From: a virus
Lineage: Duplodnaviria; Heunggongvirae; Uroviricota; Caudoviricetes
IMG/VR virus record: IMGVR_UViG_3300035394_000193
Direction: 5' to 3' (one strand)
Length of the DNA: 64,000 nucleotides
The position numbers were made by a program, and so were the translations under genes. Below the pieces are notes generated by a model. The model made no database searches. It saw only the letters and a program-made list of their open reading frames with translations, and had not been told where the DNA came from. This document shows positions 1-64,000 of the stretch, piece by piece (within the stretch, counting starts at the first letter, position 1; every line of letters begins with the position of its first letter).

Positions 1-594
1 ATCTCTCGATGTAATTTGTGGTTTATAGTCAGAACCAGGTTTCAATTTATCAAGGTTTGGATCAATAAGGATTTGTTGTTCCTTTACAGTAGTCTTGTTG
101 ATTTGTTCAACTAAAGGTTTCTGTACAATTGCCCGGTTTTTGTATTCTTCGGCTGTATTTGGTTCCCAGATATCCGTTTCAGTACGAACGGGAATACTTT
201 GAATCATTTGGATCAACTCTCCTTTTTCAAGGATTGACTTGAGGCAAAGCAATTCGTTTGAGGTAAATTCACCCCATGAAGTTCCACCAACTACCAGATC
301 TGCTGTGGCAACGCCCATACCATTGGTACGTTCTTTTGTCAAAACATTCTGAATGTAAGTTTCGGCTGACTTAATGAAGTAATCAAGTTTTTCAGGTACG
401 GTTGTGACTACTTTTACATAACCACGTTTGGTTGGGTCATCAATCATCACATCATTTTGTTGATATGTGTTTTTGAATCCCGTGAATGCTCCTTGAGATT
501 TATCAAAGAACTTTGCATAATCTTTCACAATTGCTACATACCTTGCAGCAGCGTCTTGTGTCAGTGCTAATACTAATTTAAGTTTTCTTGACAT
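1..594 (-). CDS. hypothetical protein, partial (C-terminal part lies beyond window start)
   Basis: Minus-strand frame open from ATG (revcomp of cat at 592-594) to window edge with no stops; sits immediately downstream of the PurA-like gene in the same operon; no recognisable motif. Confidence 0.5.
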   Translation of the reverse strand, partial: MSRKLKLVLALTQDAAARYVAIVKDYAKFFDKSQGAFTGFKNTYQQNDVMIDDPTKRGYVKVVTTVPEKLDYFIKSAETYIQNVLTKERTNGMGVATADLVVGGTSWGEFTSNELLCLKSILEKGELIQMIQSIPVRTETDIWEPNTAEEYKNRAIVQKPLVEQINKTTVKEQQILIDPNLDKLKPGSDYKPQITSRD

Positions 595-608
595 TTTGTT
601 TTTGTTTA

Positions 609-1691
609 TTAAAATGATTTAAGGTTTTCGGATTTATCGCTATGACTAAGTAATACTTCAGAAAATCCTAAAGTAGTATTAATCATATCAATAAAATCAT
701 ATTCGCTTAGGGCTTGTATTAATTGCCCATTAATAGTCAATTGCCAATCGTGTTCTACGTGATCAAGACAAGTAATGACTAATACATCACGATGTTTGTT
801 TAGGTATTCGTCTTTACTAACAGCATATTGTAACAAATCTAAATCCAGAATGGATATTCTAAACTCACCTTGCCATTTGTTATACACATTTGTTTCAAGA
901 GGATTAGGTTTGATATTATGAATAAACTGTTCATTAGTCATTGGACCATTACCATGACGAGTTTGGTATGCTCTAGTTACTGCATAGCATTTAGGAGTAT
1001 ATCCCATTTCTAAGATATTTGTTGTTCCTACATTCGAGCGAGTAACATGTGGGAAGAATCCATAATGTTGGTCAAGAAGTAACCCTTGTGAACCTTCAAA
1101 GATATGTGATGGAACTGATGGCAAAACAGTGTACATTTTAATTCGAGCATGTGTAGTGATAAAGTCTATTGCTTTACGAAACTCAATATTATTAGCTGTA
1201 CAAAGATAAAATTCTTCCATTAAACCATATTTGATATCAAATACAGTTTTATTGAATAAATCTTCAAATAACAATGAATGATACGCTTCTTCTCTGCGTT
1301 TAGTGGAGCCTACACCTGTGCCACATGTTCCATTTTTTGCATCCATACTTTGATTATACTGCTTATCCAATGGAGTAGTTACTGGACATTTTGCATGGAT
1401 ATGCAAAATAGGACGAATTCCTTTCTGTTCCAATACTTTCAATTCATTATAGATACCAACAGGATCAACTGTACAATATTGTGACCAATAAGTCGGGGCT
1501 CCATTTAAAGAACCTGATCCAAAATTGGAAAAAATATGTCGAAGTTCATCTTTTACAACGGTATGACCTGCTTGTTGACCTCCTGAATATCGGATTATTG
1601 CAGCATTTGGATTTTGAAGAGAAAGGTAGTTTGTTACTAATCCTTTCCCTTCATCTCCAAATTCTATGCCTATTACAGCTTTTGCATTCAT
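609..1691 (-). CDS. adenylosuccinate synthetase family protein, short form (PurA/PurZ-like)
   Basis: 360 aa ORF carrying PurA signature motifs: GDEGKG P-loop near the N-terminus, GGQQAGHT (GGxNAGHT), GTCGTGVGS (GTTxxGIGP-like), FEGSQG (FEGAQG). It is about 70 aa shorter than bacterial PurA, as in the archaeal/viral PurZ-like clade. Confidence 0.8.
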   Translation of the reverse strand: MNAKAVIGIEFGDEGKGLVTNYLSLQNPNAAIIRYSGGQQAGHTVVKDELRHIFSNFGSGSLNGAPTYWSQYCTVDPVGIYNELKVLEQKGIRPILHIHAKCPVTTPLDKQYNQSMDAKNGTCGTGVGSTKRREEAYHSLLFEDLFNKTVFDIKYGLMEEFYLCTANNIEFRKAIDFITTHARIKMYTVLPSVPSHIFEGSQGLLLDQHYGFFPHVTRSNVGTTNILEMGYTPKCYAVTRAYQTRHGNGPMTNEQFIHNIKPNPLETNVYNKWQGEFRISILDLDLLQYAVSKDEYLNKHRDVLVITCLDHVEHDWQLTINGQLIQALSEYDFIDMINTTLGFSEVLLSHSDKSENLKSF

Positions 1692-1811
1692 TTATTCAGC
1701 TGCAGTTTCTTCTACAACTTCTTCGACTTGAACCTCAGCAGTTTCTTCAACTGGAGTTTCAGTTTGGCCCAGTTCTTCAAGACTGGTTGATTGATATTGA
1801 ATATTTCCCAT
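1692..1811 (-). CDS. small acidic ORF (39 aa), stop codon abuts the PurA-like start
   Basis: ATG at 1811 (revcomp of cat 1809-1811); translates MGNIQYQSTSLEELGQTETPVEETAEVQVEEVVEETAAE with stop tta at 1692-1694; too short to support firmly. Confidence 0.3.
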   Translation of the reverse strand: MGNIQYQSTSLEELGQTETPVEETAEVQVEEVVEETAAE

Positions 1812-1838
1812 GGTTTTTATTAATTTATTGATTGTGAA

Positions 1839-2732
1839 TTACAACATTTGGAATGATGGAGGATTATCCTTGGATGGACCAAGTATTGGATTCTCCGGGG
1901 TTGAACCATATGGATGCGGCTCAGTAATAACTGTTGATTTTTCAACAGTTTTAGTATTTTCAAATACAATCCTGGCAATCGTTTTAGGAATATCAGTTAT
2001 ATTTGCAATTTTGATACAGTTTTCACCAAGTACTTCTGCCCAACCGTGATATACATCACTTGAATATCCAATAAATAAATGGTAGACATTATACGTTTCT
2101 TTTGCCTTGGCTATTAATTCAGCCGAAGTAAACGTTGATGCTTCGGAACTACCCATGATTTCTTTGATGGCTGAAGCTGGATAGGATTTGTGATTGTTTT
2201 CATCACCAATGGTAAAGAGAAATCCTTTTTGGCCACGTTTCTCAAAACTGTCAAGTACAGTATGATAAGCAGCAAAATAATGAGCCAAACCATATGATTC
2301 GCCTCCATTACCACCGCCGCCACCTTCAGGCCATACACTTGTTAACCAATGATCAAGTAATGCATCACTTGATTCAAATTGAGCAACTTGTAAAGGAGAA
2401 GCATCACATTTGTGATCACCTACTGCTAAGAATAATAATTGAGGGTCTGGAATTCCAGCCTCAATAATAGTACCCATAATAGTAGGAAGCCCCTCTTTAA
2501 TTAATTGATGGGGTATAACACCCATTGAACCGGTAACGTCAAGTGCAAGTACAATTGACACTGTGTTTGGATGATCTGCAGAATCTCTTGATTCACGAAT
2601 TTTCACATCTCTTGGATTCATATCAGGATGAATCTGACGTTGGGTAAAAACTTGTTCAAAAGATTTTGTAGCATAACCTAAGTCTATACTACGACTTGCA
2701 CGATCTACTGTTGAATATTGGCCGTATCCCAT
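1839..2732 (-). CDS. von Willebrand factor A (vWA) domain protein
   Basis: 297 aa; MIDAS-like motif ALDVTGSMG (DxTGS); stop/start overlap (ATGA) with the upstream gene 2732-3100, so it is operonic. Confidence 0.7.
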   Translation of the reverse strand: MGYGQYSTVDRASRSIDLGYATKSFEQVFTQRQIHPDMNPRDVKIRESRDSADHPNTVSIVLALDVTGSMGVIPHQLIKEGLPTIMGTIIEAGIPDPQLLFLAVGDHKCDASPLQVAQFESSDALLDHWLTSVWPEGGGGGNGGESYGLAHYFAAYHTVLDSFEKRGQKGFLFTIGDENNHKSYPASAIKEIMGSSEASTFTSAELIAKAKETYNVYHLFIGYSSDVYHGWAEVLGENCIKIANITDIPKTIARIVFENTKTVEKSTVITEPHPYGSTPENPILGPSKDNPPSFQML

Positions 2733-3100
2733 TAGACCAACTCAATTTCATAAGTATGTCCAAAAAGACTATTGTAACGTTTTTTACATTCATTTAATTG
2801 AATGGTAGTGTTACGAATTTCGTATGCGGCTTTCGCATCAGCTTCAATAAAAGCTTCAGGATCGAAATCAACCATTTTTAATGTGGTTACATTTTCCGGC
2901 GACATATCAAGGGATGCTTCAACATTACGATTTAATCGTTTTAATGTTTGAGCCATATCCTCAATTTTACGTTTGTAAGAAAGTTCAGCATCTTCTAAAA
3001 TAGAAAGAGCACGCCCTTCTTTAATTTGTTTAATGTTTCTGGATAGGGATGCCCATAGGGTTCCATTTTTACCAGCAACTTCTTCAGTAATTTCTGACAT
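2732..3100 (-). CDS. hypothetical protein (helical, coiled-coil-like)
   Basis: 122 aa ORF, charged and helix-favouring composition; first gene downstream of the small-RNA array on the minus strand. Confidence 0.5.
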   Translation of the reverse strand: MSEITEEVAGKNGTLWASLSRNIKQIKEGRALSILEDAELSYKRKIEDMAQTLKRLNRNVEASLDMSPENVTTLKMVDFDPEAFIEADAKAAYEIRNTTIQLNECKKRYNSLFGHTYEIELV

Positions 3101-3884
3101 TGTTTTGATTTTGTTGTTAATAAATAATAATGAATTAAAAATGGAAATTAAACATGTAATTTTGGCGAGCCGTTAACGGGCTCGAGTTTTAGAAGTAACA
3201 TGTTTATAGCCAAGTATATGGACATAGAAAGCAGACAGGTGTGCGGATTTGAACCGTTATCATCCGGTCGAAACCAGAAGAATTGAACCTAGAAGTAACC
3301 TATCTATAGCCATGAAAATGCAAAAGAAATTGGGAATTAAATTAGTAATTTTTACGATTACGAATGTAGAATTAGAAGTAACTAATTTGTAGCCAATTTG
3401 TGTTTTAAAAGAAAATGAAATTGTGTCAGTGGAGTTCAAATTAAGAGTTTGATGCCTTTCGGCGGAAGTAACTAGACACATAGCATTTTAAAAATGCACT
3501 ATCTTTCTAACTTAATTAGGTTGGGGTATGCCCAAAGATAATACACTGTATTGAAAAAATAAACAACTAATGGGAATCGGCACCCAAAATATCTAGACAC
3601 TAAAGTAACGAAATGCTCCAACCAAGTTAAGATTATTAATCTTACCATCGAATCTTCGCGCCGTCACACTATAACGGTTTATGTCTAATATGTCTGCTAG
3701 TACAGTTGTTTATTTTAAGATTGTTGGTTTTTACTTTAAAAACCTAAAGTCAGCCATAAAAAGATTAAGGTTCATGATTTGAAAACCCTGTAAATAACCA
3801 AATCATCTTTAAATAAAGTTCAGGCCGGAACTTTTTCAAGATTTACAGAGTTTATATTGTTGTAGTAATTATGTAAGTAAAATG

Positions 3885-3959
3885 AAGTGTAGGAGCGGGC
3901 TCGAACCGCTGACCTTTCTTACTTTCGTAAGACTGCTCTAACCTCCTGAGCTACCTATA
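3885..3959 (-). ncRNA. tRNA-like RNA with canonical acceptor, D- and T-arms but a GAAA-tetraloop hairpin in place of the anticodon arm
   Basis: Minus-strand sequence GTATAGG-TA-GCTCAGGAGGTTAGAGC-A-G-TCTTAC-GAAA-GTAAGA-AAGGTC-AGCGG-TTCGAGC-CCGCT-CCTACAC. The 7-bp acceptor has one mismatch, the D-loop AGGAGGTTA and the T-loop TTCGAGC are canonical, but the anticodon position is a 6-bp stem closed by a GAAA tetraloop (4- or 6-nt loop, no 7-nt anticodon loop). It lies directly 3' of motif copy 3965-3987. Confidence 0.5.
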
Positions 3960-4120
3960 CGGTCAAGAAGTAACTTACATATAGCCACTAAGTATTTGTT
4001 AAAAGAAAAGGAAATTTCGCACGTAAAGCTTAAACCCAAGATAAGTGCCCTAAGGGCGGAAGTAACGATACGAATAGCCTATTGTAAAATAAAGGAAATT
4101 GTACATCTAATTTTTACGAG

Positions 4121-4176
4121 ACAGCTACTCTAACCAACTGAGCTACAAGCTGGGACTCGAACCCAGGACCCGCTGT
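4121..4176 (-). ncRNA. tRNA elbow-like element: T-arm hairpin and D-arm-like hairpin enclosed by a 5-bp closing stem, with no acceptor or anticodon arm
   Basis: Minus strand ACAGC-GGGTC-CTGGG-TTCGAGT-CCCAG-C-TTGTAGCTCAGTTGGTTAGAGTAGCTGT-CTCG. A canonical T-arm (CTGGG/CCCAG, loop TTCGAGT) precedes a canonical D-arm sequence (TAGCTCAGTTGGTTAGAGTA), and the outer ACAGC/GCTGT can pair. The arm order is inverted relative to a tRNA, so it cannot be a normal tRNA gene. Confidence 0.35.
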
Positions 4177-4415
4177 TTTAGAAGTAAGATATACATAGCC
4201 TTATGTATTTTTATTCAGGTAGTGGACACATACTAATAATAGTAATATGTCGAGGATGAGCCCAACTATTTCTGTTAGCTAAACATTCTTTGATTGATTG
4301 AACAATGTTTGGATTCGGCAATGTTATTGAAACTTCATCATTTTGAAAATTTTGTGCCGTAAAAGTTTCTACAGCATAATCAGGAACTAGTAAAAAGCAA
4401 ACAAAGTAGTTCATT

Positions 4416-5354
4416 TTATTTAGGTTTAGGTATTGCAAAGGACACTCCAATAGAACCTAACAACAATACAAGAACAACTAGTAGAGATGCAATTGTAGGC
4501 ACCTCAATAAGCCAATTTGTATTGATATATTGAGCAGCAGGTAATAACATCTTTACTCCTATAAATAAGAGAACGATTGTAATACCATATTTTAGTGCCC
4601 ATAATTTATCAACGGCACTTGCAAGAACAAAATACAAAGCCCTTAATCCTAACACTGCAAAGATATTCGAGGTATATAGAACAAAGACATTAGTAGTAAC
4701 ACCAAATGCTGCTGGAATGCTATCCACGGCAAACATTATGTCAGTAGTTTCAATCATTAAGACGGTAATGAATAAAGCTGTTGCATATCGTACAATTTTA
4801 GCTCCATCATGTTTCTTAATAAAGAATTTTTTACCATGATATTCAGCAACTACAGGAAAGTGTTTACGAAAGAATAGAACAATTTTATTCTCATGTATGT
4901 CTGGATCTCCGCTATCTTTTGAAAACATTAATTTAAGTGCAGACCAAATTAAGATTAGTGCAAATACATATAGTATTGGATGAAACAAACTAATAAGTGT
5001 TGCTCCTCCAATTATGAATAATGCTCTAAAAATGATTGCACCAAGAATGCCCCAAAATAATGCTATGTGTTGATACTTGGCTGGTGTCGCAAAATATCCG
5101 AAGATCAGATAAATGACAAACAAATTATCTACACTTAATGACTTTTCAATCACATACGCAGTGAACCATAAATTACCAATATCATGCCCATATTCCCAAT
5201 AAACCCAGCCCCCAAACATGCAAGATATGGCTATCCATACTGCACTCCAACCAAGGGCTTCTTTAAACGAAAATGCGTGTTCTTTTTTGTTAACGACCAA
5301 AAGGTCAATTAGCAACAATACAATTACTATTGCTAAGAAAATAATCCACCTCAT
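4416..5354 (-). CDS. terC: TerC family integral membrane protein
   Basis: 312 aa, many predicted TM helices, N-terminus MRWIIFLAIVIVLLLIDLLVV and overall pattern typical of the TerC/Alx family; sits within the Ter-type gene neighbourhood. Confidence 0.75.
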   Translation of the reverse strand: MRWIIFLAIVIVLLLIDLLVVNKKEHAFSFKEALGWSAVWIAISCMFGGWVYWEYGHDIGNLWFTAYVIEKSLSVDNLFVIYLIFGYFATPAKYQHIALFWGILGAIIFRALFIIGGATLISLFHPILYVFALILIWSALKLMFSKDSGDPDIHENKIVLFFRKHFPVVAEYHGKKFFIKKHDGAKIVRYATALFITVLMIETTDIMFAVDSIPAAFGVTTNVFVLYTSNIFAVLGLRALYFVLASAVDKLWALKYGITIVLLFIGVKMLLPAAQYINTNWLIEVPTIASLLVVLVLLLGSIGVSFAIPKPK

Positions 5355-5426
5355 ACTTATCTATTGTTTTTAAAAGTTAAAATAAAAGGATGTATTGCTA
5401 CATCCTTTTACAAATTGATTGTGTAA

Positions 5427-6050
5427 TTAATCCGTTAAACTCGCGATTAGCACTTCAGCAATCGTCATGCCGGAACTTTCAATTTCATCGAAAGTTTTTG
5501 TATCGACAATGTCAAATTTCGCACCATATTTGCTTACGAGATCATCGTCAAGCATGGTTAAAAACCGGGTTGCATTGCGATCATTCCCTACCTGGAGGAA
5601 GCTGATTCCAATTTCATCATCGCGTTCAATTACGCGGGTGGCTTCCACAATTGCTTTTACAACTTCTTCTTGGCTGTCCGGCTCACCGTCAGTTACAACA
5701 ATCAGAATGATTGGCTTTACACCTTTACGGGTGCGATTGGCTGTATAGTTGGTCAATACTTTTTTCAGCATTAAAGCTGTATCAGTACCTCCCATTGGCT
5801 CACTTTCACGGAATATACGGGCAACTTGGCTTGTACCATCTGTTACATTCTCATGCATTACTACTGCACGATTGAATAGGACAACAGTAATACCATCGTC
5901 ATCAGATTCGGCACATTTATTGGCTACGGCAACGGTTGCTTCTTCTGCTTCCTGCCATCTGGTTTTACCATGTGATCCTGGATTTGCCATACTACCACTG
6001 CGGTCTATTGCAACGATAAAGTCATACTTTTTTAAATCTTCACTTGTCAT
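5427..6050 (-). CDS. vWA domain protein (TerY-like)
   Basis: 207 aa; MIDAS motif IVAIDRSGSM (DxSxS) and VVTDGEP (TDG) typical of vWA domains; GC-richer than the surrounding phage genes. Confidence 0.75.
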   Translation of the reverse strand: MTSEDLKKYDFIVAIDRSGSMANPGSHGKTRWQEAEEATVAVANKCAESDDDGITVVLFNRAVVMHENVTDGTSQVARIFRESEPMGGTDTALMLKKVLTNYTANRTRKGVKPIILIVVTDGEPDSQEEVVKAIVEATRVIERDDEIGISFLQVGNDRNATRFLTMLDDDLVSKYGAKFDIVDTKTFDEIESSGMTIAEVLIASLTD

Positions 6051-6068
6051 TTTGTTTTGTTTTAATGA

Positions 6069-6938
6069 TTATTTAAGGAGATAATCTTCTTTAATAAGAA
6101 GGTCTTTGATGAATTGTAAGTTCTTTTGGTAATCGGGAATTAAGTGATAACCATTACCTATTGCTAAATGATATAGATTGGCTAAAACTTTTCTTGCTTG
6201 ATACATTACGAACACAGTAAATGCAAGTTCGTCTTTATGATTTAGAATATACTTGACAACACGTGTGTTTGGTAAAAAGTTTTCATTCTTGATAATTTTA
6301 TCTAAGAACAAAAGATTCTTAACAAAAGCATAGTTTAAGTAATTCTCAACTTTTGGGTCAATGGTAGGATCAGATAATTCAGCAAAGTAAAGGAAAACGT
6401 GATCATTGGTGATGTTATTTTCTTTAAAAGTGCGCTCAATAATTCGTTCATGTGAACCGGTGATTTTGATATCATCCATCATGATTAAAAACTTTCTTTC
6501 TAAGAATGCTTTATCAATTTGGAATCCATCTTTGGAGATTAAGGCAAGGCGTTGTTCAGCGCTTAATTCTCCATAGTCTTCTTTATATGTATTGGTACGA
6601 TGAATTTTACTTAATTCTACGACTGGATAACCTATATCAACAAGATGTTGGTTAAGAAATTGTACGAAGTAATTACTCAACGACCAAGTAGCGGTTGGAA
6701 TGAAACAGTAGGGACTTGACATCACAACAAACTCACGATGATTCTGCTGCAAAATGTTTAAAAATACTTTACTATTAATGAACTTTCTGGCAAGTTCGTA
6801 GCCATATTTCCTGGCAATGTCTTTATCGCCAAACTTAAACTTGGAGTATTCTACAGGTAGAAATCCATACTTTAGTTGATCAAATTCAGTACTGTCAGTT
6901 TTCTTAATGATTTTATGCAGAGCAAATGTATATCTCAT
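6069..6938 (-). CDS. phosphoribosyltransferase (PRTase)-like protein of a Ter-associated biosynthetic module
   Basis: 289 aa; PRPP-binding-type motif FLIMMDDIKITGS (four hydrophobics, DD, x(I/V)TTG-like); overlaps the HAD gene start by 4 nt, so operonic. Confidence 0.6.
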   Translation of the reverse strand: MRYTFALHKIIKKTDSTEFDQLKYGFLPVEYSKFKFGDKDIARKYGYELARKFINSKVFLNILQQNHREFVVMSSPYCFIPTATWSLSNYFVQFLNQHLVDIGYPVVELSKIHRTNTYKEDYGELSAEQRLALISKDGFQIDKAFLERKFLIMMDDIKITGSHERIIERTFKENNITNDHVFLYFAELSDPTIDPKVENYLNYAFVKNLLFLDKIIKNENFLPNTRVVKYILNHKDELAFTVFVMYQARKVLANLYHLAIGNGYHLIPDYQKNLQFIKDLLIKEDYLLK

Positions 6939-7627
6939 TTGTAAACCTCCTTCACATAAGCAACAACATCCATAATTGTTTTATCATTAGAGTTGATGAT
7001 CATAGATTGCATCCCAATTTGAGTAGGACCAAAACCATCAGCTATTGGATTATCTCCAACATGTAGTATCTCTTTAGTTACAAATCGAGAGCGAGTTGTA
7101 ATGTATCCAAAAAATGCGGGGTTTGGTTTTGCTAATTCAATTTCATCAGAGAAGTATTCATCTACAAACATGAAATAAACCTTTTGTTTACGAAGTACTT
7201 CTCGAATGGTTTCACCTAGAATAAAACCTGTATTGGAACCAATAGTTAATACTGGAACTATATCAGATAATATATCAAGAGCCCGAAAAGTATTATCATC
7301 GTATAGACTTGGAGGATTTTCCAAGAATAAAGTTTGAAATTCATCAGAGATACTACTAAGAGTAGAATAATCAATCGGAGTTAATTCTTCATAACCCATC
7401 TCTAATAATAGAAAGGCAATCATTTGAAGGCTGTCAAAATGTAGTCCTTGTATTTCAACCAGACGCGTACATTGAATGTCTATCTTTCTCATCATTTTTG
7501 CTATTTCATATTCAGTTAACTTTTTAGGGTTATACTTTTGAAATAGCATGGCCGCTTTTGCTTTTTTGAAATCAGGATTTGATTTCAGCAACGTAAGCCA
7601 CACGTCAAAGGAAAGGTGGTTAATCAT
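6935..7627 (-). CDS. HAD-superfamily phosphatase-like protein
   Basis: 230 aa; N-terminal LSFDVWLTL resembling HAD motif I (hhhDxDxT, imperfect) and C-terminal HVGDNPIAD matching motif IV (GDxxxD). Confidence 0.55.
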   Translation of the reverse strand: MINHLSFDVWLTLLKSNPDFKKAKAAMLFQKYNPKKLTEYEIAKMMRKIDIQCTRLVEIQGLHFDSLQMIAFLLLEMGYEELTPIDYSTLSSISDEFQTLFLENPPSLYDDNTFRALDILSDIVPVLTIGSNTGFILGETIREVLRKQKVYFMFVDEYFSDEIELAKPNPAFFGYITTRSRFVTKEILHVGDNPIADGFGPTQIGMQSMIINSNDKTIMDVVAYVKEVYK

Positions 7628-7693
7628 GTCTTTTTTAGGATTTAAAAAGGAGTGCCATTACAGCACCCCTTTTGATTTAATTGGTAAAGAGTC

Positions 7694-8269
7694 CTACAAG
7701 AGGGTTTTGATTGTTTCGGCAATCTGGTTAATGTCACCATTGGCACCATTACCCATTGCTTCAAATTTCCACTCGCCGTTGTGACGGTAGAGTTGACCCA
7801 TAATCATACCGGTTTTTCCGGAATAGTCTTCAGACAGATCAAATTTGGCAAGTTCAGCAGCATTCGCAGGATTGAATACCCTCACAAAGGCATTACGAAC
7901 CTGACCAAAATGCTGTCTCCTGGCTTCGGCTTCATAAATGTTTACAATAACAACAATGCGATGTACGCCTGCGGGGACGGCAGTTAAATCAACATTGATT
8001 ACTTCATCGTCGCCATCACCGGCACCGGTAAGATTATCACCCTGATGGGTAACACCAAATTCTTTCAAATGACGGAAGTAAATAACACCCTTATTGCCTT
8101 CGTAAATTGACTTGTCTTCCTTTAAAAGGATAACAGTACTGTCAAGGTCAACAGCGGGTCCATCGGTTTTTACATCCCATCCACAGCCAATGGCTACTTG
8201 GGTAAGTCCTGGGTTTTCTTTGGTAATGTTTACTCTTTCTCCTTTTTCAAGGTTCAATGGATTGTTCAT
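7694..8269 (-). CDS. terD: TerD domain protein (tellurite resistance / stress protein family)
   Basis: 191 aa; the GDNLTGAGDGDDEVINVDL calcium-binding DGDD-type segment and overall pattern are characteristic of TerD/TerE/TerZ. Confidence 0.85.
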   Translation of the reverse strand: MNNPLNLEKGERVNITKENPGLTQVAIGCGWDVKTDGPAVDLDSTVILLKEDKSIYEGNKGVIYFRHLKEFGVTHQGDNLTGAGDGDDEVINVDLTAVPAGVHRIVVIVNIYEAEARRQHFGQVRNAFVRVFNPANAAELAKFDLSEDYSGKTGMIMGQLYRHNGEWKFEAMGNGANGDINQIAETIKTLL

Positions 8270-8328
8270 TTTGTTCTGTTGTTAATGTTTACTTTTTCTC
8301 CTTTTTCAAGAGCCAATGGATTTTCCAT
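8266..8328 (-). CDS. 20-codon upstream ORF created by tandem duplication of the terD 5' end; its stop overlaps the terD ATG
   Basis: 8287-8328 is a near copy of 8228-8269 (GTTTACT(C/T)TTTCTCCTTTTTCAAG...CAATGGATT...CAT). It reads MENPLALEKGEKVNINNRTK, against the TerD start MNNPLNLEKGERVNI; the uORF TGA (8266-8268) overlaps the TerD ATG (8267-8269) as ATGA. Confidence 0.4.
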   Translation of the reverse strand: MENPLALEKGEKVNINNRTK

Positions 8329-8375
8329 TTGTTTTGTTTTTAATTGTTAATTGATTTTATTGGGTAAGCGTGATT

Positions 8376-8690
8376 CTAAATTAAATTTTCCAATGGATAA
8401 GCATTTCGGATTGACTCCATATCAATTTCATACATGAAATCATCTGTGTTATCATTACATTGCATAACATGTGTTACATCAATATCCTGCGGCAATCGAA
8501 AATTGTGTACAGGTGAGCCTATCATTCGAACTTTTTCAATTATTGCCTCAACAGCTGCTTCAACATGAAGTTTAGCAAATGCTATGGCGACTTGTCCAGT
8601 ATCAGGAGGAATATTCTCTCCATAAGGATCAAATTCTAAACTTCCTCGACACTGAGTAATAAATTCTGATATTGTAGGTACTGTTTCCAT
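8376..8690 (-). CDS. hypothetical protein
   Basis: ORF track gives 8376-8723 from an alternative TTG start that lies inside a terminator hairpin; the first ATG is at 8690 (METVPTISEF...), giving about 104 aa. Confidence 0.45.
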   Translation of the reverse strand: METVPTISEFITQCRGSLEFDPYGENIPPDTGQVAIAFAKLHVEAAVEAIIEKVRMIGSPVHNFRLPQDIDVTHVMQCNDNTDDFMYEIDMESIRNAYPLENLI

Positions 8691-8711
8691 TGTTTCTAAG
8701 ATTAAATTAAA

Positions 8712-8748
8712 AACCTCCGCCAACTATTATTGTCAAGCGGCGGAGGTT
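8712..8748 (-). terminator. rho-independent terminator / attenuator hairpin
   Basis: AACCTCCGCC-N17-GGCGGAGGTT, a 10-bp GC-rich stem followed on the minus strand by TTTTTAATTT; it lies between the 703-aa gene and the ATG at 8690. Confidence 0.55.
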
Positions 8749-8756
8749 TAATTGAA

Positions 8757-8886
8757 GGGGGTTTAACACCCCGCGGTTTGGCGAAGGGATCGCCTTCTGG
8801 TACAAAGTAATAAGGAATTGATTCAGTGGCTTTTTCAGCGACACCCCTTCTATTTTATGTACATAGAAGTAACTCAATCATAGCCT
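8757..8886 (-). promoter_or_regulatory. motif copy plus two further GC hairpins forming a structured leader upstream of gene 8376-8690
   Basis: Motif copy at 8865-8886 (AGGCTATGATTGAGTTACTTCT on the minus strand), then hairpins GGCGAAGGGATCGCC (8780-8794) and GGGGGTTTAACACCCC (8757-8772), and then the terminator hairpin. Confidence 0.35.
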
Positions 8887-8911
8887 TGTTATTATCACTT
8901 TGCCCAATCTT

Positions 8912-11023
8912 TTATATACCCATATATTCCATGGTCTTTACATACGAAGATGCAAAGTCATCGAATAGGAAGTGAGTTTCTGCAGTTTCTTTCGATACAA
9001 CACGACCACGTGCCTCGACATGCCATTGTAGCAAGTCATATACACTGACCTTTGGTAAAGATATGTACGGTTTCAACGCATCGAAAAATTCCGACGATTG
9101 ACCGTAAACAAAACTTGAAAATCCATCATAATCCAGGTCCAAATAAATTGATTCGCGAGCAACTAAATCGTATGCTGCAACCAATACCATATTTCCAGCA
9201 CTTTTTAGGAGCATAGAGTTTTGAATGGTATCTGGTTTCCAGGTTTTGTTCGATTCAGGAAATTGTCGTTCCATTACACCAGCAACACATTCTTTCAAAT
9301 CAGAAAGTTTTCCTCCTTGAAAGTTATGTATTACCATAATGAAATAATTGTACCCGCGTCTTACAGCTTCGTCAACCACAATATCAACATATTCTGCACA
9401 AGCGCCTTGACGATGACGAACATCACCAGAGTAACATCCAAGTCCAGGTACATTTTGATTTCCATTGTATCCAAATGACATACTGCCTTTTGGACCAATT
9501 AAAAATCCGTGTAAATCCAAATCTTGGTCACCATGTTGATCATACCAATGAATAAAAGGTCTAATAACCTTTTTACCTTCACCAAATGGTGTTCTTTGTC
9601 CACGTATTACGGGAACTAAACTATCATTCAAGCTACGCATGTTTGTTGGTAATGGAATCTTTTTCAATTCTTCATCAATCCAACAATCGCCGAGTGCAGG
9701 CAAATCAGCAAACTTACCTTTAATGATATCAAAGATAGTAGACTGTATAGCATCAATCTTTTCAGCTGCAATTGCAGGTAGTGAGGGAAGATTAGTATGT
9801 TTCCTTGCACCTTTAATCATAACCTTGCGATTATTTGAAGGTAGTCTTCTATCTTCAAAATGACTAAATACCTCAAACAATACTTTATTTGAAGCTTTGG
9901 CTCCAATTTTAGCAAGAAGATTGAGAATCAATTGCAAACTACTTTTATTCGCAGTACGAACAAGAAAGTCTAACCTACGTAGAAATTCACCAGGACGTTC
10001 AGCAAGCTTTGTAATCCCAGTGTTAGCGGAAATACTAAAAGCTTTAGTTACTTCGCCGTACCATGATACAACTTTCTCATTTCTAATTTGGTCAAATGCT
10101 TTATAAGCACGAGGAAACAATGCTTTATATTCACCAGGATGTAAGATTTCTCCAATCCTAACCCAACGTTGGTCTTTTAATTTCATTTCACGAACATCCA
10201 AACTAGATTTCTCCAAGAGTTCTAAAATGAATTTACGTTCAGCTCGTTTGAATTTCTTGAACTTGAATTTCTCTCTTTCAGGATTTGCTACAGTAACATA
10301 ACTTCTACGATAGCCACTTTGTTGTCTTACTGTTTTACGAGGTACGGCAGGAAGAGATACATCTCCGCCTGATAGATATACGATGATTCTCAATACATCG
10401 GTCGATGTAAGAGATGGCAATTGAACTGTACCAAGACCACGGCCGGTAGTAATCAATTTGCCAATCATTGTACATAAGTTTTCTTTAAAAGGGATACTTT
10501 CGGGGAAAGTTAGGAATGGATATTCTGCAACAAACCACTCAAGAACTTTTAAATCAGCAGGAGTCAATGATGTACCTGCTTTTGCAAGACTTGTAAAGAT
10601 ATTAGCAAAATCCTGTTCAGTGCCAAGGGTAATAGGTCGGTATTTTACTTGCTCGAATGCTGTACTTTTCGTACGAGTCCATTCGTTAGCAGTGAAAGAT
10701 CCTCCAGACCAATAACCAAGAAGTTGATTAAACCATAATTGTTGTTCCGACATTTCAATTACTTGTGTCGGAAATCCTTTGTATATGGGTTGATAGTCAC
10801 GTTGACCACCGGTCATTTCTTTTAAGTAGTCGAGAACTTCATTATAGAAGTCTTTAATGTTTGCGGCATCAGTATATCCCAATGCTTCTAAAGCATCTGA
10901 ATCTAACATATAGCCAAACCTCATTAGTTCAGCTTGGCACATCATAGCCAAATTGCGGTTATCAATTCCGTTATTCGGAACAACCACAAGACCTTTTTGG
11001 AAAGCGATTACATTTTTATTCAT
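8912..11023 (-). CDS. large hypothetical protein (703 aa), first gene of the Ter-type operon
   Basis: Long uninterrupted ORF with no Walker A motif and no domain I can name from sequence; followed by the motif and hairpin leader. Confidence 0.6.
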   Translation of the reverse strand: MNKNVIAFQKGLVVVPNNGIDNRNLAMMCQAELMRFGYMLDSDALEALGYTDAANIKDFYNEVLDYLKEMTGGQRDYQPIYKGFPTQVIEMSEQQLWFNQLLGYWSGGSFTANEWTRTKSTAFEQVKYRPITLGTEQDFANIFTSLAKAGTSLTPADLKVLEWFVAEYPFLTFPESIPFKENLCTMIGKLITTGRGLGTVQLPSLTSTDVLRIIVYLSGGDVSLPAVPRKTVRQQSGYRRSYVTVANPEREKFKFKKFKRAERKFILELLEKSSLDVREMKLKDQRWVRIGEILHPGEYKALFPRAYKAFDQIRNEKVVSWYGEVTKAFSISANTGITKLAERPGEFLRRLDFLVRTANKSSLQLILNLLAKIGAKASNKVLFEVFSHFEDRRLPSNNRKVMIKGARKHTNLPSLPAIAAEKIDAIQSTIFDIIKGKFADLPALGDCWIDEELKKIPLPTNMRSLNDSLVPVIRGQRTPFGEGKKVIRPFIHWYDQHGDQDLDLHGFLIGPKGSMSFGYNGNQNVPGLGCYSGDVRHRQGACAEYVDIVVDEAVRRGYNYFIMVIHNFQGGKLSDLKECVAGVMERQFPESNKTWKPDTIQNSMLLKSAGNMVLVAAYDLVARESIYLDLDYDGFSSFVYGQSSEFFDALKPYISLPKVSVYDLLQWHVEARGRVVSKETAETHFLFDDFASSYVKTMEYMGI

Positions 11024-11052
11024 GTTTTAATTTATTTAGGGTTTAAAAGTTT

Positions 11053-11409
11053 TTATTGTATTAGAGTTTTAGACTTATAAGGAGTTACTTTAGCTAGATA
11101 AATTTTTTGTTTAGTGTAAAAATCTTTTTGTTTTTGCATTTCAATTGTATGGAATGCACGAATAGCTTCTATTGTAGGAAATTGTTTTTTAATACTTTCC
11201 TCGTCAATTATTTTGACAAGCTTTGGTGTGAATTGTTCTAATCCTGAAGTATAACCATTTTCATACCACCAAAATATGTTATACCAAATAGGAATAAACC
11301 AATAGTAAGCATATTCAATGATGTAAGATTCCTCACAATAATGGGTTAATCGTAATTTAAATTTCTTTTTCATTAGGGATGAGTTTAGATAAAGAAAAAT
11401 GAAAGCCAA
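11053..11409 (-). CDS. hypothetical protein
   Basis: 118 aa ORF, aromatic-rich. Confidence 0.45.
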   Translation of the reverse strand: MAFIFLYLNSSLMKKKFKLRLTHYCEESYIIEYAYYWFIPIWYNIFWWYENGYTSGLEQFTPKLVKIIDEESIKKQFPTIEAIRAFHTIEMQKQKDFYTKQKIYLAKVTPYKSKTLIQ

Positions 11410-11446
11410 ACCATAAGCCTGGCTTTCATGTATTTTGTTATATTGT

Positions 11447-11836
11447 TTACATTGGTTTGTTCCACCAAGAAAGCCATTTAGGCACTCCTTTTGGAAATAC
11501 TTCAGTCATGGTAAGACCTTCTTCACCAGCATATATTAATGTAACAATTATTGCACCAATTGCTGCAATTATATTTAGTATCGGAGTAAGTGATACTAAC
11601 ATTAGCAATGCAAAGGACCATACTTTTAAGCCTATTGGCTTATAGGTATAAGTAGGGTGACGTGTTACTTCAATAAAGCATGGCACAGTAGCCATCCACT
11701 TTAAGAAGAAGAATGTAATAATGGCGATGATTATCCAGAAAATCATGTTATTGTTTTTTAAAAAATTCGTAATTAAAGAAATTGTCGATCTTTGTTCCTT
11801 TACAGCTAGGAAAAACACTGCCAGGTCCATCAGCAA
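11447..11836 (-). CDS. small membrane protein
   Basis: 129 aa, 2-3 predicted TM helices. An internal Met at about 11746 would give ATGA coupling with the upstream gene's stop, so the true start may be there. Confidence 0.45.
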   Translation of the reverse strand: MLMDLAVFFLAVKEQRSTISLITNFLKNNNMIFWIIIAIITFFFLKWMATVPCFIEVTRHPTYTYKPIGLKVWSFALLMLVSLTPILNIIAAIGAIIVTLIYAGEEGLTMTEVFPKGVPKWLSWWNKPM

Positions 11837-12035
11837 TAATACTTACAACAACCCAAATAAATGTAATTATTACTGCAACAGCATTTACTCCAGGAATAAA
11901 AGCTAAAAGAATTACAACAATTATATTTCTTACCTTCAATCCTAATGGGTCTCCTGAATCAGCACAAGGAAAGTAAAGAAACCACAGTCCCCACAACAAT
12001 GTTGCAAGGACTGTGAGTATGTATATACCTAACAT
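11748..12035 (-). CDS. small membrane protein
   Basis: 95 aa, three hydrophobic helices (LTVLATLLWGLWFLYF..., IIVVILLAFIPGV..., VIITFIWVVVSII). Confidence 0.45.
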   Translation of the reverse strand: MLGIYILTVLATLLWGLWFLYFPCADSGDPLGLKVRNIIVVILLAFIPGVNAVAVIITFIWVVVSIIADGPGSVFPSCKGTKIDNFFNYEFFKKQ

Positions 12036-12150
12036 TAGGTTTTAGGTTTTTTGTGATTGCGAAGCCATTCGTTCGTCATCCAATAAATCCATACCACAGC
12101 GGCTACGATTACAAGCGCACCTAGGCCTTCATAAAATGCTCCCATCTTGC

Positions 12151-12930
12151 TTACCTGTTTAAAAGTATGCCGGAAGTTGCTCCGAACACATTGTTAGTAC
12201 CGTATTTTGATACTCCTTTCTGCGCCCAAGTCATTTCAATTTCCAGTTCCTTAAGTTTCAACATAGCCGGTTGTGATAGCACATCCTTAGTCTTCGCATC
12301 CCATTCGGCAGCTTTATAATTATTCTCGGCTTCCTGACCTTTTGACAACGCCAACTTATTCAATTCAGCTTGTTTAGCTGTTGCTTCAGCAGCATCGGCA
12401 ATTCCTTGTGGAATATCAACATCGGTTATCCTAACACGGCTACAAGAAACAAAGAAAGCAGGAAACTCCTTGACTAATATTGCAAGAATTTGTGTTTCAG
12501 CTGAATCCCTTTTGCTTAGGTTTAATTCAGAGGCACTATATTGAGGTATCACTTGTTTAGCTGCAGAGGACAAAGTAGTCATAATCTTAGCATCAAGTTG
12601 TTCTTTACCGATTGAACTATGAATTACATTTGCTTTTAAGCCATCAAGTTTATAGTCAATAGAAACGGCAACCGGAGTCTTCATATTATTGCGATCATTG
12701 AACTCGAACTTTTCAGTAATAGTCTTTTCACGAACGTCGTACTCGACTAGATCGTCCCACAACCAATGGATTCCCATATTCAATCCTTCCGGATGAACGA
12801 CTTGCATGTTTGTTTCACCACCCCACGAGATCTCTACCCCTTTGTGGCCTGATTGTACACTTTCACATCCTGTCAGGAGCATAACTGCTACAACCGACAA
12901 TAAAAATAAGAAATTTCGCATTTTTTTCAT
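12151..12930 (-). CDS. lipoprotein, possibly SPFH/band-7-like
   Basis: 259 aa; signal peptide plus lipobox MKKMRNFLFLLSVVAVMLLTGC. The middle region (VVHPEGLNMGIHWLWDDLVEYDVREKTITEKFEFNDRNNMKTPVAVSIDYKLDG) loosely resembles the SPFH fold; the alanine-rich C-terminus looks coiled-coil. Confidence 0.55.
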   Translation of the reverse strand: MKKMRNFLFLLSVVAVMLLTGCESVQSGHKGVEISWGGETNMQVVHPEGLNMGIHWLWDDLVEYDVREKTITEKFEFNDRNNMKTPVAVSIDYKLDGLKANVIHSSIGKEQLDAKIMTTLSSAAKQVIPQYSASELNLSKRDSAETQILAILVKEFPAFFVSCSRVRITDVDIPQGIADAAEATAKQAELNKLALSKGQEAENNYKAAEWDAKTKDVLSQPAMLKLKELEIEMTWAQKGVSKYGTNNVFGATSGILLNR

Positions 12931-12982
12931 TGTTTTTTGTTTTTAGTAATTGATGATTGTTGTTTTAATTGGTATTGATTTG

Positions 12983-13207
12983 TTATTTAGAAAAGTTTTT
13001 GAGAATGTATTGCATGGTATAAAATCCGCCTATTATGGTTACCAAAAGGAAAACTGCGCCGCCATAAAATTCAATACCCATCCAATATACACTTATATGT
13101 ACACAGATTGTAACTGTCATAAATAACAAGAGGATTCGAAACAAAAGGATCAAGTATCTCTTCATTGTTTTAATGATTAAAAAATTTTTGAAGTAATTGA
13201 AGTACAA
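12983..13207 (-). CDS. small membrane protein
   Basis: 74 aa, two TM helices. Confidence 0.4.
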   Translation of the reverse strand: MYFNYFKNFLIIKTMKRYLILLFRILLLFMTVTICVHISVYWMGIEFYGGAVFLLVTIIGGFYTMQYILKNFSK

Positions 13208-13376
13208 ATGGAGTCAATGCAATTGACAACATTAAAGACCAGGCACACACAATTAAGGTAGCTTGTACACCAGTATAATTATATATGGCATCTGGAATTG
13301 TTTTCCACATGCCCCATATAATCAAACAGATAGACATTAACCTCATGGTAATTTTGATATCGTCCATGATTAACAC
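13170..13376 (-). CDS. small membrane protein
   Basis: 68 aa, two TM helices; overlaps its neighbours by a few codons. Confidence 0.4.
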   Translation of the reverse strand: MLIMDDIKITMRLMSICLIIWGMWKTIPDAIYNYTGVQATLIVCAWSLMLSIALTPFVLQLLQKFFNH

Positions 13377-13747
13377 TCTACAAATTCAGGACGAAGAACT
13401 CGATATCCTTTGTTTTTAAGAAACATAATCATGCTCTCTTCTTCTGAAACAATAGGTTTCATTTTAGCAGCAACATTCAAAACTTGCTTTGCATTTGATA
13501 TTTTATGCATTGCGTCTTGAATTTGCCTGAAATAAATTGGCTCAGTTGATGGAAAAGTGTACGTTTTGCCATTTTTTTCCAACAGCTTCAAATTTAATAG
13601 AAGCTGTGGAACTCGAGCAGGATAGGGACAATCCGCATTATGAAGATCGGAAATTAACTCCTTAATGTGAAAAGAGCTTTTGTTTTGACGAACCATGTTG
13701 ATTGCCAAGACAGCTCTTTTGGCTCGTTGTTCTGGTGTTATTCGCAT
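13370..13747 (-). CDS. hypothetical protein
   Basis: 125 aa ORF. Confidence 0.5.
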   Translation of the reverse strand: MRITPEQRAKRAVLAINMVRQNKSSFHIKELISDLHNADCPYPARVPQLLLNLKLLEKNGKTYTFPSTEPIYFRQIQDAMHKISNAKQVLNVAAKMKPIVSEEESMIMFLKNKGYRVLRPEFVEC

Positions 13748-13841
13748 TTTTATTTTGTTTTAGGATTTATTGATTGATTGAATTGTAAACAATTAAAGAT
13801 CCCCGCACTGTATCACTACAGATTGGGGACCTAAAAACAAA

Positions 13842-14177
13842 TTAATGTCGAGAGAAAATGATGTCAAATAATGTCAGATTCAACTCAACAATGGCTTCTT
13901 CAAGAATAATTATCCTTGAATTGTGATCACATGGATGGAACCAAAATACAAATTTTAATTTTAATTTTGGTTTTCTATTCATTAGTTCGGGAAAATCTTC
14001 TATATCGAATCTTGAATCAATTCCTTCAAGAAGGAGACAAAAATTTACCCATTTGTAACGAGGTTGAAACCAGTTTTCGTCAGTCAGAGGTTCATGTAAA
14101 GGAGGTATTGATTGGATTATCTCTAACAGTTCATGATAGATTCTCCACCGTTTAAATTTCGAGTATGGACTTTTCAT
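13842..14177 (-). CDS. hypothetical protein
   Basis: 111 aa ORF. Confidence 0.45.
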   Translation of the reverse strand: MKSPYSKFKRWRIYHELLEIIQSIPPLHEPLTDENWFQPRYKWVNFCLLLEGIDSRFDIEDFPELMNRKPKLKLKFVFWFHPCDHNSRIIILEEAIVELNLTLFDIIFSRH

Positions 14178-14179
14178 CG

Positions 14180-14515
14180 CTATTCAGAATAAGGGTATGA
14201 TGCAATACCGGAAATAGGAATTTCAACCCAATAAGTTTCAGCTCCATTAAGTGTACCTAATTGATCTGAAAATTGATCATCAAATAACCTTTGAGCACCA
14301 TATACATCTCGTGCCAAAACATAGAATTTCTGCGAAATAAAACGAGAAGTGTCTTGATAAGTAGGTTCTTTTAATAACACAACTGTACATTCAAATAGAC
14401 CTGATTGAGCAAGATACTGATTAACAATCTCTGATTTTTGATCATCAGTTGGGGCAATACATGAAACCATAGAAAAGGTTACTATGGTGAGGATGAGAAT
14501 TAGTAGTTTTTTCAT
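14180..14515 (-). CDS. putative lipoprotein
   Basis: 111 aa; N-terminus MKKLLILILTIVTFSMVSC (signal peptide plus lipobox Cys). Confidence 0.5.
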   Translation of the reverse strand: MKKLLILILTIVTFSMVSCIAPTDDQKSEIVNQYLAQSGLFECTVVLLKEPTYQDTSRFISQKFYVLARDVYGAQRLFDDQFSDQLGTLNGAETYWVEIPISGIASYPYSE

Positions 14516-14544
14516 TTGTTTTTGTTTTTAGGATTTGATTGTAA

Positions 14545-15030
14545 TTATTTTTGTTTCTTAAACTTTGCACTCCAAGTTCCAGATTCGGATATTTCAAATC
14601 CATCACTGGCATTTCTTTTGTAATACACAATACCTGACTCAACAAGAGAATCATCACTGTAATAATGTCCATGTCCACAGAAAACTAATTCCTGTTTAAT
14701 ATGAACACCATTACACCATGTTTCTGATGGAATAGTTATGTTGTCAATGTTATATTCTCCATTTAGCATAAATGTGTAACCATCTACAAAGGGGGAATCA
14801 GCCCAGATTACATGAAGGTAATCAACCTCATGTACAGAAAATTTACGAACGGCATCAGGACTTCCATAGATACCACTAATATGATATTCAATAGTTCCTT
14901 GCCATCTACCTATTAACTTTTGGTTCTCATTCTGTTCTTTTTGACAGCTTGTTCCCAAGATTAAGAACATTGCTAACATAAGACTAATAATTACCCAAAA
15001 TAAAACTTTGTTTTCAGATTTGTATTTCAT
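14545..15030 (-). CDS. putative lipoprotein
   Basis: 161 aa; N-terminus with a hydrophobic segment then LGTSC lipobox-like. Confidence 0.5.
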   Translation of the reverse strand: MKYKSENKVLFWVIISLMLAMFLILGTSCQKEQNENQKLIGRWQGTIEYHISGIYGSPDAVRKFSVHEVDYLHVIWADSPFVDGYTFMLNGEYNIDNITIPSETWCNGVHIKQELVFCGHGHYYSDDSLVESGIVYYKRNASDGFEISESGTWSAKFKKQK

Positions 15031-15254
15031 TTTGTTTTTGTTTTGAATTTACGTTCTAAAATTATGGATCTTTCACGGGTTATTACTTCAACAAATTCTT
15101 TACTCCAATCAATAGGATGATAACTACCATCTAAGGAAAAGTAAATACTACTTGCACCTGCTATTAAGTCGCAGTATTCATCAAAGTTTCGCTGGTCTGT
15201 AAATGTTGTTATTGTTTGCATACTACAGGTATTTAGCTGGTAATAATCCTGCAA
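15027..15254 (-). CDS. hypothetical protein
   Basis: 75 aa ORF, ATGA overlap with the upstream gene. Confidence 0.4.
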   Translation of the reverse strand: MQDYYQLNTCSMQTITTFTDQRNFDEYCDLIAGASSIYFSLDGSYHPIDWSKEFVEVITRERSIILERKFKTKTK

Positions 15255-15483
15255 CTGCCAAAGAAAGGAAAAGAGTTAAATCAATCTCGAAAAGATTTAC
15301 ACCCCATGTCATATCAAAGTCTTCAATTGAATACTCTCGCACACGTTCGACTCCATCAATACACATTAATTGTACCATGATAGATATCTCTCCTGTGGTT
15401 GTATCTTGTACAAATTCAAAATTTGACATCCATCCAATATCGGATTTTTGTGTAGTGTAATACCGCTGTAATACCTTTTTCAT
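15223..15483 (-). CDS. hypothetical protein
   Basis: 86 aa ORF. Confidence 0.4.
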   Translation of the reverse strand: MKKVLQRYYTTQKSDIGWMSNFEFVQDTTTGEISIMVQLMCIDGVERVREYSIEDFDMTWGVNLFEIDLTLFLSLAVAGLLPAKYL

Positions 15484-16259
15484 TGTTTTCTTTTGTTTTA
15501 GATTTTAGCACCCGTTTCTTATTTCTCAAGAATTATATGATAATTCTCTACCATTATTATCTTTGCGCAAGAGGTTTTTCACCTACATGGTATTAGAGAT
15601 TATATGTTATAATAAGAAACTTAGGGTCGCAATGATTAATACCAATTTGGAACCAGATTCGACTTGGTAGGTACTAATATTAATCATCTTGCTTGAGACT
15701 CATTGTGTTGTAGAGACTACATATTACTATGCTGTGGTGTTACTCCTTTACAGGTAACAGATTATATCTCTATTTCTTTTCCAGCATTCCTTTCTCAAGG
15801 GAACAACACATCTACTATTACAATAGATTTTTATGAATTGTAAACAGTTTATTATGTCTTCACTGTTTTGCGATATCTATTACAATTCAAAGGACTTCGT
15901 TAACCTCATTGATAGATATGAATAACCTTTCTAAAGTGAATAATCGAGCAATTCAAATTCTCGATATCTTTAGGTTTGTCTCATCTCATTACCAACTACA
16001 TACAGTTTATGTATTATCCTATATGGTTTTATTTTAAATATTTTAACTTCCTCCTTTAGATATGTTATAACAGCTCTCCTTCTGTTATAACTTCTTGGAG
16101 CCAACTAACCCGTACTATGTAGCATACTAATGGTAATCGAAGTATGAGGAACGTTGCGTAGTTCCCTTGGTTCAATTTGAAGTTATGTTCCGTTTACCCA
16201 AGTCTTTACGGGTTTACCTACTAAACGGACAAATATAGGATTTTTTGCCTCACTAATCC

Positions 16260-16622
16260 TCACCCCTGAGAAATTCTTATTTGTTTTTCCATCATAACAA
16301 CACGTTTTCTTAATAAATTTGCTAACTGATGTGTTGACATACAACTATAGATTTCAGAATAGTTGTTTGTAACACAAGGTGCAATGGCTTCTCCAGAATT
16401 AATGTCCCACATGCAGTATTTGCAGTAGCGAATACACTTAGTTTTGCGTTGAAATATTTCTGCAGCAACACATAAAGTACACGATTGAGTAGATCCAAAT
16501 CCTGTCCTTTTTTTTAAAAAAGAAAGAGCACCAATAAATAGGTCATATTGTGATTCAAGTTCCTCTGCTATGATTTCATAGTCTTGCTTTAATTTTACAA
16601 AAGCTTCTAAATTATTTTCCAT
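16260..16622 (-). CDS. hypothetical Cys-rich protein (stop codon is TGA)
   Basis: ORF track 16260-16757; the likely start is the ATG at 16622 (MENNLEAF...) immediately after the stop of the upstream gene. The Cys cluster CTLC...CIRYCKYC...C suggests metal binding. Confidence 0.45.
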   Translation of the reverse strand: MENNLEAFVKLKQDYEIIAEELESQYDLFIGALSFLKKRTGFGSTQSCTLCVAAEIFQRKTKCIRYCKYCMWDINSGEAIAPCVTNNYSEIYSCMSTHQLANLLRKRVVMMEKQIRISQG

Positions 16623-17034
16623 GACATTTTTTAAATTTAAGATTTGAACCACAATGACATAATTCGTTACGTCCAACTTTCGGAGCATCAAGTTCTGCTT
16701 GAGTTGCCACTCTTGCATACTTTGATTGCTTACTCGTTGGGTTAGGTAGATAATCACTTAAGATTGGAAGTTCACTTAATTCCTTTGATATTGATAGATA
16801 AGGATTAAGACTGTATGGTAATGTTACAGCAGGTGGATTTGGATTAAAACCTTCTGCATAAGCAAAAGATTTACCATCTTCTCCAACTTCACGCACAATA
16901 ATTTCAATGTCATGAGCTTTTGCAAGTGCCACAACATTAGCCATTATTTCTTCAGATGGTTTACCAACAACGATAATACGTTTATCTTTAGTTGTTGTTG
17001 GCAATTGTTCTTCAGTCGCTGTATATTTATCCAT
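16612..17034 (-). CDS. SEC-C motif domain protein
   Basis: 140 aa; C-terminus ELCHCGSNLKFKKCHGK matches the SEC-C metal-binding motif (CxCxSxxKxKxCH). Confidence 0.55.
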   Translation of the reverse strand: MDKYTATEEQLPTTTKDKRIIVVGKPSEEIMANVVALAKAHDIEIIVREVGEDGKSFAYAEGFNPNPPAVTLPYSLNPYLSISKELSELPILSDYLPNPTSKQSKYARVATQAELDAPKVGRNELCHCGSNLKFKKCHGK

Positions 17035-17404
17035 ACAACTCCTTTCTTACTTGAGCAATTACTGCATTAATGATTATTTGACGTCGATTATTTCCCTCTT
17101 CATTGAGAGCATACCAAAATACACCACCTGGAGTACCATAACTGGTAACAAACCGTGCAGGACGATATGCTTTAAGCTCTGGAAAATCAATCAAATCCCA
17201 TTGATCTAACTGCCTTTGTATCCCAACTGCTTCCATTGCAGCGAATTTAACTTGGGCATTAGCCAATAAACGACAAAATCCAATGTATCCATTCTGATCT
17301 ACAGCCATACTATCTAATTGTTTTTTAATCATTTTGTAGATAATCAATCTATCTGTTAATGAATAAGGAACAAAAGTAGTTGTTTCATACAAATGTTTAA
17401 TCAT
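17027..17404 (-). CDS. hypothetical protein
   Basis: 125 aa ORF. Confidence 0.5.
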   Translation of the reverse strand: MIKHLYETTTFVPYSLTDRLIIYKMIKKQLDSMAVDQNGYIGFCRLLANAQVKFAAMEAVGIQRQLDQWDLIDFPELKAYRPARFVTSYGTPGGVFWYALNEEGNNRRQIIINAVIAQVRKELYG

Positions 17405-17564
17405 ACATAGAGGTTGGTTTATTCAACAATCTGTGAACTTCAGCGTATTTCTTTTCTTTTTGCTTAACCTTAAACTGCTTATAATAAGCAATTATAAAAG
17501 GTAAACAAGCAAGGAATAAAAGAACTATTGCTAGTATTATTCCAACAATTGAGCAATCTTTCAT
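17397..17564 (-). CDS. small membrane protein (55 aa)
   Basis: ATG at 17564; translates MKDCSIVGIILAIVLLFLACLPFIIAYYKQFKVKQKEKKYAEVHRLLNKPTSMYD; its stop overlaps the start of gene 17027-17404; below the ORF-track size cut-off. Confidence 0.35.
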   Translation of the reverse strand: MKDCSIVGIILAIVLLFLACLPFIIAYYKQFKVKQKEKKYAEVHRLLNKPTSMYD

Positions 17565-17587
17565 ATAACTAGGTTTAATTGGTTACA

Positions 17588-17632
17588 AAGTAAAAAAGCA
17601 CAAGAGAAAAAAGACTTCGAATCTCTTGTGCT
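17588..17632 (-). terminator. rho-independent terminator
   Basis: AGCACAAGAGA-N14-TCTCTTGTGCT, an 11-bp perfect stem, followed on the minus strand by TTTTTACTTTG. Confidence 0.6.
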
Positions 17633-17944
17633 TTAAATAGCTTCCTTAATAGTTTTTCCTCGTCTAGCAAGTTACCTTATGCTTCCGATTCTTCAGTAGG
17701 CTATTTTAGGGACATTGTTTACCACCGACACTTTGGTCCAGTAGCCCCTCTGGCTTTAGCCGTTAACCGGCAGATTCAATAAATTTATTACTTTTATTGA
17801 ATCATTTTCCTGGCATCACCTATCTATCGCTAGCATAGAAATGGCGGCTTTCACAGCCTACAGAAAATACGAAAAATCATCACATAATTAGTCTCTACCT
17901 AACCTTGTTAACGTTATTCAAAGAAGAACACTGATGATTTAATG

Positions 17945-18019
17945 GAGTTCCTACGGGACTCGAACCCGTGCCTCGACCCGCTGAATGGGTCCGCTCTACC
18001 AACTGAGACGTAAAGAACT
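17945..18019 (-). tRNA. suppressor tRNA, anticodon UCA (reads UGA)
   Basis: Minus strand AGTTCTT-TA-CGTCTCAGTTGGTAGAGCG-GACCC-ATTCAGC-GGGTC-GAGGC-ACGGG-TTCGAGT-CCCGT-AGGAACT-C. Anticodon stem GACCC/GGGTC closes the 7-nt loop A-T-TCA-G-C, so positions 34-36 are TCA. T-arm and D-loop are canonical; the D-stem has one mismatch; the variable loop is short (not Sec-like). Confidence 0.7.
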
Positions 18020-18052
18020 CTTTTTCCGGTAGCAAAGAATTATCGGAAATTT

Positions 18053-18412
18053 TTATTTGGCAATCTTTCGCCAAAATCGATCCTTTCGGATGTATTTAAA
18101 AAATAACGTGTCTCCTGGTTGTTTAGACCAGTATAATGCACTGCCATTGTTTTCTGCGAGTGCGTTATAATTATATCCTGTTAACTCTGTATACAATGTT
18201 GTATCAGCTACACTTTGAACAAGAAAATATTTTCCGTTATTAGAAAACTTTCCATCACGTTCAGAGTAGCCACCTTTTTCAATAAGTACAACTTTGTAAT
18301 TAAAGTATTGTGAATCTTTATTTTTATTACAAGAACCCACATAACCTAATATAATAAGAGTTAACACTATAACAGCAATACCCAAGGTGACAGTTCTATC
18401 AATGTTATCCAT
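18053..18412 (-). CDS. membrane-anchored hypothetical protein
   Basis: 119 aa; N-terminal TM segment TVTLGIAVIVLTLIILGYVGSC. Confidence 0.5.
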   Translation of the reverse strand: MDNIDRTVTLGIAVIVLTLIILGYVGSCNKNKDSQYFNYKVVLIEKGGYSERDGKFSNNGKYFLVQSVADTTLYTELTGYNYNALAENNGSALYWSKQPGDTLFFKYIRKDRFWRKIAK

Positions 18413-18417
18413 AATTA

Positions 18418-18837
18418 TTAAGAATTAGGATAAATCCGTTTAACAATTATTGCGCCTTCGTTGTACAAATCAAACACGCTGTCAAAATGTGAGATTTCTT
18501 CTTCACAACTTGAATGCCTAGTCCAACCCATTAATTGAGCTATTGCAGATGCACCTTGTTGTATTCTTAAGGCATCACTGAACGAATCAGTTGTAAATGT
18601 AGTTTCACTGTTTTTATAAACATGAATGTCTACAGTGAACTTTTTAAGCTCTATTACCGTCTTTGTAAAGACAATGAAGTCATATTGTTCTTCAATCTCA
18701 CGTACTGTTAAAGCAACTTGAAACGGAATCACAATACTTGATGTTCCGTTTATGAACTCAACCACGAAGGGAGTTAAACTAAGGACACGATGTGATGTTG
18801 CACTCATTTTATTTGTTTTTAGGGATTGGTTTAACAT
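18418..18837 (-). CDS. hypothetical protein
   Basis: 139 aa ORF. Confidence 0.5.
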   Translation of the reverse strand: MLNQSLKTNKMSATSHRVLSLTPFVVEFINGTSSIVIPFQVALTVREIEEQYDFIVFTKTVIELKKFTVDIHVYKNSETTFTTDSFSDALRIQQGASAIAQLMGWTRHSSCEEEISHFDSVFDLYNEGAIIVKRIYPNS

Positions 18838-18883
18838 TTAAGGAATCTCCCTTTGCTTACACATTAGGAGAAACCTAGATTCT

Positions 18884-19081
18884 TTAATCACATGAATCCC
18901 CACATGACCATTGGGTTAAGAGAGGAGTAGATTTAAAGCCATAAAAGCCATATCCAGCAGGATGATACCCTAACTGCATTTGTATTTCGCAGGCTTCTTG
19001 TTCTGTCAGTGGTCCAGGATAAGTGAACTCAAACATTCTACTTTTCCTTTCTTTTGTTACTAATTTGAGATCGTGTGCCAT
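18884..19081 (-). CDS. hypothetical protein
   Basis: 65 aa ORF. Confidence 0.4.
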   Translation of the reverse strand: MAHDLKLVTKERKSRMFEFTYPGPLTEQEACEIQMQLGYHPAGYGFYGFKSTPLLTQWSCGDSCD

Positions 19082-19083
19082 TA

Positions 19084-19323
19084 CTAATTCATTTGAGGAT
19101 TAATTATCACTGTTGTGATTGTGAACTGATTACACAATCCAACTAAATAGTCCAACGTAAGAGAATATCCATCTCTTTCGATGATTTCACACAGTTCTTC
19201 ACGCAGCTCTTCAGCTGGTAAGTTGAAATCGGATATTTCTGCAACCTGTTCTTCAGTTAAGTCAGGCTTTACTTGTTCAAATCGAGTATTAAAATACTCT
19301 TGAAATTTTTTATGCTTGCACAT
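19084..19323 (-). CDS. hypothetical protein
   Basis: 79 aa acidic ORF. Confidence 0.45.
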   Translation of the reverse strand: MCKHKKFQEYFNTRFEQVKPDLTEEQVAEISDFNLPAEELREELCEIIERDGYSLTLDYLVGLCNQFTITTVIINPQMN

Positions 19324-19344
19324 TGTTTCTAGGTTTTTGAAGGT

Positions 19345-19632
19345 TTAAATCTTTTGTAAAATAATTTGACGATCTGAAAATTGTTCATCAATAATTTTCA
19401 TAAGTTGAACAAAATCATTTGTATTGTTGGCTTTTTTAATACCATCAATGAGATCTTTACCTTCTTGAAACCATTTTGGATTAGTTTCTTGTAATGCTTT
19501 CATTGCACTTGGCAATTCATGAGTAAAAAGATTAACACCAAAAATGTAACTCAACATGGAATATACATCATCCATATCTGTAGTCAATCTACCATCTAAG
19601 ATAGAAAAAGCTTGTTTTAATGTAACGTTCAT
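19345..19632 (-). CDS. hypothetical protein
   Basis: 95 aa ORF. Confidence 0.45.
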   Translation of the reverse strand: MNVTLKQAFSILDGRLTTDMDDVYSMLSYIFGVNLFTHELPSAMKALQETNPKWFQEGKDLIDGIKKANNTNDFVQLMKIIDEQFSDRQIILQKI

Positions 19633-20356
19633 TATTTCTAGGTTTTTATAGGTTTGACCTGATATTATTATATCAACGCACTAGACTTAACAATGTTTAT
19701 ACTCTTCTAGTAGAGTCGAACAAATAAGGCAATCAAAGGATTACTCCCTTGACTGCCTATTCATTCATTTCATAAAGCCTGAGTTTGGTACAACTTTACA
19801 ATAACAGTGTTGCTTCTTTGAAGCGGCTCCATAGTGTCCCACCATTACCGATTGATTTTTTGACAAACCAATAAACTTTCCTCGTAATATACTCTTTGAG
19901 ACGGCTAACCTCATACCCTTTATTACGTCTTCATTGCATCACGATATTATGCAACTAAATCTGCTATGCTGATTAGTATTCGGAAAATCTTTTCACACTT
20001 TTGCCATATAGGATTTAGACAATCAAACATGTGTATTTTTAAAGTCTTAGACTTACAGACTCAATCATAAAAATAAGCCACGCATCCGAAGCTTTGGTGC
20101 TCCGGAAATCCCAATCGCCAATATCATTAATTTGTAACAATGATTCAAACCCTACAGACTTAACCTGCTCAATCCTGGGCTGTGACAGTTATTTTTGAAT
20201 CATTATTACATTTTAAATAACCCAATAAATCCGTATATCCTTCTCAACGGACTCCACCTCATTCGGATAAGCTCTAGCTTAGAGGAATAGAATGGGTTTT
20301 AATAAAAGATTCACCCTCACCACTATTACTAGTGTATATTGGGTGAACCTAGATCA

Positions 20357-20635
20357 TTAATTAATTTCGTTGGCAATATGCCACAATGGATCAAGATGAT
20401 TATCAGCATACTCCTGAATAGGATCTTCCTTAGCCAGTTGTTGGCTTTTAGCATCACCCAGAGCAATAACCTGCTCTAATCCTTTTCCTAATTGTTCCGG
20501 AGTCATTACCGGCAATACTTGATTGATGAAGTTTTTCATTGGTTTTGTTTTTTGGAGATTAATACTTTGATGGTGCTGTTGATAGTCTTTCTTCAGAGTC
20601 ATAATTCCAAAGGTTATCGGCAATTGGTGATTCAA
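20357..20635 (-). CDS. hypothetical protein (overlaps 20559-20873 by 77 nt; possibly frameshifted or a pseudogene)
   Basis: 92 aa ORF flanked by long ORF-free DNA. Confidence 0.35.
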   Translation of the reverse strand: MNHQLPITFGIMTLKKDYQQHHQSINLQKTKPMKNFINQVLPVMTPEQLGKGLEQVIALGDAKSQQLAKEDPIQEYADNHLDPLWHIANEIN

Positions 20636-20873
20636 AATCTTGCTGAACTACAAAATCCAAGAAAGCCAATGTTTTTTGCATTGGTATTGTAGCAGTTGTA
20701 AGATCTGCTTCTGATTTCAGATAAGCTAATACTTCATCGCGAAGCATTGCAAGGTTTTGCAAATGAACCAATTGTAATTCTAAGCTCAAGCCTGTGATAC
20801 CATGACCACGACGAGCTAACCTGTTTGCACTTGAGTTTTTAATTTCGGATGTAATAGGCATTGTTGTATACAC
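20559..20873 (-). CDS. hypothetical protein
   Basis: 104 aa ORF. Confidence 0.4.
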   Translation of the reverse strand: MYTTMPITSEIKNSSANRLARRGHGITGLSLELQLVHLQNLAMLRDEVLAYLKSEADLTTATIPMQKTLAFLDFVVQQDFESPIADNLWNYDSEERLSTAPSKY

Positions 20874-21265
20874 ATTTTGATAGCTTGTTGTGTATCAAGC
20901 TTTAGGTTTGTTCATATTTTGCATCGAAAGCACACTCTTACAAATACTTACGTATTGTAAAGTGATATGTTGGATGAGTCATTTAGCCACTAACTCAAGT
21001 GGTAAGCTATTAGGTGTTGTTATCTCAAAAAATATACATTAATGTTCTCAGATATATAATGTATTTTTAGAGATGTGATTTGAAAAGATGAAAAGTGTGA
21101 TATTTTGCGGAGTGTGTGTTGATGGGTTCCTCTGATTATCTCACCATTACACTTCAATAATTTTTTAATAACCAGCAATGAAAATCATCTCCTAATAACA
21201 AATGGAGCAGAAACTACAAAGGAGTGCAATACTCAATCTTAATATACTTTTCTTTCATTGTAATT

Positions 21266-21490
21266 CTACTCCATTAATACACATTGAAAAATTACCCAAT
21301 CATTAATACCACAATAAATATACTGTATGTTGATAGCTGATAATTTCTTGTTCATATAAAATCTATGATGCCTATATGCTAAGCAATCAATAATTTTATC
21401 ATCATCTGTTATGAAACTATTTTCATCTGTAAATCTTCCTACAAATGTATAAATTAAGTCTCGATTCAATTCCTTGGTTATATTTTGCAT
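21266..21490 (-). CDS. hypothetical protein
   Basis: 74 aa ORF. Confidence 0.35.
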   Translation of the reverse strand: MQNITKELNRDLIYTFVGRFTDENSFITDDDKIIDCLAYRHHRFYMNKKLSAINIQYIYCGINDWVIFQCVLME

Positions 21491-21560
21491 AGTACTTATG
21501 AATATACTATTTGGTTTGAAAAAGAAAAGGAAGATATTGCTATCTTCCCTTTCAATTCAA

Positions 21561-22157
21561 TTATTTGGCAGGTGGTGTTACCAATGTGAAAACGTGGTAA
21601 GTTTTCGGTTCGGTATTAGCCAATAGCTTTTCCTTTGCTTCTGCAATGGTTAATTCGGCAGGTGCAAACATTTTATCGGCTTCGTACTTTTTCAATGCTT
21701 TGCCAGGAAATTTAACTGTTTTGAATGATTTTCCTTTAAGGGCAAATAAACGCTTGTCTTGGCTGTTTTCAGAGTACAACGACTCACTTATTCTTGTTTG
21801 TTTCAGCATATATTTGCCAGCGTTCTTTACTGATTTAACCTTTACAGGTTCGTCGGTAACGGTTTGTGCGAATATTGTATTTTCGCTAACGTGCAAAGCT
21901 GTTTTTTCGTCCTTGCCTAAATAATAACCAATAGAATAACGAGTAATTTCTATCCCGTTTTCATCTTTTAGTTTGTATTCCTTTTCCCCGATATGGTCAA
22001 AAGTGCCCTCTTCAGGAACAGAATTAAATTCGGTTGCGGCGTTTGCTACCTTTTCAGCGATTTTATCTTCGCTGAGCCCATTGGCTTCGCCTACCTTTGC
22101 GCGTAATGCGCTCAAATCTTCGATTTTGTTAACTTTAATTTTGTCAGATGTTGCCAT
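21561..22157 (-). CDS. hypothetical protein, first gene of the minus-strand block
   Basis: 198 aa ORF starting next to the divergent control region. Confidence 0.55.
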   Translation of the reverse strand: MATSDKIKVNKIEDLSALRAKVGEANGLSEDKIAEKVANAATEFNSVPEEGTFDHIGEKEYKLKDENGIEITRYSIGYYLGKDEKTALHVSENTIFAQTVTDEPVKVKSVKNAGKYMLKQTRISESLYSENSQDKRLFALKGKSFKTVKFPGKALKKYEADKMFAPAELTIAEAKEKLLANTEPKTYHVFTLVTPPAK

Positions 22158-22263
22158 TTTTTTTGTTTTTTATTGGTTTGAAGTCTGAAAAACTTTGTGC
22201 CTTTCTCGCCCCTTAAGGCTGGAGGGAACAAAGGAAACAGGACTCACATTTATAACATAAAAA

Positions 22264-22310
22264 CAAAAATTTTTCCCAAAAAATTTTTCAAAAATTTTTA
22301 AAATTTTTTT
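22264..22310. repeat. phased A5-6/T5-6 tracts (AAAAATTTTT x4)
   Basis: caaaaatttttcccaaaaaatttttcaaaaatttttaaaattttttt: alternating oligo-A and oligo-T runs with roughly 10-11 bp phasing, predicted to bend DNA. Confidence 0.6.
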
Positions 22311-22428
22311 CAGAAACACCTTTGTAATACCTTATTTTATAAATTGGATATTATGAAAGTCGCGCTAGCCCATTGACAGCATTATGTATAGTAAAAGATT
22401 AAGTATATATTAAGTATAGTATGTCACT

Positions 22429-22501
22429 AAATTTGACGAAAATCATACTAAATCTGACTTGGGCTTCCACTAATTTTGACAAAAATCATACTAAATTTGA
22501 C
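22429..22501. repeat. two 29-nt direct repeats (iteron-like) upstream of the Rep-like gene
   Basis: AATTTGACGAAAATCATACTAAATCTGAC (22429-22457) and AATTTTGACAAAAATCATACTAAATTTGAC (22472-22501), about 43 bp apart; each contains a TTGAC-N17-TGAC sub-repeat. Confidence 0.55.
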
Positions 22502-22560
22502 GTAGATACACCTCAGTCTCGAATTTTATAATTTAACATTTTTTAACATATCATATACAA

Positions 22561-22588
22561 TTTGTTTGAACAATTTTGTGTATCTTTG
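22561..22588 (+). promoter_or_regulatory. Bacteroidetes-type promoter (-33 TTTG, -7 TATCTTTG)
   Basis: tttgtttgaacaattttgtgTATCTTTGtt immediately upstream of ATG 22607; matches the TTTG / TAnnTTTG consensus of Bacteroidetes sigma-AB promoters. Confidence 0.45.
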
Positions 22589-22606
22589 TTATTCAAATTT
22601 TATCAA

Positions 22607-23353
22607 ATGGAACATAGTAGCAAACAACATATACAAGTACCAAATTCTGTTAGTACTCCAAATTTTAAACAAGATGGAAGAACAACAAGAAAAGAATATA
22701 ATGATTTGAATGTCTATGCTCAAATCAAGAAATTTATGAACAGTCAAACTAAAATGGCAATAGTGAGTATTGCTAGATTAGCAAAAGATTGTGAAATGTC
22801 AAATCAAGGAGTTGTAAATGCCATTAAAAGATTAGAGGATTGTGGAGATATAAATAAAACTAAAGTCGGAAAATGTAATGCTTATAAATTCAATACTAAA
22901 TCAGAGAAATTTGAAATGTATGATTATGAATTTTTAAAGAATAAAGATTTAACAACACAGCAAAAAGCATTTATGATAGCAGTTCAAAAACATTTATTTG
23001 TAGATAAAGATACAGGAGTTGCTAAAACAACTTATTCAGATAAAGAGTTATCCGAAAAAACAGGAATATCCGAATCTACTATTTATAGACGAGTATCCGA
23101 GTTGATTGATAGTAACTTTATAAGTAAAAGACTTACATCAGATAATGATGGTAATCCTACTGAAGCTTTAGAATTTAATTTACCAAAATTCGGACAGTTT
23201 GTATTATGCAAAATAGAACAACATGATATCATAATTGCTCAACAGCAAATGGAAATTAATAAGATGAAATATGAATTAGAGATGGTAAAGAAATATTTAA
23301 AAGCAACTTCTATTGATTTAGCAACAATGGATGATGAAGAAATTGAATTATAA
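22607..23353 (+). CDS. Rep-like DNA-binding protein with two winged-helix (wHTH) domains
   Basis: The ORF track starts at 22562; the first ATG is 22607. wHTH-like segments MAIVSIARLAKDCEMSNQGVVNAIKRLEDCGDI and LSEKTGISESTIYRRVSELIDSNFI, with a C-terminal coiled coil. The two-wHTH architecture plus upstream iterons fits a replication initiator. Confidence 0.5.
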   Translation: MEHSSKQHIQVPNSVSTPNFKQDGRTTRKEYNDLNVYAQIKKFMNSQTKMAIVSIARLAKDCEMSNQGVVNAIKRLEDCGDINKTKVGKCNAYKFNTKSEKFEMYDYEFLKNKDLTTQQKAFMIAVQKHLFVDKDTGVAKTTYSDKELSEKTGISESTIYRRVSELIDSNFISKRLTSDNDGNPTEALEFNLPKFGQFVLCKIEQHDIIIAQQQMEINKMKYELEMVKKYLKATSIDLATMDDEEIEL

Positions 23354-23690
23354 AACAATTAAACAAATGACAGAATTAGAAACATTAGTACATGAGAAAG
23401 GTGCTTTAACAGCAGTCTTAGATAGAATCAATAAAGAGATTATTAGCAAACAAATCTTGAAGGAACAGGTTATGAATGCCTTTGGATTTATAAAAGCTGT
23501 AGAGAAAACTGCTATTGTAGTTTACACAAAAACATTTGAAGATGAATTTGAAATGAATTATGATGTTATGTTAGACTTGACTAAACCAAATTTAGTTCAA
23601 ATTAAACGAGAAGGACAAGAAAAAGCATATGCTTTTGAAATTGATTCAGTAGAAGATTTTAAAGATTTATTAATATTTGCAAACATTTAA
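23331..23690 (+). CDS. hypothetical protein
   Basis: 119 aa ORF. Confidence 0.5.
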   Translation: MMKKLNYKTIKQMTELETLVHEKGALTAVLDRINKEIISKQILKEQVMNAFGFIKAVEKTAIVVYTKTFEDEFEMNYDVMLDLTKPNLVQIKREGQEKAYAFEIDSVEDFKDLLIFANI

Positions 23691-23693
23691 TTC

Positions 23694-23960
23694 ATGATTA
23701 AAGTAGTTGATTTCTATGCTGATTGGTGTAGACCCTGTAAACAGTTGGCTCCAATCTTAGAAGAAATAGATATGGAGAATAGTCATATTTCTATTGAAAA
23801 AATAGATATAGAAGATGACAAGAATGAAGAGTTAGTAGCTCAACATACTATTTATAGTATTCCAACTCTTATTATATTTAAAGATGATATACAAGTAGAT
23901 AAAATTGTTGGAGGAGTATCCAAGAATCGAATTATGGAAATTTTAAATAAGTATAAATAA
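23694..23960 (+). CDS. trx: thioredoxin
   Basis: 88 aa; active site WCRPC (WCxxC) in DFYADWCRPCKQLAPILEEI, plus a cis-Pro context IPTLIIFKD typical of the thioredoxin fold. Confidence 0.85.
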   Translation: MIKVVDFYADWCRPCKQLAPILEEIDMENSHISIEKIDIEDDKNEELVAQHTIYSIPTLIIFKDDIQVDKIVGGVSKNRIMEILNKYK

Positions 23961-24220
23961 TGACACTAACAATAGATACTGAAAAGAAAGTAGTTACATT
24001 ACATGAGGAAGTAAATGTACAGAAATTAAAAGATACTTTAGAAATATTAGGAATTGATGAAACTTGGACTATAGTTCCAAAAGTAGAAATCCAAACAGTT
24101 AGTATTCCTTGTCTTAGAAAACATTATGATACGAACAATCCGTGGAGTAATCCTTGGAATACACCTATAAGTGAACCTTTAACAAATCCTTATACACAAC
24201 CTTGGAGAATAACTTTTTAG
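23960..24220 (+). CDS. hypothetical protein
   Basis: 86 aa ORF, ATGA overlap with thioredoxin. Confidence 0.5.
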   Translation: MTLTIDTEKKVVTLHEEVNVQKLKDTLEILGIDETWTIVPKVEIQTVSIPCLRKHYDTNNPWSNPWNTPISEPLTNPYTQPWRITF

Positions 24221-24226
24221 AAAAAA

Positions 24227-24268
24227 ATAGCCCCGAAATTCAATTAAGAATCGGGGCTATTTTCATTT
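24227..24268. terminator. bidirectional rho-independent terminator
   Basis: ATAGCCCCGA-N14-TCGGGGCTAT, a 10-bp perfect stem, with a T-run on the + side (TTTTCATTT) and an A-run read from the minus side; lies between convergent genes. Confidence 0.65.
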
Positions 24269-24319
24269 AATTACTTTCCTTTTTTAACAGGTTTCTGATA
24301 TTTTAAAATATATCTCATA

Positions 24320-25135
24320 TTACCAAGAATTTCCTCCTCCTGACGGTTTCTTTTTAATAGTCTTTTTAGCAGTTATGATAGGTCCTTTTAATACTACTGG
24401 ATTTTTTGGATTAATAACTGAAGGACGTTTACCATAAATAGTTGGTCCTTCAGTAATAACAGGGTTATTAGGATTAACTACTGATTTTTTTGGAGTTATA
24501 GTTGGACCTTCTATTACGATAGGATTTTTTGGATTAATCACTTTATTAGAATTATTTTTAGCAACTATCGTTGGGCCTGATATTACAAATGGATTATTTG
24601 GATTTACAGAATCTTCTTTATAATTAGATAAATATAATCCTGCATTTTTATCGCCTAAAAATGGCGTAAAATTTGGAAGAGTTTGTGGGGCAGATTTGAA
24701 TTTAAATTGTTCTGGAGACATATTATTAGAAGTAGTTTTATTACTTTCTTTTTTAATTATAGGTTGCTTTTTTGAAACGGATTTTTTAGTTTCTATATTA
24801 TTTGCATTTCCCGGAAGAATCAATTGTTTACCTGTAACAATATGATTAATTTGATCTCCACTCAATCCATTAGCTTTTGCTAATTCAGCAACAGTAGTTT
24901 TATGTTTAGCAGCAATTGCACTTAAAGTATCTCCTTTATTAATTGTATATTTTGTTGAAGTTTGTACAGGTGTATTTTGTGCTATTAATTCTCCAGCTTT
25001 TTTTCCATAATCTATTGGAATATAAGTATCTGGAATATCCTCTATAATGTTTCTTACCATTTGTTGTGGAGGTATTAAAGCATTTATTCTACTTAATAAT
25101 GATCCATCAACTGCTTTCTTAATTTTGTATTTCAT
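24320..25135 (-). CDS. LysM domain protein with Pro-rich tandem repeats
   Basis: 271 aa; LysM motif YTINKGDTLSAIAAKHKTTVAELAKANGLSGDQINHIVTGKQLILP; C-terminal repeats NPNNPxVIxGPTI about 5 times. Confidence 0.65.
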   Translation of the reverse strand: MKYKIKKAVDGSLLSRINALIPPQQMVRNIIEDIPDTYIPIDYGKKAGELIAQNTPVQTSTKYTINKGDTLSAIAAKHKTTVAELAKANGLSGDQINHIVTGKQLILPGNANNIETKKSVSKKQPIIKKESNKTTSNNMSPEQFKFKSAPQTLPNFTPFLGDKNAGLYLSNYKEDSVNPNNPFVISGPTIVAKNNSNKVINPKNPIVIEGPTITPKKSVVNPNNPVITEGPTIYGKRPSVINPKNPVVLKGPIITAKKTIKKKPSGGGNSW

Positions 25136-25342
25136 AATTCTTTTTAATTGTTACTATTTATAATTAGATACAAAGGTATAATAAGTTTTTAGAAAAAATT
25201 ATATATCTACATTAAAAATTAAATTACTTTATTAAATAATATATAAAGTAGAAATATTAAATAATTTTTATTTTAAAACTAAGATTTTAATATTAAAAGT
25301 TATTAGAAAATTAAAATCAATGTATTTTTATAAAGTATAATT

Positions 25343-25369
25343 TTTGTACAAAAAATCTTCTTATCTTTG
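25343..25369 (+). promoter_or_regulatory. Bacteroidetes-type promoter (-33 TTTG, -7 TATCTTTG)
   Basis: ttTTTGtacaaaaaatcttctTATCTTTGtaacatcaaaatataaATG; the same -7 octamer as at 22581. Confidence 0.5.
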
Positions 25370-25392
25370 TAACATCAAAATATAAATGAATT

Positions 25393-25605
25393 ATGGAAAA
25401 AATATTAGAGAAATTCGGATATAAAACCGGAGAATTTGACAATGAATGGATTAAAGATATATGGACTATTAGATTTTTTACAGACGGAGTCGAGATTTTT
25501 AATACTCCAAGAATAAATACACCTGGAGAGTATTACAAGACTGCATTTATGGATAAAGAACTGTTAGAAATAGTTTTATTAGAAATAGAAAATAAAATAA
25601 AATAA
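25393..25605 (+). CDS. hypothetical protein
   Basis: 70 aa ORF whose 3' end runs into the (AAAAT)n repeat. Confidence 0.45.
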   Translation: MEKILEKFGYKTGEFDNEWIKDIWTIRFFTDGVEIFNTPRINTPGEYYKTAFMDKELLEIVLLEIENKIK

Positions 25606-25627
25606 AATAAAATAAAATAAAATAAAT
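25589..25627. repeat. (AAAAT)x7 pentanucleotide tandem repeat
   Basis: aaaataaaataaaataaaataaaataaaataaaataaat immediately 5' of the suppressor tRNA. Confidence 0.85.
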
Positions 25628-25631
25628 ACCA

Positions 25632-25703
25632 CGGTTCTTAGTGTAATGGCAGCACATTAGTCTTCAAAACTAATAGGTGAGGGTTCGAGTCCTTCAGAGC
25701 CGG
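25632..25703 (+). tRNA. suppressor tRNA, anticodon UCA, tRNA-Trp-like
   Basis: CGGTTCT-TA-GTGT-AATGGCA-GCAC-A-TTAGT-CTTCAAA-ACTAA-TAGGT-GAGGG-TTCGAGT-CCTTC-AGAGCCG-G. The 7-bp acceptor has one G-U pair; the anticodon loop C-T-TCA-A-A puts TCA at 34-36 with A37, i.e. the tRNA-Trp loop CUCCAAA with C35 changed to U; T-loop TTCGAGT. Confidence 0.75.
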
Positions 25704-25707
25704 CAAA

Positions 25708-25935
25708 GTGAAAATGAAAATGAAAATAAAAATGAAAATGAAAATGAAGAAAACAATTAGGGAAATAGAAGGTGAGATATTGGAATTATCTCATGAATTA
25801 AATGGAATACTTTTAAATTATGTAAACCATAACGATTTTATTATGGATGGCAGAGATTATTATAAAATAACTCGCATTTCACATCGTCTTATAACATTAA
25901 TTGATTTAATGGATTATAAAAAAATATTTGAGTAA
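25708..25935 (+). CDS. hypothetical protein (real start probably downstream of the repeat-encoded MKMK tract)
   Basis: 75 aa ORF. Confidence 0.35.
   Translation: MKMKMKIKMKMKMKKTIREIEGEILELSHELNGILLNYVNHNDFIMDGRDYYKITRISHRLITLIDLMDYKKIFE
25710..25745. repeat. (GAAAAT)x6 hexanucleotide tandem repeat
   Basis: gaaaatgaaaatgaaaataaaaatgaaaatgaaaat immediately 3' of the suppressor tRNA; it encodes the MKMKMKIKMKMK N-terminus of ORF 25708. Confidence 0.85.
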
Positions 25936-26114
25936 TGACAGAATTACAACAAAAAATAGTAGACTTTAGAAAAGATGGATTAACTTATAGAGGAATTCAA
26001 TTACAATTAGGCAATCCTTCAAAACAATTTATTAAAGATACTTTAAAAGAATTTGCACCAGATCTAGCGGGTGATGTCGTCAAAAACACAAAAAGACTAG
26101 AGCCAAAATGGTAA
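25935..26114 (+). CDS. small HTH protein (59 aa)
   Basis: MTELQQKIVDFRKDGLTYRGIQLQLGNPSKQFIKDTLKEFAPDLAGDVVKNTKRLEPKW; a helix-turn-helix-like core (LTYRGIQLQLG); followed by a terminator. Confidence 0.4.
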   Translation: MTELQQKIVDFRKDGLTYRGIQLQLGNPSKQFIKDTLKEFAPDLAGDVVKNTKRLEPKW

Positions 26115-26191
26115 CTTATTGTACGCGGCATGTGACAACAAGGATATTATCTTATTTATATCGAGGCACAATCTCACATTAGCCAACTATG

Positions 26192-26225
26192 AAACCCACG
26201 CAGTATTGTAGTGGGTTTTTCCATT
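26192..26225 (+). terminator. rho-independent terminator
   Basis: AAACCCAC-N11-GTGGGTTTTTCCATTT. Confidence 0.65.
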
Positions 26226-26275
26226 TGATTAAAGGTATTAATTATAATACCAAAACATAATGTTAATAATAATTT

Positions 26276-26962
26276 ATGGGAAACAAGAAAGACAGACCAA
26301 GATTACCAGAGCAGCACTCAAGACTAGTTTACAACTTTAGAGCTAAGAGTGCGAAACAACAAGAGTTAATAGATATGATTGAAGAACAAGAGATAGTGGT
26401 TGCAACAGGACCAGCAGGTACAGGTAAAACATATGTAACTTTAGCTACAGCGCTGTCTTTATTAGGACAAGTGTATAGAAAAGTAATATTAGTAAAATCT
26501 GTAACTCCTATTCCTGGTGAAGAGATAGGATTTCTTAAAGGAGGAATGGAACAAAAAATGGAACCGTTCGTAATGTCCTACATGTGGAATATAGATAAAA
26601 TCTGCGGACCAGATTCATCAAAAGATTTGCTTAATAAGAAAATGATAGAGATATTACCGTTAGCTTTTATAAGAGGATTATCTATTGATAATTCAATAGT
26701 AATTATTGACGAAGCACAAAATATAGATAACCATACGTTTAAAACAATAATGACAAGAATCGGAGAAAACTCCAAATATATTTTCTTAGGTGATACTGAG
26801 CAAATAGATAGGAAACATAAAACCGAATCATGTTTAGCAACTGTTTTAGAAATATTTTCAGATTCAGACTTAATTGGAACTATAGAATTTACAGACGAAG
26901 ACTGTGTAAGAAATCCTATTATTCCAAAGATATTAGCAAAATTAAGAAGTAATAACATTTAG
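26276..26962 (+). CDS. phoH: PhoH-like ATPase
   Basis: 228 aa; Walker A VVATGPAGTGKTYVTLA, Walker B IIDEAQN; typical PhoH size and order of motifs; stop TAG. Confidence 0.85.
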   Translation: MGNKKDRPRLPEQHSRLVYNFRAKSAKQQELIDMIEEQEIVVATGPAGTGKTYVTLATALSLLGQVYRKVILVKSVTPIPGEEIGFLKGGMEQKMEPFVMSYMWNIDKICGPDSSKDLLNKKMIEILPLAFIRGLSIDNSIVIIDEAQNIDNHTFKTIMTRIGENSKYIFLGDTEQIDRKHKTESCLATVLEIFSDSDLIGTIEFTDEDCVRNPIIPKILAKLRSNNI

Positions 26963-27364
26963 TTATAAAGAATTGGTATTTTACTTCCCAATTCAAATGT
27001 ATAATAATTTAGCAAATATAATTAATAATGAATTTAAAAATTAAGATATTTTATAAAAATTGTGTTTTATTCCAAAATTTATAAATACCTTTGTAAAAAT
27101 TTAAAACAAACCTAAAATTAAAAAGTTTAAATCAGTATGGCAGATGTATTAAAATTAATAACTTATATTATTGTTAATCATGGATATTGAGCGGCATTTG
27201 CCTTTGTATCAGTTAGTTCGATCCCACTTCTGGCTGGGGCTTACTTATTATCTTCTAAGAATGTATTAAGTAAAATTATTGATAGAAAGTTTTCTGAAAA
27301 AGAAGAAGAAGAAAAAGCTAATCATAAACATGGTAACAGACTTAGAAAACAATTTACTGAAGAA

Positions 27365-27865
27365 GTGCAGGAAATACTTAGTAATTTAGCTGAAGAAACA
27401 AAAGCTAATAGAGCAATTATTTTTGAGTTTTCTAACGGAACTACAAATCTCGTAGGACTTCCATTTTTGTTTATGACTGCAACTAATGAAGTTGCAACTC
27501 CAGGATTACCTTTAATGAGTCAAAGACATGAACGTTTAAATACTGCAATGGTGGCTCCATTTTTAACAAGGTTAGAAAGAGATGGATTCATTTTTATTGA
27601 CCGCACTGGGCCAATACCCCCAGATTGCAGAGTATTGGAACAAGTAATGGAACGAGCAGATATTGAAAGTGTTTTATTCTATTCAATTCAGGGTGTTGAC
27701 GAAGCCATTGGATTTTTAGCTATTGTAACAACCCGATCATCCTATAATATTTTAGAATATCCAGCAATTTTACCATTAGTAAGTAGGGCAGCACAAAGAA
27801 TTGGTTCAATGATCAATTATGATGAGATAGATGAAAGAGAAAAAGAAAAGAAAAAATTTAAATGA
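27365..27865 (+). CDS. hypothetical protein (GTG start in the ORF track; real start uncertain)
   Basis: 166 aa ORF; an in-frame TGA 69 nt upstream (27296) could extend it if read through. Confidence 0.45.
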   Translation: MQEILSNLAEETKANRAIIFEFSNGTTNLVGLPFLFMTATNEVATPGLPLMSQRHERLNTAMVAPFLTRLERDGFIFIDRTGPIPPDCRVLEQVMERADIESVLFYSIQGVDEAIGFLAIVTTRSSYNILEYPAILPLVSRAAQRIGSMINYDEIDEREKEKKKFK

Positions 27866-28788
27866 TGGTGACAAATGTAATTGATTATGATCAACTCCTA
27901 GTAGATAAAGAAAATGAAGTAGTTAAATATAATGATGAACTCCATAAATACTGGGTTAAAGAATCTAATCAATCCTGCATTTCGGTTACAACTCTTATTC
28001 ATCAGTTTACTGTATTTGATGAAGATTTTTGGTCTTCCTATAAAGCATTAGAAAGTTTAATAGGTGAAGATAATTTTAAAAGTGTAAAACCCGATTTGTT
28101 AAATTTTAAACAATTCAACCAAACTTACCTTGATAGAACAGGCGTTGCTTTAGACGCCTTTTCTACAAGGAAGCAGGAAATCCTTGAGGACTGACGAGAA
28201 AAGCGAGAAGCTTCTTGTATTAGAGGAACTGCAATTCATAGACAGCATGAGTTAGAACATCTTGCTGGTAAAACAAAAGAATTACAACATTTAGGTTTAG
28301 GTGGTTCATTTTCTACCAAGACTTCAAATAAAATAGAACCAGGACGTGGAATATATCCTGAATTACTTTTATCTAGAATATCACCTGATGGAAAACTTAG
28401 ATTGGCAGGACAAGCTGATTTAGTTATCATAGATGGATTTGATGTATACATTCTAGACTATAAAACTAATAAAAAGATTGATATGAAAGCATATTTCGAT
28501 AGAAAAACTAAAAAACATTCTATGATGAAGTATCCTCTTAACAATATACAAGATACTAATTTTTGGCATTATAGCATACAGTTATCTACTTACGCATGGA
28601 TGATTCAAAAGATTGATCCTAGATTCAATATTAAAGCGCTTATTTTATTACATTATGATCATGATGGAAATAATGCAACTTATGAATGTGAGTATTTAAA
28701 AACTGAAGTAGAAAGAATGCTAACTTTTCATAAACAACAAATTGAACACAATGAATTTAAGCAATCAAGAGAAAAAATTATTTTTTAG
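27862..28788 (+). CDS. PD-(D/E)XK family nuclease; first gene containing an in-frame TGA (28192-28194)
   Basis: ORF-track fragments 27862-28194 and 28402-28788 are in the same frame with no TAA/TAG between them. The merged protein has the motifs GTAIHRQHE ... LVIIDGFDVYILDYKTNKK (D ... D-x-x-x-D-Y-K) typical of Cas4/RecB-like PD-(D/E)XK nucleases. Confidence 0.6.
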
Positions 28789-28891
28789 AGTAGGAATTGC
28801 TATTACTAGTTTGATAGTAGTGGCAGCATTTTATTGAATGGCTATTAAATGAGTAAATGATTATAAACATAGTAATATTGTAGAACACCAA

Positions 28892-29464
28892 ATGATAGCT
28901 GCTAAGTATGAAGCAAAAGTTGATTCTATTAATATAGTAAATACAATTTTATTATCACAAGTAGATAGTCTTGAGAAAGAAATAAAAGAAGTTAAAGGCA
29001 CAAAAGAAATTGTTTATATTGAAACAACTAAAAAAGATAATATAATTAAGGATGCTAGTGCAGCAGACCACGCAAAAGCAATTGACTCTTTAACAGAACA
29101 AATGCCAACATGGGCAATTATTAAAGATACTCAAAATGACACACTTATTAAATATCAATTTACTAAAGAAGGAGTAATTAAATTAAGACTTAAAGTAAAT
29201 AGTCTATATAAATATAAAGACCTTTATAAAATTGATGAAGTAATTATACATAAACAACAGTTAGAAATTGATATTTTTAAAGAAGTATCCGAAAACTGTA
29301 AAGATATTGTAAAACTAAATGAAGATGCTATAACGATATATAAACAATCCAATGAGAAATTAATACAACAATTAAACAAATCTCAAAAACGAGCAGGTCG
29401 TTGGCCTTATTGGTTAGGAGGAGGAATATTAGGAGGAGTTATATTATGTCTATCAGTCAAATAA
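28892..29464 (+). CDS. coiled-coil protein with a C-terminal TM anchor
   Basis: 190 aa; C-terminus RWPYWLGGGILGGVILCLSVK; might start at ATG 28838 if the TGA at 28850 is sense. Confidence 0.5.
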   Translation: MIAAKYEAKVDSINIVNTILLSQVDSLEKEIKEVKGTKEIVYIETTKKDNIIKDASAADHAKAIDSLTEQMPTWAIIKDTQNDTLIKYQFTKEGVIKLRLKVNSLYKYKDLYKIDEVIIHKQQLEIDIFKEVSENCKDIVKLNEDAITIYKQSNEKLIQQLNKSQKRAGRWPYWLGGGILGGVILCLSVK

Positions 29465-29718
29465 TTAATGGCACATACAAAAATCTTTTAAATAAAGACG
29501 AAGAATTGTATAAAGAAAGAATAGCCATTTGTCATAAATGTAAATTGTTAAAAAAAGATAAAATATTTGGAGAAGTATGTAATTCAACATTATATCTAAA
29601 TCCAGCAACAAATGAAATCTCAAAAACAGCTAAACCAGGTTTTAGACATGGATGTGGCTGCGTGTTAGGATCAAAAACAAGAGTAGAAGATACAGAATGT
29701 CCACTAGGAAAGTGGTAA
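29446..29718 (+). CDS. Cys-rich zinc-ribbon protein
   Basis: ATG at 29446 (MSISQIING...); CHKC ... C ... GCGC ... C pattern. Confidence 0.45.
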   Translation: MSISQIINGTYKNLLNKDEELYKERIAICHKCKLLKKDKIFGEVCNSTLYLNPATNEISKTAKPGFRHGCGCVLGSKTRVEDTECPLGKW

Positions 29719-29745
29719 ATATTAATTAAAAAATGATAATGAATT

Positions 29746-30285
29746 ATGAGTTTAAAAGAAGAACAAACAGGGAAATTTTATATGGCTAATAGAATAGGAG
29801 CCAACGAGGATATTTTTCTACCAGAGAATCAAATACTAAGAGATGCTCAAAAATTAAGAGAGCAGAAAGAACTTGAAGAAGCTAATAAATTATTTTTATT
29901 AGCACAAGAGAAGAAACAAAAAGAACTTGATGAAAAACTAGAACGCTTGGAACTAATTCCAATGGGAGGAAAGATAATTATTTTACCTTATGCTTTAAAT
30001 CCTTACAGAAAAGTAATGGAGGGAAAAATTATAGTAGAATATACAGGAGATTTTAATAATCCTGATTCAGGTGAAAAAGATAAATTGGATGTCTTTGTTG
30101 GATGTGCACAAGTTATAGAAGTTGGACCTGAAGTAAAATATATAAAAAATGGCGACGATGTATTCTATGATACACGTACAGTATATCCTCTTCCATTTAT
30201 GCAGCAAGGATATAAAGTTACAGTAGAGCCATCTATAATAGCAGTAATTAATGAAGGATTAAAAGCACGTTTTAAAATGGAATAA
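29746..30285 (+). CDS. possible GroES/Gp31-like co-chaperonin
   Basis: 179 aa; C-terminal half GGKIIILPYALNPYRKVMEGKIIVEYTGD ... VFVGCAQVIEVGPEVKYIKNGDDVFYD resembles the GroES beta-barrel pattern (GGIILP ... G.V.AVG.G ... V..GD.V.Y); weak. Confidence 0.35.
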   Translation: MSLKEEQTGKFYMANRIGANEDIFLPENQILRDAQKLREQKELEEANKLFLLAQEKKQKELDEKLERLELIPMGGKIIILPYALNPYRKVMEGKIIVEYTGDFNNPDSGEKDKLDVFVGCAQVIEVGPEVKYIKNGDDVFYDTRTVYPLPFMQQGYKVTVEPSIIAVINEGLKARFKME

Positions 30286-30286
30286 T

Positions 30287-30511
30287 ATGGAAAATGAATT
30301 AAAACAATTTTTTCTTCCTGGTGATGTAGTAACCATTAGACAAGATATACCAAATAAACCTATAATGATTGTAGTTAAAAAAGTAACTAAATCAATTAAG
30401 ACAGAATCATTACGAGGAGATTTTTTTCAAGGAATTTTATGTCGATGATTTACAACACAAGGACAACTACAGGAAGCTTTATATAATACTAAAGATTTAC
30501 AGAAATTATAA
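30287..30511 (+). CDS. hypothetical protein, recoded (1 in-frame TGA at 30446)
   Basis: ATG 30287 through TAA 30509-30511; 74 aa if TGA is sense (…GILCRWFTTQGQLQEALYNTKDLQKL). Confidence 0.4.
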
Positions 30512-30513
30512 TT

Positions 30514-31095
30514 ATGATACAAGAATTAAATAAACTTAAAAATCCTTATGGATATGATAAATTAAAATCATTCCAAATAGGTGGAAGTATTACAGAAGAT
30601 AAAAAGAAAGAATTACTTCCTTTCTTTGTCTTCTTAGTATCGCAAGAAATAAATCCTGAAAAGTATGGTAAATTTAAAGATACCATACCAGGAGAAGAAT
30701 GAAGTTCTACAATTTCAGTAGATGACGACACTGTTAATAAAGCTGTTGAACAATATAAACAATTATCTGAAGAAAATTTAGCTCAATTAGAAGCTTATCA
30801 AACTCAATACATTGCAGATCATAAAACTAATTCTTTAGATAGTGCGCAATTTGCAGCTAAAGGTGCTAAACTTAAGAAATTAAATTTAGTTAAGAAAGCA
30901 GCACCAATTACAAAGAAAGAAACAGTTGCAGAGTCTGCATCAAATCCAGTTATCACTAAAGCTAAAGGTGGAACTACTAAAAAGAAAAAGAAATGTTCTT
31001 GTGGATGCGATATGATTCTTACTAAAGCCGCAGGAGGAAAAGTTATGGAAACTTGTTCTTGTAAATGTGGCGGTAAATTAAAGAAAAAGAAATAA
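30514..31095 (+). CDS. Lys-rich protein with a C-terminal Cys cluster, recoded (TGA at 30700)
   Basis: ORF 30514-30702 continues in frame to TAA 31093-31095; C-terminus CSCGCDMILTKAAGGKVMETCSCKCGGKLKKKK. Confidence 0.5.
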
Positions 31096-31097
31096 AT

Positions 31098-31673
31098 ATG
31101 AAATGATTTGTATATGATAATGTTAATGGTAATATATCTTTAGATGAAGAAGGACTTTTATTAGTTGAAGAATTTGATGCATTATTAAGTTTAGATAGAA
31201 ATAAAACTTCTACTGATAAAACTGGAAAACAAAAACTTAGAGCTTTTAGAGAATTAAAATATATATATTTATTCTTTGATTGAGCTAGTCCTTATTTCCA
31301 ATTTTCGGAACAAGATAAACATAATGAAGCATTAAAAGATTCTCGTTTAACACAAGCAGAATTTGATGACCCATTATTTCGTGCAGCTTGTAAAAAATAT
31401 GATTCACTACAAAACTCGTCCCTTGATTTAAGATTATTAAAATCTGCAATGGGAGCAGTTGAGAAACAAATATTTTATTTGGACCATGTAGATTTACAAG
31501 AAAGAGATCCCATTAGTGGCAAACCTATTTTTAAAAGCAAAGATTTAATTGCAGAAATTAAAGGTTGTAGAGATTTAATCTCAACTCTTAAAGAGTTAGA
31601 ATATCAAGTTAAAAAAGGAATGCAAACTGAAAGTACGCTTAGAGGAAATACTGAACTTGGAATATTTGATTAA
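31098..31673 (+). CDS. hypothetical protein, recoded (TGA at 31104 and 31290); candidate small terminase by position
   Basis: ATG 31098 is in frame with ORF 31449-31673; 191 aa; lies immediately upstream of the TerL-like gene. Confidence 0.45.
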
Positions 31674-31675
31674 TT

Positions 31676-33874
31676 ATGGCTAATACTTTTACTTGAGATG
31701 TTCCTTTGGGACAACCTATTGAGTATTTTGATATTGAACAATCTTTTGAATTAACTGGGTTTAGACCAATAAATGATACTCAAGGATTAGATTTTAATCC
31801 AAATTGATTTAGAGAAGACGCTCTTAATAAATTAAAAACAGGCCGATATAGTCCATCGTCTATTCCTATAGGTTCAAAGACTCATGTAGATTGATGAAGA
31901 GAAAGAATTGATAGATGTAATAATGGATATACTGTAAATGGATATAGAATAACAGGAGATAATTATTTCTTTCTTAATTTCTATAATCTTAAATCTTCGG
32001 ATTTTGAGACTATAAATCAAACTTATGGATTTCCAGAATTTTTAGTTTTTCAATATGAATATTTTCATTATTTGGAAATGTGTGAAAAATTAAAGAAAGA
32101 TACATCTGTATTAAAATCTCGTGGTATTGGATTTTCTGAAATGGCTTCTTCATTTATAGTAAGACCATATACAACTATTCCAAACTTTAGATCTGTTGTT
32201 TCTGCTTTTTCAAAAAACCATTTAACTCCAACTCTTAGTAAGATTTGGTTACAAATGGATTGATTAAATGAAAACACAGAAGGAGCTTTGCGAAGAGTTC
32301 GCATGAATATAAATACGGCTACACATAAAAGAGCATCTAAAAAAGATAAAGATGGAAGTGAATCAGGACATCGTTCAGAAGTTGAAGGACTTGTTTGCGA
32401 TGAAGTTGATAAACTTAGGGGAGATAGAACTCAAATTTTAATCTACGAAGAAGCAGGTGCGGATACAGTTTTATTAAAGAAATGAGTTAAAGGCGAAGCT
32501 TTAATTTCTGTACTTGGAGGTAAAAGAGTTGGACGACGTATTGCTTTTGGAACTGGAGGTTCCTCTAAAGCAAGTTCAATGCAAGGATTAAAGAAAATGA
32601 CCTTAAATCCACAAGCATATAATATTTTACCTGTTAGACATAATTTTACTCAAGATGGAAAATATATTATCTCTGGATTATTTATTCCTGCTTATAGAAT
32701 TGTTTATGAGCTTATTGATAGTCGAGGATGATGTAATGTTGGAAAAGCTAAAGAATATTATTTAAAAGAACGATCAAAATTAATTGATGAACCAAAAGAT
32801 TTATTAGAATATAAATCTGAATATTGTTTTACAATTGAAGAGGCTTTAATTCAACATTCAGACAATTTATTTCCGGTCGAGGAAATAGCAGAACAATTAG
32901 CACATATTGATATTTATAAAGATATTCCATTACCTAAAGCTGGATTTTTAACATGAGCAATTGATGAAAATACTAAAATGAGGAATGGAAAAGTAAAATG
33001 ACGTGAAGATCCTGATGGAAATATATTAATAGCAGAACATCCTATAATGTCTGAAGAAGGCACGGATTATAACAATTTATATGTTGGAGGAATTGACTCA
33101 ATTGATATTGGAGCAACAGACTCTGCACAATCTAAAAAAGCAAATGAAACTGTATCTTCAGAATTTTGTATTGTTATTAAGAAAAGAATTTTAGGATTAC
33201 AAGATCCAAAATATGTTGCAATGTATAAAGACAGACCTAGAGACCCTAGAGAAGCTTATGAAAATGCAGCAAAACTACTTACTTATTATTATGCGAAAGC
33301 TGTCTTAGAATCTACAAGAACTACTATTACTACTTATTTTAGAGATCATAAATATTTATCTTTATTAATGAAACGTCCAAGAGCAACTATGCCTGATATT
33401 TCAAAAGGTAATTCAAATATGTATGGTACTCCTGCTACTGTTAAAGTAATTGAACATTATAGAGAATTAATCTATGATTTTTGTTTAGATTATTGTTATA
33501 CAATATCGTTTAGAGAAATATTAGATCAATTACTAAACTACTCTGATGAAGACAAAAAGAAATTTGATATTGTTGCAGCTATGGGAATGTGTGAATTAGC
33601 AGATGAGGAATTATCAGTTAAAAAACCAGAAGCAAGAGAACCACAAGGTAAAAAATTCCAAGATATTGGATGATGAACTGATAATAAGGGATACAAACAT
33701 TATGGAGTAATTCCGCAAACAAGAGAAGAGAAAAATGATATGACTAGAAAAAATAGGGATGAAACATGAATTAATAATGAACCTAAATCTGAATTTTGGG
33801 AAAATACACCTCATTATAGAAAATTTTCACAAGAAGAATGAGCAACTTATAACGCATTAAAAGAACCTAAATAA
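31676..33874 (+). CDS. terL: terminase large subunit-like protein, recoded (about 10 in-frame TGA)
   Basis: 732 aa after merging ORF fragments 32072, 32288, 33047 (all in the same frame mod 3). LVCDEVDKL Walker-B-like segment; C-terminal RNase-H-like nuclease pattern YVGGIDSIDIGATDSAQ; size and position typical of TerL. Confidence 0.65.
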
Positions 33875-34221
33875 TGACAGAAACAGAATTAGAGCAAGCG
33901 ATACGTGATTACATAATGAGCTTATATAAAGCTTGCTATAATGGTTGATTACAAGTCGAAAAATTAAATCCAGGATATAAATTAACAATAGGGATTCCAA
34001 GTTATATGTTTCCAACTACAACAGCTGGAGATTGAGAAACGGATGATGAATTTTTAAATTATATCTATGAAGATTTAAGAATAAGAAATTATATGAGAGT
34101 TTATTTCTACAAAGTAGTAAGAACTCCAAGCGTTAATGAAGAAGGACCAACAAGTGATCAAGTATCTACTGATACAGTAACATGTGATCCAAACTATACA
34201 GATTACAATGGATTTTTATAA
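33874..34221 (+). CDS. hypothetical protein, recoded
   Basis: ATG 33874 overlaps the TerL stop (taATG); 115 aa to TAA 34219-34221, with 2 TGA. Confidence 0.45.
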
Positions 34222-34236
34222 TATTAAATAAATAAC

Positions 34237-34515
34237 ATGTCAAGAAGAACTGATAATGACGCATTAAATTATATACAATGCGCTGGAGGCTCATATCCAG
34301 TAACAACAGGAGCAGGAGTAAAAGTTGTAAATTGCTATGCTTTTGAAGCATGAGAAGATACAGTAATTGCTTCATTTAGAGATAATTATGGGGCAACAAT
34401 AGTTACCGGTTGGGAAACTATTACAATAAAAGAAGGAAAGACTATATTCTTTTCAACAAATATCAAAGATTTTACTGTAACATCAGGAGGTCTTGGTCAA
34501 ATATTTAGATTGTAA
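34237..34515 (+). CDS. hypothetical protein, recoded
   Basis: ATG 34237 to TAA 34513-34515 (92 aa, 2 TGA); its stop overlaps the ATG of the next gene. Confidence 0.45.
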
Positions 34516-36296
34516 TGCCAGGACTAGGAATAGGAATCTCTCCAATATTAAAACAAAGTAAACGTATTCCTGGTAGATTTATTTCGTCTAATATTTTTAA
34601 TGCTGCAGAGAATCAAAATGTTGTTGGAACTGCATTAGCATTACCATTAGGAGGTGCATATTCAATAAAAGCAGGTGGTGATGGTGCTTTATTTACTATT
34701 AATGGTAGTACTGGAGCATTAACTGGAAATAGTAACTTCAATTATGAAGTTAAAAGTTCTTATTCACTCACTATTATTTATACAGTACTAGCTAAGGACT
34801 TTGAACAATCTATTAGTGTTAATATAACTAATGTTAATGAAGTTCCAACTGATATAACTTTATCTGCTTCATCAGTAGGAGAAAACAATATTATTGGTAC
34901 AGTTGTAGGTGCTTTATCAACAACCGATGTTGATGTAGGTGATACATTCACTTATTCATTGGTCAGTGGCACAGGTTCAACAGATAACGCTTCATTTGCT
35001 ATATCTGGAAGTAATTTAGTTACTAATGCAGTGTTTGATTATGAAACAAAATCAAGTTATTCAGTAAGGATTAGGACTACTGATGCTGGTGGATTATATT
35101 TTGAAAAAGCTTTTACAATAACTGTTACGGAAGGGTTTATATTACCCCTTACTACTACTGGAACAGGTGCAGGTGTATCTACTCTTGGATTAACAGTTAG
35201 TGCTGATAGTATAATTACTTTGACTGGTAATGCTTATTTTTACGATGATGCAGCAGGTACAACAAATGCTAATCAATCTCGTACAATAACAAGTGGTGCA
35301 ACAAGTACATTTTATTTGAAAGTACTTTCTGGAAGTAGTAATTTAACTACTGAAAAGTTAAAGGTTACACAACTAAACACATGGGATAGCAGCACAAATG
35401 CAGCAAGCATAAATGCTTTTGATATTGCTAATATTCCTGCTAATATGACTGTGTTTTTTGATAACTATATTATTGGGGTGTCTGTATATGTTATTGGTAA
35501 TAATACTATTACAGGCAATCTAAGTAGTTTGCGCTCAAACCTTACATCATTTAATGTTGGGGTAGGAACAAACAGTATTACAGGTAATTTGAGTAGTTTA
35601 CCTACTGGTCTCACTTCCTTTAATTGTGGTACAGGTAATACAATCACTGGTAATCTAAGTAGTTTACCATCTGGTTTAACATTTATAAGGGTATCAGGTT
35701 CAAATACAATTTCAGGTGATTTAAGCAGTATTGCAAGTTTACCATTAACGGTACTAAATTTTCAAGGAAGCAATACCATTGCAGGTAATTTGAGTAGTTT
35801 GCCATCAAGTTTACTTCTTATACTTGTGCTTGGTAGTAATACCATTACAGGTAATTTGAGTAGTTTGTCGAGTATGAATTTATTGGCATTTCAAATAGTT
35901 GGTAATAATACCATTACAGGTAATTTGAATGGATTACCATTAACACTTAATCAGTTACAAATCGGTGGAAGTAATACAGTTTCAGGTAATTTAAGTAGTT
36001 TGTCATCATTACTTATCTATATTCATTTTTATGGTAACAATACAATAAGTGACTATACGTCTGGTAAAACGTGGAACAATAATATTAATTTCTTTAGAAT
36101 TACACCTGTTGCTGGAGGTGGACTTTCCTCAACAGAAGTTGATAATCTTATTATTGACTTAAATGGTAGTGCATGGGCAGGTACTTCAAGAACATTATCA
36201 TTAATAGGCACTAATGCAGCAAGGACAGCAGCAAGCAATGCAGCAGTAACTTCCCTTACAACAAACAAATCTGTAACAGTAACAACAACTGCATAA
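34515..36296 (+). CDS. virion-associated protein with cadherin-like domains and C-terminal leucine-rich repeats
   Basis: 593 aa with no TGA; two cadherin-like modules (VNITNVNEVPTDITLSASSVGENNIIGTVVGALSTTDVDVGDTFTYSLVSG ... FDYETKSSYSVRIRTTDAGG) then at least 8 tandem repeats of about 23 aa (NTITGNLSSLPSGLT ...) with the LRR pattern. Confidence 0.6.
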   Translation: MPGLGIGISPILKQSKRIPGRFISSNIFNAAENQNVVGTALALPLGGAYSIKAGGDGALFTINGSTGALTGNSNFNYEVKSSYSLTIIYTVLAKDFEQSISVNITNVNEVPTDITLSASSVGENNIIGTVVGALSTTDVDVGDTFTYSLVSGTGSTDNASFAISGSNLVTNAVFDYETKSSYSVRIRTTDAGGLYFEKAFTITVTEGFILPLTTTGTGAGVSTLGLTVSADSIITLTGNAYFYDDAAGTTNANQSRTITSGATSTFYLKVLSGSSNLTTEKLKVTQLNTWDSSTNAASINAFDIANIPANMTVFFDNYIIGVSVYVIGNNTITGNLSSLRSNLTSFNVGVGTNSITGNLSSLPTGLTSFNCGTGNTITGNLSSLPSGLTFIRVSGSNTISGDLSSIASLPLTVLNFQGSNTIAGNLSSLPSSLLLILVLGSNTITGNLSSLSSMNLLAFQIVGNNTITGNLNGLPLTLNQLQIGGSNTVSGNLSSLSSLLIYIHFYGNNTISDYTSGKTWNNNINFFRITPVAGGGLSSTEVDNLIIDLNGSAWAGTSRTLSLIGTNAARTAASNAAVTSLTTNKSVTVTTTA

Positions 36297-36297
36297 T

Positions 36298-36921
36298 ATG
36301 AGCGATATAACTTATAATAATGAATTTTGTATAGTACGTGAAAACAGTACCAATGCAATAATAATAGATGAACTTCTTACAGCAAGGGTTGAAACAATGC
36401 AACAGATTGAAAAGCATACAACCCTTAACACTGTTCCGCCTGCATATTTTCCAGCACTTCCTAATAGTGGTTGGATTGAAAAGAAAATGTACAATTATAA
36501 CAATAAAACAGTTTGCTGTATTCAACCACATAACCGTACTATTTACCCACCTGAGCAAACACCTGCATTGTTTTCATTTTACCGTGAAGATACAGGAAAT
36601 CTTCAATGGATAGAAGGGGAAGCAGTTGCAATAGGAGCTAAGCGTATTTATAACGGTGTTAAATACAATGTTATACAACCACATCAAACACAATTAACTT
36701 GGAACCCTTCATTAACAGTTGGTGTTCTTTGGGAAGTAGTTGTTACACCACCTGCAAACCCTCCACAATGGGTTAGTGCTAATTGGGGGCAGTATGTGTT
36801 GAATTACGAAGTGTTGGATAGTGGTAAGATTTGAAAGGTAAAAACCGTTACACATACTTGGATTCAACCATCGCTTACAGGAAATGGTGCAATAAGTTGA
36901 ACTTTTGTTAGAAATGCTTAA
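36298..36921 (+). CDS. hypothetical protein, recoded (TGA at 36832 and 36898)
   Basis: ORF 36298-36834 continues in frame to TAA 36919-36921. Confidence 0.5.
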
Positions 36922-36964
36922 TCATCTATATTATGATAATTAATTAACATTTTAAGAATTTTAA

Positions 36965-39184
36965 ATGAATCAAAGAAATAGTGAAAAAGAACAAGATATA
37001 ATTAATAATATAAATAGAGCTATTAATGAGTTGGTGTATGAAAAGACCCAACTCATTAAAGCCTATAATTATTATCATGGAAAAAGAGATCCAGAGCAAT
37101 TTAGGCATTTAGAAGAAAACTATGGAATTGGAACTCCTACTTCTGTTGAATTTGTACCTTTGGTTCGTAAGCACGTTGATGTATTAATTGGAGAATACTT
37201 ATCAATTCCATTACTTCCGAAAATATCTTGCAAGGATAAATCAACTTTATCTAATATACATAGAGATAAACAACTCCAAATAAATAATGAAATAGCTACT
37301 GAGTTAAAAAAGCATTTAAATAATTCTATTTATAATGCAATTTATAAAACAGAAGGACAAGAACCTCAAAAACCTTTACAAGATAAAGAAATCGAGTTAT
37401 CATTACAAAATCTACAAGAATCAATTGAAAGAAATTTTATTTCAGATTATGAAATAGCAGCACAAAATATTGTAGATTATGCAACACAAGCTAGACATAT
37501 TGATTTTTTAAATCAAAGAAAAACTCTTGCAATTGATTTATTAGCAACCGGTACATGTTATTATAAAGTATTACCTTCTCAATCAAAAGAGAATATATCT
37601 TTAAAAATTCTTAATCCTGTAAATACTTTTATTGATCGAAATCCTGAAAGTGTTTATTTAAATAAATCTATGCGAAGTGTATGTAGAGAATATTTAACTA
37701 AAGATCAAATTCTTGCTAGATATGGTGAAGTTTTAACTAAAGATGATTTAGACGAATTAGAAAGTTTAGAAGATTTTAGTATTGATAGTTCAACTACAAC
37801 ATATCTTAGAAGTTATGATACAGTAACAGGTAATACAATGTCAGATGGTATTCTTGGAGGATTTGAAGTAACACCACTTCTTCCATTTGAAAGAAATACT
37901 TCAAAATATTTTAGAGTATATCCTGTTTATGAAGTTGAGTGACTTAAAACAGAAAAGGAAGATGGCACATTTGTTACAAACAGATACTCAGGAATAAGAA
38001 TTGGAACACATATTTATATACCAACAGGTAAAGTAGAAGATGTTCCTCGAAATCATGATTCTCCAAATGAATGTACATTATCAGTTAATGGTATATTCTA
38101 TGGCGATAGAAATGGAGATCCTTATTCTTTAATGCTTGCAACTGCAAATTTACAGGATAAATATGATATGCTTTGTTTCTATAGAGATAATGTAATCTCT
38201 GAATCAGGTACAGTTGGAGATTGAATTGATATAGCGTATCTTCCTAAAGTATTAGGTTCCGATTTAACAGAAAGATTAATGAAATGAAAAGCCTATAAAA
38301 AACAAGGATTAGCTATCATTGATTCTTCACAAGAAGGTTTATCACCAATGAATACAACATTTGGAGGTTTTGATGATACTATTAAATTGCAGACTATTCA
38401 AGCAATTGATTTAGCTATTCAAAGAGTAGAAGAAGCTTGTTCAACAATAACTGGTGTATTCAGAGAAAAGCTTGGAGGCATAGAACAAAGAGATGCAGTA
38501 AGTAATGTACAAGTTGGAGTTAGGCAATCATCTTATATTACTAAACAATTTTATCAAACCCTTGATTTAATGACAAGAGAAATGTTATTAGATATTCTTA
38601 ATCTTACTAAAACCATATATAAAAAAGGTATTACAGGAACATTGATTCTTGGAGAAAGATTAAATAAAGTATTTACCGCTCTCCCTGAACATTATACTGC
38701 AACTGATTATGATATTCATATTACAGATAGTGCAGATATAATTAAAGAACAAGAAACCATTAAACAAATTACAATGGAATTTATTAAAGGTGGAATTGTT
38801 GATCCTGAAGTTATATTAGAAGCTATTACAGCAACTGGTCTCACAAAAATGAAAGCTGATGTTGGGATTGCAATGACTAAGAAAAGAGCAGAAAATAATC
38901 AAGTTGGACAATTAAATCAACAATTACAAGAGCTTGATAAACAATTAAAACAAGCTCAATCAGAAGCTCAGAAATTACAGAAAGAAGTTGAGAGATTAAA
39001 CTCTGAAAAAATACAAATTGAGGCTGGAAGATTAGCATTTGACAAAGAACTTGGTTGGTACACAGCTAAAAATAAGGTTATGTTTGATGAAGCTAAAATA
39101 GAATGAGAAAAGAAAAGGGTACAGTTAGAAGCTGCACAACTTTTAGATGATAATCATAATAACGACGAAATAAAAAATAATTAA
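36965..39184 (+). CDS. portal protein candidate, recoded
   Basis: 739 aa formed by ORF fragments 36965-37942 and 38348-39106 in the same frame with several TGA; size, position downstream of TerL, and a C-terminal coiled coil are typical of portal proteins; no named motif. Confidence 0.5.
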
Positions 39185-39735
39185 TGATACAAATAAACTT
39201 ATTAAGAGTATCTCCAGATAGTCAATATTTGGAATTTAGTGTAGAATGTCCAACAGGTTACAGGTTTAATACATTAAATGTTATTAGATATGAACCTGTT
39301 ACAGGAACAGTTGATGCTTCCTTAGATTTAAGCGGACTTTTACAAGGAACTACCACTAAAGAAATTATGAGAATTGCTACTTCTGCAATCGATCCTGATG
39401 TTACAATGTATGAAGTAGAATTTGGAGTCGCACCAATTAACGGAGAAGATCCGCCGATTGAAAATGCTACAGGAGTATGTTCAAACATTAATTTTGTATA
39501 TGCTAATCTATTAGACTTAATTATGAGTTTTACAAATTGTTGTATTTCTGATACTCAATATGATAACTTAGATAGAAATTATATGATTTTATATGCACAC
39601 CAAGAAGCAATGAGATTAGAAAGATATAATGATGCTAAATATTTTTATAGTATTATCTGAAATCTATTTGTAAGTTGTGGACCGACAGTAAGACAAAGTA
39701 ATATAATTAATAAACCTTGTAATTGTAGTAACTAA
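39184..39735 (+). CDS. hypothetical structural protein, recoded (TGA at 39658)
   Basis: ORF 39184-39660 continues to TAA 39733-39735. Confidence 0.45.
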
Positions 39736-40076
39736 TGGACGAAAAATATACAAATAGTGTAATAGATTCAACAATTAATTATTTGTATGCACTTCAATAT
39801 TTAGGTAGTGATAATAAGAAAACTCTTAGAGATATACATACGCTAGGAATAATAAGTAATGTTTATAATTGGGCAGATTGATTTGAAATTGCAGAAACAT
39901 ACAAAAATAAATTAAAAAAGTTTATGGATTGTATCATAATGAGAAACTCAGATTTAGTTCTTCCTTCTATTATACCAGGAACTTATTATTCTAATGTAAG
40001 TAGTCCACAAACTATCTGAACATGACAAAGAGTATATGATAATTTAAACGTTAGAACACATGAAACTTTACCATAA
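39735..40076 (+). CDS. hypothetical protein, recoded (4 TGA)
   Basis: ATG 39735 to TAA 40074-40076, checked codon by codon; 113 aa. Confidence 0.45.
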
Positions 40077-41323
40077 TGAATAATGAATTATTAAGATTAT
40101 ATCAAACAGAAGTCCCAACAAATAATGGACTTTGAACAGTAAGAAGTTTAAGTACTTCTTCTCCAAGTAATAATGATTTATTAGAAACTTATAATTTAGA
40201 TACAATTGAGACTCTTCCTCCGCCTTTTTATATTAAAGGAACCTGTTTTGAAGAAATGGGAGATGAAGTACTTATCACTACAAAAGATGAATTATTTCTC
40301 TATTTATGTGAGGTATTAATCCGATTTGATGCTGACCCAAAACATTATCAAAAAGAAGATTATGCATTTTTAATTAAAATGTTGATTAAATCTTTAATTT
40401 TTCTTTATGATCAAATAGAAAATCATACGCAAGAAATATCAGATTTATGAACAATTATTACAAATATAACTGTAGAAGGAGGAATATCTACTGCAGAAGA
40501 TATTACATCTATGCTTCCAGTTGGGGCAATTTCAGCACAAGAAGTAATTCCTAGAGGTAGTACATTAGATGATTTTATTAAACAATTAGTTCTTACTACT
40601 TTTTATCCAACATTTACTCCATTAACATATTCTTTAACTTCTAATAGTGCAAATATAGTAGAATCTGGAACTACTTCAGACTTATTATTAACTGTGAATT
40701 TTAATAGAGGAAGTATTAATGGAAATCTTAATAATGGAATCTGAAATCCTTCCTTATTTCAAAATTATAGAAGTGGGGAAGTTACAAATATTATTATAGA
40801 TGAAATAGATAAAAATACAAATACTACGCATACAATTTATGCCAATCAAATAGTTGATGGTAGTAATACTTATACGTCAACAATTACATATGCAACAGGT
40901 CCACAACCATTAGATAGTGCTGGAAATCATTATTCTACACGTGAACCTGCAGCAATTGTTGCTCCAACACTTACGATTCAAGGTAAAAGAAAAGCATTTT
41001 ACGGTGTTTCTAGTTTAACACCTACTAATACTACTATTAGAAATTTACCTTTGTCTTATTTAAATCCAAATCAAGGAACAGTTTTAACTATTAATGTTCC
41101 AATAGGTGCAACTAATATTAATATTGCTATTCCAACAAGTATAGGTCTTATATCTTCTATAATTTATGTAGAGGCAATGAATACCGAAATAATAGATATA
41201 TTTCAAGTAACTATGGTATATGTCGCAGGAGCTAATGACTATGAACCCGCTCAATATTATCTTTATAATTTCCAACCAGTTAACCCAATAACACAATTTC
41301 AAACATTTTTAATAACGATATAA
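40076..41323 (+). CDS. tail fibre-like protein X1, recoded
   Basis: 415 aa from ORF fragments 40256, 40511, 41051 (same frame, TGA at 40448 and 40742); its C-terminal 110 aa are paralogous to the C-terminus of X2. Confidence 0.5.
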
Positions 41324-41324
41324 A

Positions 41325-43409
41325 ATGGACAATCCTCCTTACATAGAATTTTATAAACAATTTAAAAGAAACTTTCGAGGCCCTTTAGAAGCTAATACAA
41401 CATTTTTAAATTTAGCTGAAATGGAAGCTTTTTTATCAAATGATATTAGATACGCAGGTCAAATAGTTACCTGTGAACAATTTGATGGGCAAATATTTGT
41501 ACTTAATAATGCAAGAACTGCATGGATTAATGTAACTGGAGTACCAATAGATCCTGCAGATTTTGGCAACCTTAAATCTGATGGTTCTATTCCAATGGAT
41601 ACACATATTCCTACTGAATTATCTGCAAGATTTAATTACGTGATCAGTAATCTAGTTGAACCTAATCCTAATATTATTATTGACGGACTACATACTGATA
41701 TATTTACTCCAGGACAATTAATTAAATTAACTGACCAAACTGGTATTGAATATTTTAGGACAGTAGAGAGTTCATCTGTTTATACAGTAACTAAAACAAA
41801 AATAAATTATTCAGGTGCTGCAATAAATTGATTGCTATATCCTGGATACATAGCCACGGTTGATACACTTCCTTCTTATTATATTCCATTAAATGATCAA
41901 GATATTTCAACGAAGAGGTATGTGGATGAAAATACACATGAAAAACTTCATGCAATTGATGATGTACTAAGTCATTCACCTGCAGCAATTGCAGACTATG
42001 GAAAAATTGTTGCAGCAAACCCAACAACAGGAAATATTGAATTTATTGAACAACTGGATCCAACAAATTTTGGAAATCTTAGATCAGATGGTTCCATTCC
42101 GATGGATTATGGTACAGCAACCCCTCTTTCAGCAAGTTTTAACATAACAACATTTGATACTCATGAAAATTTATTTGGAATTTTAGGTGATCAAAGTTTA
42201 ATTTTTTTAAACGGAGATAGTATACAGATTATAGATGCAAATGGACTAACACATTATAGATTAATTACTTCAACTGAATATGCATCTGGCACGAATACTT
42301 TTACAATTTATTACAATGGTGATATTCTTACTAATTTATTTAGTCCATCTACAGTTGTAAAAATAGAATCAATACCAGAAGATTATACTCCAGTTCTTGA
42401 TTTAGACATAGCAACTAAGAGATATGTAGATACTGCAGTGCATCCTAGACAACATTATATAACTAGTTCACAAGACCATACTCCTGCACGTGTTGAAGAT
42501 TATGGAAAAATTGTTGCAGCTAATCCAGTTACTGGAGTTATTGAATTTATTGATTCACCAGCAGCGGAATTAATCAGTGAAGTAATAGCTGAAGTAGCAG
42601 CTGGTAATATTGAAATTGCTGATACTCTTCCTATAGGATTATCCTTTCAGGGATTTGTAGAAAAACTTCTATTAACTACTTATAATCCTACTTTTATTGT
42701 TCCAACATTTAGTCTTACTCATAATCAAGCTTCTTCTTTTGAGAGTGGAAGTATTATTAATGTAATATTAACTGCTAATTTTAATAAAGGTGCTATAAGA
42801 CTTTCTCAAATAGTTGGAGGTATATGAACTGAAAATTATTTTGTAGATTATAGAGCAGGTTCTATAATTAAATATATTATTAATAGTGTAGATACAGGTA
42901 TAGTAAATACAGGTACAGTTGAAAATACTCAGATTATAGATGGAACTAATTTGTTTACAGGAAGTATTCAACACGCAATTGGTCCTCAACCTTTAAATAG
43001 TGAAGGTGTAAATTATGATGTGCCTTATCCAGCTGCAACAGTAACTGTAACAACTTCAATTCAAGGAAAACGTAAAACTTTTTATGGCTCAAATTCAGTA
43101 ATGCCAACAACAAGTGCTATTATTAGAGCATTATCAGGAAGTTCTCTTGGATTGGCTAATGGAAGCACATTTACAATTACTATCGGTATAGGAAGTTTAA
43201 ATGCAATATTTGCCTATCCAAGTAATCTTCGTGCAGTAACTTCAGTTATTTATGTTGAAGGTATGAATACTCCAATTACTGATTTATTTACTGAAACAGT
43301 AGTAGCTGTTGAAGGAATTAATGGTTTTATTAGTACTAATTATAGAGTTTATACATATTCTCCAATCAATCCTTTTTCACAAGCAGTTACCTTTATTGTA
43401 ACTATTTAA
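41325..43409 (+). CDS. tail fibre-like protein X2, recoded
   Basis: 694 aa from ORF fragments 41325, 41832, 42951 (TGA at 41829 and 42825); internal repeats (DPADFGNLKSDGSIPMD / DPTNFGNLRSDGSIPMD; STKRYVDENTH ... DYGKIVAANPTTGNIEFIE / ATKRYVDTAVH ... DYGKIVAANPVTGVIEFID). Confidence 0.5.
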
Positions 43410-43412
43410 TCT

Positions 43413-45434
43413 ATGGCAGAATATATAGAATTTTATAAACAATTTCAAAGACAGTTTGCTGATAGTCTAGATAATTCTTCATCTTTTGAAACATATGACG
43501 CGATGAATGCTTATCTTTCTAATAATGCTAGATATTCAGGTCAAATTGCTACTTGTAAAGATAGAGAAGGTATTATTTATATTCTTAATGAAACAAAAGA
43601 TGAATGGTTAGCTAATGGAGTATCTGATTATTGGACTATTCAATCTGGAGAAGACAGTAGTAATATAACTAAATTTAAAAAGTTACAAATTGATACTACT
43701 AATATTTTAGCTATAGTTAGTGAAGATGAAGTTACAGGTGTAACCACTTTGTATTTAGAAGCAGGTTATCACAATAGACAACATGAAATGACTTCTGCTC
43801 TTGACCATAGTCCAGGCACTAATACTAACCCTTATTATTCTATAGCAACTAAAATAAATACTTCGGGTACAGTATTAGGTCTTGAATGGAAATTACAAGA
43901 AGTAGAAACATCTGCCCAAATTATGCAACGTAGGGTAATTAATTATCCTACAAGATTTACTGCTGGTCAAAAGTTTGTTTATGATGGTACATTATATATA
44001 CTTAATAGTGATAAAAGTAAATGGATACCTTCTGATTTTCAAAAACTTATAATCGGTGATTTCAAAGAAGCATCTGAAACATCAACAGAAATAGTAACTG
44101 TCGCACACGCTGATTCTTATGCTTTTTATGCTGCACATGGTACTTGTCAAATAGGAGATAAGTTTTATATAGGAGAAAGACAATATCCCACATCTCTTAC
44201 AGTATTTAATGACCCTAAAGATTTAACTAATTATACAAAAGTTGTTATTCCATTTACAGAATTTAGTCCAACTGGTATAGGACTGGATAACTTGATTGAT
44301 AGTATGTGTTATGATGATGTGAATAATATTATATATGCAACTATGTATTATAATGCATCTTATACAGTAACTAATGGTAGTGTACAAGCATTAAAAATAA
44401 TATCTATAAACCCTGATGATATTTCAGATTATAATGTAGCTTATAGTGACCCTTTTACTATGGTTGGGGTTAGTCCTACAATAAGTACTGATGGAGAACA
44501 TTATTATATTGGTACTTATTTGGATGCAAATTGTAAAATTATTAAAATAAATATAGCAAGTAGTACAGAAGTTAGTAGAGTTACTATACCTAATATTGGA
44601 TTTATTCATGCTTCTATGCTTCAAAAATATTCTGATAGAAATGAATTATATGTAACTGCTCGTAAAAAAGTAGGAACTGCATATCCTAGTGATGATACAA
44701 AATTTATTAAATTAAATTGTGCAGATTTATCTTATTCTGTTTTAGATATACCTGAACTAAAAACACCATCTGATGATTTTGAATTTATTTATACAAATGA
44801 TTTAGGAGGTAAAGCGTATTTAATAAGTGAAGGTAGCTTGCTATTGTCTGTTGTGAATACAGAAACTATGACATATATTAATTATCCTTCTGTAACTGGT
44901 TTCTTTTGTAAACGTGTTGGTGATTATATATATGCAGGTAAAACAAGTATTGCTCGTCATAATATAGCAGACCCTAGCATAGTAACTATTAAAACTACTC
45001 CTAATAATGAACGTGCAAATGAATTATTTGTATCATCCGAAGGTGAAACTTATTATACTTGCTGGAGAAATTCGTATGGTGGAGAAGATACACAATTTAG
45101 AAGTTTAGTGCATTTTAGATTTTGTGAAAATACTGGTGGGTTCACAGTTAGAAACAATGAAGCGATGTTTTTCAAAGGAGAAGATGGAATAACAATTGAT
45201 TATAATACTGCAAAAACAGTTACTATTAGGGGAAGTGGTGCTCCTAAACTACAAAAGTTTACAGCAATAACAGATCAAGCAACATATACAATTACTAGCT
45301 TTATACCACATGAAGATTGTTTAGTATATGTAAATAATGTATTACAAGATGTAACTGTTAGTGGTCAAGATATAACATTAGGGTTTGGACCTGATGGTGG
45401 TGAAATAATTAAAGTACTTAACGTAACAACTTAA
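43413..45434 (+). CDS. tail fibre-like protein X3
   Basis: 673 aa with no TGA; its N-terminus (MAEYIEFYKQFQRQF ... RYSGQIATC) is paralogous to the X2 N-terminus (MDNPPYIEFYKQFKRNF ... RYAGQIVTC). Confidence 0.5.
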   Translation: MAEYIEFYKQFQRQFADSLDNSSSFETYDAMNAYLSNNARYSGQIATCKDREGIIYILNETKDEWLANGVSDYWTIQSGEDSSNITKFKKLQIDTTNILAIVSEDEVTGVTTLYLEAGYHNRQHEMTSALDHSPGTNTNPYYSIATKINTSGTVLGLEWKLQEVETSAQIMQRRVINYPTRFTAGQKFVYDGTLYILNSDKSKWIPSDFQKLIIGDFKEASETSTEIVTVAHADSYAFYAAHGTCQIGDKFYIGERQYPTSLTVFNDPKDLTNYTKVVIPFTEFSPTGIGLDNLIDSMCYDDVNNIIYATMYYNASYTVTNGSVQALKIISINPDDISDYNVAYSDPFTMVGVSPTISTDGEHYYIGTYLDANCKIIKINIASSTEVSRVTIPNIGFIHASMLQKYSDRNELYVTARKKVGTAYPSDDTKFIKLNCADLSYSVLDIPELKTPSDDFEFIYTNDLGGKAYLISEGSLLLSVVNTETMTYINYPSVTGFFCKRVGDYIYAGKTSIARHNIADPSIVTIKTTPNNERANELFVSSEGETYYTCWRNSYGGEDTQFRSLVHFRFCENTGGFTVRNNEAMFFKGEDGITIDYNTAKTVTIRGSGAPKLQKFTAITDQATYTITSFIPHEDCLVYVNNVLQDVTVSGQDITLGFGPDGGEIIKVLNVTT

Positions 45435-45438
45435 CAAA

Positions 45439-48210
45439 ATGAAAAACATGAAAAAATTATTGATTATATTGTTTGTGGTGATTTCAATCATAACACAAGC
45501 ACAAGTAAATAAACAAATACTACAAGTAACTGATACTAGTAAGTATTTTGGAACTAATAAACAAGCAGGCGACTTTATTGATGTAAAGACTTATCCTACT
45601 TATATATTTAAACTTAATCATAGTGTTACTGCTATGAAAACAGTTGGTTATGCTTTAAGAAATGGTTGGTGTGATACAGTTGGATATTTTTCAGGTAGTT
45701 CTGGTATTAATACATACAGTGCTGGTTTTGGATTAGGTCTAAATGGTACAACTTTTTATAATAGTAGACCTTGGAGTACACAAGATACTTTAAAAACAAC
45801 TCTTAGTGGTATTGCTAAATTAGTTAACGGTGTAATTACTACTATTACTGATAATTCAGCAATATGGAATTTACAATTAGATACTATATCTGCTACTGGT
45901 ATAAATGATGTCGGTAATGTTATTATACAAAGAGGTAAGAAACAATATAGTTTTAGAGAAGCAACTAATAGTAATTCTGCTAGAGGTACTGCATTACTTA
46001 ATGCTTTCAATTCTTCATTGGCTGGTGATTGTATTATAATAGGTAGTGGTAATTATACTATTTCTTCTACTCTATCGTTAAAGGCATCACAAACTATTAT
46101 CCTTCAAGGTGCTAATATAACTTCATCTACTAATACTATTAGTATATTTACTGTTAATGGTATTAATAATTGGGAGATTACAGGTAATGGTATATTAACA
46201 GGTGCTGGTGCTGCATCAGGTGGTGTATATACTGATGAAAAAGGTATTTACATTACAGGTAATTGTCAAAATTGGAATATTTCAGGATTAAACATTACCA
46301 ATTTTAAAGGATGCGCTATTTTTTCTAATGCTCAATCAGGCAGCTATCCTTATGATAAAGGTGGTATAATTAGTAATTGTAATATTTATACTAATAATTT
46401 TGGTATATACTTTGATAGTCCTTCTGCTGCTTATGCTGCTCATTATAATATAATTTCAAATAATCATATATACTCTAATAATTCATTTGCAGTATATATA
46501 ATGGGAGGTAATTGTATAGTATCTAAAAATATTATAACAATGAATCAAACAGGTGGTATATATATCGGTAATGGTTATAATAGTGCGCATGGTATTATAT
46601 CAGACAATGAAATAAATCATAATAAGGTTATAGGTGTAAAAATATTAGCAACTCCTTATGGCATGACTGTAGCTAATAATCATATTATTGCTAACGATGC
46701 CAATGTAGAATTGGATGGATGCAAAGGCGTTAACATATATGGAGGTATGATATATGCTCCTATTGTTACATCAGATATTATTCTAACTGGGACACTACTA
46801 GGTAAAAATTATATATCGAAAGTAAATTCTAGTAACTATTATCTTACTATAAGTGGTACATCTACACAAAAAGATAGTGTTTATATTACAGATTGTTTTA
46901 ATTCTTATACTAATAATCCTACTATTAATGATACTCTTACATCTGTTAAATCACAAGAAGTAATAACTAATAAGTTAATACTTAAAAAAGTACAAACGGG
47001 TACAATTTCAAATATATCACCTGATAAAATGTTATTACAAGATACTATAACTGGTATAGTAAAACGGGTTACAACACCACCTGTACTTTGGATACAGGTT
47101 GGCGATATGATTAAAGCAGCAGACCCAAATGCAAGAATTAGTATTGGTACACCTGATACAACACTTACAAGCCTGTATGTTGATGGTGATTATTACATAA
47201 AAGGCGGTAATGGTGATGTAAATGGAAATGGGGCTTATAGTGCAGTAGATGCTTTATACGCTAAACTTGCTATTAGTGGTACATTAACACCTGCGCAATA
47301 TGCAAGAGCCGATGTTTTTGCCACTGGTAGAATTACTCCATTTGAACCTTGGTTTATACAACAAATGGTACTTCATCCACCATCACTTACTACGATTAAT
47401 TTGAATAGAAGTAAGGTTAAGGGTATATTAGGTAATGCTGCATATATAATGCCTATTACTACTAATTTTACTTATTCGGGAGATACAATAACCAATTTAT
47501 CATCTTTAGGATATGGTTATGGTTTAATGTCTTATGCAACAGGAGTTCCAGTAGCAGCCATGCAAATAACAAATACTGGTAATGTTGGCATAAACAATGG
47601 AAACCCAACTACTAAACTTGACGTTATAGGTACAATAAAAACCGGAACAATAGCCAAACTTTCATTAGATACAGTTAGTGCTATAAGACTTACAGGTAAT
47701 ACAACAGTTTGGAAGGATATTGAAGGTGCTTTTAGTACAGGTTTAAGTGGTGGTAGTTCATATCCTACTTATGTAGTTGATAGTGGTTACTATACATTTA
47801 CAGTTGATACTACTGCTCCTACTATTTGTAAACAATATTTTCCTGCTATTCAAATTAACCACGAGTTTAAACTTGGAGCAACTCTTTATCCTCATGTTCA
47901 TTATAAACATACAACTACTAATGGCACCCCCACATTTATAGTTAAATATAGATGGAAGAATATAGGTAGTGCTCCTAGTGCATGGAATTGGTGTAAGATG
48001 AATAATACCACAGGTACAACTGATGGTACTTTACAACTTAATTATAGTACGATTGGAATACCTGCTACTGGTAATGGAGTAAGTGCAATACTTCAAGCTC
48101 AAGTATATTTATATTCACAAACAGGTACAGGTGGAGTAAACGCTTATAGTTTTGATTTACATGGTGAAGTAGATAGTATGGGTTCTAACAGTGAAGTTGA
48201 TAAAGACTAA
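45439..48210 (+). CDS. tailspike-like protein with a right-handed parallel beta-helix domain (putative polysaccharide depolymerase)
   Basis: 923 aa; repeated about-22 aa units rich in N/G/I (NISGLNITNFKGCAIFSNAQSG, GGIISNCNIYTNNFGIYFDS, HYNIISNNHIYSNNSFAVYIMGGNCIVSKNII) typical of PbH1 repeats; N-terminus MKNMKKLLIILFVVISIITQAQ looks like a signal peptide. Confidence 0.6.
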   Translation: MKNMKKLLIILFVVISIITQAQVNKQILQVTDTSKYFGTNKQAGDFIDVKTYPTYIFKLNHSVTAMKTVGYALRNGWCDTVGYFSGSSGINTYSAGFGLGLNGTTFYNSRPWSTQDTLKTTLSGIAKLVNGVITTITDNSAIWNLQLDTISATGINDVGNVIIQRGKKQYSFREATNSNSARGTALLNAFNSSLAGDCIIIGSGNYTISSTLSLKASQTIILQGANITSSTNTISIFTVNGINNWEITGNGILTGAGAASGGVYTDEKGIYITGNCQNWNISGLNITNFKGCAIFSNAQSGSYPYDKGGIISNCNIYTNNFGIYFDSPSAAYAAHYNIISNNHIYSNNSFAVYIMGGNCIVSKNIITMNQTGGIYIGNGYNSAHGIISDNEINHNKVIGVKILATPYGMTVANNHIIANDANVELDGCKGVNIYGGMIYAPIVTSDIILTGTLLGKNYISKVNSSNYYLTISGTSTQKDSVYITDCFNSYTNNPTINDTLTSVKSQEVITNKLILKKVQTGTISNISPDKMLLQDTITGIVKRVTTPPVLWIQVGDMIKAADPNARISIGTPDTTLTSLYVDGDYYIKGGNGDVNGNGAYSAVDALYAKLAISGTLTPAQYARADVFATGRITPFEPWFIQQMVLHPPSLTTINLNRSKVKGILGNAAYIMPITTNFTYSGDTITNLSSLGYGYGLMSYATGVPVAAMQITNTGNVGINNGNPTTKLDVIGTIKTGTIAKLSLDTVSAIRLTGNTTVWKDIEGAFSTGLSGGSSYPTYVVDSGYYTFTVDTTAPTICKQYFPAIQINHEFKLGATLYPHVHYKHTTTNGTPTFIVKYRWKNIGSAPSAWNWCKMNNTTGTTDGTLQLNYSTIGIPATGNGVSAILQAQVYLYSQTGTGGVNAYSFDLHGEVDSMGSNSEVDKD

Positions 48211-48211
48211 T

Positions 48212-48436
48212 ATGAAAGTAAAAGAAATATATATGTATGTGTTGGGAGCACTTATAACTCTCGCGTATTTTACTACATTAGCAATTTTAATAATTCAAAA
48301 AGGAGATAGTAATACGATTTCCTTAATGGTTGGAGCATTAATAGCAGCTTTTTCTGCTGTTTATGGTTATTTCTATGGAAGTAGTAAAGGTAGTGCAGAT
48401 AAAAATGAAATTATTAAATCACAAATAGAAAAATAA
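48212..48436 (+). CDS. holin-like small membrane protein
   Basis: 74 aa from ATG 48212; two TM helices (IYMYVLGALITLAYFTTLAILII and LMVGALIAAFSAVYGYFYG) with a charged C-terminus; lies next to a cell-wall-enzyme-like gene. Confidence 0.5.
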   Translation: MKVKEIYMYVLGALITLAYFTTLAILIIQKGDSNTISLMVGALIAAFSAVYGYFYGSSKGSADKNEIIKSQIEK

Positions 48437-48819
48437 TGAAATTATTACTTAAACGAATCTTTAAAGGAGAAACATATACAATAGGAAAACTATATGTAGA
48501 TGGAGTTTATGTTTGTGATACTCTAGAAGATAAAGTTAGAGAAGTTAAAATCAAACATGAAACTGCGATTCCTGCAGGTACTTATGATGTAATTTTAAAT
48601 TTATCTACAAGATTTAAACGAATATTGCCAAGATTACTAAATGTTCCTGGATTTGATGGAATATTAATTCATCCGGGGAACGACAAAGATGATACAAGTG
48701 GTTGTATTTTAGTAGGAGAAAATAAAGAAAAAGGAAGAGTTATTAATAGTAAAATTACCTTTGATAAATTATTTTCAATGTTAAAATTAGATGATCATAT
48801 TACAATAGAAATCGTATAA
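48436..48819 (+). CDS. YkuD (L,D-transpeptidase)-fold protein, candidate lysis enzyme
   Basis: 127 aa; ILIHPGNDKDDTSGCILVG matches the YkuD catalytic H ... (S/T)xGC(I/V) motif. Confidence 0.45.
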   Translation: MKLLLKRIFKGETYTIGKLYVDGVYVCDTLEDKVREVKIKHETAIPAGTYDVILNLSTRFKRILPRLLNVPGFDGILIHPGNDKDDTSGCILVGENKEKGRVINSKITFDKLFSMLKLDDHITIEIV

Positions 48820-48830
48820 TTAATATATAA

Positions 48831-48927
48831 GTAGAAAATATTTCTAATAGAAAGATTAGAATATTTTAAATTATTAAACTTAATAAAAAGAGTAATGTGT
48901 AATTTTTATATCAGAAATATTTTCTAC
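48831..48927. repeat. perfect 15-bp inverted repeat separated by 67 bp
   Basis: GTAGAAAATATTTCT (48831-48845) and AGAAATATTTTCTAC (48913-48927), in the intergenic region before the capsid module. Confidence 0.7.
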
Positions 48928-48982
48928 TTTTGTATGATATTAATAGATAGTAAATAAATAAACAATGTAAATGATTATGTAA

Positions 48983-49951
48983 ATGGACGAATTAGAAGAC
49001 ATTTTCGATAATGAAGTAGTATTGGAGACTCCTGTATTTGAGGATACAAGACCTCTTGATCAAACTGAATCACCAGATTCTTTTTTTGATGAACCTAGTA
49101 ATGACAATAAAAAAGAATTATCTCTTTTAGATACTTTTTTAGAAGCTAAAGGTATTAAAGATGCAAAAATAACAATACTAGATGAAAACGAAGAAGCAAA
49201 AGAACTTAATTTTTATGATTTAAGTAGAGAAGAACAATTAGAAATATTAAATTCAGTGGAAACTCCAGAGTCAAATGATTTGGAAGATACCGAAATTGAT
49301 TTAATAAATCATTTGAGAACAAATAACTTAAGTGTTGAAGATTTTTTAACTCAATATAAAGAGGCAATTTTAGCTGAAGTTCAGCAACAAGTAGAACCAT
49401 CTTATGATATTGACGCATACGGAGATGAAGAATTGTATATTTTAGATTTAAAACAAAAATATGATTTGACAGATGAGGAACTACAGAAAGAATTAGAAAA
49501 AGAACTAGAAAACCAGGAATTGTTTAATAAGAAAGTAACAAAATTACGTTCTGAATATAAACAATTAGAAGATCAATACAAAGCCAGTCAACAAGCTGAA
49601 TTTGAAAATAAACGCCAAGAAGAATATACAAATTTTGTAAATACTATGAGTGGCGTTGCAGAAAAAATTGAAGATTTTCATGGGGTATTTTTAGATGGTA
49701 ATGAAAAAACAGAAACATTATCTTACTTATTAGATTTAGATGCTACTGGAGTTAGCCAATTTTCGAAAGATTTGAATAATCCTCAAAAACTTTATGAAGC
49801 CGCTTGGTACTTACGTTATGGAGCAGAAGCTTTTAAAGCTTTGGAAAACGCCTATGAGGCAGAGATAGCGAAATTAAAAAAAATAGATAAGCCACGTGTA
49901 GTTGTGCAAAACTCCAAACCTAAATCAAATAGTATTTACGACTTACAATAG
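48983..49951 (+). CDS. acidic coiled-coil protein (scaffold-like)
   Basis: 322 aa, very D/E-rich with heptad-like segments; lies immediately upstream of the capsid-module gene. Confidence 0.4.
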   Translation: MDELEDIFDNEVVLETPVFEDTRPLDQTESPDSFFDEPSNDNKKELSLLDTFLEAKGIKDAKITILDENEEAKELNFYDLSREEQLEILNSVETPESNDLEDTEIDLINHLRTNNLSVEDFLTQYKEAILAEVQQQVEPSYDIDAYGDEELYILDLKQKYDLTDEELQKELEKELENQELFNKKVTKLRSEYKQLEDQYKASQQAEFENKRQEEYTNFVNTMSGVAEKIEDFHGVFLDGNEKTETLSYLLDLDATGVSQFSKDLNNPQKLYEAAWYLRYGAEAFKALENAYEAEIAKLKKIDKPRVVVQNSKPKSNSIYDLQ

Positions 49952-49969
49952 TCAAATAAACAACTAACA

Positions 49970-51400
49970 ATGATAGTAGCAAGTTACGTCAACGTAAAGC
50001 CAGAAATGGCACACAGTAGAACATATGAAGATTTCTATAAATTTTTGGGAACAAGACCAAAAATGATGGGAGTTATGGCAAGAATGAACACTCAGAACAC
50101 TGCCACCTTCTTAACAGAAGCTTTAATGAACATCTATTACAATTCTAAAACAGCCAACAAATTTCAACCTATCAATTCTTTAATGATTGAATGAGAAATT
50201 GACGTTGAGTTCGTTAAAAAAGTAGAATTTGCCGCAGCACCAGTAGGAACTGGAGCAATCGGTTCAGATATTATTGTATATTTCAAAGAAAGATATTATG
50301 AAAAATACGATACAATTAAAATTGATGCTTCGCGTCAGCAATTAATTGTAAAAACAACACCACAAAGAAAAGCAGATAATTTTTGGGAATATACAGTTCA
50401 ATTAATTGATGCTGATTATTCTTCAGTATTAGATTCTTCAGCATGTCAGTTAGGAATGACAACTCGTTTCTTAGCTAACATTATGCCAGAATACCACGAA
50501 GAAGGATTCACCAAATATCAATCAAACATTGAGAAACATCGTCAATGGATTACTGAACACAGAAATGACATCAGCTATTCTGCACGTTATGCTCAAATGG
50601 AAGATCAATTCATTAAAATCGCACAAGGCGAAGGCACTGGTGAATTAAAAGAAAAAATCTTCAAATTAAACAAAATGGAAAAAGATCTTTTAGATGCTTT
50701 CCAAACTGTTAAAAACAATGCTCTTCTATGGCAAAAAACCACTATGGATGTTAACGGAAAATCAACTGTTCTTACAGAAGATGGTCGTCCATTAGTAGCT
50801 GGTGATGGTCTTATCCCACAAATTGAAAGATTTGCTTCTAAATTTAAATATGCTAAATTAAATGTTAACTTGATTAACACTGTAATGGAGCAAATGAATC
50901 AAAAAGCAATCAATGCAACTGGTAATCATTACACATTTGTTGTTAATGATAGACTATGGAGCCAAATTAATACCACTCTTGGTGACTGGTTAAAATTATG
51001 GGGTTCAACTCCAACAATGCTTTATTCAAAAGCTTCACAAAGTTTAGTTAAAGCTGACAATCCAATGAAAGTTGGTGGAACTTTTGTTAGTTATGAAATT
51101 TCTGGTAACACAGTATCTTTCATGGTAGACCGTGCTTTATCAAAAGAGTATGGAAACAAAGGTTATGGTATTTGTTTAGACATGACTCCTGATATGTCAA
51201 CTAATCAGCCTGCTATTGCTGCATTCACACTTCAAGGTGCTGAATTCGTAACTAGCAAATATCCTGGTGTTGGTGGTGTAGATGGTGTTACTAGCGGTAT
51301 CGTTAGCTCACCTGTAGCTGGATCAAAATTAATCGTTGCAGGTTACAGTGGAATCGCTGCATTTGCTCCGTATAAATCATTTATCGTTGAAGAGATATAA
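49970..51400 (+). CDS. major capsid protein candidate, recoded (TGA at 50192)
   Basis: 476 aa from ORF fragments 49970 and 50456 in the same frame; codon usage of a highly expressed gene; follows the scaffold-like gene and is followed by a strong terminator; no named motif. Confidence 0.5.
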
Positions 51401-51421
51401 TCTCAACAACGTCTCAAAGAT

Positions 51422-51452
51422 AAGGAAGATGAAATACTCTTCCTTTTCTTTT
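51422..51452 (+). terminator. rho-independent terminator
   Basis: AAGGAAGA-tgaaatac-TCTTCCTT followed by TTCTTTT. Confidence 0.6.
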
Positions 51453-51496
51453 AGATATTTTACTAAAGAGATAATATAACAAAAATATAAAAAATA

Positions 51497-52390
51497 ATGA
51501 ATATGAGTAATGAAATAATTCTTAGAAGTGTATATGGAAAAGTAAATCAAATCTATTTTATCCAACCTTGTCCAAATCCAAAAACAGGAAAATTGCCATC
51601 ATGTGTTAAAACAGTTGATTCACATGACGATATGATACTTTCAGAAGATGAAATAAAAAGAATGAATACTGGAGTGGTACATTTTGTACCTGCTAACAAA
51701 GTATTTGAAATTGTAGATGGTACAACATTTGATTTAAATGATGTTGTAGATAAAGCTAATTGAGAAGCTATTGAACATTGTAATTGGATAGCCAAAGATC
51801 GTTATCAACGCAATGAACAAGGAGAACTTATTATAGATGGTGGAGCAAAACGTTATGGTGTTGCCGATCTTTATGTAGAACGTCCTGGAGAGGTCACCAA
51901 AGCAAGAGTTGATAAGAAACAATATGTTTATCGTGCTTTATCATATATCTATGAAGATTCTGAATCTGAAAGAATTAAAAAATGTAGAGTATTAGGTCGA
52001 AACCTAAATACAGCTATTCCTGCTGACATTCTTGATTACCTAGTCGAGATTGCAGAAAAAACCCCAAAGAAAATTATTGACCTATACGAAGGAGAAGATT
52101 GGAAAATGCATTTATTCATATTAGACGCTGTTGATAGAGGAGTAATCCGTAAATCAGAAGGTATCTATAAATATGATGATAAAATGCTTGGAGGTTCGAT
52201 TGAAGCTACCATTACATTTTTACGAGATATTCGTTTTAAAAAATTAGTTGACTCTATAAAAAGAGAAACATATCCTAATTTATTAACAAAAACTGAAATT
52301 GCTGAAATAGAAGCAGATATTACAACAGGTATTCCTCATTACGATGAACCCACTGTAGTTGAACCTAAAACTAAAGCAACTAAAAAATAA
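51497..52390 (+). CDS. hypothetical structural protein, recoded (TGA at 51761)
   Basis: 297 aa from ORF fragments 51497 and 52106 in the same frame. Confidence 0.5.
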
Positions 52391-52396
52391 TAACAC

Positions 52397-53527
52397 ATGA
52401 CATCAAGACAGTTGTATGAATACTTATTAATAGAATTAAATAAGGTTAAGGCTCCTAGTCTACTTTTAGAAGATTTTATTTATTTTGGAAACAAAACAGT
52501 TGGACAATATTTTAATAAATTATATAATTTATATGATACTAACCAACAAAAATCAGATGATCTTAGGGTTCTAAAATCGACAGCTGTCTTAACGCCAATA
52601 TTAACTACTGATTTTGGAACTTCTAATCTATATGGAAATGTATATGAAGTAAATTTACCAGACGATTATGTACATATACGCAATTGTATTGTAGAATATA
52701 CACTTAAAGCAAAATATAAATGTTATAATGTAGGAAGTAAGTTAAATTATGGAACAAAAAGGTTAACAGCTGATATGTTTCCCCATTTAATTACAAATTA
52801 TTATATGAGACCCTCATATAAAAATCCATATTTCTATATTAATAATGTAAATACTGATAATTCCTATCCGATTACTGAAGAATGAACTTCTGTAATTCCT
52901 GAATATCCAACATTTTCAATCTTATTTGGAACTCCGGGCAGCTCAACTTTAATTGTTATTAAAAATGGAATAACAACTACTTTTACTTATGCTGCGGTTC
53001 CATCAATTTGATCGGAATTTAAGGATTTAACAACACTTAGAGCAGGATTAACTCATTTAGGTATTTCTACTGAAATTATAACAAATGATGAAACTAGTTA
53101 TAGTTATTTAGCTACAACTAATGCTTATGTAGAAGGAGTAAGTTCAATTACAGAAACAGGAAGTTTCGTAACTGTAACCTCTACTTCAACACAAGATATG
53201 TCTACTTTAATAACTAAAGTACCCAAATATAGATATGGAAATATTACTAAACCTCGAATGGAAATAAGATATGGGACAGATGATAGATATTTTACTTTAT
53301 CAAAAGTATATATAGATTATTTTAAGGCGCCACAATATATTATTTTAACTCAAGAAGAATTAGATTCAGTAGAAGATATATCACAATTATTAGAATTTCC
53401 TGATTATATTTGTCAAGAAATAGTTAATGAATTAGTAAAATACTTAATGGAAAACGGAAGTGACCCAAGATTACAAACAAATATTCCAGTTAATCAGTCC
53501 ATTGGATTGCAACAACAAACTAGATAA
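52397..53527 (+). CDS. hypothetical structural protein, recoded (TGA at 52883 and 53009)
   Basis: 376 aa from ORF fragments 52397 and 53198 in the same frame. Confidence 0.5.
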
Positions 53528-53557
53528 CCCTTTATAAAAAAATAAATTTATTATAAC

Positions 53558-54727
53558 ATGTATCAATTCACGACAACAAATGTTATTAATTCGGCGTATG
53601 TCCTAGATTACGATGGAAATCAAATGTTAGATAGTGCAGGTTCAGCAATTGCAAAATATGTAGGATCTACAGCCGGTTTAGATGTAAGAAAAGTTGGAAA
53701 TTTCAAAAAAGCCAACATTGTAAGTATTTACAAACGTCCATATGCTGCTGGCGTTAAAGAAGTAGCACAAGTTACCATTCCACAAATTGCAGCTGGATTA
53801 GTAGCAAGATTAGATATCGTATTGAAACTTTCTCAATCAACCCAATCAGAATATACTAACTATACGTTAGATTTTTTGAAACCAATTTCAGTAGAAGTTA
53901 TTGCAACTAATACTGCAGCAACTGATGCAACTGCTTTAGTTGCTCAATTAAATTCTCTGAAAAATAGATTTGGACAAAGTTATATAACTGCCGCAGCTAG
54001 TGGAGCAGACGTTGTTATTACTTGTAAAGATAATTTCCAAAGAGTTCAATCAATGGTTATCTCTAAAGAAGTTGCTTCACCTAACAGTCTTATTCAACCT
54101 GAATATGAAAATGTATCTTCAACTACTTTCAGTGTAACAACTGCTGGTAAAGTTGGATTCGGAGACGATGCTTGGATGCAAAGAAGTGTTATGCTTCAAA
54201 CTCTTGATAACGCTAGACCATTTGGTATTTCTAAAGAAGAAAGACCTATTCTTGGTGGAAATTATTCAGAGTATGTCCTTCGTTACAATGTAACTAAAGA
54301 TGGAACTGATGGTATTGTTTCAGGTGGAACATCTGTTACTACTCATGTATTCTATGTTAAATCTGACTTAGTTTCAGGATTTGAAGCTGCTATAACAGCT
54401 GCAAGTATTGCAGTTGACACAGTTGCTTTAGTAGCAACCAATGTAACTATTGCAACTGCTTCAGTAACTACAGCAGCTGGCGCAAATGGAGTACAATTAG
54501 TAGCTACGACTACTCCGAGTGGTCTAACGAATGTGGTTTATGCACTACGTTCTGCAGGTAATGTTGATGCAAGTGGAAGTGGAGCTGATTTTACAAAAGT
54601 AACAATTACACCTGGTGGAATATTAACTTTTGCCTCTGGTCACGGTATTGTAGCAACTGATACAATTGGTTTAACAGTAAGTGTTGACGGATTAGTAAAA
54701 GATACTACTGTTGTAATGACAGCTTAA
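53558..54727 (+). CDS. abundant structural protein candidate (Ala/Thr/Val-rich, no TGA)
   Basis: 389 aa; high-expression codon usage; followed by a strong terminator. Confidence 0.5.
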   Translation: MYQFTTTNVINSAYVLDYDGNQMLDSAGSAIAKYVGSTAGLDVRKVGNFKKANIVSIYKRPYAAGVKEVAQVTIPQIAAGLVARLDIVLKLSQSTQSEYTNYTLDFLKPISVEVIATNTAATDATALVAQLNSLKNRFGQSYITAAASGADVVITCKDNFQRVQSMVISKEVASPNSLIQPEYENVSSTTFSVTTAGKVGFGDDAWMQRSVMLQTLDNARPFGISKEERPILGGNYSEYVLRYNVTKDGTDGIVSGGTSVTTHVFYVKSDLVSGFEAAITAASIAVDTVALVATNVTIATASVTTAAGANGVQLVATTTPSGLTNVVYALRSAGNVDASGSGADFTKVTITPGGILTFASGHGIVATDTIGLTVSVDGLVKDTTVVMTA

Positions 54728-54747
54728 TTTAAATTAATCAAAACCTA

Positions 54748-54786
54748 AAGGGGGCGGCATTCACTGCCTTCCCCTTTTTTATTTTA
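54748..54786 (+). terminator. rho-independent terminator
   Basis: AAAGGGGGCGGCA-ttcac-TGCCTTCCCCTTTTTTATTTT. Confidence 0.7.
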
Positions 54787-54791
54787 CCTAT

Positions 54792-55460
54792 ATGATAGAA
54801 AAATTAGCCTCAGCAATATATAATGATATAGTTAGCGGATTAGTTGGATTTACAAGTACTCCCACTATATCAATAGAGCAACTTATAGATGATGTCCTGG
54901 ATGAAAGACTTCAGATTATAAAAGAATACTCTATGAAGAATTTAGTACCTAGAAATGATTTATTAATGGGAATACATTGTATTGATGTTGATTGTAAATC
55001 ATTAGATAAATGTCCTTGTAGTGGTATAATTTATTCTCCTCCAATAGCTCATTTTGAACTTCCTCAAATTGTAAATGATTTAGCTCAAGAATCTGTAGAA
55101 TTTTGTGGAAGTATTGATCGAAATGTGCAATTTAAAGTATATACAAATACAGCATGACAGTATCATAAATATTTAAGAAGAGGGAGTGAGAAACCATTTG
55201 TTTATATTGAGCCTACTCCGAATGAAAATAATATGTATGATGCATGAATTTATAATGCACCATTACTTAAAAAAATATCCGTAATTGCTATTTTTAAAGA
55301 TCCAAGACAATTATTACAATATGATTGTTGTGCTGGAGATGAAATAGATAATTATTCATTTTTATCTGCTGAAATCAAGAAAAGACTTACAGAGAAGAAA
55401 ATTAGATATTACAGACAACTTTTACAACCACCTCAACCTAATACTCAAGCTCCACGATAA
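54792..55460 (+). CDS. hypothetical protein, recoded (TGA at 55155 and 55245)
   Basis: ORF 54792-55157 continues in frame (checked codon by codon) to TAA 55458-55460; 222 aa. Confidence 0.5.
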
Positions 55461-56164
55461 TGGCACAATACTCTTTTCACACTGCATACACACAAGCCCG
55501 TGAATTATATGGCTTGGAGCTTAATCCTGATGAATTTGAAACATTAGGAGTAATAGCATGAGATAAAATTGGAAACAAACAATATAAATTATATAAATAT
55601 CAAGTAGAACCTACCCAAAATGATTTAAATGAATGGTATGTTGACCTTCCTTGTAATGTAGATATTATTGAGGCAGTTACTGCAGATTATGAAGATTATC
55701 AAAAAACTTCTAATCAACATTTAGCCGGACATACACAAAATGGATGGATTGAAGGTTATATTGAATCAAGAAAATATAATACAGGAACATTGTATTCAGG
55801 TGGTAAATTTATTAAATATAGACAAGAAGGAAATCAATTAAAACTTTCAGACAAATTTAATAAAGTTAATATACTATATAAAGGTTTTGTTGCTGATGAA
55901 GATGGATTACCTTACTTATCTGCAAAAGAAGTAGATGCAATAGCAGCTTTCTGTGCATATGTAAGTGATTTTAAAGCAGCTAGATTAACTAGAGATGCTA
56001 ATACATTTCAAATGTCTCAAGTTATGGAACAAAAATGAAAAAGTTTATGTACACAAGCAAGAGTTCCTGAATATATTAATCAAAATGAAATGGATGAAAT
56101 CTTAAATGTATCTGTATCTTGAGATAGAAAAAGATTTGGTAAATCATTTAAACCAATTCGCTAA
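55460..56164 (+). CDS. hypothetical protein, recoded
   Basis: ATG 55460 overlaps the previous stop; in frame with ORF 55790-56038; TAA 56162-56164; 234 aa. Confidence 0.5.
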
Positions 56165-56176
56165 GAAACATTATAC

Positions 56177-57208
56177 ATGAGAATGTTATTTAATCATGGA
56201 CTAACGACTGAGGAGTTGTTTACGAACACTCCTAAGTCGGTAGTTGATAGAAAATGAAGATGATTTATTACTAGGTATGGAAGTACTAACAGTTATGAAG
56301 ATGCAATTTCCGATCCTTTTAAATATGCAATAGGATTAATATTACATTATGTTCTTGACAATAGAACTCGATTTGTAATTCCTTGTGTTTCAGAATCTTA
56401 CATTGATTTTGAAATTGTTACAGGAGATATGTTTGAGGAACAAAGACAGAATGGACGATTCGGAGAGATTGATTTTATAGAATCAGATTTTACAGGATAT
56501 GCACTAAGATATTATTTTAAGACTAAGGCATATCAAAAGGCTTATCCAATCTATATGGGCGGTGAATTAAAGCAAAAATTTTTAACAGGGATTAATTCTG
56601 GAGTCAAATATTACAGTATTAAAGATGTAACAATTAATGATTTTTTGCCAAAAATTCATGAAAAATTTTCAGAATTATCCAAGATTGAAGTCAAAAAATT
56701 AGTGCTACACGGATTTAGACGCATGCACAGCGCAATAAAATATGGATGTGCAATATCTATCCAAACGAAAAAAAAAATTAACTGCGTGGCTCATATTGGA
56801 GCAATATATTTAAAACCTGATAAGCAGATTAAAGAGTATAGTATTCGTCGTGATAAAAAATTACGAAAGATAGAAGGATGAAAACGACCACCATTTGATG
56901 GTTATTATTATATCGGATTAAATGATGTTGCATTTGAAAGATGGGCAGAAGCTAATAAAAAAGCAAGAACTATTTTACATTTTACCAACATAATACCAAG
57001 AAGAATTAAAGAAGAAATATATTATAAAGCAAAGCATTTATATGTATTTAGATTTAAAAGAAAAGATTTTAAAGGATGATCTTATTGAGCTGAGCAGCTT
57101 AAATTAAGAGATGTAGAATATATTGGAGAGGCTTTAGACAGACAATTTACTGCTTCTACTATCACATGAAAACAATTAATAAAAGAATATGAGACAAGAA
57201 GCAGTTAA
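56177..57208 (+). CDS. hypothetical protein, recoded
   Basis: ATG 56177 is in frame with ORF 56429-56881; stop TAA 57206-57208; about 343 aa with several TGA. Confidence 0.5.
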
Positions 57209-59432
57209 TACTTTTGAAGGTGGGGTTAATTACGACCTTAATCCTTTAACAACTCCGGCTAATATACTTACAGATGCTATAAATAGTGGATTTATCACTT
57301 TTAATGGAGATGAACTAGCTTTACAAACAGATGCAGGTAATACTACAATAAAATATTTAGAAACTGATGTACATTTAACACAAGGATTTTATCCTTTAGG
57401 AATTAAAGAATATGGCGGAGTATTGTATATTATATCAGGAAAACACCCTACTAATACAACCTCTTTATATGATACAGAAGTACCTTATGCAGTAGGAGAT
57501 ATTGTTTATAATACAATTTTAGATGTTGATTATTATTTTGAATGTTTAACTGCAGGAGGAAATAATCTTCCAACTTCTACAATAAGTGATGAAAATTGGT
57601 TATATATAGGAATTGAAAAAGATTTTATTAATAAATATGGAAGTGTAGAATTTGGAAGTTATCCAAGTCCTGAAATAATTAATGCTGATATATTTGATAC
57701 CTCAGTAGATTTTGATTTAGTAAACGAAATTGCTACTCCTGGAGAAGAATTTAAATTAGAATTATACAAACCTAAAATAATAAATAGATCTATATTTAGA
57801 GCCGGTGTTTATGTTAATTTTCATAAAGTTATAGGAAGTACATTAGTTACTGATAATATTTCTTATGATGCGTTTACATACGATGTCACAAATAAAGTAG
57901 CTACTAAGAATCCAGCAAGTTATAAAAATATTTATAAAGTTAAATTATATCATCAATTAACAAATGGATATATAGATTTAACAGACAATGTTTGGGAACA
58001 ATATGCTAAATATGTTGGTCAAAATGATGCAGAAGATTTAAACATGACTGGACCTCCACGATTTTGATTTAATGATAATAATTTTAATTACCATTGTCCT
58101 CATAATTTTAAAGGTAAATTAGTTACGTCTGTTGAATTAGAAGAATTAGATGTATTTAAATTATCTTCAATAAGAGTTGATTATACCGATCCTAATTATG
58201 AAGTTAATTTTGGTTTAACATATACAGAAACTGCACAATGAAATCAAGGAATTTCTCCGAATACTTGTACAATTTATTATACTTCTGACGGCAGTGAACC
58301 TAATACACAAGAAGTTGTTTTAACTACAACAGTATTAACTAATCAAGATGTAACATCATTTATAATAAGTTTTGATGATACTATTCCTGGAACTTACAAT
58401 GGAAAAACTATGAGATATAAAATTATTCCTGATTTTTATTTTGATGGAGTAGAAATTGATAAAGTTGATATTCCACAACAATTTCTTGATTTACATACAA
58501 TTGTAGGAAGTCAATTAATTACAAGTGAAATGGCAGGAGTTAAATTTATTACTCAACCTGCTACTAATTTATGTGAAGTAGGAAATACAGGATATAGAAT
58601 TGCTGATTATCTTGATTTAGTTAATAACAATGATGAAAATCTTGATAGTAATTTAGATCCTGCAGGAACTGACGTTTATCAATTTTATAATGATAATATT
58701 ACTCCTAATGTAGGAGGAAATTATTTAGGAAGTTATACAATAGGATTAACTGGTTTGGCTGAATTAGCCTCTGAAGGTCCAATAATGTTAAACTCTAATA
58801 TTCGAGATTATGTTATTAGCTTATTAGAAGCAACTCTTGTTAAAGTTTATGATGTTACTTGTACAACTGTAATTTTAACTGTAAATGTTAATGCTACTTA
58901 TGGAGCAACAATACCAATTACTGTAATGCAAGGAGCTACTTCAATAGTAGGAACTGCAACAGGACCTACTACCTTTACATTCCCTATACTTCCAGGAGTA
59001 AATTACACTATTAGTCCTAGTTCGTCTATGAATGGAATAATTGATGCTTATGATTATATAGGTAATACTTTAGTTGATGAAGAAATTACTTATGGATTTG
59101 TAATTGATTTACATATGATTGGAAATCCTATAGTACCTGGTGGTACAGATTATGAAGATTTCTTTACTGTAAATGTTCCAATAGGTTCTTTAAATATTAG
59201 TTTTACTAATTTTACAAATGAACAAACTAATGTAACATTTTCCCCAACTACAGAAAATGTTAATATAGTTGGAGGAGAAAGTGATGTTGTATTTAGTTAT
59301 GATTCAACTTTAGGAGATCCAACTTATTTAGTAACGTTTTCATCTGCTGCAGTTCAAACAACTTATATTAATATAGCAGATTCTGTAGTACTTATAGGTG
59401 ATGCAATACTCTTAGAAACTTATACACTTTAA
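57189..59432 (+). CDS. large structural protein, recoded (TGA at 58065 and 58239)
   Basis: 747 aa from ORF fragments 57189 and 58410 in the same frame; Thr/Asn/Val-rich beta-type composition. Confidence 0.5.
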
Positions 59433-59443
59433 TAATTATACTG

Positions 59444-62400
59444 ATGCCTTTACCCTTAATAACAATACATTTGGATAATGCAATGTACGGATTCCCTCTT
59501 GAAGGGAATCTCGTATATCAGTATAATCCATTCCAAAACTTACAAAATCCTAATCCAAGTGAAGATAATTCATCAGGATTAGTTGCATTAAGTATAAATA
59601 GTCAAAAAGCAGGAATTAATATTACTGAACCAGTTACAATAGAAACTGAAGTATCTTATGATGATTCTATAAATTTGATTATAACAGATCAAGTAAATCC
59701 TCCTAAAATAGTTAATTCAAGATTTTACCAAACTAATACTATGACTTATTCAGTTGCAGATAGAAAAGGTAATCTTGATACTAATATTTATTCAGAAGAG
59801 AATTTTAAAATAGAAGCTGGATTAGTAAAATCAATTAGAACTATTTCTACAATAGACTTCTTAGGAATAAAAGATGGAGGTCTTATGAAAATAGGAAACT
59901 ATACATTCTATTTTAGATTAGCAGATTCTGATGGAAATGAATCAGATTTTATTGCTGAATCAGGAAAAGTAGTTTGTCATATAGGTTCAATTAATACTCC
60001 AAGAGCTATTCGTGGTGGACAACAAGATGAAATTAGTTATAAACTTATTAAATTTAAAATTAATAATTTAGACTTAGCTTATGATTATGTAAATGTTTAT
60101 TATACAAGATCAACAGGTGATGGAGATCAAGAAATAGTAAAAGCTTATAAAATCAATGATAAGTTTAAAATAACTAATAGAGATATTGATTTAACTATTA
60201 CAGGATACGAAAACCACGAAGAAATATCAATAGATGATATTAATGTTCAATATGCTAATTTTGATTCAGTTAAAACTTTACCTAATTGTCAAAATATTAC
60301 TTTTGCAGGTAATGTTACAAATGATTATGAACTATTTAAAACTCTTGAAAAATATAGTTTACATATTACTCCAAAAGTAGTATACGATACAGAAGGAATT
60401 GGCAATCTTGATAACTTATATAATGAAGCTTATTTAAATAATGGATATGAATATTTTAATGCTAAAAATATTTATTATAAATTAGGATATTGAGATGAAG
60501 AAATATATAGAGTTGGAGTAGTTTATATTCTTAATAATTATACTTTATCTCCTGTATTTAATATTAGAGGTATTAAATCTCTTGATACTGCTACTATGTT
60601 TACTTCATTTGCATTAAATGCTCCAATTAATTATGGAGAAGATTATATCTTTGAAACAACTGATGATCCATTAAATCCGGAAAATGCTAAAGGAGTATTC
60701 AAGATTGATTGTAACACATATAATATGTTCAATCGAACAGATACTATAAAACCTTTAGGATTACAATTCTTATTTAATGATAATGTAATTCCTGGAGATG
60801 GAAAGTTTATAGATGGATTACAAGATTTAACTAAAGGATTTTTCTTTGTTAGACAGAAACGTATTCCTACAATATTAGCTCAAGGAGTTGGTATAGGAAC
60901 AAGTAAGAAAGCTAACATCCCTTTACTTAAAGGTACTAAATCTAGTAAGTCTTTAAGTTATAATTATTTTGCAGAATCATTTATAAAACCAAGTGGAGCA
61001 AGTCAAATATTAGGTGGCGATTTATTTAAAGTAGAAAATGCAGATGTATGGCAAAATGCTTTACTATGTCCTGAGGCCTGTGTTAAAACTACAACTTTTA
61101 ATACATTCTTTAATTCTTCTGAATATTTCCTAAAACAATTTAAATATAGACCTACATCTGATGTTTTTAATAACTATGAATCGGATAGAGATAGTTTTGC
61201 ACTTAAAAATTTACAGTCAAATGTAACTAATTTACAATCATTTAATTCGGAATTAACTTTAGTTGAACCAGGAATTGAATTAATTAGAAATAATACCTAT
61301 GATTTCTGTTCTAAAGCAGGTGATGCAATCATTGCTTATAAGCATGTTGATCCAAATCTTGGTAATTATGAAGATTTAACTACTTCAAGTACAACTGATT
61401 GAAATGGAACTACTTCTAAAGTAAGAGGTGAATTTAATACCTTTATAGGATGTAGTACTAACAATATTACTGCAGGATTATATTATAATATATTTCAAAA
61501 AGATTATAATTTTGAAAATTATTGAAAAGAATATTTCTTATTAAGATATAATGATGCAAGTCCTTTCTTACCTATAAGTGATAGAACAAGCTGAACTGAT
61601 ATAAATATTGATGGAACAGAATATTCTTCGGATTACATATTCAGAGGAGACTGTTATATAAATACTTATACACATAGAATGCATTGGAATTTCATAGATA
61701 CTGAACTTCCTACTAATAAAAGAATTGTTGACCCTTATACATGGGCAAAACATTTCAAAATTAAAAGTAAAGCATCGGTTCAAGTAATTGATAATAATGG
61801 AAATCCACAAGAGTTAGCTACTGCAGTTGCCTTAACTTACCATAAACTTCTACTTTTATTTACATATAAAAATGTATTTGAGCCTGAGTGAAAAGACGAT
61901 CTTGGTACTGGAACAGATACAGCTTCATATACAGGTATATTAGAATCCGATCAAAAGAAGTTTAAAAAATATTCAGAAAGAAATGGATTATTTGGAGCTG
62001 AAAAAATTAACAAACCTGATATAAATGCAGTAGGTTTAGGACATTGGGCAACATTTAAAATTTGCAGTAATGTAAATTTAGCAATGAGAGATTTAGATTT
62101 CTCACGACCAATGGAAGAAGCTCTACATAGACAAAAAAGAGGATTCTATCCTTTACAATCTATGGATAAAAACAATCACTTACCTGAATCAAATGTAATT
62201 AACAATGGAATAAGTAAAACATTAGGAGATAAATACTATTTTGAAATTCCTGATGTACCATTCATTAAAACAAATTTTGCCACACGTATTTTCTATTCTA
62301 ATGTATTACAAAACTCTATATTTACTAATGGAAATAGAGTGTTTGAATCTAAAAATTATTTAGATTATACAAGAGAATATGGAAGTTTAGTAAAATTAGT

Positions 62401-63727
62401 AGAATGATATGGAAAACTAATTGCTGTTATGGAACATGGAGTTTTACTAATTCCTGTTAATGAAAGAGCAATGATGACTAATGCACAAGGTGAGAATGTT
62501 TACATTAATACTGCAACTGTACTTCCTCAAAATCCGAAAGTACTATCTAATACATTTGGAAGTTTATGACCAGAATCCATTACTAAAACATCAAGATTTA
62601 TTTATGGAATTGATTCTGTTGGTAAAAAAATATGAAGAACTGACGGAGAAACTTTTGAAAATATATCTGATTTAAAAGTTCAAAAGTTTTTAAATGATAA
62701 TATTAATTTACGAGAATCTGATAAAGATAGAAGTGTTAATGTTAATTTTATAAAAACACATTATAATGCTTTTAAACATGATATTATGTTTGTGTTTAGA
62801 TATAATGATAAAGTATGAAATTTATGTTGAAATGAGCTTTTACAAAAGTGAACAACTCAGTATACATGAATTCCGGAGTTTTCAGAAAATATTAATAATC
62901 TTTTTTATACCTTTGCAAATCAAACTAAACATACTTCCGCAAGTAATAAATTGTATAAGCATGGGTTCGCTGGAGTAGTAGAAGAAGCCGGAAATATTCT
63001 TCCTGCTTACTGATATGATGAACAACATCCATTTGAATATGAATTTGTTGTAGCTACTATTCCAGGAGTACAAAAAATCTTTAATAATTTAAAGATTATA
63101 TCTAACTTAGTTGAACCCGATTCATTCTATTACGAAATAGTTGGTGAAGGATTTGATTGATTCAGTTACAAAGACTTAATTGTTAAATTAAATGATGTAA
63201 CTTTAGCAACAATTGATGGGGTAACATTAACAACTTACACAACAGTAGCTACTGAAGACAATGTTAAGTTAAGATATAAAGAATATTTAACTGATAAAAC
63301 TGATGTTAAAAAACTTCCTTATATTTTCTTACAATCATTTGATGTTAATAATCCATTATCATTCTTTAAAACAAGAACTAAACCAACTCCAGGAACAGCT
63401 TATAATATGTCTACTTTAAGAGATTTAACTATTAGAGAACATAACAAAACTAAAGAAAAATTAGTAGATAGTTATCAAATGGGTATGGACATAAAGAAGT
63501 ATGGAAGAATGAAAGGTAATATGCAATATTTAGAAGATGCGTGAGATGTACAAATACAGCCAATAAGTTTCCCTTATTGTTATATTAGTGCTTCTACATT
63601 AATGTTTCTTCCTAATAAGGAAATGAGAATAAGGGACAAATATATTAAAATAAGAGTCAAATATGATGGTAGCAAATACGCAATAGTAAATGCTATTCGT
63701 TCTAATTTTGCGGTAAGTTTTGCATAA
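59444..63727 (+). CDS. very large structural/tail protein (1427 aa) with about 20 in-frame TGA codons
   Basis: ORF fragments 59444, 60596, 61679 and 62084 share one frame; 62402-63727 was checked codon by codon with no TAA/TAG and TGA at 62405, 62567, 62633, 62816, 62828, 62849, 62867, 63011, 63158, 63542; stop TAA 63725-63727. Confidence 0.55.
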
Positions 63728-63728
63728 T

Positions 63729-64000
63729 ATGAAGAAAAAATTAATTAAAAAACATCAACGAGGAGATAATATATGAGCTCCTCAACAAAACCTTTTAACA
63801 GGAATAGAAGATATAACAAATTTCTTTAATAAGAATGTTACATCTTCTGTTCCTCAACAGAGGAGTACAGTATCATTAATGCAACCAAAATCTACCAATC
63901 CTGTTGTTTCTTCAATGTTTCCTAAACAATTAAGTGATACAGCTAAAATGTTTCAACCTGGAGGTGGAAATCTTTCAGGAAAAGGAACTGGATTTTTAGA
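63729..64000 (+). CDS. hypothetical protein, partial (continues beyond the window), recoded
   Basis: ATG 63729; MKKKLIKKHQRGDNIW(TGA)APQQ ...; open to the window end. Confidence 0.4.

What the first reader, a model, noticed from the sequence alone, without database searches (positions are those of the whole stretch)
1..11023. Ter-type stress/biosynthetic gene module inside the phage arm
One minus-strand operon encodes TerD, a TerC membrane protein, two vWA (TerY-like) proteins, a PRTase-like protein, a HAD-like phosphatase, a 703-aa unknown, and a short PurA-family ligase. That is the gene set of the bacterial Ter-associated biosynthetic cluster, which has been predicted to make a nucleoside-like metabolite. 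Hand counts of sample stretches give roughly 43-50% GC in terD and the vWA genes against about 30% in phage structural genes, which suggests recent acquisition from a bacterial host. I do not know of such a module, or its role, being described in a crAss-like phage. Candidate roles are anti-defence, host takeover, or nucleotide modification
Basis: partly seen in the sequence, partly recalled or inferred. Interest (0 to 1): 0.8.

Follow-up and report, generated by a model that had tools for sequence, protein, structure and literature searches.

The report
Phage Ter cassette inside RNA array
The region holds a real tellurite-resistance-type (Ter) gene cassette in a large crAss-like phage, but it is three separate mobile modules rather than one operon, and the cassette sits inside an undescribed array of tRNA-like small RNAs next to a protein whose model resembles Ro60.

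Summary
Profile searches confirm TerD, TerC/Alx, PRTase_3, a HAD hydrolase, a TerF/TerY-like vWA protein and a short PurA-family protein. A structure model confirms the second vWA protein.

The region splits into three modules that occur separately in other genomes:
- **Ter cassette (about 4416-8690):** TerD, HAD, PRTase_3, vWA and TerC. It is a condensed copy of the Bacteroidota ter cluster. Four related phage contigs that keep the flanking genes lack it. The best bacterial homologues are only 36-53% identical, so recent capture is not shown.
- **Triad (609-3100):** a 122-aa protein, vWA and a PurA-like protein. It recurs in about 200 cluster C mycobacteriophages, in Rhizobium and Vibrio phages, and in a bacterial chromosome. 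It is absent from all 80 bacterial ter loci examined.

The same motif array follows the homologous gene in 20 of 21 loci. The Ter cassette is inserted within this array. GC of 43% holds only for terD and one vWA gene. Phage Ter systems were already described in 2021.

The parts
8912..11023 (-). 703-aa protein ('big703'). Residues about 1-440 and 636-703 form a helical body. Residues about 445-635 form a TerD-fold beta-sandwich. This is module 1.
8690..8886 (-). Scaffolded small-RNA unit 1. It lies directly after the big703 stop codon. Its cargo ends in a strong hairpin plus U-run.
   Evidence: Motif GCTAT-N8-TTACTTC with an 8/8 complementary partner. The MFE fold closes the unit. The first unit begins GCTATG(A/G)T in four of the five arrays compared, which suggests orthology.
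8376..8690 (-). 104-115-aa protein of unknown function. It is the first gene of the inserted cassette.
   Evidence: No family in Pfam, PHROGs, NCBIfam or PADLOC. Called as 104 aa in public gene calls. Absent from L031.
7694..8269 (-). TerD. It keeps the sequence GDNLTGAGDGDDE, which I take from memory to be the Ca-binding motif (Ter cassette).
   Evidence: Pfam TerD 219.7 bits. 52% identical to TerD in the viral contig L022, in the same gene order. At most 48% identical to Bacteroidota TerD.
6935..7627 (-). HAD-superfamily hydrolase. Its stop overlaps the PRTase start by 4 nt. Motif I reads SFDVWLTL, so the Asp+2 position is Trp.
   Evidence: TIGR01549 24.4 against 23.3; phrog_14393 1.8e-26. 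Motif conserved in the Pedobacter, Rhizobium-phage and E. coli-phage partners.
6069..6938 (-). PRTase_3 (ComF-like phosphoribosyltransferase) with an intact PRPP loop, MMDDIKITGSH.
   Evidence: Pfam PF15610 261 bits. D155, D156, T160 and G161 are invariant. The HAD-PRTase_3 pair occurs in phage records of several genera (157 records hold a PRTase_3 homologue; the pair was checked in two) and in all 80 Bacteroidota loci.
5427..6050 (-). vWA protein of TerF/TerY type, with MIDAS DRSGS.
   Evidence: VWA_2 7.5e-13; vWA-TerF-like 32.4 against 29.4. A weak homologue sits in the same position in L022.
5382..5411 (-). 13-bp hairpin plus T-run between the vWA gene and terC. It could be a terminator or attenuator.
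   Evidence: Consensus scan only.
4416..5354 (-). TerC/Alx-family membrane protein. It is the last gene of the cassette.
   Evidence: TIGR03718 357.1 bits against a cut-off of 246.4; Pfam TerC 168.8 bits.
4092..4201 (-). RNA unit 2, a YrlA (Y RNA)-like tRNA mimic. The T-arm comes before the D-arm, both enclosed by an anticodon-like stem and a 9-bp closing stem.
   Evidence: Rfam RF02553 35.5 bits, E 1.1e-5, below the gathering score of 69. Orthologues in L031 (29.9 bits) and L119 (42.8 bits). Covariation over 5 orthologues: 98% of cells paired, 13 of 24 pairs with double changes.
3997..4080 (-). RNA unit 3, same scaffold with a small hairpin cargo.
   Evidence: Conserved in L031.
3862..3987 (-). 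RNA unit 4, a cloverleaf tRNA-like RNA. Its anticodon loop is replaced by a GAAA tetraloop.
   Evidence: ARAGORN reports 'tRNA-???'. Rfam tRNA 37.4 bits. Sequence read directly. The closing stem ATGTAAGT/ACTTACAT pairs 8/8.
3140..3486 (-). RNA units 5-8 (3398-3486, 3330-3395, 3224-3312, 3140-3212), same scaffold with short hairpin cargos.
2732..3100 (-). 122-aa protein, first gene of the conserved triad (module 3).
   Evidence: No family found. Homologue precedes the vWA2 and PurA-like genes in L024, L026-L031, L121 and the Ca. Electronema locus L123.
1839..2732 (-). Second vWA protein (vWA2) with MIDAS DVTGS (module 3).
1692..1811 (-). 39-aa micro-ORF between the vWA2 and PurA-like genes. Coordinates are mapped from the public gene calls on L032; I did not read the window sequence itself.
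   Evidence: Called in public gene calls. An ORF of 39-88 aa lies in the same position in L029, L031, L121 and phage Sebata.
609..1691 (-). Short (360 aa) PurA-family enzyme. The catalytic core is kept and the substrate-contact residues are changed (module 3).
   Evidence: Pfam 138.5 bits. All PurA equivalogs are far below cut-off, and PurZ scores 45 against 300. D13, K16, H41, Q224 and T239 are kept. N38Q, T129C and V273H are changed, R143 is lost, and T300, T301 and R303 are changed across 61 family members.

Best explanation
Window 1-11 kb is a variable accessory region in the standard-code (probably early) arm of a ~169-kb crAss-like phage whose late arm is TGA-recoded. It consists of three independently mobile modules, not one Ter biosynthetic operon.

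**Module 1: the 703-aa protein and eight small RNAs.** The RNAs share the scaffold 5' GGCUAU, an 8-9-nt stem, UUACUUC, a variable cargo, the complementary stem strand, then AAUUUCC. The cargos include a YrlA-like tRNA mimic and a tRNA without an anticodon. I infer that the protein binds these RNAs as a Ro60/Y-RNA-like particle acting on tRNA or structured RNA, with a TerD-fold domain in the place of Ro60's vWA domain. The RNA structure and the gene linkage are shown. The binding and the function are inferred.

**Module 2: the Ter cassette.** It runs unknown gene, TerD, HAD, PRTase_3, vWA, TerC, and was inserted between RNA unit 1 and unit 2. It is a condensed Bacteroidota-type ter cluster. I infer the following from Anantharaman et al. 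2012 and Iyer et al. 2021:
- PRTase_3 joins a base-like compound to PRPP.
- The HAD enzyme removes the phosphate, giving a nucleoside-like signal.
- TerD, the vWA protein and the TerC/Alx transporter form a metal-dependent, membrane-linked complex.
- This complex changes envelope or ion state in the infected cell, most plausibly to exclude superinfecting phages or to buffer stress.

**Module 3: the 122-aa, vWA and PurA-like triad.** It is a separate cassette shared with mycobacteriophages, Rhizobium and Vibrio phages, and a bacterium. Its PurA-like enzyme probably phosphorylates a purine-type nucleotide at the 6-oxo position and transfers it to an amine. The nucleotide is probably not IMP and the amine probably not aspartate.
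For: **Modularity**
- L031 has big703 (69% identical), then the RNA array, then the triad (55-68%). It has none of the six cassette genes.
- L121 has big703, a Band_7 gene, the array and the triad. L119 and L120 have big703 and the array only.
- L022 has TerD, HAD, PRTase_3 and vWA in the same order, without the other modules.
- Five viral contigs, Rhizobium phage TM30, cluster C mycobacteriophages and Ca. Electronema carry the triad alone.
- All 80 Bacteroidota loci show [TerD TerD] HAD PRTase_3 TerD TerD [TelA .. TerC]. None has the PurA-like gene, either window vWA gene or big703.

**RNA array**
- Eight window units carry 8-mers that differ from one another. Six have a perfectly complementary downstream partner, and the MFE fold closes every unit.
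- Across 68 units from 11 loci, 31 have perfect partners. Permuted controls average 9.8, with a maximum of 18 in 200 permutations.
- For the YrlA-like RNA, 98% of cells pair and 13 of 24 pairs change on both sides. No shuffle out of 500 reaches this, and slid controls pair at 35-52%.
- Motif arrays lie just downstream of the big703 homologue on the same strand in 20 of 21 loci with 46-70% protein identity.

**Family assignments**.
Against: - No expression or binding data exist.
- YrlA scores of 30-43 bits are below the Rfam gathering score of 69. I did not see the YrlA Ro-binding motif GNCGAA when reading the unit.
- The conserved 5' motif could partly be a promoter. Copies also lie upstream of protein genes, at 8884 and at L032 12547 and 12673.
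- In the more distant IMG/VR loci the closing-stem complementarity is imperfect.
- The loci with arrays are partly related phages, so they are not 20 independent observations.
- HAD-PRTase_3 and the triad co-occur within 6 kb in Rhizobium phages as well, so a functional link between modules 2 and 3 is not excluded.
- The function of any Ter system remains unproven.
Confidence: 0.6

Rival explanations
1. The whole stretch is one Ter-associated biosynthetic operon recently captured from a bacterial host. The PurA-like ligase replaces the ATP-grasp amidoligase, and the operon makes a nucleoside-like metabolite.
For: - All genes are co-oriented with short gaps.
- HAD-PRTase_3 and vWA2-PurA-like also lie within 6 kb of each other in Rhizobium phage TM30.
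- terD and vWA1 have the highest GC in the arm.
- The 703-aa protein carries a TerD-fold domain.
Against: - The modules are separate in nearly every other genome.
- None of 80 bacterial ter loci carries the PurA-like gene, vWA2 or big703.
- Bacterial identity is at most 53%.
- The GC excess is arm-wide.
- RNA genes and terminator-like hairpins interrupt the supposed operon.
Confidence: 0.12
2. Nucleotide-pool or anti-defence reading. PRTase_3, HAD and the PurA-like enzyme remodel or salvage nucleotides. They might rebuild pools depleted by host defence, destroy signalling nucleotides, or make a modified base for phage DNA. TerD, TerC and the vWA proteins would be accessory.
For: - PRTase_3 homologues occur in about 157 phage records, and in the two examined the HAD-PRTase_3 pair lies away from TerD. 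It sits next to a macrodomain gene in E. coli phage Bas62 and next to an NMNAT/Nudix gene in Rhizobium phage TM30.
- The PurA-like family has altered substrate residues, as PurZ does.
- RefSeq labels homologues '2-aminooxy adenylosuccinate synthetase'.
Against: - No PADLOC match.
- The enzyme is not PurZ (45 against 300 bits).
- I did not look for DatZ, MazZ or DpoZ partners in the window.
- In the window and in L022 the pair is embedded between TerD and a vWA gene, and in the window also TerC, as in bacterial ter clusters.
Confidence: 0.18
3. The repeated GCTAT-N8-TTACTTC element is only a phage promoter or processing signal for a cluster of degenerate tRNA genes. The 703-aa protein would then be an unrelated TerD-domain protein that happens to lie beside the phage's RNA-gene island.
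For: - The motif precedes every unit, and a few copies precede protein genes.
- IMG/VR homologues lie between large tRNA arrays and a tmRNA gene.
- In L007 the motif interrupts a split tRNA-like gene.
- The TROVE relationship has no sequence support.
Against: - The variable 8-mer pairs with a downstream partner far more often than in permuted controls. A promoter spacer has no need to do this.
- The motif is absent from the upstream true-tRNA arrays.
- YrlA-like RNAs lie on the same strand in three phages by Rfam and in five by pattern and covariation.
Confidence: 0.25
4. Positions 1-22 kb are flanking host chromosome or a mis-assembly, not phage DNA.
For: Higher GC than the structural arm. 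Several genes are of bacterial type.
Against: - The same junctions appear in at least six independent assemblies, including a 168.9-kb contig.
- Related phage contigs share genes on both sides of the arm junction.
- A UGA-suppressor tRNA needed for the recoded late arm lies at 17944-18019.
- No gene in the 1-12 kb stretch scanned, nor in the 8.5 kb beyond the window's left end, was called as an integrase.
Confidence: 0.02

Closest known systems
Phage-encoded Ter systems, as in Acinetobacter phage vB_AbaM_ME3 and Caulobacter jumbo phages (Iyer et al. 2021, PMC7824862), and bacterial ter clusters (Anantharaman et al. 2012)
   Same: TerD, TerC, a TerF/TerY-like vWA protein, PRTase_3 and HAD are present. 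The tight HAD-PRTase_3 gene pair and the TerD...TerC order match Bacteroidota chromosomes.
   Different: - The host genome is a crAss-like phage of about 169 kb, not one of the jumbo phages for which these systems were described.
- It has one TerD instead of 2-4 paralogues.
- It has no TelA, TerB, ATP-grasp enzyme, TIM-barrel lyase, or TerY-P kinase and phosphatase.
- It is inserted within a small-RNA array.
Ro60 (Rsr) and YrlA Y-RNA ribonucleoproteins of bacteria and phages (Chen et al. 2014, PMC4201824; mycobacteriophage Ro, e.g. Sebata gp235)
   Same: - A large helical protein is followed on the same strand by one or more small RNAs.
- One RNA has the YrlA layout: T-arm, an optional acceptor-like hairpin, then the D-arm, inside a long stem formed by the 5' and 3' ends.
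- The genes lie near tRNA and tmRNA islands, as in cluster C mycobacteriophages.
   Different: - There is no TROVE sequence signature.
- A TerD-fold domain takes the place of Ro60's vWA domain.
- I did not see the GNCGAA Ro-binding motif. A different conserved scaffold (GGCUAU, UUACUUC, AAUUUCC) is shared by 7-9 tandem RNAs in the window and its four closest relatives (2-6 in the more distant contigs), with varied cargos.
- YrlA scores are below the Rfam gathering threshold.
PurA (adenylosuccinate synthetase) and the phage PurZ enzymes
   Same: PurA fold. The P-loop GDEGKG, His41, Gln224 and Thr239 are conserved. The protein is short like PurZ and archaeal PurA.
   Different: - It fails every PurA equivalog cut-off and the PurZ cut-off.
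- IMP-phosphate and aspartate contacts are replaced family-wide: N38Q, T129C, loss of R143, V273H, and changes at T300, T301 and R303.
- It is always paired with a vWA protein and a protein of about 120 aa.

Membership tests
Ter system (TerD/TerC-centred, Anantharaman 2012) | TerD-domain protein | tested here: met
   PF02342 219.7 bits. The sequence GDNLTGAGDGDDE is present. A second TerD fold lies in the 703-aa protein.
Ter system (TerD/TerC-centred, Anantharaman 2012) | TerC integral membrane protein | tested here: met
   PF03741 168.8 bits; TIGR03718 357 bits against a cut-off of 246.
Ter system (TerD/TerC-centred, Anantharaman 2012) | TerY/TerF-type vWA protein | tested here: met
   vWA1 matches PF10138 at 32.4 against 29.4 bits. 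vWA2 has a vWA fold but belongs to another module.
Ter-associated biosynthetic module | PRTase_3 adjacent to a HAD phosphoesterase | tested here: met
   PF15610 261 bits. The HAD gene overlaps it by 4 nt. The same pair occurs in all 80 Bacteroidota loci.
Ter-associated biosynthetic module | ATP-grasp amidoligase and TIM-barrel C-C lyase | tested here: not met
   No such Pfam or NCBIfam hit among the ten proteins of 609-11023, and none called in the 8.5 kb beyond the left end.
Ter system | TerB and/or TelA | tested here: not met
   Not found in the window module. TelA is present in the Pedobacter counterpart.
TerY-P or other catalogued anti-phage defence system (PADLOC) | Match to a PADLOC model | tested here: not met
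   None of the 10 proteins matches at E <= 0.01.
Ro60/Y RNA RNP | TROVE domain detectable by sequence | tested here: not met
   None of 46 family members hits Pfam TROVE at E <= 10. hhalign against Sebata Ro gives probability 0.3.
Ro60/Y RNA RNP | Ro60-like helical fold | tested here: inconclusive
Ro60/Y RNA RNP | C-terminal vWA domain with MIDAS | tested here: not met
   The beta-rich domain near the C-terminus (residues about 445-635) has a TerD fold.
Ro60/Y RNA RNP | YrlA-type RNA within 4 kb on the same strand | tested here: inconclusive
   Full-length RF02553 matches of 30-43 bits against a gathering score of 69. They lie 0.2-0.8 kb downstream in L031 and L119, and 4.7 kb downstream in the window because of the cassette. 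Covariation is strong.
Ro60/Y RNA RNP | GNCGAA(N)G Ro-binding motif near the RNA 5' end (Chen 2014) | tested here: not met
   I did not see the motif when reading the unit sequences. A different conserved motif is present.
Adenylosuccinate synthetase PurA | Equivalog-level score and IMP/aspartate-binding residues | tested here: not met
   112 bits against a cut-off of 402. N38, T129, R143, V273, T300, T301 and R303 are replaced. The catalytic residues D13 and H41 are kept.
PurZ (2-aminoadenine pathway) | NF038379 cut-off | tested here: not met
   45.3 bits against a cut-off of 300.
crAss-like phages (Crassvirales and relatives) | crAss-type TerL, portal and MCP | tested here: met
   phrog_6681, phrog_6547 and phrog_11589. 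TerL is 27-31% identical to cr52_1, cr125_1 and ProJPt-Bp1, and 45% to a 117-kb gut phage. Formal taxonomic placement was not tested.

The most novel reading that the evidence does not exclude
The 703-aa family and its scaffolded RNA arrays could be an unrecognised, phage-borne branch of Ro60/Y-RNA-like ribonucleoproteins. It would be invisible to sequence profiles. In it, a TerD-fold domain replaces Ro60's vWA domain; TerD domains bind calcium and have been proposed to sense nucleotide derivatives. One protein would be served by 7-9 tandem tRNA-mimic RNAs. In this phage, a Ter cassette predicted to make a nucleoside-like compound sits inside the array. A small-molecule or Ca2+ signal could therefore be coupled to tRNA or RNA surveillance during infection.
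Probability: 0.3. Interest if true: 0.8.

Novelty: new variant of a known kind. Interest (0 to 1): 0.6.

Why it matters
- **Ter cassette.** It extends phage-borne Ter systems to crAss-like phages. It also offers a minimal five-gene version (TerD, HAD, PRTase_3, vWA, TerC) with natural cassette-free relatives as controls. That makes it a tractable handle on the unsolved biochemistry of Ter systems.
- **Small-RNA array.** The region exposes a conserved array of structured, tRNA-mimicking RNAs tied to a large TerD-domain protein in many uncultivated large phages. If this is a Ro60/Y-RNA analogue, such particles would be more diverse than profile searches have shown, and phage tRNA islands would gain an RNA quality-control or counter-defence function.
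- **PurA-like triad.** The 122-aa, vWA and PurA-like triad is shared with about 200 cluster C mycobacteriophages, which are easy to culture. It marks a PurA-like enzyme whose substrates are unknown and probably not IMP and aspartate.

Tried and rejected
- **Near-identical phage DNA.** megablast of 1-11.1 kb against 50,697 phage records found nothing.
- **PADLOC.** No defence-system model matched any module protein.
- **PurZ.** Rejected: 45 against 300 bits, GDEGKG is retained, and PurA models score higher.
- **Sequence-level vWA test for vWA2.** Pfam, a PDB profile search and hhalign against vWA1 all failed apart from the MIDAS motif. Only the structure model settled it.
- **Sequence-level TROVE and TerD tests for the 703-aa family.** All failed. 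Foldseek confirmed only the TerD fold. The afdb50 library was unavailable.
- **X320 in the Pedobacter cluster.** The unknown 320-aa gene between TelA and TerC is not a counterpart of vWA1.
- **Promoter and terminator scan.** Promoter-like sites were no more frequent than in shuffles, so they are uninformative.
- **Anantharaman et al. 2012.** The paper could not be read because it is not held. Its content is cited from memory and through Iyer et al. 2021.
- **Literature.** Searches for the PurA-vWA pairing and for tRNA-like RNAs in crAss-like phages returned nothing relevant.
- **Host-flank idea.** Rejected.

Full report
**Setting.** The window is part of a large phage genome.
- The plus arm (22.5-64 kb) only gives long ORFs when TGA is read as sense. 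Examples are TerL at 743 codons, portal at 739 and a 1451-codon protein.
- Two tRNAs with anticodon UCA are encoded, at 17944-18019 and 25632-25704.
- TerL, portal and MCP match crAss-type PHROGs. TerL is 27-31% identical to Crassvirales and Azobacteroides-phage TerL, and 45% identical to a 117-kb human-gut phage.
- The minus arm (1-22 kb), which holds the finding, uses the standard code.
- Exact-protein look-ups place this sequence in at least six public assemblies, the longest 168,911 bp.
- Beyond the window's left end, the 8.5 kb fetched holds a DUF7873 gene, small ORFs, a DUF3307 gene and a glucosaminidase gene. There are no further Ter genes and no integrase call.
- The region is therefore phage DNA.

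**Observation.**
- TerD, TerC/Alx, PRTase_3, one vWA protein (VWA_2, vWA-TerF-like) and the PurA-family domain pass curated thresholds.
- The HAD protein is weak in Pfam. It passes TIGR01549 and matches a PHROG hydrolase family. It aligns end to end with the HAD partners of PRTase_3 in Pedobacter and in cultured phages.
- The GC claim is overstated. terD is 43.1%, vWA1 is 42.5% and everything else is 32-38%. The whole minus arm (35.0%) is richer than the recoded plus arm (29.5%), with GC3 raised arm-wide.

**Three modules, not one cluster.** I compared the region with related loci using tblastn.
- The closest syntenic relative is L031. It has the 703-aa gene (69% identical), then 0.86 kb of non-coding DNA, then the 122-aa, vWA2, micro-ORF and PurA-like genes (55-68% identical). 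It also shares five backbone genes. It lacks the unknown gene, TerD, HAD, PRTase_3, vWA1 and TerC.
- L119, L120 and L121 have 63-66% identical 703-aa proteins and also lack the cassette.
- The viral contig L022 has TerD, HAD, PRTase_3 and vWA in the window's order, without the other genes.
- A scan of GTDB species genomes with a PRTase_3 alignment returned 80 loci, all Bacteroidota (Mucilaginibacter, Pedobacter, Chitinophaga and relatives), at 47-53% identity.
- Their architecture is [TerD TerD] HAD PRTase_3 TerD TerD, often followed by TelA, an unknown gene and TerC. None holds a homologue of the PurA-like protein, either window vWA protein or the 703-aa protein.
- The window cassette (about 8690-4416) is therefore a condensed Bacteroidota-type ter cluster gained by this phage lineage, or lost from its relatives.
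- With at most 53% identity to any sampled bacterium, and equal similarity to viral contigs, 'recent capture from the host' is not demonstrated.

**What is known about phage Ter systems.** Iyer et al. 2021 (PMC7824862) describe a fairly complete Ter system, with PRTases and HAD enzymes, in Acinetobacter phage ME3. They report shorter TerD/TerC/TerF/TelA operons in Caulobacter jumbo phages and note 'certain other related smaller tailed phages'. They propose a role against superinfecting phages or xenobiotics.
- My phage-database searches agree. TerD occurs in 132 phage records and PRTase_3 homologues in 157 records.
- In two of those records I examined the neighbourhood. The HAD-PRTase_3 pair sits next to a macrodomain gene and a TerC-like gene in E. 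coli phage Bas62, and next to an NMNAT/Nudix gene in Rhizobium phage TM30.
- TerD in gut Jug jumbo phages has also been reported (PMC12880540).
- The presence of a Ter set in a phage is therefore a new member of a known kind. Its occurrence in a crAss-like genome appears to be unreported.

**The PurA-like triad.**
- The 360-aa protein belongs to a very large family of proteins about 365 aa long.
- In an alignment with E. coli PurA, whose sequence I recalled from memory and checked in part against the PDB alignment, the phosphotransfer core is invariant. This covers GDEGKG, His41, Gln224 and Thr239.
- The residues that bind the IMP phosphate and aspartate are replaced in all 61 sequences aligned. 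The changes are N38Q, T129C, loss of R143, V273H, T300 to an aromatic residue, T301Q and a variable R303.
- It is not PurZ (45 against 300 bits).
- Its gene always follows a vWA2 gene, a small ORF and usually a 120-aa gene. This holds in viral contigs, Rhizobium and Vibrio phages, and about 200 cluster C mycobacteriophages. In Sebata the genes are gp261-263, downstream of Pnk and a Ser/Thr kinase.
- The same order occurs in the chromosome of Ca. Electronema aureum, where a UvrD-type helicase follows and toxin-antitoxin and Roc/COR genes lie alongside.
- The substrates are unknown. A different nucleotide and amine pair is the most economical reading.

**The 703-aa protein and the RNA array.**
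- The protein family has no Pfam domain. It gives a confident AF2 model (pLDDT 86.5, pTM 0.80).
- Foldseek and profile comparisons do not support a TROVE relationship, so this remains a lead.
- The 1.3-kb 'gap' between terC and the 122-aa gene is not empty. In E-value mode, Rfam finds a full-length YrlA (Y RNA-like) match at 4097-4195 (35.5 bits) and a tRNA-like RNA at 3886-3960. In the tRNA-like RNA, a GAAA tetraloop replaces the anticodon loop.
- Reading the sequence shows eight tandem units, one at 8886-8690 and seven at 4201-3140. Each unit is built as GGCTAT, 8-9 variable nt, TTACTTC, a cargo, the reverse complement of the variable nt, then AATTTCC. The MFE fold closes every unit through that stem.
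- In 68 units from 11 loci, 31 have a perfect 8-bp partner. Permuting the 8-mers among units gives a mean of 9.8 and a maximum of 18.
- Five orthologous YrlA-like units pair in 98% of cells. Thirteen of 24 pairs change on both sides, no shuffle out of 500 reaches this, and slid controls pair at 35-52%.
- Three of those five keep the acceptor-like hairpin between the T and D arms, as YrlA does. I did not see the YrlA Ro-binding motif when reading the units.
- Motif arrays lie directly downstream of the homologous gene, on the same strand, in 20 of 21 loci with 46-70% protein identity. They are absent from the large true-tRNA arrays upstream of those genes.
- In this phage the Ter cassette lies between unit 1 and unit 2, so it was inserted into the array.

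**Mechanism, with what is shown and what is inferred.**
- Shown: the family assignments, the indel nature of the cassette, the independent distribution of the three modules, the RNA secondary structure, and the linkage of the RNAs to the 703-aa gene.
- Inferred, at about 0.3-0.4: the protein binds the RNAs as a Ro60/Y-RNA-like particle acting on tRNA or structured RNA, with the TerD-fold domain as a metal or ligand-sensing part. Kaur et al. 2020 (PMC7159879) list TerD among domains that may recognise nucleotide derivatives.
- Inferred from the Ter literature: PRTase_3 has an intact PRPP loop. Together with the HAD enzyme it would make a nucleoside-like compound. TerD, the vWA protein and the TerC/Alx transporter would act at the membrane in a metal-dependent way, most plausibly to exclude superinfection or buffer stress.
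- Whether the cassette's product feeds the TerD-fold domain of the neighbouring protein is speculation.

**Verdict.** The single-operon and recent-capture interpretation is only partly right. The Ter cassette by itself is a modest extension of known biology.

Noticed in passing
window 19653-19716 (-): Match to the Pistol self-cleaving ribozyme (RF02679) at 38.8 bits, above the gathering score of 34.5, in the early arm.
   Followed up: no
window 22500-64000 (+), with tRNAs at 17944-18019 (-) and 25632-25704 (+): The late and structural arm is TGA-recoded. ORFs fuse into 743, 739 and 1451 codons when TGA is read as sense. The phage carries two tRNAs with anticodon UCA. The early arm uses the standard code.
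   Followed up: partly
L007 12690-12830 (IMG/VR relative): The GCTAT..TTACTTC motif lies between a tRNA 5' half (acceptor and D arm) and a 3' half (T arm and acceptor). This looks like a split or interrupted tRNA-like gene.
   Followed up: no
L006-L021, L005 (viral contigs): Homologues of the 703-aa protein sit right after arrays of 24-29 tRNA genes, and in several contigs 2-4 kb before a tmRNA gene. In the gut-phage fragment L005, tRNAs and a tmRNA lie just upstream.
   Followed up: partly
L122 and L124 (Mycobacterium phage Sebata): Cluster C mycobacteriophages combine an orthodox Ro protein (gp235), a tRNA island with tmRNA, and the vWA2, small ORF and PurA-like trio (gp261-263). This is the same functional set as in this crAss-like group.
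   Followed up: partly
L123 (Ca. Electronema aureum chromosome) 8660-14265: The 112-aa, vWA2 and PurA-like triad is followed by a 1089-aa UvrD-type helicase with an MJ0043_C domain. Toxin-antitoxin and Roc/COR-LRR genes lie alongside, a neighbourhood resembling a defence island.
   Followed up: no
window 12151-12930 (-): Band_7/SPFH-type lipoprotein (phrog_200). A Band_7 gene recurs next to the 703-aa gene in relatives L031, L119 and L121.
   Followed up: no
L120 (NCBI GCA_053580305.1, 166-kb contig): A contig deposited as a 'Candidatus Saccharimonadaceae' MAG carries a 65% identical 703-aa protein, the RNA array and DUF7873. It is probably a related phage genome binned as bacterial.
   Followed up: no
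window 4211-4414 (-) and 1-594 (-): A 67-aa ORF directly after terC is called in public annotations. The cut gene at the window's left end is a 262-aa DUF7873 protein.
   Followed up: no

What the first reader, a model, noticed from the sequence alone, without database searches (positions are those of the whole stretch)
3165..4201. Array of eight promoter-like motif units giving non-tRNA small RNAs inside the Ter operon
The motif (minus-strand GGCTAT-N8-GTTACTTCY) recurs 8 times over 1 kb plus once at 8865, each with an AATTTCC(T)TTT box 15-25 nt upstream and a 75-130 nt GC-hairpin-rich unit downstream (GCCGAAAGGC, GCCCTTAGGGC, CGAGCCGTTAACGGGCTCG). There is no ORF here. It is not a CRISPR array, because repeats are imperfect and spacers irregular. 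It does not match the Bacteroidetes TTTG/TAnnTTTG promoter consensus, so it could be recognised by a phage-encoded or virion RNA polymerase, or be an RNA-processing signal. The perfect palindrome GCATTTTAAAAATGC (3481-3495) lies inside it
Basis: seen in the sequence. Interest (0 to 1): 0.75.

Follow-up and report, generated by a model that had tools for sequence, protein, structure and literature searches.

The report
Phage array of Y-RNA-like genes
The repeated "promoter-like" motif is really the conserved stem of a new family of small structured RNAs, some shaped like tRNAs, that phages from very different hosts encode in tandem arrays right next to one large unannotated protein that probably binds them.

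Summary
The motif is real, but its spacing is N6/N7, not N8. There are seven supported copies at 3136-4206 and one at 8806-8891, all on the minus strand.

It is not a two-box promoter. The "spacer" plus GT is the 5' strand of an 8-9 bp helix, P1. Its 3' strand lies directly before the "AATTTCC" box of the same unit. GG and CC, with their flanking bases, form an outer helix, P0. Both helices covary across more than 60 units from about 25 loci.

Each unit reads P0, internal loop (CUAY/AUUU), P1, unpaired UACUUCU, then a variable module. The modules include a YrlA-like permuted tRNA mimic, a tRNA body with a GAAA-capped anticodon stem, a T-arm hairpin and plain loops.

Units sit on the same strand next to a roughly 700-aa protein (window 8912-11023) in every locus with a confident match. 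This includes loci retrieved by the RNA motif alone and Xanthomonas phage XacN1, at 24% protein identity. The protein has a TerD C-terminal domain. Its helical N-terminal domain matches Ro60/TROVE best in fold searches, but only weakly.

Best reading: a divergent, phage-borne Ro60/Y-RNA-like RNP with multi-copy RNA arrays. RNA-protein binding and function are inferred, not shown.

The parts
8912..11023 (-). Gene for a 703-aa protein with a helical-repeat N-terminal domain (TROVE/Ro60-like by fold only) and a C-terminal TerD domain. It is the proposed protein partner of the RNA units.
8806..8891 (-). Unit U8, the first unit, starting about 20 nt after the stop codon of the 703-aa gene. P0 is AAGG/CCUU and P1 is GAUUGAGU/ACUGAAUC. 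The UACUUCU core can pair with a downstream AUAGAAG.
   Evidence: R1 54.5 bits (seed sequence); R2 51.7 bits. The MFE fold shows P0, the internal loop and P1. The same position directly after the gene stop is seen in L005, L006, L008, L017, L021, L022 and L026-L032.
8709..8746 (-). Intrinsic terminator (CCUCCGCC...GGCGGAGG followed by UUUUU) that closes the transcription unit made of the 703-aa gene and U8.
   Evidence: Read directly from the sequence.
4087..4206 (-). Unit U1, with a YrlA-like module. The scaffold continues into an anticodon-like stem (ACAGC/GCUGU), a T arm (CUGGG UUCGAGU CCCAG), a very short link in place of the acceptor stem-loop, and a D arm (AGCUC AGUUGGUUA GAGU).
   Evidence: Rfam YrlA RF02553, 35.5 bits, E 9.5e-6, full model span, below the gathering score of 69. 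Orthologue L010 scores 38.7 bits with a compensatory T-stem change, CUGGG/CCCAG to CUGAG/CUCAG. L026 12941-13056 scores 42.8 bits. R1 41.8 bits, not a seed.
4003..4085 (-). Unit U2. The core is the UACUUCC variant, followed by the hairpin GCCCUUAGGGC and a segment of about 22 nt.
   Evidence: R1 29.2 bits, not a seed. The MFE fold shows P0 and a P1 with one bulge. Orthologue in L010 at 476-549.
3857..3992 (-). Unit U3. A complete tRNA-shaped body (3886-3960) sits inside P1 (AUGUAAGU/ACUUACAU). Its anticodon arm is a 6-bp stem capped by a GAAA tetraloop, so it cannot decode.
   Evidence: ARAGORN calls it 'tRNA-???'. Rfam tRNA 37.4 bits. R1 34.2 bits. The extended capped stem covaries in L010, L018 and L004: UCUUAC-GAAA-GUAAGA, CUCUUGU-GAAUA-ACAAGAG, CCUUGGU-GAAA-GCCAAGG.
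3492..3856 (-). Stretch inside the array that is not a unit. About 147 nt are shared with L010, and about 225 nt are an insertion specific to the window. It contains the weak 'eighth motif' near 3600-3620 and ends at the palindrome.
   Evidence: No R1 or R2 hit. Fold z-scores are about -0.9. Comparison with L010.
3409..3491 (-). Unit U4. P0 is AAAAUG/CAUUUU, the core is UACUUCC, followed by the GCCGAAAGGC hairpin and the conserved segment CUCUUAAUUUG.
   Evidence: R1 32.7 bits, R2 50.5 bits, not a seed. MFE z-score -2.8. The same subtype occurs in L010, L018 and L027.
3325..3400 (-). Unit U5, the minimal unit. P0 is AAAUUGG/CCAAUUU, P1 is AAAUUAGU/ACUAAUUU, and the loop is 27 nt and poorly conserved.
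   Evidence: R1 72.4 bits (seed). MFE z-score -4.1. The loop differs in L010 and L018 while the scaffold is kept.
3219..3317 (-). Unit U6. P1 acts as an acceptor-like stem. The insert has a UUCG-capped hairpin and a T-arm-like hairpin (CGG UUCAAAU CCG), with no D arm.
   Evidence: R1 38.2 bits, not a seed. The L010 orthologue reaches the Rfam tRNA model at 36.7 bits. Covariation is seen in the hairpin (UCUGGU/ACCGGA against CUCGGU/ACCGAG) and in the T stem (CGG/CCG against UGG/CCA).
3136..3217 (-). Unit U7, the last unit, ending about 40 nt before the ATG (3100) of the 122-aa ORF. P1 is AAACAUGU/ACAUGUUU and the insert is the hairpin GAGCCCGUUAACGGCUC.
   Evidence: R1 62.1 bits (seed). MFE z-score -3.9. 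The same unit type lies directly before a gene in L004 and L018.

Best explanation
The region is a tandem array of genes for one family of small structured RNAs. Each RNA forms a long stem from its two ends.

- An outer helix, P0, always ends in GG/CC.
- A small conserved asymmetric internal loop follows: CUA(Y) on the 5' side and AUUU on the 3' side.
- An 8-9 bp helix, P1, has a free sequence but ends in G-C and U-A.
- A conserved unpaired UACUUCU follows, leading into a variable apical module. The module can be a plain loop, a capped hairpin, a T-arm hairpin, a whole tRNA-shaped body without a usable anticodon, or a YrlA-type permuted tRNA mimic.

Shown here: the helices, by covariation; the modular architecture; and the tight genetic linkage to the roughly 700-aa protein gene.

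Inferred: the conserved stem and internal loop are the binding site for that protein, whose N-terminal helical domain looks like the Ro60/TROVE ring and whose C-terminal domain is TerD in place of Ro60's vWA domain. The variable modules, many of them tRNA-shaped, would then tether or sequester host factors that recognise tRNA or structured RNA, as Y RNAs tether Ro60 to PNPase.

The units are embedded in operons on the gene strand, so they are probably cut out of longer transcripts. This step is also inferred.
For: Motif enrichment:
- 6 hits against 0.18 expected.

P1 covariation:
- 96.7% of cells paired against 33-47% when the partner is slid, with 7 of 8 pairs showing double changes, in 15 seed units.
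- 90.4% against 31-40% in 61 model hits.
- In a test anchored on position only, 15 of 40 units have at least 7 of 8 pairs, against 1.1% in the control.

P0 covariation (P0 was not used to select the units):
- 91, 78 and 75% paired at the three flanking positions, against 42-52% when partners are shuffled.
- 82.5% paired, with 6 of 7 pairs showing double changes, on a MAFFT alignment.

Folding and model searches:
- Unconstrained MFE folds of all 8 window units give the same P0, loop and P1.
- Model R1 finds 8 units in the window, 5 of which were not seeds. It finds none in the unrelated loci L001-L003 or in MT835470.
- YrlA hits at E 1e-5 to 3e-6 occur in the window, L010 and L026.

Same module in permuted topology:
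- It replaces the anticodon loop of tRNA bodies in L026, L018, L027 and L032.

Linkage to the protein gene:
- Ten loci fetched only by the DNA motif encode the protein just upstream of the units; another of them is cut inside the gene, and the loci without it are short contigs of 1-5 kb.
- Every protein-fetched locus whose flanks are held has units beside the gene on the same strand (L026-L033, down to 36% identity in a GC-rich planctomycete contig).
- The same holds for a gut phage contig at 29% and for the cultured Xanthomonas phage XacN1 at 24%, which has 3 units in the 496-nt gap before ORF396.

Protein fold:
-.

Precedent:
- Y RNAs lie within 4 kb of Ro60 on the same strand, including in 22 phages (PMC4201824).
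- Thermus phage phiLo Ro60 binds two adjacent Y-like RNAs (PMC12135203).
Against: - No RNA-seq, end mapping or binding data exist, so transcription, processing and protein binding are all inferred.
- No sequence or profile method links the protein to TROVE.
- The canonical Ro60-binding motif of Y RNAs (GNCGAAN0-1G, or GGUCCGA) is absent.
- The YrlA hits are well below Rfam's gathering score and are driven by the tRNA-like part.
- One distant homologue locus, Mycobacterium phage WXIN, has no detectable unit. The hits in Rhodococcus phage Weasels2 are marginal.
- One unit in L032 encloses a normal-looking tRNA-Met(CAU), which fits a processing role as well as a tethering role.
Confidence: 0.6

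Rival explanations
1. Promoter reading. GGCTAT-N-GTTACTTCY is a bipartite promoter for a phage-encoded or virion RNA polymerase, and each copy starts a small transcript.
For: - The motif is short, bipartite and tolerates 1 nt of spacing variation.
- All copies are on the gene strand, and some lie just upstream of genes (3191-3211 before the ORF at 3100; L004 before the 698-aa gene).
- No sigma-70-type or Bacteroidetes-type promoter excess is seen around the array.
Against: - The 'spacer' covaries with a segment 30-110 nt downstream, and the bases flanking GG covary with those flanking CC. This constraint acts on RNA, not on polymerase recognition.
- In four loci the two halves occur in swapped order inside a tRNA body.
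- The motif is kept in phages of Xanthomonas and in contigs binned to Planctomycetota and Bacteroidota, and always beside one protein gene rather than spread over the early or late genes of a genome.
Confidence: 0.04
2. Processing-cassette reading. The paired leader and trailer (P0/P1) form a maturation or stabilisation structure for tRNAs and tRNA-like RNAs. The cargo is released by RNase P, RNase Z, RNase III or a phage nuclease, and the scaffold has no further role.
For: - L032 7552-7674 encloses a standard tRNA-Met(CAU) scoring 65.6 bits.
- U3, U6 and several units in relatives carry tRNA-shaped inserts.
- The arrays lie in tRNA-, tmRNA- and SmpB-rich parts of large phage genomes.
- The units are embedded in operons, so they must be cut out.
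Against: - Many units (U5, L022, L026b/e/h/i) have only a 21-27 nt loop that is not conserved between close relatives, while the scaffold is conserved.
- About 14 conserved unpaired nucleotides (CUAY, AUUU, UACUUCU) are kept across phyla, more than a generic duplex for RNase III would need.
- This reading does not explain the strict linkage to one protein gene.
Confidence: 0.17
3. Ribozyme reading. The conserved internal loop and junction form a new self-cleaving ribozyme that cuts the multi-unit transcript into monomers.
For: - The unit is a small two-helix core with invariant unpaired nucleotides and a freely variable apical insert, repeated in tandem in phage intergenic DNA. This is the usual look of small self-cleaving ribozymes.
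- This genome already carries a pistol ribozyme.
- L026 has a hammerhead-like hit.
Against: - No known ribozyme family matches the array, even at E 10.
- The permuted versions inside tRNA bodies would be destroyed by self-cleavage.
- Linkage to one protein gene is not typical of ribozymes.
- Nothing here tests catalysis.
Confidence: 0.1
4. Repeat-debris or mobile-element reading. The units are miniature inverted-repeat elements or decayed tRNA genes with no function.
For: - tRNA fragments occur inside some units.
- The array has gained an insertion of about 225 nt relative to L010.
- L010 has gained a small ORF between two units.
Against: - The helices change by compensatory substitutions instead of being conserved inverted repeats.
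- Orientation and position relative to the protein gene are fixed across loci whose proteins are 24-70% identical.
- No copies are scattered elsewhere in the 64-kb window.
Confidence: 0.02

Closest known systems
Bacterial and phage Ro60 (Rsr)-Y RNA ribonucleoproteins: YrlA/YrlB (Rfam RF02553; Chen et al. 2014, PMC4201824) and Thermus phage phiLo Ro60 with Yrl1/Yrl2 (PMC12135203)
   Same: - Small RNAs whose 5' and 3' ends form a long stem interrupted by a conserved internal loop, with a variable apical module that in YrlA is a permuted tRNA mimic (T arm, D arm).
- Several RNAs are encoded next to the protein gene on the same strand and are probably processed from one precursor.
- The systems occur in large phages.
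- U1, L010 and L026 units align to the YrlA model over its full length.
- The partner protein's helical domain gives Ro60/TROVE as its best specific fold match.
   Different: - The conserved nucleotides differ: GG-CUAY, AUUU-CC and UACUUCU replace GNCGAAN0-1G or GGUCCGA.
- Scores are about half the Rfam gathering threshold.
- Arrays hold 7 to 10 or more units rather than 1-4.
- Most units have no tRNA-like part, and some attach the tRNA body by its acceptor end.
- The protein is not recognised by the Pfam TROVE model and carries a TerD domain where Ro60 has a vWA domain.
Circularly permuted and split tRNA genes (Cyanidioschyzon merolae permuted tRNAs; Nanoarchaeum split tRNAs), from established knowledge
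   Same: tRNA bodies occur here in both gene orders. Either the ends are at the acceptor stem with the scaffold in the anticodon-loop position, or the ends are at the scaffold with the acceptor closed.
   Different: There is no bulge-helix-bulge motif and no evidence of splicing or circularisation. The elements are bacterial-phage encoded. The inserted element is a conserved helix-loop-helix module shared with units that contain no tRNA part at all.
Large phage-associated ncRNAs found near tRNA clusters (GOLLD, ROOL)
   Same: They are phage-borne structured ncRNAs of unknown function in tRNA-rich regions. A GOLLD RNA lies 2 kb from the array in L027.
   Different: GOLLD and ROOL are single RNAs of 400-800 nt with no dedicated adjacent protein. 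The units here are 75-135 nt, tandem and linked to a protein gene.
   Same: A conserved sequence of about 21 nt recurs on the gene strand ahead of short transcribed units.
   Different: Parts of the motif covary with downstream sequence and can be permuted, so the constraint acts on RNA structure.

Membership tests
Y RNA / YrlA (Rfam RF02553) | A terminal stem formed by the 5' and 3' ends, interrupted by a conserved internal loop or bulge | tested here: met
   P0, the CUAY/AUUU loop and P1 are supported by covariation and by the MFE folds of all 8 units.
Y RNA / YrlA (Rfam RF02553) | The Ro60-binding sequence GNCGAAN0-1G (bacteria) or GGUCCGA (animals) in the 5' strand of the stem (PMC4201824) | tested here: not met
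   Absent from all eight units as read from the sequence. The conserved nucleotides are GGCUAY, UACUUCU and AAUUUCC instead.
Y RNA / YrlA (Rfam RF02553) | A tRNA-like domain with T and D arms in permuted order | tested here: inconclusive
   Met for U1, L010 355-466 and L026 12941-13056, though in U1 the acceptor stem-loop is reduced to 2 nt. It is not present in most units (U2, U4, U5, U7, U8).
Y RNA / YrlA (Rfam RF02553) | A score at or above the Rfam gathering threshold of 69 bits | tested here: not met
   35.5, 38.7 and 42.8 bits. No hit in gathering mode.
Y RNA / YrlA (Rfam RF02553) | Encoded close to a Ro60 (TROVE plus vWA) gene and on the same strand | tested here: inconclusive
   Strict same-strand adjacency to one protein family is met. 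That protein is TROVE-like only by weak fold matches and has TerD instead of vWA.
Y RNA / YrlA (Rfam RF02553) | Physical binding to the Ro60 protein | not testable with these tools
   Needs EMSA, RIP or structural work.
Ro60 / TROVE protein family (Pfam PF05731 plus vWA) | A sequence match to the TROVE model | tested here: not met
   No Pfam family for any of 28 members at E up to 10. No Ro60 chain in PDB profile searches. No TROVE PHROG.
Ro60 / TROVE protein family (Pfam PF05731 plus vWA) | A HEAT-repeat ring fold | tested here: inconclusive
Ro60 / TROVE protein family (Pfam PF05731 plus vWA) | A C-terminal vWA domain with a MIDAS site | tested here: not met
Promoter (sigma-70, Bacteroidetes -33/-7, or phage RNAP type) | Sequence constraint limited to the DNA recognition elements, with the element lying upstream of the transcript | tested here: not met
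   The spacer and the flanks covary with downstream RNA segments. The module is internal to tRNA bodies in four loci. There is no excess of sigma-70-like or TTTG/TAnnTTTG sites.
tRNA (decoding) | A cloverleaf with a 7-nt anticodon loop | tested here: not met
   U3 passes the Rfam tRNA threshold at 37.4 bits, but its anticodon arm is a 6-bp stem with a GAAA tetraloop, and ARAGORN gives 'tRNA-???'.
CRISPR array | Near-identical direct repeats separated by unique spacers of regular length | tested here: not met
   Only about 20 nt per unit are conserved, unit lengths are 76-136 nt, and the variable parts are internally base-paired.
Known self-cleaving ribozymes (hammerhead, twister, pistol, hatchet and others in Rfam 15) | A match to a family covariance model | tested here: not met
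   No ribozyme hit in 3050-4300 at E up to 10.

The most novel reading that the evidence does not exclude
This is not just a divergent Ro60/Y RNA pair. It could be a distinct, widespread phage RNP class in which a TerD (Ca2+/ligand-sensing) domain fused to an RNA-binding helical ring is loaded with a whole repertoire of RNAs sharing one handle. Those RNAs display anticodon-less tRNA bodies in three different topologies.

Its role could be to capture or disarm host enzymes and immune nucleases that act on tRNA. Alternatively it could make or repair unusual tRNAs during infection, which is of interest here because the phage recodes TGA.

A variant of this reading is that the conserved loop and junction are catalytic, a new self-cleaving or ligating RNA that generates the permuted forms.
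Probability: 0.2. Interest if true: 0.9.

Novelty: new variant of a known kind. Interest (0 to 1): 0.8.

Why it matters
If this reading is right, it defines three things:
- a new structured-RNA family that is absent from Rfam 15;
- its likely protein partner, a family of about 1,600-3,100 clusters at 50% identity with no Pfam model and no annotated function;
- a rule that the two are always adjacent, in phages spanning hosts as distant as Xanthomonas, with further contigs binned to Bacteroidota and Planctomycetota.

It would extend the Ro60/Y RNA idea from one to four RNAs per locus to arrays of seven to ten or more modular RNAs. It would show tRNA mimicry attached to one protein-binding handle in several topologies. 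It would also link an RNA-binding module to the poorly understood TerD/Ter stress system.

Xanthomonas phage XacN1 is cultured and carries the system, so the hypothesis can be tested directly.

It also gives annotators a practical warning. These intergenic repeats look like promoters, and some look like broken tRNAs, but they are neither.

Tried and rejected
- blastn of the region against 50,697 phage records gives no match.
- Relatives found through the neighbouring genes were not informative. TerC gave none. ORF 1839-2732 gave two loci at 52% identity, without the motif.
- The only record-level relatives of the portal and terminase, gut phage MT835470 and others, lack both the motif and the units.
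- The literature on crAss-like phage promoters gave no matching consensus. A full-text search for the core sequence returned only primers.
- The tandem-motif scan of 185,579 species-representative genomes gave 0 hits.
- The first viral-contig scan produced one chance hit in a coding region (L003). The metagenome scan produced one unrelated tandem repeat (L011). Both were discarded.
- The R1 hit at window 57743-57805 (E 0.035) lacks the core motifs and lies inside an ORF, so it is a false positive.
- The 'eighth copy' near 3600-3620 and the 365-nt spacer have no model hit and no significant fold.
- An extension of P1 by pairing GGCUAY directly with AAUUUCC, as a U8-A77 type pair, was considered. 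The Y=C variants show no compensating change, so the conserved bases are best read as an internal loop, with only GG/CC paired.
- Sequence-level links from the protein to TROVE failed in Pfam, PHROGs and PDB profile searches. The short hit to designer PPR proteins is unexplained and was not used.
- The afdb50 fold library was not available.
Full report
**1. Observation**

On the minus strand of 3136-4206 the sequence GGCTAY-N6-GTTACTTCY, or GCTAT-N7-GTTACTTCY, recurs, with one more copy at 8865-8885. With N6 and up to 2 mismatches there are 6 hits against 0.18 expected. The core GTTACTTC occurs 11 times against 2.0 expected. The AATTTCC box is present after four of the units in the strict form. 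The surrounding genes are all on the minus strand:
- a PurZ-like enzyme (609-1691) and two ORFs
- the array
- a small ORF
- TerC, a vWA protein, a PRTase, a HAD hydrolase and TerD
- a 703-aa ORF (8912-11023)

The "Ter operon" context is therefore correct.

**2. The motif is half of an RNA stem**

A scan of viral and metagenomic contigs for two motifs in tandem returned 18 loci. Lining up all instances showed that only GGCUAY and GUUACUUCU(A) are conserved, and that an (A)AUUUCC-like box always follows 30-110 nt downstream, even when no further motif follows.

The six "spacer" bases plus GU are the reverse complement of the eight bases that precede that box:
- AAACAUGU...ACAUGUUU
- AAAUUAGU...ACUAAUUU
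- AUGUAAGU...ACUUACAU
- GUAUAUCU...AGAUGUAC

The sequences differ in every unit and every locus.

The evidence for this helix, P1, is as follows:
- On 15 short units, 96.7% of cells are paired against 33-47% when the partner is slid. Seven of eight pairs show changes on both sides. These seeds had been chosen for pairing, so three further checks were made.
- A covariance model built from them (R1) found 8 full-length units in the window, five of which were not seeds. It found 61 units over the loci and none in the unrelated control loci. On that alignment pairing is 90.4% against 31-40%.
- In a test that uses position only (the last box before the next motif), 15 of 40 units have at least 7 of 8 pairs, against 1.1% for mismatched partners.

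A second, outer helix, P0, is formed by GG/CC plus the flanking bases:
- The three flanking positions pair in 91, 78 and 75% of 55 units, against 42-52% for shuffled partners.
- On a MAFFT alignment of 31 units, P0 is 82.5% paired, with double changes at 6 of 7 pairs. P0 played no part in selecting these units.

Unconstrained folding of each of the eight window units gives the same picture. In order it shows P0, an internal loop with CUA on the 5' side and AUUU on the 3' side, P1, an unpaired UACUUCU, and then a variable insert.

**3. What the units carry**

| Unit | Coordinates | Content | Evidence |
|---|---|---|---|
| U1 | 4087-4206 | Aligns over the whole Rfam YrlA (Y RNA-like) model: 35.5 bits, E 9.5e-6, gathering score 69. 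Has a T arm, a D arm and an anticodon-like stem that continues into the scaffold. Its L010 orthologue shows a compensatory change in the T stem. | |
| U3 | 3857-3992 | Encloses a full tRNA-shaped body whose anticodon arm is a 6-bp stem capped by GAAA. The capped extended stem covaries in L010, L018 and L004. | |
| U6 | 3219-3317 | Has a UUCG-capped hairpin and a T-arm-like hairpin, both with covariation. | |
| U2, U4 | 4003-4085, 3409-3491 | Share a GC hairpin directly after the core. U4 also has a CUCUUAAUUUG segment conserved in L018 and L027. | |
| U5 | 3325-3400 | Only a 27-nt loop, which is not conserved in close relatives although the scaffold is. | |
| U7 | 3136-3217 | Carries the GAGCCCGUUAACGGCUC hairpin and precedes a gene, as in L004 and L018. 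| |

In relatives, the scaffold also appears with its halves swapped: the AAUUUCC half comes first, then a 3-9 nt loop, then the GGCUAY half. In that form it sits in the anticodon-loop position of otherwise normal tRNA bodies in L026, L018, L027 and L032. One L032 unit encloses a standard tRNA-Met(CAU).

The same module in permuted connectivity is what a folded RNA domain can do and a promoter or terminator cannot.

The 365 nt between U3 and U4 are not a unit. Part of this stretch is an insertion that L010 lacks.

**4. Linkage to a protein**

The isolated unit at 8806-8891 begins about 20 nt after the stop of the 703-aa ORF and is followed by an intrinsic terminator. Three lines of evidence show the linkage is general:
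- Among the loci fetched by the DNA motif alone, ten encode a homologue of this protein immediately upstream of the units. Another is cut inside the gene, and the loci without it are short contigs of 1-5 kb.
- Conversely, loci fetched through the protein all have R1 hits beside the gene on the same strand. These loci are at 45-64% identity (L026-L032) and 36% in L033, a GC-rich 1-Mb contig binned to Planctomycetota.
- In L033 the helices are GC-rich (GGCCUGG...CCAGGCC; GGGGUCGGU...ACCGGCCCC), while CUAU, UACUUCU and GAUUU are unchanged.

Among more distant homologues:
- A gut phage contig at 29% identity has two units before the gene.
- Cultured Xanthomonas phage XacN1, at 24%, has three units in the 496-nt gap before ORF396.
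- Rhodococcus phage Weasels2 has only marginal hits, and Mycobacterium phage WXIN has none.

In the window, the Ter operon has apparently been inserted between the first unit and the rest of the array.

**5. The protein**

For the helical domain, three libraries each give a Ro60/TROVE protein as the best specific match:
- Foldseek against PDB: 9kop "Trove domain", prob 0.75, E 0.13.
- Foldseek against BFVD: a TROVE protein of a crAss-like phage, prob 0.99, E 7e-3.

No sequence or profile search supports this. The TROVE relationship is therefore a lead of moderate strength, not a finding.

**6. Mechanism**

The helices, the modular design and the gene linkage are shown. The proposed mechanism is inferred by analogy with Ro60 and Y RNAs. 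Y RNAs are encoded within 4 kb of Ro60 on the same strand, bind it through a conserved stem and loop, and use a tRNA-like module or other loops to tether partners such as PNPase (PMC4201824). Phage phiLo Ro60 binds two adjacent Y-like RNAs (PMC12135203), and TROVE proteins with tRNA-like partners have been noted in some jumbo phages (PMC7824862).

On this analogy the conserved P0-loop-P1 handle, with UACUUCU, would bind the TROVE-like/TerD protein. The variable modules, many of them anticodon-less tRNA shapes, would recruit or sequester tRNA-recognising host factors.

Because the units lie inside operons, they are probably excised from longer transcripts.

**7. Rival explanations**

| Rival | Estimated probability | Main point |
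|---|---|---|
| Pure processing cassette for tRNA-like cargo | about 0.17 | Favoured by the L032 tRNA-Met unit. Disfavoured by units that have no cargo. |
| New self-cleaving ribozyme | about 0.1 | Could not be tested here. |
| Promoter | about 0.04 | Contradicted by the covariation and the permuted forms. |
| Repeat debris or mobile element | about 0.02 | Contradicted by covariation and fixed synteny. |

**8. Comparison with known families, and novelty**

The family works like Y RNA but fails two defining tests of YrlA membership: it lacks the GNCGAA-type motif and it scores below the gathering threshold. The protein fails the TROVE sequence test and the vWA test.

Nothing in Rfam 15 matches the scaffold. 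Full-text searches found no description of it or of a TROVE-TerD protein. I therefore rate it a new variant of a known kind, with a 0.2 chance that it is something more distinct.

**9. Limits**

- There are no expression or binding data.
- Model E-values are rough.
- The host of the window's phage is unknown. Bacteroidetes-type promoters are not enriched.

Noticed in passing
window 17944-18019 (-), 25632-25704 (+), and plus-strand genes in 27000-64000: There are two tRNA genes with anticodon UCA. With TGA read as sense, the late genes become continuous: the portal at 36965-39181 is 739 aa with 4 in-frame TGA, a terminase-like frame at 31643-33871 is 743 aa with 15, and 59372-63724 is 1451 aa with 16. 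Coverage by frames of at least 150 aa rises from 0.49-0.91 to 0.74-0.99. Most of the large minus-strand genes, including the Ter operon and the 703-aa gene, have no in-frame TGA. This points to TGA recoding confined to the late module.
   Followed up: partly
window 19653-19716 (-): A pistol self-cleaving ribozyme scores above the Rfam gathering threshold (38.8 against 34.5 bits) in an intergenic stretch of the region that is poor in ORFs.
   Followed up: no
window 609-1691 (-): An adenylosuccinate-synthetase homologue falls in the PurZ PHROG (phrog_1211, E 4e-55). The phage may therefore replace adenine with 2-aminoadenine (a Z-genome). No other Z-pathway genes were looked for.
   Followed up: no
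window 4416-8269 (-): A fairly complete Ter module (TerD, HAD, ComF-like PRTase, TerF-like vWA, TerC) sits between the first RNA unit and the rest of the array. Most related loci examined (L004, L021, L022, L026-L028, L032) have no Ter genes there (L010 has TerC), so it looks like an insertion. The RNA-linked protein itself ends in a TerD domain, which may or may not be coincidence.
   Followed up: partly
L026 13355-13490; L018 about 300-440 (-); L027 12660-12786; L032 7683-7804: These are tRNA bodies in normal gene order in which the anticodon loop is replaced by the scaffold hairpin (P1, internal loop, P0 closed by a 3-9 nt loop). The Rfam tRNA model still scores them at 55-61 bits, treating the hairpin as a long insertion. 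It is unknown whether the hairpin is removed like an intron.
   Followed up: partly
L032 7552-7674: This unit's insert is an apparently normal tRNA-Met(CAU), 65.6 bits, with a 7-nt anticodon loop and an encoded CCA. It is the only case seen of a plausibly decoding tRNA inside the scaffold.
   Followed up: no
L027 14281-14679; L026 1016-1078: A GOLLD RNA (315.7 bits) lies 2 kb downstream of the array in a 310-kb phage contig. A sub-threshold RAGATH-1 hammerhead hit occurs in L026. The neighbourhoods also hold tmRNA, SmpB and 12-24 tRNA genes.
   Followed up: no
window 8865-8871 with 8840-8848, and the equivalent first units in L005, L009, L017: In the unit that directly follows the protein gene, the otherwise unpaired UACUUCU can pair with a downstream (U)AGAAG. 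This could sequester the conserved element, possibly for autoregulation. The core never varies, so no covariation test is possible.
   Followed up: no
window 3481-3720 (-) compared with L010 1030-1046: The window has an insertion of about 225 nt relative to its closest relative, bounded by similar AAUCUUAAAAU-like sequences. The perfect palindrome at 3481-3495 is created at its edge and is absent from L010. L010 in turn has a small ORF of about 60 aa inserted between U2 and U3.
   Followed up: partly
alignment A5 (protein family), profile positions 286-338: The family profile hits designer pentatricopeptide-repeat proteins in the PDB (E about 4e-5) over a single 53-residue stretch. This is probably helical-repeat noise, but PPRs are RNA binders. 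It is unexplained.
   Followed up: no
L011 3267-3574 (-): An unrelated metagenomic contig carries a 41-nt tandem repeat containing GGCTAT-N6-GTTACTTCT. It gives weak false-positive hits to model R1, which matters for motif-only searches.
   Followed up: partly

Follow-up and report, generated by a model that had tools for sequence, protein, structure and literature searches.

A phage tRNA gene with a UCA anticodon, atypical structure and a variable anticodon loop in a phage with a TGA-recoded late block

The locus and its genetic code

ARAGORN detected three tRNA-like genes in the window (the whole 64,000-nt stretch of phage DNA analyzed here), two of which carry the anticodon tca. One of these two, which we call tRNA1 (Table 1), was placed by ARAGORN at 17944..18019 on the minus strand with the label "tRNA-SeC", and it matched the Rfam model RF00005 with 37.9 bits (gathering score 29; E 2.2e-4 for the whole window), which puts the cloverleaf above the curated threshold. 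The Rfam alignment closes the 7-nt loop AUUCAGC with the stem GACCC/GGGUC and has U-C-A at positions 34-36. The two programs thus agree with the original prediction, which had described a minus-strand tRNA with a GACCC/GGGTC stem, an ATTCAGC loop and the anticodon UCA, and the covariance-model fold, which could have put a different triplet at positions 34-36, put UCA there. As it stands in the window phage, the loop is fully canonical, with 7 nt, U33, UCA and a purine at position 37 (G37). The variable loop has 5 nt (GAGGC), UA follows the acceptor, the D loop is AGUUGGUA (8 nt), the T loop is UUCGAGU, and the core nucleotides U8, A14, G18-G19, G15:C48 and the T-loop UUCGA are present.

The description of this cloverleaf as well formed held for the four arms and the core nucleotides, but not for the D arm. 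Two extra nucleotides (the "cg" insertion of the Rfam alignment) lie between A9 and the D stem, and the stem itself contains one non-standard pair or, in an alternative drawing, has 5 bp and a bulged U, so that a two-nucleotide connector followed by a regular 4-bp D stem is missing. The score of tRNA1 is above the gathering threshold of the model and falls in about the lowest tenth of the ~100 tRNA matches in related phages. Minimum-free-energy folding was uninformative (z-score -1.8), and in a competing structure GUCUC pairs with GAGGC of the variable loop. A G at 18020 (G-1) can pair with C73 (17945), which would give an 8-bp acceptor stem, and C73 is followed immediately by C and A (17944-17943).

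The 5' end of tRNA1 lies 33 nt past the stop codon of a 119-aa gene, and the hairpin between them contains the motif ATTCTTTGCTACCG, which flank comparison also revealed upstream of the tRNA1 orthologue of L074 (L numbers designate loci fetched for comparison). tRNA1 had been predicted to be followed by a terminator; our scan of the minus strand found no terminator-like site adjoining it, and the first strong hairpin with a U-run on its 3' side (17632..17592, 13 bp) is ~310 nt downstream, past a conserved structured noncoding RNA (ncRNA), so that the claim stands for a distant site but not for an adjacent one. This ncRNA had nhmmer matches in L066, L049 and L074, and it lies downstream of tRNA1 in all four phages that have a member of the tRNA1 family. 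Its consensus fold, computed with RNAalifold, has compensatory changes in 12 of 29 pairs. The fold z-score of the ncRNA is -3.6, and a search of Rfam matched it to no family. The short stretch that separates it from tRNA1 is variable, the immediate 3' side of tRNA1 not being conserved, and a 55-aa membrane-like ORF (17568..17404) begins just downstream of it. We considered a T-box-like pairing of the tRNA1 loop with a "specifier" in the ncRNA, as UUCAG is complementary to a conserved CUGAA, and rejected it for lack of covariation, because L066 and L049 have the same CUGAA segment but different anticodon loops. A protein search with the 125-aa gene downstream of tRNA1 gave one non-self cluster only, and a scan of ~45 ORFs of the window detected no aminoacyl-tRNA synthetase and no release factor.

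When TGA is read through, plus-strand coverage by long ORFs rises to nearly 100% from 27 kb onward, and the counts of in-frame TGA in the two blocks (Table 1) bore out the prediction that tRNA1 lies among standard-code genes, on the strand opposite the recoded block. In the terminase-like gene, the columns occupied by TGA contain Trp in 441 of the 531 non-gap cells contributed by 44 homologues, and almost all of the rest contain Tyr or Phe. Because some of these homologues are themselves recoded, we added a comparison at the codon level. Opposite the TGA codons of the window, the 85%-identical L065 has TGA (19), TGG (5), TTT (3) and TAT (2), the five closest IMG/VR terminases have 26 TGG, 26 TGA and otherwise only Phe or Tyr codons, and more distant terminases have a few other codons, never CAT or CAC. 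Across L065, L071 and the IMG/VR terminases, no His codon stands opposite a window TGA, and the partners are mostly TGG, TGA, TAT/TAC and TTT/TTC. Because TGA columns and codons align with Trp and TGG in relatives, these alignments indicate that TGA is Trp in the late genes of the window phage.

The UCA anticodon and the ARAGORN label raise the question of a selenocysteine tRNA, and, as in tRNA-Sec (RF01852) and allo-tRNA-like UCA tRNAs, retention of G-1 would allow an 8-bp acceptor to combine with the 5-bp T stem into a 13-bp acceptor/T helix. tRNA1 has, however, a 5-nt variable loop and an ordinary 8-nt D loop in place of the long variable arm, 6-bp D stem and 4-nt D loop of tRNA-Sec, the general tRNA model outscores the other, overlapping families of its clan, and the TGA sites of the phage are Trp positions. 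A selenocysteine tRNA had been discounted in the original prediction on the grounds of the short variable loop, and with the long arm missing we rule it out, its probability being close to nil.

Within the recoded block, the plus-strand genes in 34515..36296, 43413..48210, 48436..49951 and 53558..54727 contain several TGG and 0 TGA. Among their products are cadherin-domain and beta-helix proteins resembling fibre/adhesin modules, and the lack of TGA in these genes would fit recent acquisition from standard-code phages. Among the IMG/VR terminase homologues (L077-L103), in-frame TGA occurs in most of the terminase genes, down to ~44% identity, and from these genes TGA recoding seems widespread across this broad phage group.

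Table 1. Features of the window, with positions counted from its first nucleotide
Feature	Position	Strand	Evidence and remarks
Standard-code arm	609..22157	-	73 TGG, 0 in-frame TGA; stops 23 TAA, 4 TAG, 2 TGA
TerC	4416..5354	-	Ter set
vWA/TerF-like	5427..6050	-	Ter set
ComF-like PRTase	6069..6938	-	Ter set
HAD-like	6935..7627	-	Ter set
TerD	7694..8269	-	Ter set
Conserved structured ncRNA 3' of tRNA1	17590..17760	-	nhmmer, RNAalifold, fold z-score; ends in 13-bp hairpin and U-run
tRNA1, atypical class-I tRNA (A1..C73)	17945..18019	-	ARAGORN, Rfam RF00005, four-member family with compensatory pairs
tRNA1 anticodon loop AUUCAGC	17980..17986	-	Rfam alignment; comparison with L066, L049, L074
tRNA1 anticodon U34-C35-A36	17984..17982	-	Rfam alignment
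Two extra nucleotides (C, G) between A9 and D stem of tRNA1	18008..18009	-	"cg" insertion in Rfam alignment; invariant in 4/4 family members
Hairpin between stop of 119-aa gene and 5' end of tRNA1	18023..18049	.	Scan; motif ATTCTTTGCTACCG
tRNA2, canonical UCA tRNA (loop CUUCAAA, G73)	25632..25704	+	ARAGORN; Rfam, 63.3 bits
TGA-recoded late block	27137..63727	+	72 in-frame TGA, no TGA stops
Terminase-like gene with 13 TGA	31676..33874	+	Inside TGA-recoded late block

Orthologues of the two UCA tRNAs

A weak Rfam hit in L049 provided the first orthologue of tRNA1, and a covariance model (R1) built from the window and L049 copies found only two further members when run against the loci: L066, a ~92% identical strain, and L074. 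The four members (window, L066, L049/L071 and L074) occupy the same genomic position in the standard-code arm; no member was found at the equivalent position in L046, L047 or L048. Exact and degenerate DNA patterns of tRNA1 retrieved nothing from IMG/VR or GTDB genomes, two IMG/VR hits proving to be chance matches inside coding sequence, and a generic UCA-tRNA pattern run against IMG/VR returned nine unrelated UCA tRNAs and no relatives of tRNA1. TGA is recoded in the L049 phage too, which shares all three TGA positions of the window gene at 27137..27880 and also carries a copy of the second UCA tRNA. Because L066 is so close to the window phage, it presumably is recoded as well and, if so, copes without a UCA loop in its tRNA1 gene. 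As found so far, the tRNA1 family appears confined to a clade of phages in which TGA is recoded to Trp.

All four members have G-1, C73, the acceptor stem AGUUCYU/AGGAACU, the CG insertion, the GAGGC variable loop and a canonical T loop. G-1 and C73 are invariant despite diverged flanks, and the L049 gene encodes CCA after C73. Of the cells in paired columns, 98.9% are paired, and there are four compensatory pairs, located in the anticodon and T stems, as opposed to at most 50% paired when the partner strand is slid; the family is small (n = 4) and its statistics are correspondingly thin. Outside the anticodon loop, the window and L049 copies are 91% identical, whereas the neighboring proteins are only 30-50% identical, and not one of 62 body columns differs between the window and L066 copies, the difference in the region as a whole being 7.6%.

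A decaying pseudogene, left over from an array of 24-29 tRNA genes upstream of the gene for a 703-aa protein, would account for the low Rfam score and the irregular D arm, and relatives at ~50% identity do have such large arrays where the window phage has three tRNA-like genes. Decay would not be expected to leave the body more conserved than its neighbors, to preserve pairing through four compensatory changes, or to keep the irregular features themselves in all four members. The tRNA1 body is conserved more strongly than its surroundings and has compensatory pairs, and therefore is under selection rather than decaying; we consider a pseudogene very improbable, the pattern of conservation largely ruling it out. 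Judged by this pattern, the minus-strand sequence at 17945..18019 is a genuine tRNA gene, whose product is of class I but atypical.

The anticodon loop is the only hypervariable part of the family. The anticodon arms read GACCC AUUCAGC GGGUC in the window (7 nt, U33, UCA), GACCG CACAAU CGGUC in L066 (6 nt, without UCA), AACCG CCUCAAG CGGUU in L049 (7 nt, C33, UCA) and GACCC UGCAUCG GGGUA in L074 (7 nt, without UCA, with G·A as the top pair), such that the loop together with its closing pair differs in every member. UCA is present in two of the four (window and L049) and U33 in the window copy only. Between the window and L049, UCA is central in both 7-nt loops, and the other four loop positions and the closing pair are all different. 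The closing pair and loop span 9 columns, of which 6 differ between the window and L066, and a 1-nt deletion lies beside them; the chance under the 7.6% background was computed as 4e-7 for at least 7 differences in 9 columns and, by our own arithmetic, is about 1e-5 for at least 6. The body sequences group the members as (window, L066) and (L049, L074), and because UCA is found once in each of these sister pairs, it probably was ancestral in the family and was lost twice.

The second UCA tRNA, tRNA2, presents a different picture. It heads the plus-strand block, shortly before PhoH, and a class-I UCA tRNA is found at the same position in L065, L071, L072, L074 and L076. The loop CUUCAAA and G73 are kept in 6 of 6 phages, while the stems differ by many compensatory changes. 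The tRNAs most similar to tRNA2 are the CUA suppressors of TAG-using relatives, and it scores 32 bits with model R1, compared with 55 for a tRNA-Val. Both the low R1 score and the resemblance to CUA suppressors support the earlier suggestion that the two UCA tRNAs of the window had independent origins, and the conservation of loop and discriminator points to tRNA2 as a likely conserved Trp-type suppressor of the window phage.

Two variants of the tRNA2 locus were seen among the relatives. In L071 (15405..15476; the orthologue belonging to the L049 phage), CUUCAAA and G73 are kept, the T loop is the non-canonical GCAGAAC, and the score is 38.4 bits. In L075, the UCA tRNA at this position upstream of PhoH (7736..7827) is 92 nt in length and has a long variable arm; its best Rfam match is tRNA-Sec at 39 bits, below the gathering score of 47. 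This tRNA looks quite different from tRNA1, and the suppressor at the locus has apparently been replaced by a tRNA of a different class.

Identity elements and possible roles of tRNA1

The main identity marks for ValRS are A35, C36 and A73, HisRS of bacteria relies in most cases mainly on G-1:C73, and, under the rules of tRNA modification, G37 beside A36 is unusual for tRNAs that read codons starting with U. We compared tRNA1 with the tRNAs of the clade against this background. All 12 tRNA-Trp(CCA) of the clade have G73, which is absent from tRNA1; there the discriminator is C73, accompanied by an encoded G-1. Nine of 11 tRNA-His have C73 as well, and in a census of the 363 distinct tRNAs of the fetched loci it was almost confined to tRNA-His. 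C35-A36 together with A1-U72/G2-C71 would suit TrpRS, and C73 with G-1 is a histidine signature. The best match to R1 outside the family was the tRNA-Val(UAC) of L001, a relative that does not use TGA in this way, which scored 55 bits and has an acceptor stem identical to that of tRNA1; all three ValRS marks are replaced in tRNA1. A comparison of identity elements with host-type tRNAs, which the original prediction had proposed, gave a divided result when made with the clade tRNAs: the anticodon bases C35-A36 would suit TrpRS, but the G73 of the 12 tRNA-Trp is missing. The name "suppressor" given to tRNA1 fares likewise, being backed by the UCA anticodon and a TGA-recoded genome but weakened by C73/G-1 in place of G73 and by the presence of UCA in only two of four orthologues.

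The reading we prefer, which we hold with about even confidence, is that tRNA1 would be an opal suppressor of accessory function, specific to its lineage and derived by remoulding of a Val-like tRNA, and that tRNA2 would be the main decoder. An ancestral Val-like phage tRNA would have been turned into a UCA reader, UCA probably being ancestral to the family; in the window phage, the RNA would be transcribed with the early or middle minus-strand genes and would still be able to pair with UGA, and the routine decoding of UGA as Trp would be carried by tRNA2. That the window tRNA1 could read UGA is suggested because its loop is canonical, UCA is kept in two diverged loops and the family is restricted to recoded phages. 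Against a conserved role in decoding stand the loss of the UCA loop in two members, the absence of U33 in three, C73/G-1, G37 after A36, and the irregular D arm. Because the loop is not conserved across the family, the conserved role of the family cannot be UGA decoding, whatever the window copy may do.

The same loop variation fits a second explanation, less probable than an even chance yet one we take seriously, namely that tRNA1 may be a non-decoding tRNA-like RNA with a vestigial UCA and that its conserved body has a role independent of the anticodon. It could serve as an RNase P/RNase Z processing handle for the downstream ncRNA, or as a decoy or ligand of a tRNA-binding enzyme. The body is near-invariant while the loop varies in length (7, 6, 7 nt, or 5 nt if re-paired) and three of four members lack U33; the order of tRNA-like gene, structured ncRNA and terminator is kept in all four phages; the clade has other tRNA-like genes with "anticodon" loops of 6 or 8 nt; and the signature of a conserved decoder is found on tRNA2 alone. 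A vestigial anticodon is harder to reconcile with the persistence of UCA, which matches the recoded codon, in two members that differ everywhere else in the loop and closing pair. By our own estimate, its chance would be ~1 in 64 if the three positions drifted as freely as the rest of the loop, and ~0.0015 for two independent hits among four members. The compensatory changes that maintain the anticodon stem also count against it, and the non-conserved stretch just 3' of tRNA1 weakens the simple processing-handle model.

The acceptor end suggests a third explanation. If G-1:C73 makes tRNA1 a substrate of HisRS, it would be a His-accepting opal suppressor, UGA would be read partly as His, and tRNA2 would insert Trp. 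This explanation appears improbable to us, and equally so its corollary that the repeated destruction of the anticodon in relatives reflects the cost of Trp/His ambiguity. It would explain why none of the four members departs from G-1 and C73 despite diverged flanks, with C73-CCA encoded in L049, and why the UCA loop is gone from two lineages; C73 is almost confined to tRNA-His among the 363 distinct tRNAs, and G-1:C73 is what HisRS mainly depends on in most bacteria. It is opposed by the codons of relatives, none of which, in L065, L071 and the IMG/VR terminases, specifies His where the window has TGA, by the dominance of conserved Trp columns, at which insertion of His would be harmful, and by the rest of tRNA1, which is unlike the tRNA-His of the clade. 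Like bacterial tRNA-His, tRNA1 encodes a G-1 that can pair with C73 in an 8-bp acceptor helix and, in the window copy, has G37. It differs from tRNA-His in its anticodon (UCA rather than GUG), in having no overall similarity to the clade tRNA-His, and in an acceptor that matches tRNA-Val(UAC).

A broader proposition is that these phages have a tRNA family that combines His-type acceptor marks with an anticodon loop that is rapidly replaced, such that close strains would differ in their use of this RNA for reading UGA, both in whether and in how it does so. We regard this proposition as doubtful; if it were true, it would imply Trp/His ambiguity, an arms race with a host defence directed at anticodon loops, or the co-option of a tRNA scaffold beside a new structured RNA.

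Phages that use code 4 (TGA=Trp) and encode opal suppressor tRNAs have been surveyed previously (Borges et al., bioRxiv 10.1101/2021.08.26.457843). Like those suppressors, tRNA1 has UCA and is located in the standard-code part of a genome whose structural genes have TGA at Trp positions, and its synthesis presumably precedes translation of the recoded genes. Unlike them, it has C73 and G-1 rather than G73, the loop AUUCAGC rather than CUUCAAA, and two extra nucleotides in the D arm; its loop is not conserved, and it coexists with tRNA2, which fits the known kind much better. Suppressor tRNAs of recoded phages are thus already known, and from the comparisons made here tRNA1 departs from them in three ways: as the second suppressor-like tRNA of its phage it has a different origin, it carries identity marks out of keeping with Trp, and its loop is unstable among close relatives.

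It has been proposed that substitutions in the anticodon loops of phage tRNAs protect them from the anticodon nucleases of the host (van den Berg et al., eLife 2023, PMC10264068). The tRNA1 family resembles such tRNAs in that its changes are concentrated in the anticodon loop of a conserved body and in that the window and L049 copies keep the anticodon and differ at positions 32, 33, 37 and 38. It departs from them in that two members alter the anticodon itself or the length of the loop, which goes beyond escape substitutions, and nothing in our analysis links the variation of the loop to a nuclease or a defence system. tRNA2, the essential decoder in this comparison, is without such loop variation.

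Recoded phages are usually described as having "a suppressor tRNA"; the window phage has two unrelated UCA tRNAs, of which only one behaves as a conserved decoder. A label based on the anticodon (Sup-UCA, or SeC in ARAGORN) can mask the wrong identity marks and an unstable loop, which matters for the annotation of alternative codes. As for the beginnings of recoding, a tRNA remoulded from a non-Trp type may have been in place before the Trp-type suppressor or may have served as its backup. tRNA1 also raises the question of how unambiguously a recoded codon is read, and in phages of the tRNA1 family it forms, together with the ncRNA, a conserved module without a described function.

Relatives of the phage and other elements of the window

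Searches of GenBank phages gave no match to the 22-kb region or to tRNA1 with its flanks, and the window phage itself was found in several metagenomes, on contigs of up to 168,911 bp. With the 703-aa protein (8912..11023) as the reference, the relatives at ~50% identity that have arrays of 24-29 tRNAs upstream of its gene also have a tmRNA (array and tmRNA in L001-L006, L011-L014, L019-L025, L029 and L038), and closer relatives (59-70% identity) have few tRNAs. A CUA (amber) suppressor is also present in L002, L003, L006, L014, L020 and L025, and these anticodons suggest TAG recoding in sister lineages of the TGA-recoded clade.

The homologue of the 703-aa protein in L046 is 65% identical and comes from a 166,429-bp contig (JBMDUZ010000001.1) of the "Candidatus Saccharimonadaceae bacterium" MAG GCA_053580305.1. 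Phage-type tRNAs and, at 16393..16655, a group I intron (85.8 bits) are also present on this contig; probably it is the genome of a phage that was binned with a Candidatus Saccharimonadaceae MAG, and the binning is only possibly a hint about the host.

Several other elements were noted in the standard-code arm. The tRNA-like gene detected by ARAGORN only (3886..3960, minus strand) has a two-base "anticodon", and GAAA caps the 6-bp stem (UCUUAC/GUAAGA) of its anticodon arm; relatives have similar tRNA-like genes, with loops of 6 or 8 nt, at L018 9271 and 10485, L048 14687 and 15550, and L049 13102 and 21468. Adjoining it is a sub-threshold match to YrlA, a Y-RNA-like family (4097..4195, minus strand; 35.5 bits, gathering score 69, E 2e-4), which includes a tRNA-like module. 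A Pistol self-cleaving ribozyme was matched at 19653..19716 on the minus strand with 38.8 bits (gathering score 34.5), and the corresponding region of L048 (6762..6816) contains a stronger Pistol match, of 48.7 bits. The minus-strand genes in 4416..8269 constitute a Ter-type stress-response gene set in a phage (Table 1). Finally, the minus-strand gene at 609..1691 is adenylosuccinate-synthetase-like and is annotated in PHROG as the PurZ-type enzyme used for 2-aminoadenine DNA.

Follow-up and report, generated by a model that had tools for sequence, protein, structure and literature searches.

The 64,000-nt stretch of DNA analysed here (the window) is from a distant, environmental crAss-like phage, and it encodes a predicted opal suppressor tRNA derived from tRNA-Trp, of the kind already published for code-4 phages. 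The explanation that best fits the data, with a probability of about 0.78, is that the suppressor arose through a C34-to-U change in a tRNA-Trp, that it resides in a short unit of standard-code genes, and that the A-rich microsatellites on either side of it are young slippage expansions. The features on which this reading depends are listed in Table 1.

Table 1. Features of the window at the tRNA locus and at the start of recoding
Feature	Position	Strand	Basis
Predicted opal suppressor tRNA, tRNA-Trp-derived	25632..25703	+	ARAGORN, Rfam, fold, comparison with relatives
5' microsatellite, (AAAAT)x7.6	25589..25626		TRF score 76, 100% matches
3' microsatellite, (AAAATG)x7.3	25705..25748		TRF score 74, 92% matches
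Conserved promoter-like block TTTGTACAAAAAATCTTCTTATCTTTGTA with Bacteroidota-type -7 box TAtcTTTG	25343..25371	+	Conservation
Small conserved ORF, 70 aa (ORF70)	25393..25605	+	Homologues upstream of tRNA
Small ORF, 75 aa from GTG 25708	25708..25935	+	Homologue P0123 in L028
Small putative helix-turn-helix (HTH) gene, 59 aa	25935..26114	+	Slot conservation; weak Pfam HTH match
Terminator-like hairpin AAACCCAC-(11 nt)-GTGGGTTTTT, putative end of tRNA unit	26192..26222	+	Read from sequence
Second TAccTTTGTA box, 42 nt upstream of first recoded gene	27086..27095	+	Motif
First gene with in-frame TGA (at 27188)	27137..27880	+	TGA count
Second tRNA with anticodon UCA, atypical (loop AUUCAGC, C73)	17945..18019	-	ARAGORN; Rfam 37.9 bits

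Structure and identity of the tRNA

The first-pass annotation, made from the sequence alone, had placed a tRNA with a UCA anticodon and A37 at 25632-25703, and this call was upheld by ARAGORN, Rfam and the cloverleaf fold. ARAGORN reported a tRNA at 25632-25704 with anticodon tca, and the Rfam tRNA model (RF00005) matched 25632-25703 with 63.3 bits (gathering score 29, E 2.2e-11). The 72-nt molecule is a canonical cloverleaf with an acceptor stem of 7 bp, a D stem of 4 bp, a T stem of 5 bp and a short variable loop; the CCA end is not encoded. Its minimum-energy fold is a clean cloverleaf, alone and within a context of 221 nt. The fold was also checked for lack of the UCA anticodon, and TCA (25664-25666) was found in a 7-nt anticodon loop, CTTCAAA (25662-25668), in which U33 and A37 are present. 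The discriminator G73 is position 25703.

The closest annotated tRNAs are tRNA-Trp(cca). Identity to the tRNA-Trp(cca) of Enterococcus phages is 82.5%, with a difference at position 34. It had been proposed that the middle anticodon base was changed, but the actual difference from the tRNA-Trp loop is at this first (wobble) base; a C34-to-U change gives UCA and keeps U33, A37 and G73. Across relatives (nine sequences compared), the loop CUUCAAA and G73 never vary, and compensatory changes are found in 14 of 22 stem pairs. Searching IMG/VR for the exact 72-nt tRNA gave no match, and the loose pattern TCTTCAAAAN{12,24}GTTCGA found two tRNAs in 119 loci, the rest being mostly chance matches. The first base pair of the window tRNA is C1-G72, and most relatives have G-U or A-U. 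The C1-G72 pair was counted against the preferred explanation.

Recoding of UGA in the window

In-frame TGA is confined to one part of the window. From 27137 on it occurs in 23 of 31 rightward genes (73 TGA versus 59 TGG), with 13 TGA in the gene at 31676-33874. No TGA and nine TGG are found in the eight rightward genes located between 22.5 and 27 kb. Genes of the leftward arm contain no in-frame TGA, and TGA is the stop codon in 2 of 28. Reading TGA as sense raised open reading frame coverage of the right arm from 0.77 to 0.93. Recoding begins already in DNA-metabolism genes, such as a PD-(D/E)XK-like gene at 27862-28788, and the recoded rightward genes include those of portal size, capsid and tail size. 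The tRNA does lie ahead of the recoded genes, as the first-pass annotation had noted, but not just upstream of the first of them: 1.5 kb and three genes without recoding separate it from the first in-frame TGA, which belongs to the next transcription unit.

Aligned TGA codons of the window correspond in relatives to TGG (27) or TGA (24) at 51 of 72 positions; the remaining positions are mostly Tyr or Phe codons. This interchange of TGA and TGG shows, at the level of codon alignment, that UGA stands for Trp. Because the TGA codons of the window align with TGG in relatives, the tRNA is best read as a Trp-derived opal suppressor. The Trp-like UGA decoder that had been proposed is thus borne out by the codon interchange, together with the 82.5% identity to tRNA-Trp(cca), the invariant G73 and loop, and the compensatory changes. 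Charging with Trp is suggested by G73, the similarity to tRNA-Trp and the codon interchange.

It is highly unlikely that the tRNA is not a Trp inserter, and is instead a selenocysteine tRNA or a tRNA charged with some other amino acid. ARAGORN labels it tRNA-SeC, but this label reflects the anticodon only, and the tRNA has none of the long variable arm, extended acceptor/T stack and 6-bp D stem of tRNA-Sec. A published tRNAscan analysis of a zeta crAss-like tRNA-SUP-TCA could not tell Trp from Arg (PMC12386605); for the window tRNA, however, the nearest annotated tRNAs are of the tRNA-Trp(cca) kind, and TGA swaps with TGG and aromatic codons in relatives.

The second tRNA with anticodon UCA is located in the leftward standard-code arm, and comparison with annotated phage tRNAs gave no clear isotype. 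It may also read UGA and could share or take over UGA decoding. Scanning IMG/VR with a protein pattern from 18418-18837 found no relatives. Among the window proteins tested, none was a TrpRS or a release factor.

Assignment to a crAss-like phage comes from the capsid gene at 49970-51400, which when read in code 4 matches Pfam PF23898 (Crass_capsid) with 52.7 bits (cut-off 27). No other crAss hallmark gene had a Pfam or PHROG match in the window, and most window proteins are without a PHROG match. The lineage is from a peat or wetland metagenome and is distant kin of gut crAss phages. The host is probably a member of the Bacteroidota with the standard code, and the suppressor is presumably used in a host that reads UGA as stop.

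The unit that carries the tRNA

The tRNA occupies a conserved slot. The order ORF70 homologue, tRNA(UCA), HTH gene, PhoH gene is kept in L018-20, L023, L024-27, L028 and IMG/VR loci, and the tRNA is present in every relative that has the slot. ORF70 homologues lie directly upstream of the tRNA in L023 (88% amino acid identity), L024 (58%), L018 (35%, E 1e-10) and L028; a protein-pattern scan of IMG/VR with ORF70 found no relatives. The block upstream of ORF70 contains a box, TA.CTTTGT, that is invariant in an alignment of four relatives in which the adjacent ORF is only 35-88% identical, and the promoter-like box is also found in L028. TAnnTTTGTA is not enriched genome-wide (13 found versus 10.9 expected), so the promoter call is one from conservation: the block is likely the promoter of a unit that comprises ORF70, the tRNA, the small ORF and the HTH gene.

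The small ORF downstream of the tRNA has no Pfam match. Its homologous start is ATG 25744, which gives a protein of 62 aa, and the residues before it are a ladder of MK repeats contributed by the microsatellite. P0123, the homologue at the equivalent position in L028 (61 aa, 65% identity), is without the MK stretch. The MK-repeat N-terminus is probably not the real start of the protein. The flanking repeats had been said to encode the odd N-terminus of this ORF. That holds for the 3' array, which encodes the MKMKMKIKMKMK stretch, but not for the 5' array, in which ORF70 has its last codons and its TAA stop.

The HTH gene is 58% identical to its L018 homologue and also lies downstream of the tRNA in L010, L009, L024, L028, L174 and L179; its only Pfam match, a weak HTH, is below cut-off. 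The hairpin beyond it may close the unit, and a clearer terminator is present at the equivalent place in L024. Scans of a metagenome collection with a 33-mer from the HTH gene and with the 3' half of the tRNA gave no match, and the collection evidently holds no samples with close relatives.

Exchange of tRNA cassettes in close relatives

Two types of tRNA, only 63% identical, are found in the slot. The window carries type A and the small ORF, and the L023/L016/L014 lineage, in which L023 overlaps L014 and L016 at 100% identity, carries type B and an HNH endonuclease gene that is absent from the window's own slot. Homology between the window and L014/L016 begins exactly at 25934, and the 5' array is the left edge, or breakpoint, of the tRNA-cassette exchange between the window and this lineage. 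L014 and L016 have no mismatch over 643 nt that span the HNH and HTH genes; right after this segment they diverge by roughly 10% (about 110 mismatches over 1,050 nt). The endonuclease gene can thus be present in one genome and missing from a close one, and its sequence is identical where the backgrounds have diverged, as is expected of a homing-endonuclease cassette. The HNH gene copy tested matched Pfam HNH_3 with 18.3 bits, below the cut-off of 24.8, and its homologues carry a precomputed PF13392 assignment. The idea that type B tRNA is always tied to the HNH gene, as target and immunity pair, was rejected: L028 has a type-B-like tRNA and the small ORF but no HNH gene.

The flanking microsatellites

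A-rich repeats do flank the tRNA on both sides, as first described. The 5' array is a perfect repeat of AAAAT. The 3' array consists of six GAAAAT units, one being the variant AAAAAT, and runs in frame into the next ORF. The two arrays are the only long microsatellites of the 64-kb window. It contains four perfect short-unit repeats of at least 18 nt, three of which flank the tRNA, and of 200 third-order Markov simulations of the window only about one contained any such repeat. The repeats beside the tRNA are far beyond chance. Both arrays are also present in an independent JGI assembly (L017) and are therefore not an assembly artefact. Three Logan contigs (L012, L013, L015) break inside the arrays and yield no copy numbers.

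Comparison with relatives indicates that the arrays are of recent origin. The 5' array is common to one close lineage only, with 5.6 copies in L023 versus 7.6 in the window, so the variation in copy number that had been looked for does occur; L024, L028, L018 and the IMG/VR relatives lack this array. Most relatives with the slot tRNA (L024, L028, L001, L009, L010) have no repeats. Since all slot relatives have the tRNA and most are without the repeats, the tRNA was there first and the repeats came later. Relative to L028 the 3' array is a 22-nt insertion. The homologous stretch of L028, aaaataaataaatgaatatgaatATG, is a short proto-form of the array, which is an internal expansion and not a duplicated target site.

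Three lineages have short tandem repeats adjoining the slot tRNA; besides the window and L023 these include L018, where a (TGTAAG)4.8 repeat lies next to it. This recurrence is a hint that repeats form more readily at the flanks than neutral slippage alone predicts, in a test that is weakened by the choice of the window. Of 17 short repeats in 37 further IMG/VR loci with a Trp-like tRNA(UCA), none is within 80 nt of the tRNA.

The arrays resemble the simple-sequence contingency loci of bacteria in that short units are repeated at a gene boundary and copy number differs between close lineages. Unlike at contingency loci, the hexamer unit stays in frame and the pentamer array yields TAA whatever register it is entered in from the body of the ORF, so no protein would be switched on or off. 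Promoter spacing is likewise unaffected by array copy number. Because the 3' array is hexameric and stop-free, it would merely add an optional in-frame AUG-AAA ladder before the ancestral start.

Origin and role of the repeats

The repeats were first interpreted as an acquisition scar, and the reading in which A-rich repeats were present first and the tRNA or its cassette then entered within or between them can be weighed against the relatives. It draws on the coincidence of the 5' array with the left breakpoint of the cassette exchange, where homology between the window and L023 breaks exactly and different tRNAs lie to the right, and this part of the original proposal stands. The slot is also a hot spot for the HNH element, and the units AAAAT and AAAATG are only one base apart. 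However, the tRNA is in the equivalent slot of all relatives, mostly without repeats, and among slot relatives none was found that has repeats but no tRNA. The short proto-form in L028 points to growth from within, and the two arrays are not direct repeats of each other. An acquisition footprint therefore seems unlikely. Also at odds with the data is the proposal that the 5' array is a UP-element-like or bent-DNA enhancer of a strong promoter dedicated to the tRNA. The array does present TAAAAT, which is similar to a -10 hexamer, every 5 nt, and two sigma-70-like matches are found at 25580-25613, but such matches are at chance in the region (35 found versus 35.1 expected). The array ends 5 nt before the mature 5' end of the tRNA, which leaves no room for a core promoter downstream, so the array cannot sit at -40 to -60 of one; no core promoter motif follows the array, and no TAnnTTTG (Bacteroidota -7) box lies between array and tRNA. 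A-tracts spaced at 5 or 6 bp are out of helical phase for bending. The array is missing in most relatives, the upstream ORF of L024 stops only 6 nt from the tRNA, and the conserved promoter-like box lies upstream of ORF70. For these reasons an enhancer role is very improbable.

Two further readings would give the repeats a function. Selection may have favoured the arrays as unstructured insulators or as entry points for nucleases, through which the tRNA would be freed faster, with the AUG ladder securing translation of the small ORF when cleavage leaves it almost leaderless and with copy number tuning suppressor dosage. Consistent with this, both flanks are unpaired in the 221-nt context fold while the cloverleaf forms, repeats recur beside the slot tRNA in three lineages, and copy number differs between L023 and the window. 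In Bacteroidota, initiation is reported to be favoured by A-rich surroundings that lack a Shine-Dalgarno sequence (PMC6847099). Two long contigs record the small ORF in a 71-aa form, which fits one unit fewer, but it could be a different start call, and one of the copies is a contig-end truncation. Against selection, the arrays are not conserved, array-free relatives keep both tRNA and recoding, and the fold of the 221-nt region is no more stable than that of shuffled sequence (z = +0.34). We consider this selection doubtful. A bolder version, which we regard as quite unlikely, is that the flanks of the tRNA are an actively unstable hot spot, in which breaks by the neighbouring HNH endonuclease and heavy transcript processing repeatedly spawn the (AAAAT)n, (GAAAAT)n and (TGTAAG)n arrays, and copy number tunes the speed of tRNA release and hence the timing or strength of the switch to code 4. 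If true, the arrays would be a contingency-like dial on a change of genetic code.

The preferred reading is that the arrays are young, lineage-specific slippage expansions and not conserved machinery, and that they act at most as unstructured spacers around the tRNA. They would have arisen by slippage in the AT-rich sequences that lead into and follow the tRNA; for the 3' (GAAAAT)n array the source would be the trailer and the start region of the small ORF. The tRNA itself is most likely transcribed within one mRNA that begins at the promoter-like box, passes through ORF70, the tRNA, the small ORF and the small HTH gene, and ends at the hairpin. Host RNase P and 3' processing enzymes would release it, the CCA end would be added, and host TrpRS would charge it. 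The mature tRNA would then decode the 73 in-frame UGA codons of the 23 recoded rightward genes.

Relation to known systems

Earlier work describes Trp-type suppressor tRNAs for TGA in code-4 phages, as well as "code change" modules that are written in the standard code and precede the recoded genes. The known opal-suppressor phages include crAss-like phages, the Agate and Jade phages and the zeta crAss-like phage Lera (bioRxiv 10.1101/2021.08.26.457843; PMC12386605). The window shares with them a Trp-type UCA tRNA, an AT-rich genome and the near absence of TGA as stop. As in those phages, replication-side genes use the standard code, structural genes have in-frame TGA, and the tRNA gene precedes the recoded genes, in a unit written in the standard code. 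Unlike the known code-4 phages, the window represents an environmental lineage in which most proteins are without a PHROG match and recoding extends from the DNA-metabolism genes on. Microsatellite flanks are not mentioned in the code-4 phage literature searched, nor is the term "tandem repeat".

With this locus, the phages that appear to read UGA as Trp with their own tRNA gain an environmental, distantly crAss-like member lineage. The locus exposes the local anatomy of a suppressor gene: a conserved slot, a small operon and two interchangeable tRNA alleles. No new mechanism is revealed, but the locus is a concrete one for testing the timing of the code switch. For annotation, such windows need to be translated in code 4.

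The HNH gene of the close relatives invites comparison with SegB of T4 and T6, a free-standing homing endonuclease in the phage tRNA region (PMC2330249; PMC13096335). As with SegB, the endonuclease gene lies directly beside the tRNA and is present or absent between near-identical genomes. Unlike SegB, which is of the GIY-YIG type, the element of the relatives is HNH-like, its cleavage and homing are putative, and it is missing from the window. Across these genomes an endonuclease element comes and goes beside the tRNA, and repeats arise at the boundaries of the tRNA.

A probable UGA-reading, Trp-like tRNA in a partly recoded phage

The window belongs to an environmental, distantly crAss-like phage, part of whose genome is written in code 4, in which TGA is read as Trp. 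The capsid gene at 49970-51400, translated in code 4, matches Pfam Crass_capsid with 52.7 bits (cut-off 27), and most other large proteins have no match in PHROGs or Pfam. Genes run leftward to ~22.2 kb and rightward beyond, with the cumulative GC-skew minimum at the same spot. With TGA counted as a sense codon, open frames of at least 100 codons cover 0.93 of the right arm instead of 0.77, and the longest frame lengthens from 927 to 1451 codons. In-frame TGA is present in 23 of the 31 rightward genes from 27137 on (73 TGA vs 59 TGG). There is none in the eight rightward genes at 22.5-27 kb, which include the neighbours of the tRNA, and none in the leftward genes, whose stops are TAA (22), TAG (4) and TGA (2). 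The tRNA had been placed just upstream of the first recoded gene; three unrecoded genes and 1.5 kb separate it from the first in-frame TGA, at 27188. Relatives were drawn from JGI, ENA and Logan metagenome assemblies (contigs up to 172-213 kb). When window proteins were aligned to their DNA, 72 window TGA codons could be compared; 27 face TGG, 24 face TGA and the rest mostly face Tyr or Phe codons. From these pairings, TGA stands for tryptophan.

ARAGORN calls three tRNA-like genes here, of which the one of interest is listed with its neighbours in the table below. Its folding in isolation gives a textbook cloverleaf, which is retained within 221 nt of context with both flanks unpaired. The tRNA and its UCA anticodon with A37, as described in the first-pass annotation, are borne out by ARAGORN, Rfam and minimum-energy folding. 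The same annotation had the middle anticodon base changed; the base that differs from the tRNA-Trp loop is position 34, the first of the anticodon. No CCA is encoded at the 3' end, where CAAAGTG comes next.

Features of the tRNA locus
Feature	Position	Strand	Remark
ORF70 (70 aa)	25393-25605	+	upstream of the tRNA
5' array, (AAAAT)x7.6	25589-25626		Tandem Repeats Finder, 100% matches
tRNA, anticodon tca	25632-25704	+	ARAGORN
Rfam tRNA model, full-length match	25632-25703		63.3 bits; gathering score 29
Anticodon loop CTTCAAA	25662-25668		position 37 is A
Anticodon TCA	25664-25666
Discriminator G	25703
3' array, (AAAATG)x7.3	25705-25748		Tandem Repeats Finder, 92% matches; six GAAAAT units, one AAAAAT variant
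Small ORF	25708-25935	+	downstream of the tRNA
Small putative HTH gene	25935-26114	+
Terminator-like hairpin	26192-26222		3' of the HTH gene
PhoH-like gene	26276-26962

The closest annotated phage genes are Enterococcus phage tRNA-Trp(cca), with 82.5% identity over 63 nt; these read GTCTCCAAAAC in the alignment where the window and all eight relatives read TCTTCAAAA. Among the nine tRNA sequences, 14 of the 22 stem pairs keep their pairing through two-sided changes, and the loop and G73 are unchanged, which is the pattern expected of purifying selection on a working tRNA. The ARAGORN label SeC is merely the default name for a tca anticodon, and the structural marks of tRNA-Sec are absent. The reading as a Trp-like UGA suppressor holds, and the tRNA is presumably charged by the host TrpRS.

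Code-4 phages with Trp-type TGA suppressor tRNAs, crAss-like phages included, are well described, as are genomes of mixed code whose early genes use the standard one (bioRxiv 10.1101/2021.08.26.457843; PMC12386605). The locus agrees with this family in every sequence-level respect and, judged by its sequence, is a new environmental member. It is new in detail only: two exchangeable tRNA alleles, an HNH element adjoining the tRNA, and microsatellites.

The conserved slot and its transcription unit

Relatives were located with the PhoH-like gene, by looking up the small neighbouring ORFs as exact proteins, and with homologues of these. All informative relatives share one gene order: an ORF70 homologue, the Trp-like tRNA(UCA), the HTH gene and PhoH. 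A conserved block, TTTTGTACAAAAAAT...TAtCTTTGTA, lies 5' of ORF70. Four relatives, in which identity of the adjacent ORF is only 35-88%, carry the Bacteroidota-type -7 box TA.CTTTGT unchanged, and the relative L028 has the box too. Further boxes precede the first recoded gene (27086) and, on the opposite strand, the LysM gene (25169). Because the motif shows no genome-wide enrichment, we infer promoter function from conservation only.

The relative L024 has a clearer terminator at the place equivalent to the hairpin 3' of the HTH gene. In L024 the upstream ORF stops only 6 nt before the tRNA; therefore, a separate tRNA promoter has no room. The most economical reading is that the tRNA would be transcribed together with neighbouring genes and then excised from the mRNA. 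Published work describes the same layout, with a standard-code "code change" unit ahead of recoded genes.

The flanking repeats

The window holds four perfect short-unit repeats of at least 18 nt, three of which flank the tRNA; only about 1 of 200 third-order Markov simulations of the window contained any. The arrays are real, since an independent JGI contig (L017) is identical across the entire tRNA and array region. The reported A-rich microsatellites on both sides of the tRNA are confirmed by Tandem Repeats Finder, this contig and the simulations. The arrays lie outside the conserved apparatus, because tRNA-adjacent repeats are absent from most relatives (L024-27, L028, L001/2/4/7, L009/11 and L010) and none of the 17 perfect short repeats in 37 further IMG/VR loci with a related Trp-like tRNA(UCA) falls within 80 nt of the tRNA. 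Another hexamer array, (TGTAAG)4.8, occupies the equivalent position in L018-20, between the tRNA and the HNH gene. Across the window and 11 non-redundant loci (164 kb), five of the nine perfect short repeats are no more than 30 nt from the slot tRNA, a test weakened by ascertainment and by the shared ancestry of the 5' array. This suggests that the flanks of the slot tRNA are locally repeat-prone.

The repeats had been said to encode an N-terminus. This is correct for the 3' array, which encodes the MK stretch of the small ORF, and incorrect for the 5' array, which supplies the last codons and TAA stop of the upstream ORF. The one clear homologue of the small ORF (P0123, 61 aa, 65% identity) begins MTVKQIEG, without an MK stretch. 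It is encoded at the equivalent place in L028, whose tRNA trailer is aaaataaataaatgaatatgaatATG. Aligned with this trailer, the window has a 22-nt insertion of repeat units, and the in-frame start closest to the L028 ATG is the window ATG at 25744. By comparison of the two loci, the MKMKMKIKMKMK ladder arose when the trailer and start region expanded in frame and without stops, and is not an ancestral N-terminus. The protein cluster also includes a 71-aa form (P0126, MKIKMKMKMKK...) on two long contigs of up to 146,516 nt. It is two residues shorter than the 73-aa call of the window lineage, consistent with one hexamer unit fewer; the one copy seen is a contig-end truncation.

The first-pass annotation offered two explanations for the repeats. 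An acquisition scar would have the tRNA inserted between repeats; comparison of the flanks indicates the reverse, as the tRNA is kept in the slot, mostly with no repeats beside it. The tRNA is long established there and the repeats came later, although the 5' array does lie at a recombination breakpoint. The proposal that the repeats serve a strong tRNA promoter, as an UP element or bent DNA, fails on position, motif content, conservation and helical phasing: the 5' array lies right against the tRNA, matches to sigma-70 motifs are no more frequent than chance and the -7 box is absent, most relatives lack the array, and the phasing of the A-tracts counts against bending. The arrays may act as spacers free of structure, or provide an AUG ladder to a downstream message that is nearly leaderless, but relatives with the same tRNA and the same code do without either.

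Exchange of the tRNA segment

The 5' array is shared only with L023, a relative with an 88% identical ORF70 and 5.6 copies of the unit. Rightward of the array the two differ entirely. The window continues with a type A tRNA and the small ORF, and L023 with a type B tRNA (63% identical to type A) and an HNH-like endonuclease gene with in-frame TGA, the place of which is taken by the small ORF in the window. L023 overlaps the relatives L016 and L014 with 100% identity, and homology of L014 and L016 to the window resumes precisely at 25934, the HTH gene start (96.5% and 91.3% identity, respectively). Since the lineages differ right of the 5' array and are homologous again from 25934, sequence comparison indicates that the segment between is exchanged among close lineages.

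L014 and L016 are identical across their first 643 nt (the HNH end, the HTH gene and slightly beyond) and have ~110 differences in the following 1,050 positions, as would be seen if a homing element had spread recently and its flanks had been co-converted. Linked endonucleases are already known at phage tRNA genes, for example SegB (PMC2330249; PMC13096335). The HNH assignment is weak, as the one copy scored gave 18.3 bits for HNH_3, under the cut-off; some homologues carry a precomputed PF13392 assignment.

The HNH-like gene with in-frame TGA was seen immediately 3' of the suppressor tRNA at L014:1-377, L016:1-434, L023:1177-1541 and L018:4001-4549. It is identical in two backgrounds that are ~10% divergent next door, as expected of a mobile homing element.

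Other tRNAs and elements

Long tRNA(UCA) genes of 93-97 nt account for 23 of the 34 Trp-like ones found by a tRNA-core pattern search in related IMG/VR loci (L149-L185, e.g. L161:737-832 and L163:8971-9066). Together with a similar tRNA at L006:3490-3582 they comprise 21 distinct sequences. Their minimum-energy folds mostly contain an additional hairpin with a 5-bp stem, which follows the UCA anticodon arm at the position of the variable arm; the tRNA at 25632-25703 is without it. In 10 of the 21 the 7-nt loop of this hairpin reads CUCCAAA, and in two GUCCAAA, which is the ordinary tRNA-Trp(CCA) anticodon loop; the stem sequences vary between loci. The folds raise the possibility that the hairpin could be an anticodon-arm mimic preserving TrpRS recognition. 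A literature search found no description of a long tRNA(UCA) with a second anticodon-like hairpin.

Within the leftward standard-code arm, a second tRNA with a UCA anticodon lies at 17945-18019 (-) (Rfam 37.9 bits, 57% GC). It is atypical, with the loop AUUCAGC (A32, G37), two additional bases 5' of the D stem and discriminator C. Against annotated phage tRNAs it has no clear isotype, with weak matches to Asp, Lys and Ile only. It may be a second UGA reader. The ARAGORN "tRNA-???" at 3886-3960 (-) keeps ordinary acceptor, D and T arms, the first with a single A-C mismatch, and has a 6-bp stem with a GAAA tetraloop in place of the anticodon arm, hence no anticodon; it scores below the gathering score of Rfam, and nothing in the phage collection matches it. 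The sequence at 19653-19716 (-), between two small leftward ORFs, matches the Pistol self-cleaving ribozyme (RF02679) with 38.8 bits (gathering score 34.5).

Only two leftward ORFs of at least 80 aa end in TGA. With an active suppressor, the one at 6935-7627 (-), which has an ATGA overlap with the next gene, would gain 20 codons, and the one at 16260-16757 (-) would gain 12. At the strand switch and GC-skew minimum, an AT-rich tandem-repeat cluster (22157-22502, including a 21-nt unit x3.6 at 22426-22502) adjoins a gene with HTH_36/DnaD_N-like domains (22562-23353); the arrangement resembles a replication origin that has iterons and lies beside its initiator gene.

The gene at 609-1691 (-) encodes a divergent adenylosuccinate synthase family protein (PHROG 1211, E 3.8e-55). 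In NCBIfam it matches both PurA models and the PurZ model, in each case far under the cut-off. The protein may be an enzyme for modified adenine of the PurZ kind, or just a relative of PurA. Nearby are a ComF-like PRTase (6069-6938) and a HAD hydrolase (6935-7627). The strongest tandem repeat of the window, a 59-nt unit x2.2 at 8216-8344 (TRF score 179), overlaps both the leftward ORF 7694-8269, at its start, and the spacer that precedes ORF 8376-8723.
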